Origin: an uncultured virus (IMG/VR IMGVR_UViG_3300002122_000002)
Taxonomy: Duplodnaviria > Heunggongvirae > Uroviricota > Caudoviricetes
Direction: 5' to 3' (one strand)
DNA: 20,000 bases
IMG/VR virus record: IMGVR_UViG_3300002122_000002
The position numbers were made by a program, and so were the translations under genes. The notes under the pieces are model-generated. The model searched no databases, was not told the DNA's origin, and was given only the letters and a program-made list of their open reading frames with translations. How positions within the stretch are numbered: the first letter of the stretch is position 1; each line of letters opens with the position of its first letter. Positions 1 to 20,000 of the stretch are shown here, piece by piece.

Positions 1-2
1 CC

Positions 3-524
3 ATACGAGTAGAATATGCCTTAGATACGGGCAGCTTCGTAGAGTGGGATACAATTACGTCTGATGGTGAACATCTTCTATACTTACCGCAGAATAAGAA
101 GACGGAAGAATTTAAATACATCCGACTACGGTTTACTTTCGTAACTGCTACCGCCACTGAAACGCCTGTACTAGAAGGTTTCGCAATGATGGTTATGATG
201 CGCCCAGACTTCTTAATGGGATACTCATTCAGCATCATCGGCGGTACCAATACTACTTCAGGAATGTTTGAAGACGAACGAACCGGCTGGAGCATAATGC
301 AGGACCTTAGAGCCGTTAGAGATCGCAAGGATACCATTTCTCTTATTACTCCTTTTGGGGACGAAGTTCACGGGTACCTAACATCCATAACAGAAGAAGC
401 CCTAGAATGGGAGCCAGAAGACTATGAGGGTGGCAAAGTCAATATCCTGCAGATTATTCACTGCAACTTTGCTGAATCTATGCAGGTAGCGGGAACGGAG
501 TTAGATGCCTTCCCAGAGTTTTAA
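3..524 (+). CDS. C-terminal part of a virion structural/tail-associated protein (5' truncated by the window)
   Basis: The frame of ORF 186..524 is open back to position 3 (IRVEYALDTGSFVEWDT...YIRLRFTFVTATATETPVLEGF). It is beta-rich, precedes the tail genes and ends TAA TAA. Confidence 0.6.
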   Translation: MRVEYALDTGSFVEWDTITSDGEHLLYLPQNKKTEEFKYIRLRFTFVTATATETPVLEGFAMMVMMRPDFLMGYSFSIIGGTNTTSGMFEDERTGWSIMQDLRAVRDRKDTISLITPFGDEVHGYLTSITEEALEWEPEDYEGGKVNILQIIHCNFAESMQVAGTELDAFPEF

Positions 525-527
525 TAA

Positions 528-1169
528 ATGCCGCCGGTAGGGAAGAAGCCGCAGTATTTTAGGGTAAAGAAATGGTTGCCCCAGAACCGGGTGCAACAGC
601 AACGAATTCCTTTACCAAAGCTCGCCTATCGCCCGATCAGGATGAAGCGCCGCGACGTAGTTATGCGTGGCAGACTTAAGATGAGACCGGAATGGTTTAC
701 ACTGCATCGCAGATTCTTTCCGGGGGATAGAATTAATCTTCAGAACGACCCCCTGGAAGCGCGGGCTATGCCGAAATGGATGGTTAAGGGGTATCTTGAG
801 GAACGTATAATCTACAAAGAACTATTGAAGCGCCGGTTTGTGCCGGGCATCGACTTCACCTTTCAGTCTTCTGCTGAAGGGGGAAGGACGGAATTGGGCG
901 GAATCGTTGTAGACTTTCTGCTAGAGTTTCATCGCCTGATAATCCAGGTAGATGGTCCAACACACCAAACTGTCATTGGACGCGCGAGAGATAGAGAGCA
1001 GGCCGGCATTCTGGCTTCTATGGGATTTACGGTACTAAGCATTAATACAAACTTAATACACGATGCCGGTCGGCTAGAAGACTGGTTTCGTCAGCACGTT
1101 GATCCCGGGGTTGTGGACATTGGTGATCCTTTTGACACCTATGTCGATGAGGTAATTGCTTATGGCTAG
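528..1169 (+). CDS. DUF559/Vsr-like (PD-(D/E)XK-fold) endonuclease with basic N-terminal extension
   Basis: VVDFLL-x5-IIQVDGPTH...RDREQAGILASMGFTVLSI matches the DUF559 pattern (DF...EvDG..H...RD..L...G..VLr); R/K-rich first ~65 aa. Confidence 0.75.
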   Translation: MPPVGKKPQYFRVKKWLPQNRVQQQRIPLPKLAYRPIRMKRRDVVMRGRLKMRPEWFTLHRRFFPGDRINLQNDPLEARAMPKWMVKGYLEERIIYKELLKRRFVPGIDFTFQSSAEGGRTELGGIVVDFLLEFHRLIIQVDGPTHQTVIGRARDREQAGILASMGFTVLSINTNLIHDAGRLEDWFRQHVDPGVVDIGDPFDTYVDEVIAYG

Positions 1170-1632
1170 TGGACTGACTAACAGAGGAAAAATCAGACTG
1201 TTGGAAATGGCGTTCCGCAATACTAAGGATACCGCCGCTGTTGACACGTCTCCTTTGTTTATTGCTCTAGTAACCAGCGCGGCCTCTTTGAGTGCCGAGA
1301 CCACTACTTTCGACACTACCGTAGAGATTGCTGCTGGTAATGGATATGCCACTGGTGGCCTTGACCTTGACCGGGATACTATCGATTGGGACACATTAGC
1401 AATTTCGACGGCAACCGCCTATGGCTATATCCGTCTGAAGGATATTGTGTGGACGGCATCCGGTGGGTCAATCCCAACCTCGGGTAACGGCGCTGCCTAT
1501 GCTATCATTACTGATGACAACGCAACCGTGGGAAGCAGACAGGTATATGCCTGGATTGATCTAACAACCGCTCGAACTATTGGCAATGGGGCAACTCTGA
1601 CACTACAAGATATTGAAATCAGGTTGACTTAA
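1162..1632 (+). CDS. Phage tail-fibre-associated structural protein
   Basis: ATG at 1162 after GAGGT; LFIAL...EIAAGNGYATGG...DIVWTASGGSI...TIGNGATLTL pattern typical of small tail-fibre base proteins; tail context. Confidence 0.6.
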   Translation: MASGLTNRGKIRLLEMAFRNTKDTAAVDTSPLFIALVTSAASLSAETTTFDTTVEIAAGNGYATGGLDLDRDTIDWDTLAISTATAYGYIRLKDIVWTASGGSIPTSGNGAAYAIITDDNATVGSRQVYAWIDLTTARTIGNGATLTLQDIEIRLT

Positions 1633-2487
1633 ATGGCCGATCCAGCATTTGCTAATTATAGCACACAAAGCTGGCAGGGGTACGGCGGTGCTAACTTTGC
1701 TCATAGTGTAGGAACAACTGACTATAGAATTCTCATTGTCTATTATGAGAGTTCGGATTGGGTCAACATAGCATTAACTACAGCTACTTATGCTGGTGTA
1801 GCAATGACACTGCAGTTTTCGGGAATCACAAACTATGGTGGTACTCGACCAAGCGCAATAGCAGTATTTTATCTGGTTTCTCCAACTAGTGGGGAAAATA
1901 CTGTAATAGTTAACACCAATGGCGGAAACTCAACTGGCCGACATTCTGCTGCTGCAGTTACTTATACTGGGGCTAGTACAGATTCTTCTAATGTATTTAA
2001 GAGTGGACAAGAGAAAAGTACAGCCTTTGCAGATAACTCTACTGCATCTTTTTCACACTCACCAACTGCCGATGATAGTAGTCTAGTTGTAAATGCCTGG
2101 GCCACTATTTGGGCAAGCGGTCATGATGGTCGGGAGGCTGGGCAAACAGAAAGATTAGAGATTGGGGATGGTGGGGCGGGCGGTCTCTCTGTTACCGATA
2201 GAGACGGCACAGCGGCGGCAGTTACTGTATCGGGTAGCGATGGGTCTAGTGATGATGGAATTGCAGCATATTCCTGGTCGCACGTACTTCTTCCTCCGCA
2301 AAATGTAACGGTGGATGCTAGTGCTGTGCCCGCGTCCGTAGCGACTGCCGCGGCTATTGGGGCTGTAGATGATGGGAACATTGGAATCAATGCAGATTTC
2401 CTTCGGGGGACTTTGAGTGTCACTATAGGAAGCATTACTGAAAGACCGCCCATTGAGGCGGATATGGTCGTGAGGAACATAACATAA
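1633..2487 (+). CDS. Putative tail fibre/adhesin protein (beta-sandwich), paralog A
   Basis: G/S/T/A-rich; N-terminal domain aligns with 3890..4828 (HSVGTTDYRILIVY..TYAGVAMT..VFYLVSPTSGENTV vs HTVAVQNNRILLVY..DYNGDAMT..VWYLLAPDTGTNTV). Confidence 0.6.
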   Translation: MADPAFANYSTQSWQGYGGANFAHSVGTTDYRILIVYYESSDWVNIALTTATYAGVAMTLQFSGITNYGGTRPSAIAVFYLVSPTSGENTVIVNTNGGNSTGRHSAAAVTYTGASTDSSNVFKSGQEKSTAFADNSTASFSHSPTADDSSLVVNAWATIWASGHDGREAGQTERLEIGDGGAGGLSVTDRDGTAAAVTVSGSDGSSDDGIAAYSWSHVLLPPQNVTVDASAVPASVATAAAIGAVDDGNIGINADFLRGTLSVTIGSITERPPIEADMVVRNIT

Positions 2488-2838
2488 ATGCCAACTTCAC
2501 AAGGCAACATCGGTGTTATTAGAGGCGTGGCTGTAGGAAGCTATGGTCAAACCATTTTAGTTACGCTCAAGGACTTTGACGGGGTAGCGCAGAACCTGTC
2601 TGCTTATACTGGTACCCGGTCGGCTATTGCTTTGTCTCCGGACGGGGGCAAACGAGTTACTGCGACTGTATCATTTAGTACTGATGGCACAGATGGAATC
2701 ATATCTTGGACTTGGGCCGCTGGAGACATAGATCGGCCCGGAGATTGGCAAGTCCAGGTTACATTGAATTCGGGTTCTGCCCGAATTAAGACTTATATTG
2801 CACAAATGCCAGTGATACCGGCGTTGGCGGAGGACTAA
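2488..2838 (+). CDS. BppU N-terminal-like Ig-fold adaptor protein
   Basis: GQTILVTLKDFDGVAQNLSAYT...DGTDGIISWTWAAGDIDRPGDWQVQV resembles BppU_N-type domains. Confidence 0.55.
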   Translation: MPTSQGNIGVIRGVAVGSYGQTILVTLKDFDGVAQNLSAYTGTRSAIALSPDGGKRVTATVSFSTDGTDGIISWTWAAGDIDRPGDWQVQVTLNSGSARIKTYIAQMPVIPALAED

Positions 2839-2840
2839 CT

Positions 2841-3452
2841 ATGAACAGCACTATTGGACTGAAAGGAAGTCTTACTTGTAGGAAATTTAAGACCCATAGC
2901 ATGGCTCCCTTTTCTTGGAAACTTAGAAATATTCTACGCTGGGCATACCTCCGCGGAGAAATTGCTTGGTATATCGGGCGGCCAATTGCTAAGGCACTTG
3001 GTCTAGTGTCTGTGATTGGTGAACTTCGGGCAATACACATTCGCAGAGATGGTACAACTGTTGACTATGGGCTACTGGGACGACGTAGCGTAACTACAGC
3101 ATTTTGTGCATTTGCTGTGGATCAGCTACAGACAGAAACCTCCGTATGGGGGGACTTCAAGTTCCACGACTCTGGCGTGGGTACGACCGCTGAGAACGTG
3201 GCTAACACCGATATGGAAACCACAGATGGCGAGTCCCGGGCAACTGGTACCCAGACCGAAGGTACTAGCGTTGAATACAAGAGCGTGGGCACAATCTCCT
3301 ACACCACGACCAAGGCGATCACAGAGCACGGGTTGTTCAATGCGTCCACAGGTGTCACGCTGCTTGATCGCACGGTGTTCACCGCGCTTAACGTAGTTAA
3401 CGGGGACAGCATTCAGTTCACATATACACTAACTTGGACCGCTGGTGGCTAA
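2841..3452 (+). CDS. Tail-fibre/collar-associated structural protein
   Basis: GGAGG SD; GVGTTAENVANTDM...AITEHGLFNASTGVTLLDRTVFTALNVVNGDSIQFTYTLT resembles the tail-collar fibre-type motif (ItEaGLf...l..r.vF...n...gd.l..ty). Confidence 0.6.
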   Translation: MNSTIGLKGSLTCRKFKTHSMAPFSWKLRNILRWAYLRGEIAWYIGRPIAKALGLVSVIGELRAIHIRRDGTTVDYGLLGRRSVTTAFCAFAVDQLQTETSVWGDFKFHDSGVGTTAENVANTDMETTDGESRATGTQTEGTSVEYKSVGTISYTTTKAITEHGLFNASTGVTLLDRTVFTALNVVNGDSIQFTYTLTWTAGG

Positions 3453-3903
3453 TCACTTTACATATAAGGATAGTGTGGCGCGCTTACGCCGATGGTCTTT
3501 GGATAATCCTACACTTATTGAGGCAGTAGAAAAGTTTGGAACTGGGGATGCAGGACCCTGGCTGCTGTTAGATGGTCGCTGGCTGACCTGCCCTATGCCT
3601 CACCATGTTGTTGGTGATCCACACAAGTTCATGGAAAAGACAGGATCAATACGATGGTTCTTAGCGGTNGATAAGAGTTTTGCGGCAGTAGAGTTCATAG
3701 GACCGCCGACAGTATCTCAGATCATTCAACTGAATGGTGTACTGCCATACTATCGAACCGAGGTTGACTTAACCTATTATAGTCTACATACAGAGTTGGC
3801 TAGACTATTAGATACGACGATACTAGATCATCCCGCGCTTGGGGACTTAAATGACTTCTGGGTGTGGGTAGAGCGAGGGTTTAACATTTATGCCAACTTT
3901 TGA
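3445..3903 (+). CDS. Hypothetical protein (152 aa)
   Basis: GTG start overlaps the upstream stop and the end overlaps the next ATG, filling the gap exactly; globular composition unlike its neighbours. Confidence 0.7.
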   Translation: MANHFTYKDSVARLRRWSLDNPTLIEAVEKFGTGDAGPWLLLDGRWLTCPMPHHVVGDPHKFMEKTGSIRWFLAXDKSFAAVEFIGPPTVSQIIQLNGVLPYYRTEVDLTYYSLHTELARLLDTTILDHPALGDLNDFWVWVERGFNIYANF

Positions 3904-4828
3904 TGCTGCGGCTTCTGGTGGCCACGATGTTGGATTAACTTGGTCTCATACGGTAGCCGTTCAGAATAACCGTATTCTTCTTGTATATCTTATTGACAAT
4001 GATGGCTCGGGCGCGGCAACTAGTGTTGATTATAATGGCGACGCGATGACTCGTATACTCACGGCTGATTTTAGCTTTGAGAGTATTGATGTTTGGTATT
4101 TACTTGCCCCGGATACTGGAACAAATACGGTAACAGTTGTTGCAGGTAACTGGAATGGGAGCGCGCGAGGTTTTGTTTCCTTAAGCTATTATGGGGTAAA
4201 CCAAACTACTCCATATTCAGATAGTGATAGTACAAATGGTCCTACTTCTCTGACCACTACCTTAACTACCAATTCAACGGATATGTGTGTAAAAGTATAT
4301 GGTCAAAGTGATAACGTTAATCAGTGGAATGAAGCTGCTCATGGTNCGGGCGAAACNGCTCGCGTGCACACNCACACTGACCCAGGAAACCCTACAGGCN
4401 CCGCTTCTCTAGAAATAGTAGCATCAGAAAAGGCATCAACCACAACATCTACAGCTATGACTACGACTGTTGGACAAGATAGTGCCAACCAAGTAGTTAT
4501 ATCATTAGTGAAAGATATAATAGCCCAGGCTGCAGCAGGTGCTATCTCGTTTACTGGTACAGTTGTAAAGTCAACCAGCAAGGTAGTAGCCGGTGCACAA
4601 ACTTTCACGGGAGTAATCACTAAAGCTATTACTCGAAGCTTTACTGGTGCTATCACATTTACAGGTGCTCTGGTACGCCAAGCTAATAAAGTAATAGCGG
4701 GAGCCATCAGTTTTATAGGTGCTCTTGTTCGACTAAGAAATACGGAAGATATCCCTAGCGTCTATCTGGATGTTAGCATAAGCGCCGACGCGGTGGCTAG
4801 GGTCCAGCCCATCAATGAGGATGATTAA
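3890..4828 (+). CDS. Putative tail fibre/adhesin protein, paralog B, with C-terminal 18-aa repeats
   Basis: Homologous N-terminal domain to 1633..2487; T/S-rich; four 18-aa repeats. Confidence 0.6.
   Translation: MPTFDAAASGGHDVGLTWSHTVAVQNNRILLVYLIDNDGSGAATSVDYNGDAMTRILTADFSFESIDVWYLLAPDTGTNTVTVVAGNWNGSARGFVSLSYYGVNQTTPYSDSDSTNGPTSLTTTLTTNSTDMCVKVYGQSDNVNQWNEAAHGXGEXARVHXHTDPGNPTGXASLEIVASEKASTTTSTAMTTTVGQDSANQVVISLVKDIIAQAAAGAISFTGTVVKSTSKVVAGAQTFTGVITKAITRSFTGAITFTGALVRQANKVIAGAISFIGALVRLRNTEDIPSVYLDVSISADAVARVQPINEDD
4535..4735 (+). repeat. Degenerate 54-nt/18-aa coding repeat, about 4 copies
   Basis: AGAISFTGTVVKSTSKVV / AGAQTFTGVITKAITRSF / TGAITFTGALVRQANKVI / AGAISFIGALVRL. Confidence 0.85.
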
Positions 4829-5532
4829 TGGACATACAAATTCTTGATGCAAGATATTGGAACGGAGCGATCCCGCCGGGCTATGAATACATCAAGGGGT
4901 ACATCGCTAAGGTATCCGATGGGGATTACTTTACCAGTCCAAATTTTGCCAACCAATACCGCGCCGCCGAAGAGTTGTTTGGAATGGCCCGTAGCGCGTG
5001 GTCCTTCTTTAAAGGGGTCAGTGACCCAGTTAAGGCAGCAAAACGCTACCACGACGCAATGGTGGCCTCTGGGGGCTATGGTGGCATACCTCCGATACTG
5101 GATATAGAAGATCGGTTTGCGGTTAAAGGCAAAGTAACAGTAGATAAGGCTTGGGTGCAGCTTCAGGAAATGGAGCAGCTTTCAGGCAGAGAAGTTATGG
5201 TATATAGCGCCGGGTGGTACTGGGACAGTTGGTGTTCTCCGTTCGTACCTCTATCACACTCTATCTATACTCGGGACTTGTGGGAATCGGACCCCGCGCC
5301 GGATACTCCGATCAGGGGATGGCCCAATGGTGGGATTATGGTTCAGACAATTCTGGACTGGCGCGCGCCGGGATTCATTGACACTGCCGGAAATCCTGGA
5401 CTCATAGACATCAGTGATGTATCCGAAGAGGTGTTTAATACGTGGGTGGGGCCGGTGGCTCCTCCCGTACAAACTAAAACTATTACGTTATCTTTGTCCG
5501 CTTACGAGGAACTTAAAAGGGCGCTACAATGA
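4828..5532 (+). CDS. Endolysin, GH25-like muramidase
   Basis: ILDARYWNG (first Asp), AKVSDG, AWSFF, PPILDIED (DxE catalytic motif), MVYSAGWYW, DLW; located at the end of the tail module. Confidence 0.8.
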   Translation: MDIQILDARYWNGAIPPGYEYIKGYIAKVSDGDYFTSPNFANQYRAAEELFGMARSAWSFFKGVSDPVKAAKRYHDAMVASGGYGGIPPILDIEDRFAVKGKVTVDKAWVQLQEMEQLSGREVMVYSAGWYWDSWCSPFVPLSHSIYTRDLWESDPAPDTPIRGWPNGGIMVQTILDWRAPGFIDTAGNPGLIDISDVSEEVFNTWVGPVAPPVQTKTITLSLSAYEELKRALQ

Positions 5533-5642
5533 ACAAGTCATCAGAACCAAAACTAACGAACGCGCAAGTCCTAGTACAACTATGGGCTGGCATTTTTATT
5601 GCCTATGTCGCGTGGCGAATCATAGAGGTTATTTTGAAATGA
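5529..5642 (+). CDS. 37-aa single-TM protein (lysis accessory/holin-like); not in ORF track
   Basis: MNKSSEPKLTNAQVLVQLWAGIFIAYVAWRIIEVILK*; ATGA overlaps with both the endolysin stop and the next start. Confidence 0.75.
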   Translation: MNKSSEPKLTNAQVLVQLWAGIFIAYVAWRIIEVILK

Positions 5643-5788
5643 GCGCAAAATATTGGATAGCACTGTTTGCAATTGCTGTGATCGGTGGACTTGAGGCTTA
5701 TGCTTTGTCTCAAGGGATTGATGGTACCTTGTTTAGTACCGCCGCCGCGGGTATCGGCGGCATCGCGGGTTACGTTTTAAAGAAGTAA
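5639..5788 (+). CDS. 49-aa two-TM membrane protein (holin-like)
   Basis: MSAKYWIALFAIAVIGGLEAYALSQGIDGTLFSTAAAGIGGIAGYVLKK*; ATGA overlap, GAGGT upstream; this is the real part of track ORF 5414..5788. Confidence 0.75.
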   Translation: MSAKYWIALFAIAVIGGLEAYALSQGIDGTLFSTAAAGIGGIAGYVLKK

Positions 5789-5805
5789 TCCATACACATG
5801 AAATG

Positions 5806-5842
5806 AAAAGGCCCACTTCATTCAAGGTGGGCCTTTTGTTTT
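5806..5842. terminator. Bidirectional intrinsic terminator between the convergent arms
   Basis: AAAAGGCCCAC (5806-5816) / GTGGGCCTTTT (5827-5837) followed by GTTTT; A-run on the other side. Confidence 0.9.
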
Positions 5843-5859
5843 CCGGGGAGGCCAGTTAC

Positions 5860-6717
5860 CTACAATGAGTTGCGCTTGGCACTAAAGTAAGGTAACAAAA
5901 TCTTGTAGATTCCTTCTAGGTCCATTACATCTCGATCATTATGGTCGAGAACATAACCGAGCGCCGCCGGTTCGCCTAGACGTGCGCGATTCCATATCTC
6001 CATATTCACATGGTTCTTATAGGTATTTTCCTTCAGCAAGAATGCCCCTACTGCGGCCTGACTCTTGCGGTGAGTCTTCAATAACTTGCGGGCCTTGTAG
6101 AACATATCGACATGGTGCTTCTGCCCAAAAGTTGGGAAGGGTAGCCCCCACCATAAACATCTGGATAACATATATGGAACGTCTGTCTTGGTTGAATAAT
6201 ATCCAACCAGAGTATCTATGTCTTCGATTTCTTCTAGAAACTCTTCACAAAGACGACGATCCAGTTTGTCGTAGTTAATTGCTTCGTCTCGGGTGATTAC
6301 GCTGTGCACGATTGCTCCATCTAGATACTTGATACTCCAGCTAAGAAGAAAACCGAAGTCAGCGTCAAAGTTATAGAACTCCAAATCGAAGAACGCTACG
6401 CGCTCATCCCGAAGCCATGCATTGTTACCAGCACCGGCCAACACTTCCGCGCGAGCTTTTAGGGCATCGATGGTGTAGCCCGGGAAAGCGGGTAGCATTT
6501 GTATATAAGTGTTACCGGCAATCCTCGCTCGAAGGATTCGAATGTCATCGCCCAATTGTCCATTCTCATCCTGCTCTGCCCGCCAAAATGCGCTCTCGCA
6601 ACTCTTAGCGGTTTCTCCTAGCTCTTCTCCTACAGCAACCCAATTGATTCCTAGTGATCCAACGTTACGGGCCGCGGCGGTTACTAAGAGTGTCCGCTTT
6701 TCTTTCCATTTATTCAT
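5860..6717 (-). CDS. DnaQ-superfamily 3'-5' exonuclease (RNase_H_2/YprB-like) with N-terminal HTH/Myb-like segments
   Basis: AFFDLEF, LVGYYSTKTDVPY, HVDMF, HNDRDV motifs; N-terminal INWVAVGEELGETAKSCESAF. Confidence 0.8.
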   Translation of the reverse strand: MNKWKEKRTLLVTAAARNVGSLGINWVAVGEELGETAKSCESAFWRAEQDENGQLGDDIRILRARIAGNTYIQMLPAFPGYTIDALKARAEVLAGAGNNAWLRDERVAFFDLEFYNFDADFGFLLSWSIKYLDGAIVHSVITRDEAINYDKLDRRLCEEFLEEIEDIDTLVGYYSTKTDVPYMLSRCLWWGLPFPTFGQKHHVDMFYKARKLLKTHRKSQAAVGAFLLKENTYKNHVNMEIWNRARLGEPAALGYVLDHNDRDVMDLEGIYKILLPYFSAKRNSL

Positions 6718-6743
6718 TAGTATCCTCGTATATCGGATAAGTT

Positions 6744-6770
6744 GGGGGCGAGGTTTTAGGCCCCGCCCCC
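6744..6770 (-). terminator. GC-rich hairpin 3' of the holin-like gene (stabiliser or weak terminator)
   Basis: Minus strand GGGGGCGGGG-ccuaaaa-CCUCGCCCCC (10 bp incl. one G-U); only a poor U-tail (AACUUAU). Confidence 0.5.
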
Positions 6771-6777
6771 TATTTCC

Positions 6778-7131
6778 TTACTCCGGGCTCAAGTCCTCTG
6801 ATGAGAAACTTGCATCCGGGAACAGCCGGCTCAGGATCGGCTTAGCAAGATACTGATAACCATTAGCCGCGGCTGAGACCGCTAACACTGTGGCGTATAC
6901 GATCATACCCACTGGAATGAAGACCGGGAAGAAATACGCGGCCACCACCAGTGCGCCCTCAACGCCAGCAATTGCTAGGGCGATTCGGCCTGTAACCACC
7001 GGGTCATTCGCTACCCCCAAGACCTTTAGGGCCTGTGTGAGTGCGAAGATTCCCAGCGCCATAGCTCCGGCCAGGGCTACTACTGCATCGCCATCTACTT
7101 GTAGCGATGCCACCAACTCTGCTAGACTCAT
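6778..7131 (-). CDS. Three-TM membrane protein, holin-like
   Basis: AGGAGGT SD; three hydrophobic helices; LTQALK and AANGYQ resemble the LvqavK / asGlYd signatures of some holins. Confidence 0.55.
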   Translation of the reverse strand: MSLAELVASLQVDGDAVVALAGAMALGIFALTQALKVLGVANDPVVTGRIALAIAGVEGALVVAAYFFPVFIPVGMIVYATVLAVSAAANGYQYLAKPILSRLFPDASFSSEDLSPE

Positions 7132-7151
7132 AGTTTTACCTCCTATTTGTC

Positions 7152-7625
7152 TTAGCTACGGTCGTACCGATTCATAAGGACAGCCAGCACCCGAGCAGCA
7201 TTCCACGCATCATCCTCGGCATGGTGCTGGCTTCCATAGAATCTTCCAGTTGTAATCTCTGCCGCCGCTTTAAGTCTAATGGGGCGGTCGAGACCATATA
7301 ATGCGGCATACATTGGAGCGATGTCAATATGAAAGTAGCCGACGGGCATCGCTAACATCGCGTCTTCTGTCTGCCGCTTTAGCTCGTGGCGGTCGTTGGT
7401 TCCCCAACTCGCCCACATACGCTTCTCTGCACCCATGTTCTTTATCATTTCACATGCCTCGAACAGGGAGTGCTTTGGTGATTCCCCAAGTCGAATAAGA
7501 TGGTTCGACTCAGGCTTTGCTGCTAGATACTTACCTTCTTCTGTTTCGATTACTAGGGCTACTCCAATTTCCTTGATGTCGCCACTTTGACGATACTCTA
7601 GATCAAGGACGTAAATCGGCTGCAA
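7152..7625 (-). CDS. DEDDh 3'-5' exonuclease (ERI-1/KapD-like)
   Basis: VLDLEY, IKEIG, WASWGTND, HIDI, HHAEDDAWN; TTG start after GGAG. Confidence 0.85.
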   Translation of the reverse strand: MQPIYVLDLEYRQSGDIKEIGVALVIETEEGKYLAAKPESNHLIRLGESPKHSLFEACEMIKNMGAEKRMWASWGTNDRHELKRQTEDAMLAMPVGYFHIDIAPMYAALYGLDRPIRLKAAAEITTGRFYGSQHHAEDDAWNAARVLAVLMNRYDRS

Positions 7626-8184
7626 GTGTCTGATCTCCTTTGGTTAATCCAGCCGCATAGAGCGCAATCGCGAGCGCATCCGCAGCATTGTGGTTAATTT
7701 CCGGCCAGACTTCAAGCCCGCCCAGCTTCCCACTTCCAAGCGCCGCAGCGCGTATCGTAGCAGGGGGCGCAATAGCAACAGAAACCCCAGTGTAGTGTAA
7801 GCCAAGAACAAAGCCCATACGTATGTGAGCCAAATCCGGTTGTCCATACGGTTCATTAAACGCTGCTCCTTCAACTACCGCGGGTCCTTTCCCATGAAAG
7901 CGAGTGGGGTTGCTCATTAGTTCATACGCCGCAATCCCATATCGCCATTTCTCGTTTGGTTCTTCTTTGGGTAAGGCGCCCTGGAATATCCAGACCTCTC
8001 TCCCGTCTAGTGTAGCTATTCCGAAGTTCCTGCCCGGGTCTACCCCAACTCCTATCCACTTGCGCATTCCAGGAATCTTGGAGTAGGAAACCGTGACCTT
8101 AACTTCCCCCGAGGGGATTTGCCATACCTTCTCGCTAACGGTCTCAAACTTGAATTCGTCCAAGGCCAATGGTTTAGCTGTCAT
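7603..8184 (-). CDS. ruvC: RuvC-like Holliday junction resolvase
   Basis: GVDPG, VVEG, PATIR, HNAADALAIA catalytic motifs. Confidence 0.85.
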   Translation of the reverse strand: MTAKPLALDEFKFETVSEKVWQIPSGEVKVTVSYSKIPGMRKWIGVGVDPGRNFGIATLDGREVWIFQGALPKEEPNEKWRYGIAAYELMSNPTRFHGKGPAVVEGAAFNEPYGQPDLAHIRMGFVLGLHYTGVSVAIAPPATIRAAALGSGKLGGLEVWPEINHNAADALAIALYAAGLTKGDQTLAADLRP

Positions 8185-8623
8185 CCGCCAATCTTAGGAG
8201 TGCGGCAACCAACGCCATTTCTGCCTTAGAGACTCCAAGCTCTTCCATGATCGACACTACGTTCTTGTCAGCTTCGTAGTACGCTTCCTTGGTTGTGTTA
8301 CGTTCCTTCATAAGTTCTTGAAAGGCTGTATTCTCCTGAATCAAGAAGTTAGCAAGCATAGTACGATACTGTGCTTCATACTCCGGCATTGGGGTAGTGC
8401 CGTCAGCCAGCAATACCGGGTTTGGGTTCTGCCATTTGATCTCAGGATTCTGCTGTAGGTTGGTGTAGATAAACGCCTGTAGGTCTTGGAGCCGCTGCTC
8501 GGCATCCTCGTAGGCATACTTAGCCTCAGCTTGTTTTGTGCGCGCGATCTTGACATCCACAAGCAGGGTCTCGACGCGCTTCATCAGTTCCCCTGCACGA
8601 TTCTGCAATCCAGCTACATTCAT
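8174..8623 (-). CDS. Hypothetical coiled-coil protein
   Basis: Helical heptad-like composition; overlaps both neighbours; SD present. Confidence 0.7.
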   Translation of the reverse strand: MNVAGLQNRAGELMKRVETLLVDVKIARTKQAEAKYAYEDAEQRLQDLQAFIYTNLQQNPEIKWQNPNPVLLADGTTPMPEYEAQYRTMLANFLIQENTAFQELMKERNTTKEAYYEADKNVVSIMEELGVSKAEMALVAALLRLADDS

Positions 8624-9429
8624 TCTTCGTCTCCTCTTCTACGTTCGGTATAGTATTTTTCCCATCCGGGAATTTGCCAGCACACGTGTTTAAAATCACA
8701 ACTGTTACAGGTATAGGTTCCGATATTTTTGGGGTAGTTACCTGTATCACGTGCATGCTTCATTAGCCCCGCCGCGGCTACCAAAGCTTGGTCGTCGTCG
8801 GCACTCTTGTAGTAGTCGTAAGCTTCGACAGTTTCGTACTCTGGAATGACCACATATTTCATCTTGTTTGGCCACTCTTTTAGTATATCACTCTTATAGG
8901 GTGGTGTCAAGTAAATAGGTCCCTGCCACCCTTTGGCCCCCACGTAAATGAGTTCCCCGCCGGGCAATTTGGTGGTATTCCAGAGTTTACTACTCGTCTT
9001 CCAATCTATCAGGACACTCTCGCCTTCGGGAGTCTCGGCTATTACATCTATGATCCCAAAGAGTTGCATGTCTTCAGTCAGCGGCGCTATGTGCTTGACC
9101 TCAGTGGCGAGAATGCGATAGCCCTTTTTCTCTATCCAATTAAGTGCACGTTCAGCCCGCGTCATTACTTCCATCGACGGTATAGATTCATAAGTTATGG
9201 CTACTGGAGGCTTGCCTTGCTCAAGACTTTTCTCGATAACCTCATGCACAGCTATGCCAAACTTCATGGGCGCGGGCATGAACTCAGGCTTCAAACTCCA
9301 ATGCCGATAGAGATATGCGCGGTATGCACATCCGCTGAAGAACTTCTCTAATGAAGACTTACTTACTGTGAACATCTGTTGAGACAACTCCTCTTCCAAT
9401 TGTTGCTCCCAAAGCTTATGGAAAGGCAT
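8620..9429 (-). CDS. Cas4-like PD-(D/E)XK exonuclease with predicted Fe-S cluster
   Basis: N-terminal Cys (GCAY), FGIAVHE, ATE, GIIDVI, IDWKTS, QGPIY, C-terminal CNSCDFKHVC; start placed at ATG 9429 just after the recA stop. Confidence 0.85.
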   Translation of the reverse strand: MPFHKLWEQQLEEELSQQMFTVSKSSLEKFFSGCAYRAYLYRHWSLKPEFMPAPMKFGIAVHEVIEKSLEQGKPPVAITYESIPSMEVMTRAERALNWIEKKGYRILATEVKHIAPLTEDMQLFGIIDVIAETPEGESVLIDWKTSSKLWNTTKLPGGELIYVGAKGWQGPIYLTPPYKSDILKEWPNKMKYVVIPEYETVEAYDYYKSADDDQALVAAAGLMKHARDTGNYPKNIGTYTCNSCDFKHVCWQIPGWEKYYTERRRGDEE

Positions 9430-9430
9430 G

Positions 9431-10465
9431 TCACACTGGGTTCTCCTTATTGTATCGAGCCAACGCTTCATAGAAGGGCTCAAAGGTCTTCTGATGCTTC
9501 TCTGGTTCTAGTGCCTGCTCCGCCAGCGTACCAATCCTACCCTGTGACATCCATTTCCACTCTTTGTCGTCGCCATCCATAACTTCAAGTTTGATTGTAT
9601 TATCAGCCTTCGCCAGCCCCAGCTTGATACAATCAGTTACGGCAGTCATTTCCCGACTAATCCCAAAGCCCGGGATAAAATATACCCAGCCCTTGCGGCC
9701 CTTGGCCCCATACTTTAACTTTTGTATGGCAACCTCGGCCACAAAGTTTCCGGTATCCTTTGGCCAGTCGCTCTCTATGCGTCGAATCCACGCCCGCACA
9801 ATAGCTAGGTACTTGGTCTTTCTGCCGCCGGGCGTAGAGAACCCCTGTCCACCGATATTGGGGCTGGTATGGTTGATTACGAAGTACCACTTCGGGTCCT
9901 CGTTCAAGCGCAGCCACGTGTTAACTCGCTTGGCTACATCGTTTAGGGTCTTGGCTTCCTGTCCCATGGTACGTTCTCCAATTGGCTTGGCCCGAGCTAC
10001 TTCGCTTGCAAATGCACCATAGGAGTCTACAATAGCTCCAGATACCTCGTCGTCCAGCAGATAGTCCACCGTTTCCTGTACCATCTTTTCATGGGGGCGG
10101 GGTACTTCCTGCTTCTTCTCAGTCTCCGTATAGTCCACCAAGAAAATCTCGCCGGTATGTCCAGCATTGTGGGTTACGGCCTCAACATATTCTTTATTTA
10201 TGGATGCTTCTAAGTCACAAACTACTATTCGTTTGTTCCCCGCACGACGTCCCACAAGATAGTAAGCAAGAGTGCTTTTTCCTGTGTGCTCATCCCCGTA
10301 GAGTTCAATAATTCCTCTAGACGGTGTTCCCAATTCGCCGCGGAATCCAACGGCCCGATCGAAGGACCAGAGACCGGACGCAGTGCGTTCGACTGGCCGG
10401 AAATTCCCAATGACTCTTTCCGCGCGTCTTCGTATTTCTTCCATTCCTCGTATTTCATCGTTCAT
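9431..10465 (-). CDS. recA: RecA/UvsX-like recombinase
   Basis: SGLWSFDRAVG, IIELYGDEHTGKST (Walker A), DLE, IVDS (Walker B), TPGGRKTKY. Confidence 0.9.
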   Translation of the reverse strand: MNDEIRGMEEIRRRAERVIGNFRPVERTASGLWSFDRAVGFRGELGTPSRGIIELYGDEHTGKSTLAYYLVGRRAGNKRIVVCDLEASINKEYVEAVTHNAGHTGEIFLVDYTETEKKQEVPRPHEKMVQETVDYLLDDEVSGAIVDSYGAFASEVARAKPIGERTMGQEAKTLNDVAKRVNTWLRLNEDPKWYFVINHTSPNIGGQGFSTPGGRKTKYLAIVRAWIRRIESDWPKDTGNFVAEVAIQKLKYGAKGRKGWVYFIPGFGISREMTAVTDCIKLGLAKADNTIKLEVMDGDDKEWKWMSQGRIGTLAEQALEPEKHQKTFEPFYEALARYNKENPV

Positions 10466-10809
10466 TCCTCCACGCTCCGCCCAAGGGCTAGTTCAAGCAA
10501 CATCGCCTGAACGTTGAATAGGATGGCACATAGTAGTGCCACAAGTTCCTTCGTGTTCTCTGGATCAGCCCGCCACGTGAACCACAAGTCCCAAGCATGT
10601 CGAACTAAACTCTTTATAAGTTGTCGGCGGGGCATCCCCTTCTGCCAATTGTCTGCGGTTCTTAGGGTTCCATCGGCCTGCAACCTATGCTTGTGCATGT
10701 ATTCTGCGAATACCCGCATTGCTATTGGAGAAATAAATCCTTCCCAATCTAGCTTATTTTCATCGGTGTCGCGGGTGGCCCCGCTTACGAATGTTCTAAT
10801 TTCTCCCAT
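10462..10809 (-). CDS. dATP/dGTP diphosphohydrolase-like protein (DUF5664-type)
   Basis: FVSGATRDTDENK...NWQKGMP...SLVRH...CAILFN pattern. Confidence 0.7.
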   Translation of the reverse strand: MGEIRTFVSGATRDTDENKLDWEGFISPIAMRVFAEYMHKHRLQADGTLRTADNWQKGMPRRQLIKSLVRHAWDLWFTWRADPENTKELVALLCAILFNVQAMLLELALGRSVEE

Positions 10810-11332
10810 CGTTAATAGCTCCTAACAGTTGATATAGGTCAGACCAGCTATTACCCCGCTTGTCCTGATTCCATGGCCATGCAAGATAGTGTACATCACA
10901 ATCTTTAGATAAGGCAAAGTCAATGGTTATAGGTGAATCATCAATAACCAAACAACCTCGTTCAACAAATTCTTTCTTATTATGTCCAGTATATACCATC
11001 GAGTAGGGCTTTAGTTCATTTATTTCTAGCCACTTGGACAATAGGTGGGCGGTATTTTCCGCTCTATGTGAGGCTACGCAAATTTCATACTCTTTTTGAT
11101 TTAGGACATTGAACAGTTCTGTGGCACCTGAAAATGCTGGATAGTTTATTTGTGTCATATGAACTATATCAACTGCGGCATAGAACTGCTCCTTTGTCAT
11201 ATACTCAAGGAACCAGTTCCAGTTTGACATATCTGTGCCTATTGTTTCTGGGTACAACTTTTGTAGTAACTCAGTTAGTGGATAGTACAGATTCCAGAGA
11301 ATTCCATCTACGTCTACTATAGCTCGTTTCAT
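10796..11332 (-). CDS. HAD-family 5'(3')-deoxyribonucleotidase
   Basis: IVDVDGIL (motif I), VASHR (II), K (III), VIDDSP (IV), AWPWNQ. Confidence 0.85.
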   Translation of the reverse strand: MKRAIVDVDGILWNLYYPLTELLQKLYPETIGTDMSNWNWFLEYMTKEQFYAAVDIVHMTQINYPAFSGATELFNVLNQKEYEICVASHRAENTAHLLSKWLEINELKPYSMVYTGHNKKEFVERGCLVIDDSPITIDFALSKDCDVHYLAWPWNQDKRGNSWSDLYQLLGAINDGRN

Positions 11333-11970
11333 TGATCGTGTATCCCCGACGCTAGTGTAGTTGCTACTGCGGCGTCTATATCTTCATCTCCCGTTTCCGG
11401 GACAAGGAATCCAAACTGTTTAATCTTTCCGCGCGGGCCACGCTTGCAATAAAGCGTACCTTCCGGCGTTCTCCATCTATGAAGACGAGTATTACCAGAA
11501 GTATGAGTATCCCGAACCCGATCCCGTATTTCCAACATCGCTTTAACATCTGGAGCCATTTCGAGATCATCCCAATCCTCCTCTTCAAAGTCGCCCTCAC
11601 GCGCCGCGGCGATCAACTTGATAAGCCCCTCAATTGGCTTGCCAGCCAACCTAGGATGGTCTAGGACAACGTACTGAAAAGCGTTAGCATACTTCATGAA
11701 CGTGTCTTTGGGCACACCCATTTCCCGTTCAACCGCATCCTCTACTCGATCTCCGCCGGTTTCAAACTTGGGCCAAGCCCGCTTAAGTTCATAGAAGAGT
11801 TTGGCTAACTTAACTCCTTTGATACGCCCCTCTCGTATGATATTGCGCCCAAACTCAAATGCTACTTCCGGTGTTCCCGAGAGCAGTGAGAGTTCTATTG
11901 CGCGATCTGTGGTCTCTACTAGTTCCTCCCACTCGTTATTTGAAAGGAACAACGCCGCGTCATTTGCCAT
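11329..11970 (-). CDS. Hypothetical helical protein, possibly DNA-binding
   Basis: 213-aa ORF with GGAG SD, overlapping neighbours; HTH-like VEREMGVPKDTFMKY. Confidence 0.65.
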   Translation of the reverse strand: MANDAALFLSNNEWEELVETTDRAIELSLLSGTPEVAFEFGRNIIREGRIKGVKLAKLFYELKRAWPKFETGGDRVEDAVEREMGVPKDTFMKYANAFQYVVLDHPRLAGKPIEGLIKLIAAAREGDFEEEDWDDLEMAPDVKAMLEIRDRVRDTHTSGNTRLHRWRTPEGTLYCKRGPRGKIKQFGFLVPETGDEDIDAAVATTLASGIHDQ

Positions 11971-12475
11971 GTGTCATTTCTCCAAATCGGGTTATGGCTA
12001 ACCTAACCTCGCCCAGCATATCGAATCCTGTAGAGGCCTTGACCATTGCCATAGCTTGTACATTGGCGGGCAAGACTTCCCTTGGTATCGGCAATCCATT
12101 AAACTCTGCAGCAGAAATGTTCTCTCCTAACAAGACCTGTAACGGATCAGTGCCGGCGATCAGGGCAAACTCTACGCGTAGTAACTCATTCATAAAGGCC
12201 GTAGCGTGAAACCCTGGCTCACATTCCCCCTTCTTCTTCTTGCCGTGTAACCAGAGGTTTGTGAATCTAACCCGTGCCGGGTTGATGCTCGCCCGTTCAA
12301 GCTCTCCCGCTATGATGTTCCCCGCTCGCACTTTCTTGTCTCCGCCACAGAAGGGTGTACCCATTAGCACGTCGAACCAGTCAGGATAATCCCCAACTAC
12401 TAGAATGTTAGTATTGATCGGGCCACGGGAAGACAGTAGAAAGTCTCCACAGTGTGGACACTGTTCTTTAGGCAT
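11960..12475 (-). CDS. Family-4 uracil-DNA-glycosylase-fold protein, catalytically diverged
   Basis: CxxC...GPINTNILVVGDYPD...GTPFCG...AG...FTNL follows the UDG-4 pattern (GEAPG..G.PFvG.aG...yiTN); the C-terminal HP motif is absent. Confidence 0.7.
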   Translation of the reverse strand: MPKEQCPHCGDFLLSSRGPINTNILVVGDYPDWFDVLMGTPFCGGDKKVRAGNIIAGELERASINPARVRFTNLWLHGKKKKGECEPGFHATAFMNELLRVEFALIAGTDPLQVLLGENISAAEFNGLPIPREVLPANVQAMAMVKASTGFDMLGEVRLAITRFGEMTHGK

Positions 12476-14129
12476 TAAGGTCTCTCCAATTCGGTCCCGT
12501 TTTGATTACTAGTTTCGTCGGGACATTTGGCATAAGCTTATGTCCTGCCTCTAACCACGCTTCCGTTACGATTTCCCTGTACTGTGGTATCAGGCCTTTT
12601 GGTACATCCAATACCATTTCATCGTGTACCATAATGTTTACCAGAAATTCTAGTCCTTTGGCCTTGCATAATTCCCGGGTGTAGACCAGAGCCAACTTCG
12701 TGTGGTCTGCTGCCGACCCTTGTATTGGGCCGTTTATTGCGTTCCGTGATGACTGATGGTTGTAAGGGTTTGTCCAAACCCTGCGGCCCGTTACGGTGTT
12801 TACGTAATTTACCCGCTCGGCCTGCCGCTTCTGTCTGTCCATCCAAGCGTGATACTCAGGATAGTGCTGTCGGCGTTTTCGTAGGCCGTCCTCTACTTCC
12901 TCTATATCTAGGTTATGCTCTGTTGCCAATCCCCAGGCGCTCTTGCCATAGTTCAGGCTTAAGTGAATCTTCTTGCCGCGGTCCCGATCTACTCGGAACA
13001 AATCGGCATTTACTTGATGCAGGTCTATTCCATCAATGAGTTCTTGTCGTAGAGTCTTATCCCTAGACAACTGTGCACTATAGCAGGGTTCCTGCTGGTT
13101 CTGGTCTACAACCAATAACTCGTTGCCCGGGCTTGCCAAGAAGTATGAGCGGTAAACCAATCCCTCATCCTTCTTTGGAATGTTCATCATGTTTGGGTCC
13201 GAGCAAGCCATACGGCCAGTCTCAGGTCCTGTAGTCTTCCAGTCCGGGTAAATCAAATTCCCTTCTTCTACATTGGTGGCAACAAACTTAGGACCATACT
13301 TGGCATAGGCGTCTCGGCAATGCCGCGCCCGCAAAATTCCATTTAGGAGTGTAGTCTGATGCTCATTAGCCCCCTTTAGCCAGCCCTCTAAGGACTCTTG
13401 ATCGCAGGATGAATCCTTACGAATCTTCTTAATGCCCGCAGCCTTGAGCGCCGCCTGCACTTGTGGTTGGGATTTCACGTTGAAGCCCAACCCTTCCTGT
13501 ATCCGATGCCCTTCTTCTAATAGAGCTTCGGCGTTTGCAATCCATCCATCTACATCCATGCGAATGGGCTTCATATTCATTACTGCCCACATCGCCGGTT
13601 GATCTATCTCCCAATACCACGGGAACTCATTGGCATACTCATTATAGACTATTTTCCATTGTGCCAGAGCTACCTGTCGAGTTACATCAGCGTCTTGTAT
13701 AGCGTACTGTGCCATATCTGGCGTAAGCTCTGTAGCATCCACAAATTCGTTCCGAATATCCTTCTCTAGGTACAGTCTAAGATGTCTCCGTGCTAGGGCC
13801 TGGAGGCTGAAGCTCTGATACCATCCCCCGAATAGGTCCTGCTCCACCATCATTGTGTCCCATACTGCCGGCTCCCATCCCATCGGCCAAATCCCGTGAT
13901 GGGTTAATTGGCGTATGTCGTAAATTGCATTCTGAAGTGCAATTACACCATCGTACTCCTTCAAGGCCAAAAGGTACTTCTGGCTCTCTTCCTTGTCGGC
14001 AGATAGAAAATTGTTTGTCGGGACCCCCAAACCAGATGTTGTTAGACATGCAAATTTACCTCCTGGTCTATGTAAATTTCCATAGTGTTGAAACCATTCT
14101 GTATCTAATCCAACTAAGTTAACTGACAT
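12468..14129 (-). CDS. polA: Family A DNA polymerase (3'-5' exo + pol, no 5'-3' exo)
   Basis: ExoI LDTE, ExoII NAIYD, ExoIII YAIQD; TGR..SDPN..NIP, motif A DQNQQE, motif B RxxxKxxxLxxxYG, NGPIQGSAAD, motif C VHDE. Confidence 0.95.
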   Translation of the reverse strand: MSVNLVGLDTEWFQHYGNLHRPGGKFACLTTSGLGVPTNNFLSADKEESQKYLLALKEYDGVIALQNAIYDIRQLTHHGIWPMGWEPAVWDTMMVEQDLFGGWYQSFSLQALARRHLRLYLEKDIRNEFVDATELTPDMAQYAIQDADVTRQVALAQWKIVYNEYANEFPWYWEIDQPAMWAVMNMKPIRMDVDGWIANAEALLEEGHRIQEGLGFNVKSQPQVQAALKAAGIKKIRKDSSCDQESLEGWLKGANEHQTTLLNGILRARHCRDAYAKYGPKFVATNVEEGNLIYPDWKTTGPETGRMACSDPNMMNIPKKDEGLVYRSYFLASPGNELLVVDQNQQEPCYSAQLSRDKTLRQELIDGIDLHQVNADLFRVDRDRGKKIHLSLNYGKSAWGLATEHNLDIEEVEDGLRKRRQHYPEYHAWMDRQKRQAERVNYVNTVTGRRVWTNPYNHQSSRNAINGPIQGSAADHTKLALVYTRELCKAKGLEFLVNIMVHDEMVLDVPKGLIPQYREIVTEAWLEAGHKLMPNVPTKLVIKTGPNWRDLNA

Positions 14130-14586
14130 GGGACCAGGACTTTCTATTGACTATTTTTCCCACGTTTGAACGGCATACTCTAAACATTTTTCCTATTATA
14201 TCGTGTGTAATTCTAATCTTAGCAAGTCTTCGGATTTCTCTAATGTCTTTTTCAGTAAGTTTGGCTTGCCCATTTAGCATTCCAATTGTGCCGCCTGGAC
14301 GGCGTAACCATTCCTCTACTGACTTTTTGATTTGTTGTTTTCGTCTTGCACTCATTAAAGGATATAGCATAACCATCCATTGATATGCCAATATGCCATG
14401 AATTTGTACTGTATAGAATGTTCTTCCTGTTGGGGTATGTCCACTAGTTAAGTTTCCCCGTATTTTTTGTGTTACTTTATTTGCAGAATCTAAATCTACA
14501 GTACCATAGCGTAGGCGTAACGAGTTAGCAAGATCAAAACTTCCTTCTCCCTCTAATAGCCCCACTAACCAATATAGAGTTTTCAT
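14119..14586 (-). mobile_element. Free-standing single-motif LAGLIDADG homing endonuclease with C-terminal HTH
   Basis: WLVGLLEGEGSF motif; LYPLMSARRKQQI; C-terminal NGQAKLTEKDIREIR...VCRSNVGKIVNRKSWSHV; visibly AT-rich relative to its flanks. Confidence 0.8.
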
Positions 14587-14590
14587 GTTG

Positions 14591-15751
14591 TCAACCAGAG
14601 TAGTGAGGGTACCATTCTAAAGTCCGGGAACCCCAAGTTCCATTTTCATCATTCCATCGAACTTGTGCGGCTCCGAGACTGCCCCGCTTTAGTCCCAGCC
14701 GACTGGCCCCAAACTTTAGGTAGCCCATTCCAGGTACATAAGGAAGCCCCGCCTTGTTCTTGCTGCTCATGTCTATATCAAGTAGTGCCGGGTTGTGAAC
14801 AATGATAATTAGGGATGCCTCATGTTCTGCGATGCCAGAATACCAAATTGAACTTACATCTGCTTCTCCGCCGACATAGTTTCTAGATACTCCAGCGATC
14901 AGAAGGGTGGGTATTTCACTGTTCTTAGACAGGTCGCCCATGCCCATGTAAATACTACTCATTGACTCTACGCCCGGCGGTCTACCATACAGCATCTTGC
15001 TGGCATAGTCTACGCCTATTAGCTTCAAGTCATATTCCGATGCCAGCCGCATCGCTTCGCTCTGGACTCGGGCCTCATTCATTGGTTCATCTATGATACG
15101 AATGAAGTCCATCTGTTCATTAGTTAGACCTTCTACTTGAAGCAGTCGGGCCTTCGCTAGTTCCTTTCTCATTTCCAGCGAGAAGAACGCCGAATATAGT
15201 CCGCGCTTTGCGTTCTCTGCGAGTAATCGGAGTAGAAGGGTTGTCTTACCAAGCTTCGCTGGTCCTGATACAATCGTGAGCCCAGCATAAGGAAGCCCGC
15301 CGGCATTCGCGTCAATAGGTTCGTAGCCACAGGGAGCCCAAATCTCGTCTTCCCTAAGAAGAGCAACGTCCGCCATGCTAACAAAGCCGCTCTCCCCTCT
15401 ATCCAGTTGTGATGCAAGTTGTAGAATCTTGTTGCTATCCTCACCCTCTCCCTCCTTCAACTTCTCCCCTATTCGAACAAGCCGTTTTCCTACGTCCGCC
15501 TGAACAGCGCGGGTCTGCAATAGTCGTGCCCAATCTGCGGCTTCATCAATGCTAATGCCCTCTGCTGCTAGTTCTGCAGTCCGCATAGCATCAAAGCCAT
15601 GGTTGGCCTTTAGCTCAGGAAGCCCCATCCGCCCCACATCTTGCAGGGCGGAGTTGTAGGGCTCAGAGAAATGCTCAGGGTTGAAGACGCCCGGCTCGGC
15701 CCCCTTTAGGACCAAACCAAAGCATACCTCGCTTGTTCTGCGCTGGTTCAT
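14591..15751 (-). CDS. dnaB: DnaB-like replicative helicase
   Basis: GPAKLGKTT (Walker A), FFSLEM, LIGVDY (Walker B), YSGIAEHEA. Confidence 0.85.
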   Translation of the reverse strand: MNQRRTSEVCFGLVLKGAEPGVFNPEHFSEPYNSALQDVGRMGLPELKANHGFDAMRTAELAAEGISIDEAADWARLLQTRAVQADVGKRLVRIGEKLKEGEGEDSNKILQLASQLDRGESGFVSMADVALLREDEIWAPCGYEPIDANAGGLPYAGLTIVSGPAKLGKTTLLLRLLAENAKRGLYSAFFSLEMRKELAKARLLQVEGLTNEQMDFIRIIDEPMNEARVQSEAMRLASEYDLKLIGVDYASKMLYGRPPGVESMSSIYMGMGDLSKNSEIPTLLIAGVSRNYVGGEADVSSIWYSGIAEHEASLIIIVHNPALLDIDMSSKNKAGLPYVPGMGYLKFGASRLGLKRGSLGAAQVRWNDENGTWGSRTLEWYPHYSG

Positions 15752-15754
15752 AAG

Positions 15755-16012
15755 TTACTTTTTCTTCTTCTTTGCTGGTGGTTTATAGATGCCAAGTGAC
15801 TTTAGAATGAAGGCTTCAAAATCTGAGTCTCTAGAGAACAGAACGTCATTAATGGCATCTGCCCAATAGACTTCCTTAAAGCCTTCGATTATTCCCTGTT
15901 CTATAGCTTTCTCGATTTGTGGGGCTACTCTAGTTGCTATTGCCTCAATATCAATCTTGTTCAAAACCTTCTTTGCAACTGCATCGTTTACTGCCTGTTC
16001 TACTGATTTCAT
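15755..16012 (-). CDS. Hypothetical protein with poly-Lys C-terminus
   Basis: AAGGAG SD, directly downstream of the predicted promoter. Confidence 0.75.
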   Translation of the reverse strand: MKSVEQAVNDAVAKKVLNKIDIEAIATRVAPQIEKAIEQGIIEGFKEVYWADAINDVLFSRDSDFEAFILKSLGIYKPPAKKKKK

Positions 16013-16032
16013 GTTGTTCTCTCCTTAACTAT

Positions 16033-16061
16033 ATACTAGCACACATGTCAAGGTTTGTCAA
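16033..16061 (-). promoter_or_regulatory. Sigma70-type promoter driving the helicase-polA operon
   Basis: TTGACA (16061-16056) - 17 nt - TAGTAT (16038-16033) with extended -10 TGn; second TTGACA 10 nt downstream of the first. Confidence 0.75.
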
Positions 16062-16290
16062 GTGCCTCTTGGGCGGCAACCCGACGACGAAATTCATTTC
16101 GTATGCTGGGCGGCAAACGCCTAATTTCTCTATCCATCGCCTCCAGCTTGGCTTCTAGGGCGGCGACGGACTCGCTCAACTTAATAAGTAACACAATCTC
16201 GGGCATCAGATAGGTGTCATCCGAATATCTGGCTTTCTCTTCTATCTGCAGAATAAGACGAAATAACTTAGTGCTGGCTGATTCAGTCAT
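16048..16290 (-). CDS. Hypothetical 80-aa helical protein
   Basis: AAAGGAG SD 8 nt before ATG; co-oriented with the operon. Confidence 0.65.
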   Translation of the reverse strand: MTESASTKLFRLILQIEEKARYSDDTYLMPEIVLLIKLSESVAALEAKLEAMDREIRRLPPSIRNEFRRRVAAQEALDKP

Positions 16291-16300
16291 TCTCCCTGCT

Positions 16301-16777
16301 CCTTTGTAAGAAGTGAAATCTCGCGGACGAAGTTTACCTACGGTAAGTCTACTTCTGCATCCGGGATGATTGTTGATGGACGGAAGATCACCCGGTAGTG
16401 GTATAAATCAGTGTCGGCACTTTCGATTTGTTCGGCAAAGTAAGTCACGTTGTCAGATAGGCCTAGGAAGTGCTTCTTGAATGCGTTAGGTCCAGTCTGA
16501 CATGTTACAGATAACTCACCCACTGCATCGTAATTCCCTAATGAGCATGTACCTTCAATCACCAGAATGTAATCACCATTGATGCCATTATAAAACACAA
16601 TGCGTCTGGTAATCTGAAAGTTATCGGCAGCAAGCGATAGATTGCGAGACGCCACGTCCGCTGGCTGGGCACACCCTACAAGAAATGCTGTAAACAACGC
16701 TACTGCAATCAACATCTTCTTCATTCTATGTTCTCCTCTAGTTTAATCCGTCCGCGAGATTTCACTTCCTGCAAAAG
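16301..16777. repeat. Long-range inverted repeat bracketing the lipoprotein gene (arms 16301-16331 and 16747-16777)
   Basis: Perfect 20-bp core GAAGTGAAATCTCGCGGACG (16310-16329) / CGTCCGCGAGATTTCACTTC (16749-16768); 31 positions with 3 G-U and 1 mismatch in the minus-strand RNA. Confidence 0.95.
16338..16724 (-). CDS. Conserved phage lipoprotein (family often annotated as RDF-like/beta-sandwich lipoprotein)
   Basis: Signal peptide with lipobox LVGC; ADVASRNLSLAADNF..RRIVFYNGI..KKHFLGLSDNVTYFAEQ..YRVIFRP recalls a widespread phage family; GAGGAG SD. Confidence 0.8.
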   Translation of the reverse strand: MKKMLIAVALFTAFLVGCAQPADVASRNLSLAADNFQITRRIVFYNGINGDYILVIEGTCSLGNYDAVGELSVTCQTGPNAFKKHFLGLSDNVTYFAEQIESADTDLYHYRVIFRPSTIIPDAEVDLP

Positions 16778-16921
16778 TGTTTCTGGATCATCGTATGCCA
16801 TCTGTACATGTACAGGACATAACGGCATAAAGGGTAGGTTTTCTATTCCATGTAATGCCGTTGAGCGCCCCGGACAAGCTGCACACTTAGGCATAGTGAA
16901 GACTTCCTTCCCGTCAGACAC
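16721..16921 (-). CDS. Small zinc-finger-like protein
   Basis: CAAC...CPVH; overlaps the primase stop and the lipoprotein start. Confidence 0.65.
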   Translation of the reverse strand: MSDGKEVFTMPKCAACPGRSTALHGIENLPFMPLCPVHVQMAYDDPETLLQEVKSRGRIKLEENIE

Positions 16922-17780
16922 CGATTAACTCCCTTAATAGTTGATCTGATTTACCGGCCATGGCATAGTCGTTAGGGTCTTTAAATCCGTCAGGATAGGC
17001 AAGCAGTTTCACGTGCCCTCTCCAATCTAACCCAGCGGCAAGTTCATATGCCTGTGATTCCTCGCCTTTATCTGGAATTATCATTATTTTCTTCGAGTAT
17101 TTGTTTAACCACTTCGGATCGAAACTCTTGGCTCCACCTGTTGTAGTTAGGACTGGCAAACGTAATTCGGATAGCGTCAGTGCGTCTATCATACCAAACA
17201 CTATGTATAACGGCCCAGGGTCCCGCAAAGTCAAACTCCAATCTGGGCAATAAACCATTGATCTCTGTCCTGACGGTTGAGAAAAACGTATTCCTGTTAG
17301 CTTCTCCGCTTGCGGTCCAGACCGAATAATTATCCCAATTATCTCGTTGTCCTCCGATTTTACGGGCAAAACGAGCCAACCTTCGTGCCAACCAAGTTCG
17401 CATGGTTCTATTCTCCCTTCAATGCCGCGCGTCTCAGGATACCATCTAAACGACGCATTGCGGGTTAAGACTGAATGTGCTTTAGTCACAAACTCTACCT
17501 GCTCTTCCTCGGTCGTAGGCAGGTATGGGGGACGGCCAATTGGAATGTCCCGTCGGCCTCTCGCTGTAGTGCCGGGACTGGATAACTCCGCATACAGCTT
17601 GTAGTTTGGGCCGTGGGTTGCACATTCTCCCAAACACACCCACCAGCCATCCGGGTAAACAAGTAGGCTTGCCTCTCGATCGTCATGCCAGGGGCAATTG
17701 GTCAGCAAATACCCGGCACTCATCAAATCGGCGTTCTCGCCGAGTAGTTCTCGAATTTGCTCAAATGTTACTTTGCTCAC
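16914..17780 (-). CDS. DnaG-like primase (CHC2 zinc finger + TOPRIM), non-canonical active site
   Basis: CPWHDDREASL...WWVCLGEC zinc finger; IVFGMIDAL, IIPD, KDPND; probable GTG start at 17780. Confidence 0.8.
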   Translation of the reverse strand: MSKVTFEQIRELLGENADLMSAGYLLTNCPWHDDREASLLVYPDGWWVCLGECATHGPNYKLYAELSSPGTTARGRRDIPIGRPPYLPTTEEEQVEFVTKAHSVLTRNASFRWYPETRGIEGRIEPCELGWHEGWLVLPVKSEDNEIIGIIIRSGPQAEKLTGIRFSQPSGQRSMVYCPDWSLTLRDPGPLYIVFGMIDALTLSELRLPVLTTTGGAKSFDPKWLNKYSKKIMIIPDKGEESQAYELAAGLDWRGHVKLLAYPDGFKDPNDYAMAGKSDQLLRELIGV

Positions 17781-17950
17781 TAAGGACCCCAATTTTCAGA
17801 TTGAAACATAAGAGCGTTTTGTAAACGCTCTAAAGCTGCACTGCCCGGTGTTACAATTGATTCATCCATAAGCATACCAATTGCTTCTTCTAAAGCTTCT
17901 CTAGCTATGTTTCGTTCTTCAATAGCCGCTTCAGTACAGTTATCACACAT
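17780..17950 (-). CDS. Hypothetical 56-aa protein
   Basis: GGAG 6 nt before ATG 17950 (alternative ATG 17962); MCDNC...; stop overlaps the primase start. Confidence 0.55.
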   Translation of the reverse strand: MCDNCTEAAIEERNIAREALEEAIGMLMDESIVTPGSAALERLQNALMFQSENWGP

Positions 17951-17952
17951 GT

Positions 17953-18781
17953 TAGTCTCCATTGGGGAGCAGCCAAGCTCCCAATTTAGATTTCTACCCC
18001 AATAGGGGCGTCTGCTAATTCTCGTTGTAGCCAACCATCCGCGAAGGTACCACGAAATGCCACATTTCGCCCTTGCAGAATGTTCTGTAACTCGCCCAGC
18101 ACATTTTCGCTTGGCGTCAGAGAGTCAGCATCAAAGTCGTAGCCGGTGACAGTAAGGAAGTTGATTAGCTGATCGTACCAGAACTTGCGGTCCCATACGA
18201 TGTCAACCAATCCGGTCTGTGGGTTACGTTCGAACATGTAAACCAGAGGCCGCACGGCTTCCATACCGGCCAGTTCCGTTTCCTTGCCGATCTCTGTTGC
18301 TTCCACTCGCAGTATCGCATAGAACTCGGAGTGCGGAGGGTTAGTCCAAGATGCTCCAGTTGCCGGGATAGTAACCCGCTCTGCATCCTTATTCTTGATG
18401 GTTGGAGCTAATGCCTGTCCGGTTTCTGCGTCAACTCGGGCAGCAAATCTAGAGAAGCGTAGGAGAAAGGTTCCCTCCAGCGGTCTCACTGACTTGATGT
18501 TGTCTTCCTCTGCCGTTAGCTCGATGAACACATCGTTGATGGGTTTCAATATCCAGCTTCCAAACTCCCGCGTTACGTCTGCGGGGTCCAGACGGAAGAC
18601 TTCCTTAAAGCCTTCCTTGTCGAAAATTGTAACCTTTATTTCCTTCCAGTCTTCGGGCGTTACTGCTTCTACTGGAAGAGTTGCTATACTCCCGCGCCCG
18701 CGCGGTCCATACACCTTACGTTGTTTTGATCCTGTACCCATAGTTTTCTCCTATTGTTTGGCTGCTCCCGAACGGAGACTA
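17953..18781. repeat. Long-range inverted repeat bracketing the SSB-like gene (arms 17953-17976 and 18758-18781)
   Basis: TAGTCTCCATTGGGGAGCAGCCAA vs TTGGCTGCTCCCGAACGGAGACTA: 22/24 Watson-Crick, plus one G-U and one C.C in the minus-strand RNA. Confidence 0.92.
17986..18741 (-). CDS. Hypothetical replication-module protein, candidate ssDNA-binding protein
   Basis: AGGAG SD; position between helicase and primase genes; weak resemblance to DUF669-type SSBs (PLEGTF..., LQGRNVAF). The CDS is solid but the function is a guess. Confidence 0.45.
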   Translation of the reverse strand: MGTGSKQRKVYGPRGRGSIATLPVEAVTPEDWKEIKVTIFDKEGFKEVFRLDPADVTREFGSWILKPINDVFIELTAEEDNIKSVRPLEGTFLLRFSRFAARVDAETGQALAPTIKNKDAERVTIPATGASWTNPPHSEFYAILRVEATEIGKETELAGMEAVRPLVYMFERNPQTGLVDIVWDRKFWYDQLINFLTVTGYDFDADSLTPSENVLGELQNILQGRNVAFRGTFADGWLQRELADAPIGVEI

Positions 18782-18859
18782 GTCTCTTGACTTTACCTCA
18801 ATATAATTATATATAGACCAAATCAGAAAAAGCACTGAAACTAATAGTAAAATTGTCAT
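18779..18859 (-). CDS. 26-aa single-TM peptide; not in ORF track
   Basis: MTILLLVSVLFLIWSIYNYIEVKSRD*; TAAATG junction with the upstream gene, GAGGA SD 8 nt upstream. Confidence 0.6.
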   Translation of the reverse strand: MTILLLVSVLFLIWSIYNYIEVKSRD

Positions 18860-19357
18860 TTAGTTTTCCTCGTCTTCTGGTCCCCAGGGCGTTCTATCAC
18901 TCAAATCAGGACCGTTATCGTTTGGGGCTGAACTTGCATACCATCGAGTTGCTTCTTCTGCTCTCTCTTTCATCGACAGTTTATTCCATCTAGCTACTTC
19001 CTTATTGTGCTCTAGCCTATTGGTCTCCAGTATGTAGTTATGCTTATCTTTAGCGCAGGTTGGACAAGGTAGCCGATATATATCATCGTGTAAAATATGT
19101 GTATAATAATTTTTCCTAAAGTCTGGATCGCGCTCTTCCGCTTCCGTCCATTGCCAACGGTAAAAATCCTTACCACAGATAGGACAGACTAGAGGTTCAT
19201 CGTAGTGAATGTAATGGCCCGCCGAGTCTTTGATAGTAAGTCCTAGGTCCGAACGTATGGCTTTACTGTTCTTGCCGGGTCTCTGGAAAAATCTGTATAT
19301 CTGAATTACCCCATACCAGAATGCCGCCCATATTAATACGTTAGTCCAGAATTCCAT
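18860..19357 (-). CDS. Membrane-anchored zinc-ribbon protein
   Basis: N-terminal TM helix; CPIC...CPTC; AAGGAG SD. Confidence 0.7.
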   Translation of the reverse strand: MEFWTNVLIWAAFWYGVIQIYRFFQRPGKNSKAIRSDLGLTIKDSAGHYIHYDEPLVCPICGKDFYRWQWTEAEERDPDFRKNYYTHILHDDIYRLPCPTCAKDKHNYILETNRLEHNKEVARWNKLSMKERAEEATRWYASSAPNDNGPDLSDRTPWGPEDEEN

Positions 19358-20000
19358 TAATTATCTCTCCTTGTACTTGCATTTCTATTTGTTCCATATC
19401 TATTGTTGCACTCAAGATTTGACGCTTTTGATTAATCGTATAATCCATTGGCTCATCGAAAGTACCCACAGCCATGAGATAGTACGCAGTGACAGCATTC
19501 TTTTGTCCAATACGATCAAGGCGTCCCTCTGCTTGGAATTCCAAAGCAGGAGTCCACTGTCTCTCAACAAAGAGGATTGTATTGCTTTCAATGTCTCCAA
19601 TTCCAAATAAGTCAATACCCTCTCCGCCTGCTTTGTTAATAACTGCCACTCGCGGACGTAATCCTGTCTGGAAGCCGAATGTAAGGGCGTCTCGTCTCTC
19701 GGGCGAAAGTCTCCCATCAATAGAAAAGGAACCATATTCTGCCAACTCCCTCTTTAAGTAATCAACTACATCTAGATGATGAGCATACAGTACGATCTTA
19801 ACATTGGGTTCCGACTGCTCAAAGAAATCATGCACCCACTCTACCGCCACTTTAGCTTTCTCCCGCCCAATTATGTGCCACGCATCCATGATCTTAGTCA
19901 TGGCATTGGTTCGGTTAATCCCAATCAAAGCTTCTCTGTATTCCTCCGTCTTGATGTCCGCCGGAAGAAGAACCCTTTGTAGGGATGGTAATTCCTCCAG
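19341..20000 (-). CDS. SNF2/HARP-like helicase, C-terminal domain (5' truncated by the window)
   Basis: Frame open to 20000 (LEELPSLQR...); KIVLYAHH, IDG, AGGEGIDL, FVERQWTP, QAEGRLDRIGQ. Confidence 0.9.
   Translation of the reverse strand: MEELPSLQRVLLPADIKTEEYREALIGINRTNAMTKIMDAWHIIGREKAKVAVEWVHDFFEQSEPNVKIVLYAHHLDVVDYLKRELAEYGSFSIDGRLSPERRDALTFGFQTGLRPRVAVINKAGGEGIDLFGIGDIESNTILFVERQWTPALEFQAEGRLDRIGQKNAVTAYYLMAVGTFDEPMDYTINQKRQILSATIDMEQIEMQVQGEIINGILD

What the first reader, a model, noticed from the sequence alone, without database searches (positions are those of the whole stretch)
16301..18781. Candidate gene-looping RNA system: single genes bracketed by long-range stems that also mask the next gene's SD
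Seen: two unrelated-sequence inverted repeats (31 and 24 positions) each enclose exactly one gene that has its own strong SD inside the loop. A weaker third case is at 6721-7182. The geometry is the same each time: the 5' arm sits in the last codons or stop of the preceding ORF, and the 3' arm overlaps the SD of the following ORF. In the two strong stems, 4 of 6 non-Watson-Crick positions are G-U in the sense (minus) mRNA, and the pairs share no sequence, which favours RNA structure over recombinase sites. Known precedents: long-range translational coupling (MS2 Min Jou interaction, E. coli rplJ-rplL) and RNase III processing stems around rRNAs. Inference: either (a) gene n+1 is translationally coupled to gene n-1 across a looped-out, independently expressed gene n, or (b) a dsRNA nuclease releases end-paired, stabilised (possibly circularised) monocistronic mRNAs for high-demand proteins. 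I know of no description of this as a repeated phage operon design.
Basis: partly seen in the sequence, partly recalled or inferred. Interest (0 to 1): 0.88.

Follow-up and report, generated by a model that had tools for sequence, protein, structure and literature searches.

The report
Phage genes looped out by RNA helices
In an uncultured phage's replication operon, two genes each sit between a pair of complementary sequences that most likely pair in the messenger RNA. Related phages keep one of these helices through compensating mutations, so it is a selected structure whose job (cutting the message or controlling the next gene) is still untested.

Summary
Both strong inverted repeats are real and exceed chance. 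Helix 1 (16301-16331 / 16747-16777, 31 positions) encloses a VG64-family lipoprotein gene. Helix 2 (17953-17976 / 18758-18781, 24 positions) encloses a 251-aa gene for a probable OB-fold protein. The third case (6721-7182) scores like chance. Of 32 genes in the window, only these two are bracketed.

Helix 2 is conserved in metagenomic relatives. Six other arm sequences keep a 23-29 bp helix at the same place. A 10-bp core is never broken, and 13 of 24 pairs show changes on both sides. The upstream gene's stop codon always lies at or in the 5' arm. The next gene's start or ribosome-binding site usually lies in or beside the 3' arm.

Helix 1 surrounds a gene that this lineage acquired. None of 79 other VG64 loci has such a helix.

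My reading is that these are selected long-range mRNA helices. Most likely they are RNase III-type processing and end-clamping stems that also hide the next gene's ribosome-binding site. Translational coupling without cleavage is a close rival. DNA inversion and a mobile-element origin are poorly supported. I found no strand bias in G-U pairs and no RNA data, so the mechanism is inferred.

This scan has already noted similar gene-in-a-loop layouts in other phages.

The parts
16747..16777 (-). Helix 1, 5' arm (31 positions), inside codons 49-59 of the upstream 66-aa ORF
16301..16331 (-). Helix 1, 3' arm. It starts 6 nt after the VG64 stop. Its outer end overlaps AAGGAG (16304-16299), the SD of the 80-aa ORF (ATG at 16290).
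16338..16724 (-). Enclosed gene 1: 128-aa lipoprotein-like protein, Pfam PF25682 Phage_VG64 / phrog_478. It has its own SD, GAGGAG at 16738-16733. The gene is absent from syntenic relatives.
16721..16921 (-). Upstream 66-aa ORF. Its TGA stop overlaps the VG64 ATG. Its C-terminal tail, which holds the 5' arm, aligns with homologues in L013/L017.
16048..16290 (-). Downstream 80-aa ORF whose SD is partly inside helix 1
18758..18781 (-). Helix 2, 5' arm (24 positions). Its first three bases are the TAG stop of the upstream 26-aa ORF. The inner 10 nt (GAGCAGCCAA) form the conserved core.
17953..17976 (-). Helix 2, 3' arm. It starts 9 nt after the p251 stop and contains GGAG (17960-17957), the SD of the 56-aa ORF (ATG at 17950).
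17986..18741 (-). Enclosed gene 2: 251-aa protein with no Pfam/PHROG family. The model shows two beta-rich OB-like domains. It has its own SD, AGGAGA at 18752-18747.
18779..18859 (-). 26-aa hydrophobic ORF that ends at the outer edge of the 5' arm. Positions 18782-18865, which hold it, are missing in a coexisting haplotype and in contig G002. In that form the 165-aa ORF's TAG takes the same place.
17977..17982 (-). GGGAGC just after the p251 stop. This is a partial copy of the 5' arm, conserved as TGGRR in 7 of 7 aligned sequences. It could form a local alternative hairpin with GCTCCC of the 3' arm.
17780..17950 (-). Downstream 56-aa ORF. In relatives the primase or another small gene takes this place.
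16914..17792 (-). DnaG-like primase between the two helices. It served as a synteny anchor.

Best explanation
Both inverted repeats are long-range helices of the sense (minus-strand) polycistronic mRNA of the phage's replication operon. Each helix closes one cistron, or two in relative L013, into a loop together with that cistron's own ribosome-binding site. At 23-31 near-perfect base pairs, the helices are most likely substrates of the host's double-strand RNase (RNase III). They would work like the leader-trailer stalks of rRNA operons and the long-range mRNA duplexes mapped in B. subtilis. Cleavage in the outer, variable half would release the enclosed message. Its two ends would stay clamped by the inner, GC-rich, conserved core, which should protect them. 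The same cut would free the next cistron's ribosome-binding site, which the intact helix hides. Shown: the helices exist, exceed chance, and helix 2 is maintained by compensating changes. Inferred: that they form in RNA in vivo, that they are cut, and what the cut does.
For: (1) The helices exceed chance and sit at gene boundaries.
(2) Helix 2 is conserved. Of 17 related loci with both flanks, 8 have a full helix scoring 18.5-22.5 (L004, L006, L007, L008, L009, L011, L012, L013). L010 has the 10-bp core at the end of its contig. L019 has a 15-bp helix of unrelated GC-rich sequence.
(3) RNAalifold finds the helix independently. The 10 core pairs have 0 broken cells and 3 of them changed on both sides.
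(4) My count on alignment A2 gives 89% of 154 cells paired and 13 of 24 pairs with a double change. None of 1000 column shuffles reach either value, and slid registers give 30-45%.
(5) Helix length stays at 23-29 bp in relatives. That is more than needed to hide an RBS but matches a dsRNA-nuclease substrate.
(6) The inner core next to the gene is the conserved, GC-rich part, and the outer half is free to vary.
(7) In L013 the same helix encloses two genes, each with its own SD. This fits a processing unit better than coupling across one gene.
(8) Both helices are in the MFE and centroid folds, with z -2.55 and -5.61.
(9) Precedent: B. subtilis RNase III cuts 10-36 bp duplexes with up to 505 nt between the sites (PMC11780869, section 24 read).
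(10) DNA-level readings are weak. No recombinase was found. The arms are unique in the genome. The contigs that span the arms in four runs read straight through: both helix-1 arms and the helix-2 3' arm in X1, X4 and X9 (X2's two contigs between them), the helix-2 5' arm only in X9.
Against: There is no RNA evidence at all: no listed run holding the sequence is on record as RNA. No cleavage sites are known, the host is unknown, and I found no phage RNase III or RNA ligase. Non-Watson-Crick positions show no sense-strand G-U bias: 10 G-U, 8 A-C, 9 other, and the duplex energies of the two strands are mixed. Pairing in RNA is therefore inferred only from the fact that the genes lie on one strand. 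Seven more distant relatives (L015, L016, L021-L025) have no helix. Near-identical contig G002 carries two uncompensated changes in the 5' arm. In L009 and L012 the next gene's start codon lies inside the 3' arm, so a cut there could damage that message. Helix 1 has no relatives in which conservation could be tested. Covariation could in principle also come from concerted evolution of a DNA inverted repeat.
Confidence: 0.45

Rival explanations
1. Translational coupling without cleavage. The helix hides the ribosome-binding site of cistron n+1. Ribosomes finishing cistron n-1 run into the 5' arm, melt the helix and so license cistron n+1. The looped-out cistron n is translated independently from its own strong SD. 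This is the MS2 Min Jou logic stretched over 415-970 nt.
For: The upstream ORF's stop lies -4 to +13 nt from the outer edge of the 5' arm in 7 of 7 sequences, and likewise in L013. This holds although the upstream gene differs: an SNF2 helicase, a 165-aa ORF, a 26-aa ORF or others. The downstream start lies -12 to +5 nt from the outer end of the 3' arm in 6 of 6 with a call of 30 codons or more. By my reading of those sequences, 4 of 6 downstream genes lack a clear SD. In helix 1 the ribosome on the 66-aa ORF must pass through the whole 5' arm. Measured from the conserved core, stop and start sit at the same helical level in 5 of 6 lineages, differing by 0-4 nt. A conserved post-stop TGGRR element could hold the 3' arm in an open state.
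Against: Tight gene packing alone could place stops and starts in the arms. The stop/start match is not significant: 48 of 720 permutations do as well, or 12 of 120 without L006. In L006 the next SD lies outside the helix. A 23-31 bp near-perfect helix is far stronger than RBS masking needs. The local alternative hairpin is predicted in only 4 of 8 sequences. Relatives without the helix simply abut the primase on p251.
Confidence: 0.3
2. The repeat acts at the DNA level. It could be an invertible segment, a terminal-inverted-repeat cargo element, or a scar of how the gene was inserted. One version of the scar idea is insertion into the loop of an older local hairpin, or an inverted duplication of the target. 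Pairing would then be kept by concerted evolution, not by RNA function.
For: The VG64 gene inside helix 1 is an acquired gene. It is absent from 9 related loci that span primase to DnaB. The family occurs in unrelated phages at 54-65% identity. The 5' arm of helix 1 lies in ancestral coding sequence of the 66-aa ORF, so the 3' arm looks like an inverted copy made in one event. An 84-nt indel sits exactly at the outer edge of helix 2's 5' arm. The mismatch spectrum shows no RNA-strand bias.
Against: p251 keeps its place in relatives with and without the helix, so helix 2 does not mark an insertion. None of 79 other VG64 loci in IMG/VR, and none of 5 in cultured phages, has flanking repeats above the null. 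I found no recombinase, transposase or invertase family among the 10 + 80 ORFs scanned. The arms are single-copy, and I saw no target-site duplication. Unitigs of X1, X4 and X9 pass through both helix-1 arms with no strand-change joint. These are contigs only, so rare forms could be missed. Inverted repeats of this length are a recombination liability, so their retention across 56-77% protein divergence argues for a benefit.
Confidence: 0.1
3. The pairs are chance complementarity with no function.
For: Under lax scoring on the 58.9-kb contig, helix 2 (21.5) is within the shuffle range, where the best pair averaged 20.5 with a maximum of 23.5. The third case is chance-level.
Against: Helix 1 scores 26.5-29.0, above every shuffle. 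Helix 2 recurs at the same place with different letters in six other arm sets.
Confidence: 0.01

Closest known systems
Long-range intramolecular RNase III targets in bacterial mRNAs (B. subtilis; PMC11780869, abstract, find passages and section 24 read)
   Same: In both, duplexes form between mRNA segments hundreds of nucleotides apart. The paper reports 10-36 bp duplexes with up to 505 nt between cleavage sites. Here the helices are 24-31 bp with 415 and 781 nt between the arms.
   Different: Here the arms sit exactly at cistron boundaries, so a whole gene with its SD is looped out. The element is in a phage operon, and cleavage is not shown.
Leader-trailer processing stalks flanking 16S and 23S rRNA, cut by RNase III (from my own knowledge)
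   Same: A functional unit is bracketed by a long helix formed from its two flanks. The expected product has paired ends.
   Different: The enclosed unit here is a translated cistron, not a stable RNA. The neighbours' stop codon and RBS are built into the arms.
MS2 Min Jou interaction and other long-range RBS-masking couplings in RNA phages (from my own knowledge; Qbeta example PMC2978339 seen only as a search listing/abstract)
   Same: The RBS of a downstream cistron pairs with sequence that ribosomes on an upstream cistron must traverse.
   Different: Here an entire, independently translated cistron lies inside the loop. The helix is much longer and near-perfect. The genome is dsDNA.
5'-3' end pairing of single mRNAs: icaR 5'/3'-UTR interaction in S. 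aureus (PMC3868564, search listing/abstract only) and hok mRNA tac-fbi pairing (recalled)
   Same: A 3' segment carrying a CUCCC-like stretch pairs with a 5' segment of the same message across the coding region. In icaR this creates an RNase III site.
   Different: In those cases the pairing hides the gene's own SD and shuts it off. Here the enclosed gene's SD stays in the loop, and it is the neighbour's RBS that is covered.
RNase III sites of phage T7 early mRNA (recalled)
   Same: A phage polycistronic message is cut into stable units whose ends are held in helix remnants.
   Different: T7 sites are local hairpins between genes, not helices made from the two flanks of a gene.

Membership tests
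RNase III long-range processing helix (rRNA-stalk / mRNA long-range target type) | A helix of about 20 bp or more formed by the two flanks of the unit | tested here: met
   31 and 24 positions in the window and 23-29 bp in relatives. Both helices are in the MFE and centroid folds.
RNase III long-range processing helix (rRNA-stalk / mRNA long-range target type) | Pairing maintained in evolution (covariation) | tested here: met
   For helix 2, 13 of 24 pairs changed on both sides and 0 of 1000 shuffles reach that. The 10 core pairs are never broken. Helix 1 has no relatives to test.
RNase III long-range processing helix (rRNA-stalk / mRNA long-range target type) | Paired, RNase III-dependent cleavages with 2-nt 3' overhangs | not testable with these tools
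   No RNA run holds the sequence and the host is unknown.
Long-range translational coupling by RBS masking (MS2 Min Jou type) | The downstream cistron's RBS or start is base-paired | tested here: met
   In the window, the GGAG of the 56-aa ORF is inside the 3' arm, and 4 of 6 bases of AAGGAG of the 80-aa ORF (16304-16301) are inside helix 1. In relatives the start lies within -12 to +5 nt of the arm end in 6 of 6 with a call. In L006 the SD is outside.
Long-range translational coupling by RBS masking (MS2 Min Jou type) | The complementary segment is traversed or reached by ribosomes of the upstream cistron | tested here: met
   In helix 1 the arm lies in codons 49-59 of the 66-aa ORF. In helix 2 the upstream stop lies -4 to +13 nt from the arm's edge in 7 of 7 sequences, and likewise in L013.
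Long-range translational coupling by RBS masking (MS2 Min Jou type) | Downstream translation depends on upstream translation | not testable with these tools
   This needs reporter experiments.
Invertible DNA segment (inverton) | A recombinase or invertase that acts on the repeats | tested here: inconclusive
   No such Pfam family was found among the 10 window ORFs and 80 ORFs of the 58.9-kb contig scanned. Small ORFs and 15 of the 95 called ORFs were not scanned (8 of the 15 are the operon ORFs already scanned).
Invertible DNA segment (inverton) | Both orientations present in DNA reads | tested here: inconclusive
   Contigs of 4 runs show one orientation and no strand-change joint. Contigs drop rare forms.
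Terminal-inverted-repeat mobile element (MITE/IS-like cargo element) | Several copies with the same ends, and a target-site duplication | tested here: not met
   The arms are unique in the 58.9-kb genome and in 115 loci apart from orthologous sites. No direct repeat flanks the arms (read). p251 is syntenic in relatives. None of 79 other VG64 loci has such ends.

The most novel reading that the evidence does not exclude
The helix acts as a bridge for ribosomes. By pairing the flanks of a looped-out cistron, it sets the stop codon of cistron n-1 directly opposite the start codon of cistron n+1. Measured from the conserved core, the two sit at the same level, within 0-4 nt, in 5 of 6 lineages. 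A terminating ribosome would melt just enough helix to expose the opposite start and re-initiate there. This would be a bacterial counterpart of ribosome shunting past a structured element. It would let phages insert or swap whole genes (VG64, the 64-aa gene in L013, the 26-aa ORF) without breaking the coupling of the core replication genes.
Probability: 0.15. Interest if true: 0.85.

Novelty: new variant of a known kind. Interest (0 to 1): 0.6.

Why it matters
Long-range duplexes in bacterial mRNAs have only recently been mapped as RNase III targets, and their logic is poorly understood. Here a phage lineage keeps, through compensating mutations, a helix placed exactly at cistron boundaries, with the neighbours' stop codon and ribosome-binding site built into the arms. 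A second such helix surrounds a newly acquired gene.

If these helices are processing or coupling devices, they would explain two things. One is how phages set different outputs for adjacent genes on one transcript. The other is how accessory genes can be dropped into tightly coupled operons without harm. They would also give synthetic biology a compact insulator for operon design.

The case is directly testable with a three-gene reporter in rnc+ and rnc- hosts. Earlier notes of this scan report the same layout in several unrelated uncultured phages, so it may be a general feature of phage operons. My three literature searches found no description of it.

Tried and rejected
1. The third case, 6721-7182, scores 8.5 against a null median of 7.5. 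The sequence shows only a local GC hairpin after the stop. Rejected.

2. G-U strand bias as evidence for sense RNA: 10 G-U, 8 A-C and 9 other on A2, and sense and antisense duplex energies are mixed. No support either way.

3. Does the helix travel with the VG64 gene? It does not: 0 of 5 cultured phages and 0 of 79 other IMG/VR loci.

4. Stop-opposite-start geometry is suggestive but not significant: 48 of 720 permutations do as well, or 12 of 120 without L006.

5. A local alternative hairpin (post-stop GGRRS with GCTCC) is predicted in 4 of 8 sequences only. I keep it as a lead.

6. No RNA holder was listed among 21 runs. Contigs of 4 DNA runs gave no inversion joint and one 84-nt indel variant.

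7. Rfam gave no family in the window. The promoter/terminator scan gave numbers no higher than in shuffles.

8. More relatives. IMG/VR returned only the phage's own contig for the primase, p251, the A1 profile and p80. The genome collection returned none.

9. The function of p251. There was no hit in Pfam or PHROGs, none in PDB sequences, and no Foldseek hit at E <= 0.001. The only lead is the OB-fold resemblance. VIA-align matches PrgE at Z 7.1 (rmsd 3.4, 100 aligned) and gives OB-fold rows at Z 4-5 for residues 6-88, and the tool warns that Z under 8 is common. The Atlas gives a DUF669 cluster at 0.85, which counts as a lead only. The phage has a canonical SSB elsewhere, so p251 is not simply 'the SSB'.

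10. The count of structure pairs failed three times because I gave a structure string of the wrong length. I replaced it with fold_alignment and my own count with shuffles and slid registers.

11. No whole genome is held for the window. I used the near-identical contig G002 instead.

Full report
**What the window is.** The window is part of an uncultured tailed phage. No whole genome is held for it. Two near-identical virus records exist, G002 at 58.9 kb and G001 at 49.9 kb.

From 5860 to 20000 all genes lie on the minus strand. The operon encodes these products:
- an SNF2-type helicase;
- a 165-aa protein;
- a 251-aa protein (p251);
- a 56-aa protein;
- a DnaG-like primase;
- a 66-aa protein;
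- a 128-aa VG64-family lipoprotein-like protein;
- 80-aa and 85-aa proteins;
- a DnaB-like helicase;
- a family A DNA polymerase;
- a RecA-like protein;
- a PD-(D/E)XK nuclease.

The DNA occurs in 20 groundwater and soil DNA runs from 13 studies.

**The observation.** The repeat finder reports arms 16303-16329/16749-16775 (27 nt, 93%) and 17953-17976/18758-18781 (24 nt, 92%). With G-U allowed on the sense strand, the first grows to 31 positions. My scores are 26.5 and 20.5. The next best pair in the window scores 16.0. In 100 Markov shuffles the best pair averaged 14.9, with a maximum of 19.0.

I scanned all 32 genes, pairing the 80 nt before each start with the 80 nt after each stop. Only genes 16338-16724 and 17986-18741 stand out. 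The control of 930 mismatched flank pairs had a maximum of 14.

On the 58.9-kb contig with laxer scoring, helix 1 (29.0) is far above every shuffle, but helix 2 (21.5) is within the shuffle range: the best pair averaged 20.5 with a maximum of 23.5 over 30 shuffles. Nothing else stands out. Both helices appear in the MFE and centroid folds of the enclosed segments, with z -2.55 and -5.61.

- Each enclosed gene has its own SD in the loop.
- The 5' arm lies in the end of the preceding ORF: codons 49-59 of the 66-aa ORF for helix 1, and the TAG of a 26-aa ORF for helix 2.
- The 3' arm covers all or part of the next ORF's SD.

**Conservation of helix 2.** p251 has 28 database homologues, none named. 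A profile scan found 23 metagenomic loci. Seventeen of them hold both flanks.
- Eight have a full helix at the same place, scoring 18.5-22.5 and 23-29 bp long: L004 (the same phage), L006, L007, L008, L009, L011, L012 and L013.
- L010 has the 10-bp core at the end of its contig.
- L018 has only the 3' core.
- L019, whose protein is 37% identical, has a 15-bp helix of unrelated GC-rich sequence.
- Seven loci have none: L015, L016 and L021-L025, with 32-49% protein identity.

The inner 10 bp (GAGCRRYCAA / TTGRYYGCTC) is always paired and covaries at three positions. The outer 12-16 bp differ in sequence yet still pair.

RNAalifold predicts the helix without being told where it is. On alignment A2 (7 sequences), 89% of 154 cells form standard pairs and 13 of 24 pairs changed on both sides. 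None of 1000 column shuffles reach either value, and slid registers give 30-45%.

This shows selection for pairing. It does not show which strand or which molecule pairs. Non-Watson-Crick cells are 10 G-U, 8 A-C and 9 other, and the strand energies are mixed.

**Neighbours vary but the geometry stays.** Upstream of the 5' arm lies either the SNF2 gene itself (L006, L009, L012), a 165-aa ORF (L007, G002), a 26-aa ORF (the window) or other ORFs (L011, L013). Downstream lies either the primase (L007, L009, L011, L013), a 56-aa ORF (the window) or other small genes (L006, L012).

The upstream stop lies -4 to +13 nt from the arm's outer edge in 7 of 7 sequences, and likewise in L013. The downstream start lies -12 to +5 nt from the outer end of the 3' arm in 6 of 6 with a call. 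Measured from the core, stop and start sit at the same level, within 0-4 nt, in 5 of 6 lineages; L006 is the exception. The permutation test is not significant: 48 of 720 do as well.

Contigs of three runs carry a second haplotype that lacks 18782-18865. This 84-nt stretch is the 26-aa ORF, and it sits exactly at the outer edge of the 5' arm. In that form, which is also the form in G002, the 165-aa ORF's TAG takes the same position in the arm.

In L013 an extra 64-aa gene with its own SD lies inside the loop, so the helix encloses two genes.

**Helix 1 surrounds an acquired gene.** The enclosed protein matches Pfam Phage_VG64 (E 1e-48) and phrog_478. It is 54-65% identical to proteins of Mycobacterium, Sinorhizobium, Acinetobacter and Proteus phages. 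None of the 9 related loci that span primase to DnaB has it, or the 80-aa ORF.

The 5' arm lies in a tail of the 66-aa ORF that still aligns with homologues in L013/L017. The 3' arm therefore looks like a later inverted copy of ancestral coding sequence.

The helix does not travel with the gene. None of 5 cultured phages and none of 79 other IMG/VR loci have flanking complementarity above the null. Helix 1 cannot be tested for covariation, because only near-identical copies of this phage carry it.

**What p251 is.**
- No family matches.
- The AlphaFold model is confident, with pLDDT 86.2 and pTM 0.79.
- Foldseek finds nothing at E <= 0.001. Its weak rows include several OB-fold and ssDNA-binding proteins.
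- VIA-align gives PrgE of pCF10 at Z 7.1 (rmsd 3.4, 100 aligned, residues 86-249). For residues 6-88 it gives OB-fold rows at Z 4-5. The tool warns that Z under 8 can be a common arrangement.
- The Atlas lead is a DUF669 cluster at 0.85, below the trust level.
- The phage has a canonical SSB elsewhere.

I call p251 a probable two-domain OB-fold protein of the replication module. ssDNA binding is an inference.

**Mechanism.** I rank an RNase III-type processing and end-clamping helix first, at 0.45. The reasons are these:
- The helix length is held at 23-31 bp.
- The conserved GC-rich core is the part that would stay on the enclosed message after cleavage.
- The helix can enclose two genes.
- There is a mapped precedent for RNase III cutting 10-36 bp duplexes up to 505 nt apart in B. 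subtilis mRNAs (PMC11780869, section 24).

Coupling by RBS masking without cleavage comes second, at 0.3. It rests on the stop and RBS geometry. The two readings are not exclusive.

DNA-level readings (inversion, a TIR element, an insertion scar) get 0.1. I found no recombinase. The arms are single-copy. p251 is syntenic in relatives. Contigs read straight through the arms. However, helix 1's origin as an inverted copy beside an acquired gene remains unexplained.

Nothing supports circular mRNAs.

**Literature.** Three full-text searches returned no paper describing cistron-bracketing helices in dsDNA phage operons. They did return the B. subtilis RNase III map, which I read in part. They also returned the icaR 5'-3' UTR paper and the Qbeta long-range paper, which I saw only as listings and abstracts. 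Absence from these searches is not proof that it is absent from print.

**Earlier notes of this scan.** A word look-up, made after my own analysis, lists several AI notes on other phages with the same gene-in-a-loop layout. One reports 13 helices in one operon and another reports five. One says the pairing is conserved in hundreds of relatives, and another says the units are swapped between relatives. I did not test them. They moved my ranking slightly towards processing, because coupling across a loop is harder to generalise to operons in which every gene is bracketed.

**Verdict.** The structural interpretation is supported by covariation for helix 2. The mechanism is inferred. I class it as a new variant of a known kind (long-range mRNA helices), with interest 0.6.

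Noticed in passing
window 16338-16724 (-); L027-L032, L036-L115: The VG64/phrog_478 protein has a lipoprotein-type signal (MKKMLIAVALFTAFLVGC) and conserved cysteines. It is 54-65% identical across phages of Mycobacterium, Sinorhizobium, Acinetobacter and Proteus. In IMG/VR, 566 of 585 pattern matches encode relatives. RefSeq and PHROGs name it 'recombination directionality factor', which sits oddly with a secreted lipoprotein.
   Followed up: partly
window 18782-18865: An 84-nt presence/absence polymorphism holds a 26-aa hydrophobic ORF and sits exactly at the outer edge of helix 2's 5' arm. Both forms coexist in runs X1, X2 and X4. G002 has the short form, with two further changes in the arm.
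   Followed up: partly
window 17977-17985 (-); A2 columns 865-871: TGGRR(S) directly after the p251 stop is conserved in 7 of 7 aligned sequences and repeats part of the 5' arm. With GCTCCC of the 3' arm it makes a local hairpin. The scan flags this hairpin as terminator-like on the plus strand, 17965-17982.
   Followed up: partly
L013:2756-3776: In this 118-kb relative the same helix (arms 2756-2781 / 3751-3776) encloses an extra 64-aa gene (2797-2991) as well as the p251 homologue.
   Followed up: yes
window 16033-16061 (-): The best sigma-70-like promoter match in the region (TTGACA, 17 nt, TAGTAT with an upstream TG) lies at the end of the 80-aa ORF, just ahead of the 85-aa ORF and DnaB. 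The number of matches in the region is no higher than in shuffles.
   Followed up: no
window 10462-10809 (-): A 115-aa ORF matches the N-terminal domain of dATP/dGTP diphosphohydrolase (PF18909, E 2.6e-6). I recall this domain from phages that modify their DNA bases. No PurZ-like gene appeared among the ORFs scanned.
   Followed up: no
window 5800-5843: A 17-bp hairpin (GAAATGAAAAGGCCCAC / GTGGGCCTTTTGTTTTC) lies between the convergent plus-strand and minus-strand gene blocks. It is probably a two-way terminator.
   Followed up: no
window 18597-18615 and about 15865-15885: p251 and the 85-aa ORF share a 19-nt stretch encoding GFKEV. It produced a spurious 'joint' in the read layout.
   Followed up: no
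G002 (L033:921-8999, L034:3123-3476, L034:7171-14185): The near-identical contig also encodes a 2692-aa ORF with no Pfam match, a canonical SSB, an amidoligase and a class-I glutamine amidotransferase, NeuB, and methyltransferases. tRNA-like sequences lie around 39-43 kb.
   Followed up: no
window 3669, 4346, 4357, 4372, 4400: There are five single N bases in the plus-strand gene block.
   Followed up: no

Follow-up and report, generated by a model that had tools for sequence, protein, structure and literature searches.

Two inverted repeats that each enclose one gene in a phage replication module, candidates for long-range mRNA duplexes over the next ribosome-binding site

Long-range duplexes in described systems and candidate duplexes in the present locus

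Long-range RNA pairing is a textbook form of control in RNA phages and in rRNA operons; to our knowledge, it has hardly been documented in the operons of DNA phages, for which promoters, terminators and local hairpins are the usual explanation of gene expression. Here we describe two long inverted repeats, I1 and I2, in a 20,000-nt stretch of an uncultured member of the Caudoviricetes (IMG/VR record IMGVR_UViG_3300002122_000002; hereafter the window), each enclosing one complete gene of the minus strand, i.e. a lipoprotein gene in the case of I1 and the gene p251 in the case of I2.

Several known systems resemble this arrangement in part. The 16S and 23S rRNAs are flanked by RNase III stems, i.e. 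long-range duplexes that are cut to excise the unit; like I1 and I2, these are formed by the flanks of a functional unit, but the RNA that they enclose is non-coding. The polycistronic mRNAs of phage T7 are cut at RNase III sites as well, and their 3' ends are stabilised by the remaining stem; however, these sites are local hairpins between genes, unlike the long-range I1 and I2. The hok mRNA, encoding a membrane toxin, folds back by 5'–3' pairing of the full-length mRNA, and the likeness to the present locus consists of a 5'–3' duplex, a loop of a few hundred nucleotides and a gene for an envelope-active protein that is toxic if over-made. Neither the antisense RNA nor the 3' trimming logic of hok is seen here, however, and the ribosome-binding site (RBS) of the lipoprotein gene lies in the loop and not in the duplex. 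Hin, Gin and Cin as well as PhaseFinder-type switches have inverted repeats of similar length that bracket a surface-protein determinant, whereas for I1 no invertase, no second orientation and no promoter in the segment was found by the searches given below, and its arms are not common recombination sites. The 'Min Jou' interaction of the MS2 replicase and the long-range coupling of rplJL belong with translational coupling by RNA unfolding (see below).

The icaR mRNA of Staphylococcus aureus forms a 5'-UTR/3'-UTR duplex that blocks the Shine–Dalgarno (SD) sequence and is cut by RNase III (PMC3868564). It resembles the present locus in that the arms lie on either side of a whole coding region, an SD is covered and the duplex is an RNase III-type substrate, as predicted here. 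However, the SD masked in icaR is that of the enclosed gene itself, the mRNA is monocistronic and the core motif has 7 nt, whereas here the helices have 24–31 bp in what would be a polycistronic phage mRNA, the SD belongs to the next gene and the 5' strand lies in or at the end of the upstream ORF. Translational coupling by RNA unfolding is represented by the long-distance pairing of MS2 coat/lysis and coat/replicase, by f1 VII/IX and by rpmI–rplT (reviewed in PMC12548453). There, an RBS is paired with a sequence crossed by upstream ribosomes, whose translation unmasks it, as we propose for I1 and I2. The cases treated in that review concern neighbouring genes, the terms 'long-range' and 'non-adjacent' having 0 occurrences in it; by contrast, I1 and I2 loop out a complete cistron, so that coupling would skip a gene, and their helices are far longer than usual.

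Judged by this comparison, the enclosure of an intervening cistron in a DNA-phage operon, the masking of the next gene and the unusual length would set I1 and I2 apart from the known long-range controls named above. In a literature search, no title or abstract among the matches listed dealt with a cistron-enclosing duplex in a DNA-phage operon, which is not proof of absence. Two adjacent duplexes of such length make a concrete, testable case of gene-skipping coupling and of a possible RNase III excision of single cistrons.

Geometry, significance and predicted folding of the repeats

The window is the replication module of a phage that is lytic and occurs in metagenomes from groundwater, soil and sediment. 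The minus-strand order is SNF2-type helicase, p165, a 26-aa ORF, p251, p56, primase, p66 and lipoprotein, followed by p80, p85, a DnaB-like helicase, an HNH endonuclease and a DNA polymerase; farther on, the same strand encodes a UvsX-like recombinase, exonucleases and a RuvC-like resolvase (features around the repeats in Table 1). The region has a mosaic make-up (a diverged patch plus indels of 84 and 510 nt), and the 26-aa ORF is contained in a segment of 84 nt that some members of the population carry and others lack. A tblastn search of GenBank with the primase gave no match to a related phage.

Table 1. Repeat arms and neighbouring genes, with positions in the window
Feature	Position	Strand	Remark
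p80 (80-aa gene)	16048..16290	-	SD partly inside I1 3' arm
I1 3' arm	16301..16331	-	intergenic; pairs with 16777-16747
128-aa lipoprotein, lipobox LVGC	16338..16724	-	Pfam PF25682 Phage_VG64 / phrog_478
p66 (66-aa Cys-rich gene), zinc-finger-like	16721..16921	-	3' of primase gene; homologues in relatives
I1 5' arm	16747..16777	-	C-terminal codons LLQEVKSRGR of 66-aa gene
p56 (56-aa ORF)	17780..17950	-	RBS under I2 3' arm
I2 3' arm	17953..17976	-	contains SD GGAG (17960-17957) of 56-aa ORF
p251, two OB-like barrels	17986..18741	-	enclosed by I2; conserved core gene (synteny)
I2 5' arm	18758..18781	-	first three bases are stop TAG of upstream ORF
26-aa hydrophobic small ORF	18779..18859	-	ends at I2 base

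Read on the minus strand, the 5' arm of I1 (16777-16747) is CUUUUGCAGGAAGUGAAAUCUCGCGGACGGA and pairs with the 3' arm over 31 positions, i.e. 27 Watson–Crick pairs, three G-U and one C.A, with a perfect core of 20 bp. In the repeat search, the arms were delimited at 16303-16329 and 16749-16775 (27 nt, 93 % complementary, 25/27, spacing 419 nt). The loop of 415 nt includes the complete 128-aa ORF. Beginning 6 nt past the lipoprotein stop and ending 10 nt short of the ATG of p80, the 3' arm occupies 31 of the 47 intergenic bases and overlaps AAAGG of the p80 SD (AAAGGAG, 16305-16299), which is located 8 nt before the ATG (16290). The first-pass annotation had described just such a stem with its core, its loop around the whole lipoprotein coding sequence (CDS), its arm filling most of the spacer and its end over the AAAGG, and all of this was confirmed; its primary reading, a minus-strand stem that encloses the lipoprotein gene and ends on the next SD, holds in the predicted fold.

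The I1 repeat is real and far beyond chance. With up to 3 mismatches allowed, a 21-mer of its core has 2 sites in the window, and two sites were found in 0 of 200 shuffles. In 51,223 bp of this phage, I1 (25/27) and I2 (22/24) are the only inverted repeats of at least 18 nt and at least 85 % complementarity within 3 kb, while first-order Markov shuffles (n=30) gave 21/24 at best and otherwise at most 19/21. Both also head the inverted-repeat ranking in the 58.9-kb record G002, with I1 at the top. Since independent assemblies and contigs of four runs span both arms, I1 is not an assembly artefact, which the first-pass annotation had named as an outcome that would refute it: its structure is identical in three assemblies (G001, G002 and L022), and Logan contigs of four runs from four studies (X3, X11, X12 and X13) cross both arms. 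The I1 stretch is present with identical sequence in 20 runs of 13 studies, with almost no divergence anywhere; none of the 21 runs listed is an RNA run.

The I1 duplex has a predicted energy of -46.7 kcal/mol, with pair probabilities of 0.68-1.0 at 30 of the 31 positions in a 1.3-kb transcript; the minimum-energy fold of 541 nt includes the stem, the z-score of the whole fold being modest (-2.0), and fold prediction found no competing local structure at the arms. On the antisense strand, the energy is -44.5 kcal/mol for I1 and -45.0 kcal/mol for I2, against -43.6 kcal/mol for I2 in sense. The energies of the two strands are thus equal, so that the G-U pairs do not single out the mRNA strand; counts of G-U versus A.C as a strand test involve too few positions and are biased toward G-U by the extension of the arm ends. 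Rfam gave 0 matches at E up to 1 in positions 14000-20000 of the window. In a promoter and terminator scan, the counts were at the level of shuffles, and nothing promoter-like or terminator-like was found between the arms or in the I1 loop.

I2, the second-best inverted repeat of the genome, lies 1.2 kb upstream of I1, its nearer arm being beyond the primase gene. Its 24-nt arms (22/24), 781 nt apart, fall in the two short intergenic spacers around p251: the 5' arm ends 16 nt before the ATG of p251, and the 3' arm runs from 9 nt past the p251 stop to 2 nt short of the ATG of p56 (17950). Pair probabilities of the I2 duplex are predicted to be near 1 in the 1.3-kb transcript. For the RBS bases, i.e. 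AAAGG of AAAGGAG in I1 and the whole GGAG in I2, they range from 0.66 to 1.0.

The placement of the repeats is not random. I1, I2 and a stem at the locus L024 of a related phage (see below) have in common that one cistron lies in the loop and that the next start codon follows the end of the 3' arm by 2-10 nt, all or part of its SD being contained in the arm. In I1, the 5' arm falls inside p66; in I2, it is at the upstream stop TAG, in G002 as in the window, and in L024 it comes 2-4 nt past the stop. The SD always pairs within the outer helix, whose other strand is the section of the 5' arm that would be met first by a ribosome approaching or terminating there.

Conservation, proposed mechanism and alternative readings

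Via the primase, 93 loci were collected, i.e. 92 relatives plus copies of the phage itself. In the relatives, the order p165, p251, primase, variable small genes, helicase and polymerase is syntenic, while a lipoprotein gene at the I1 site was found in this phage only among the 93 loci (L093 has one elsewhere). In the closest relatives, L023/L024 (71 % aa identity), an 18/19 repeat of different sequence occupies the same places around the p251 homologue; the L024 stem has 23 pairs, including G-U (-34.0 kcal/mol), with predicted pair probabilities near 1 here too, and the register of its outer helix is shifted in the rebuilt form. In L050 (62 %), the inner I2 helix is kept as far as the end of its contig. 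In the I2 alignment of four rows (A5), every one of the 9 inner pairs is kept in each row (36 of 36 cells). Two of them are changed on both sides (A-U to G-C and C-G to U-A) and none on one side, and slid registers pair just 22-56 %; the covariation score was reached by 24 of 500 shuffles, with four rows only. The covarying 3' bases are located in the loop of a local alternative hairpin, which therefore does not explain them; these bases answer to the long-range partner. This suggests that the I2 stem is kept by compensatory change and that such stems are selected in this lineage.

Not every relative has the I2 stem. The flank-to-flank helix scores around p251 homologues were 20.5 in the window, 18.5 in L023/24, 13 in L070/71 and 12 in L033, as compared with a null of 1706 mismatched flank pairs (1 % level 11.5, maximum 14.5), and most of the 42 p251 loci tested scored at the level of the null. 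This score is ungapped; RNAduplex on 100-nt flanks was too noisy, long bulged extensions inflating the energies. In L025/L026 (58-60 % identity), 18 nt separate the p251 homologue from the primase and there is no stem, and in G002 the 5' arm of I2 lies in a diverged mosaic patch with two uncompensated changes, resulting in 21/24. In a census of the relatives (516 kb), repeats with at least 17 matches occurred at about the chance rate, except in this phage and L023/L024; the wider group, therefore, does not in general have stems that enclose genes. Considering that the lipoprotein gene occurs at its site in this phage only, the covariation backs I2, and I1 by analogy only.

The reading that we tentatively prefer, although we place it a little below an even chance, is that I1 and I2 are mRNA duplexes, each closed around one cistron, which mask the next RBS until upstream translation opens them and which RNase III is likely to cut. 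From sequence and predicted folding, we infer that they may act as RNA, may be unmasked and may be cleaved, and that their arms are probably co-transcribed, being on the same strand with no terminator-like site between them. When the preceding ORF is not translated, the helix of 24-31 bp would form and the gene after the enclosed one would be silenced. Elongation along p66, or termination at the stop located at the base of I2, would unwind the outer helix and free the next SD; translation would thus be coupled across one skipped gene through the unfolding of RNA. The lipoprotein's own SD lies within the I1 loop, outside the stem; therefore, it is not obvious that the stem would silence the lipoprotein gene. 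The same helix would also be a substrate of a length that RNase III cuts: intramolecular helices of such length (24-31 bp) are cut by this enzyme, and against its length criterion of about two turns (~20 bp), I1 offers a 20-bp perfect core in 31 pairs and I2 24 pairs. Once cut, the enclosed cistron would become an mRNA of its own, paired at its ends, which would encode the accessory lipoprotein, with a D29 homologue that is cytotoxic if over-expressed, in the case of I1 and the probable single-stranded DNA-binding protein (SSB) in the case of I2.

It is tempting to speculate further that the phage lineage as such uses cistron-enclosing duplexes, the translation of gene N unmasking gene N+2 while N+1 is looped out and excisable by RNase III as a panhandle mRNA whose stability and yield would be its own; this is possible, if on the unlikely side. 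If true, N+1 would be either a protein needed in bulk, i.e. the probable SSB, or a newly acquired and potentially toxic lipoprotein, and in I1 the phage would have re-wired its coupling round an inserted accessory gene by means of an inverted copy of the upstream ORF before the next RBS. This suggests how an operon may take in an accessory gene yet keep downstream control.

The alternative that survives best, a serious one although unlikely in our view, is that I1 is a functionless scar, i.e. that the spacer after the lipoprotein gene received an inverted copy of a piece of ~30-40 nt from the p66 3' end, and that the repeat has not yet decayed; template switching or illegitimate recombination could have produced it when the accessory genes arrived. 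The first-pass annotation had raised the question whether relatives lacking the lipoprotein gene retain one arm, and codons homologous to the 5' arm are indeed kept in their p66 homologues (LLQEVKSRGR versus LMRLVKAYGG and LMQLVLAKKR). The coding arm is therefore native and the intergenic arm the derived copy, as expected of a scar. I1 is moreover unique to this phage, 4 of its 4 non-Watson–Crick positions are transitions, weak similarity runs a few bases past both ends, as in an ageing duplication, and its stability is the same on both strands; the mosaic region with its indels and diverged patch, as well as the UvsX-like recombinase, the exonucleases and the RuvC-like resolvase, point in the same direction. 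However, the neighbouring I2 has the same architecture and is held by compensatory change, the I1 3' arm falls on the next SD with the 5' arm in a translated ORF, and decay is absent from the 20 runs, a comparison limited by their near-identity. Since, from what is known of RNase III and of ribosome binding, a perfect 20-bp duplex on an RBS in an operon mRNA would have effects, strict neutrality is unlikely.

A role at the level of DNA, i.e. a stem formed while intermediates of replication or recombination are single-stranded, or a pair of sites for protein binding in the replication module, is quite improbable. Compensatory change would keep complementarity in DNA too, both strands are equally stable and the repeats lie among replication genes; yet I1 and I2 have no sequence in common, hence no common binding protein, cruciform extrusion would need smaller loops than those of 415 and 781 nt, and the consistent register with stop codons and SD sequences has no rationale in DNA.

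Even less is to be said for an invertible ON/OFF cassette, an alternative raised in the first-pass annotation, in which site-specific or homologous recombination between the I1 arms would flip the 415-bp segment and switch the lipoprotein OFF; we regard this as very improbable. Inverted repeats of 27-31 bp do bracket a complete surface-protein gene, and the phage has general recombination genes. However, Resolvase (PF00239) and Phage_integrase (PF00589) had 0 matches in the phage genomes searched, i.e. G001 (78 % complete) and G002 (93 % complete), while the controls of this search gave matches in 12 and 14 of 14 genomes, in line with the earlier remark that no recombinase was visible in the window; an enzyme encoded by the host might still serve. 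No joint of an inverted form was found in the Logan contigs of X3, X11, X12 and X13, such contigs dropping rare variants, and the sole joint in them is an unrelated 84-nt skip. The spanning contigs (11.6 kb in three runs, 1953 nt in the fourth) all show one orientation of the segment, as do 4 of 4 assemblies. There is no promoter-like site in the segment, as noted above, flipping would swap the tail of the 66-aa protein, and I2, which has the same design, brackets a core replication gene where flipping makes no sense.

In relation to a possible mobile origin, we compared the surroundings of other lipoprotein genes of the Phage_VG64 family. Of 31 loci, two were dropped because of short flanks and one is this phage; in two loci the gene end that was used is a few codons off, the 150-nt flanks still including the true ends. 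The flank-to-flank helix score of this phage is 26.5, whereas 0 of the 28 other loci scored above the null (best 13.0, equal to its 1 % level; null maximum 14.0), so the IR-flanked homologues that the first-pass annotation had suggested looking for did not appear, and D29 gene 64 has no enclosing repeat. A donor search of 30 VG64 loci revealed no flanks or neighbour genes in common, nucleotide similarity ending within the CDS; likewise, a nucleotide search of the I1 region gave matches confined to the lipoprotein CDS. The I1 20-mer core was found in no other viral contig, i.e. in this phage only.

That the arms are the ends of a mobile cassette, i.e. terminal inverted repeats of the element that brought the lipoprotein gene, is thus hardly credible: the gene is an accessory insert (the p66 homologue is directly followed by the helicase in L025 and L032 and by the p85 homologue in L024) of a family spread patchily over 936 phage records, but the 5' arm consists of native codons, the window has no more than two sites of the core, p80 as well as the lipoprotein gene belongs to the insert when L024 is the reference, which places the 3' arm mid-insert and not at an insert boundary, and the bases just outside the two arms differ, i.e. 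there is no target-site duplication. The inversion and mobile-cassette readings of I1 are not supported and, even when added to roles at the DNA level, they remain improbable.

The enclosed and flanking proteins

The AlphaFold (AF2) model of p251 (pLDDT 91) has two OB-like barrels. Its best VIA-align match is PrgE of pCF10 (Z 7.8, rmsd 3.5, 101 residues aligned), followed by many OB folds of the SSB/RPA/EF-P kind, so that p251 is probably a phage ssDNA-binding protein, with moderate support. Foldseek gave no match at E up to 1e-3 for p251 or for the lipoprotein, and a structure search with the latter returned weak Sm/Hfq-like barrel matches only (Z up to 4.0), which we do not interpret. Homologues of p66 are present in L024, L025, L026, L032 and L033, whereas p80 had no family match and its relatives in viral contigs are from the same phage only. 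In NCBIfam, none of the four small proteins matched.

The ATG of the lipoprotein gene overlaps the TGA of p66 (ATGA). The lipoprotein matches the Phage_VG64 profile with E about 1e-48 (164.5 bits versus a cut-off of 27) and is 57 % identical to gp64 of mycobacteriophage D29, including the VGC of the lipobox, whose Cys18 is invariant in a 24-sequence alignment of Phage_VG64 lipoproteins. According to a preprint (bioRxiv 10.64898/2026.08.27.747656), D29 gp64 is a dispensable and patchily distributed lipoprotein that is toxic when expressed and in which a mutation of the lipobox acts as a suppressor of lysis defects. Such toxicity would be a motive for tight control of the lipoprotein gene.

Members of the family also carry the name 'recombination directionality factor' (RDF), i.e. 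in RefSeq copies and PHROGs only, the GenBank originals being named hypothetical or membrane protein. An RDF would be expected to be cytoplasmic, to bind DNA or an integrase and to work together with an integrase. A signal peptide and lipobox are present at the start of 29 of the 29 VG64 homologues examined, and no integrase was found in G001 or G002. Given that the signal peptide is universal in the homologues, the label conflicts with the sequences; it is probably wrong, the members of the family being conserved phage lipoproteins.

The 251-aa core gene and the polymorphic segment at the base of I2

The 251-aa core gene, enclosed by the second inverted repeat (I2), adjoins the primase gene, and its product had no match in Pfam, PHROG or NCBIfam. 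The protein was modelled with a confident fold (pLDDT 91) containing two OB-like barrels, and the top structural match of this model was the SSB-like PrgE of pCF10 (Z 7.8). Judged from the model, this is probably a phage ssDNA-binding protein of a new family.

The 84-nt segment next to I2 shows presence/absence polymorphism in the population, i.e. in all four runs examined a contig skipping the segment accounted for around one-fifth to one-quarter of the local depth, and the segment is also absent from G002, a second record of the same phage. The segment carries a small ORF that encodes a hydrophobic peptide of 26 aa (MTILLLVSVLFLIWSIYNYIEVKSRD) and has a good SD. Regardless of whether the segment is present or absent, the 5' arm of I2 opens with the stop codon TAG. 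The peptide ends in EVKSRD, resembling the EVKSRGR encoded by the 5' arm of I1, the long inverted repeat around the lipoprotein gene, within the 66-aa gene. Each EVKSR stretch falls at a 5' arm or immediately ahead of one, and the codons for the five common residues differ at all five positions; the likeness may be due to chance or to a nascent-peptide signal.

Features of the window and of G002 (G002 where stated)
Feature	Position	Strand	Description
Inverted repeat	5800-5843		17 nt, 10-nt loop, A and T runs on flanks
HNH endonuclease gene	14119-14586		between DnaB-like helicase and DNA polymerase genes
30-nt piece	16138-16167		inside 80-aa gene
Lipoprotein gene (VG64)	16338-16724	minus	enclosed by I1
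EVKSR, 66-aa gene	16765-16751
251-aa core gene	17986-18741
84-nt segment	18782-18865	minus	carries small ORF
EVKSR, small ORF	18799-18785	minus
Small ORF	18859-18779	minus
510-nt difference	19402-19910 (G002 44515)		in SNF2-type helicase gene
Inverted repeat	G002 22801-22894		19/20, 54-nt spacer; short intergenic region flanked by two small ORFs

Naming of the VG64 family and the 80-aa gene

In PHROGs (phrog_478), the VG64 family of the enclosed gene is named 'site-specific recombination directionality factor RDF', and RefSeq applies the same name to its copies from many phages, D29 gene 64 being one of them. Since every VG64 homologue examined was a lipoprotein with a signal peptide, the name is probably a propagated error.

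An identical 30-nt piece of the 80-aa gene was common to short contigs in all four runs, in which its flanks were unrelated on both sides; this sequence match hints that other phages in these habitats carry relatives of the 80-aa gene.

Inserts, strain differences and further inverted repeats

In two close relatives (L024 and L025), the helicase gene is followed directly by the polymerase gene, without the HNH gene, likely an insert encoding a free-standing homing endonuclease. An in-frame stretch of 510 nt (170 codons) is missing from the SNF2-type helicase gene in G002, and with it the Helicase_C domain that the window retains; G002 also has around 325 additional bases near window position 7150. 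These differences reflect either strain variation or assembly collapse.

The 17-nt inverted repeat separates the convergent endolysin-side (plus strand) and replication-side (minus strand) modules and looks like a bidirectional terminator. The 19/20 repeat in G002 ranks as the genome's strongest local hairpin.
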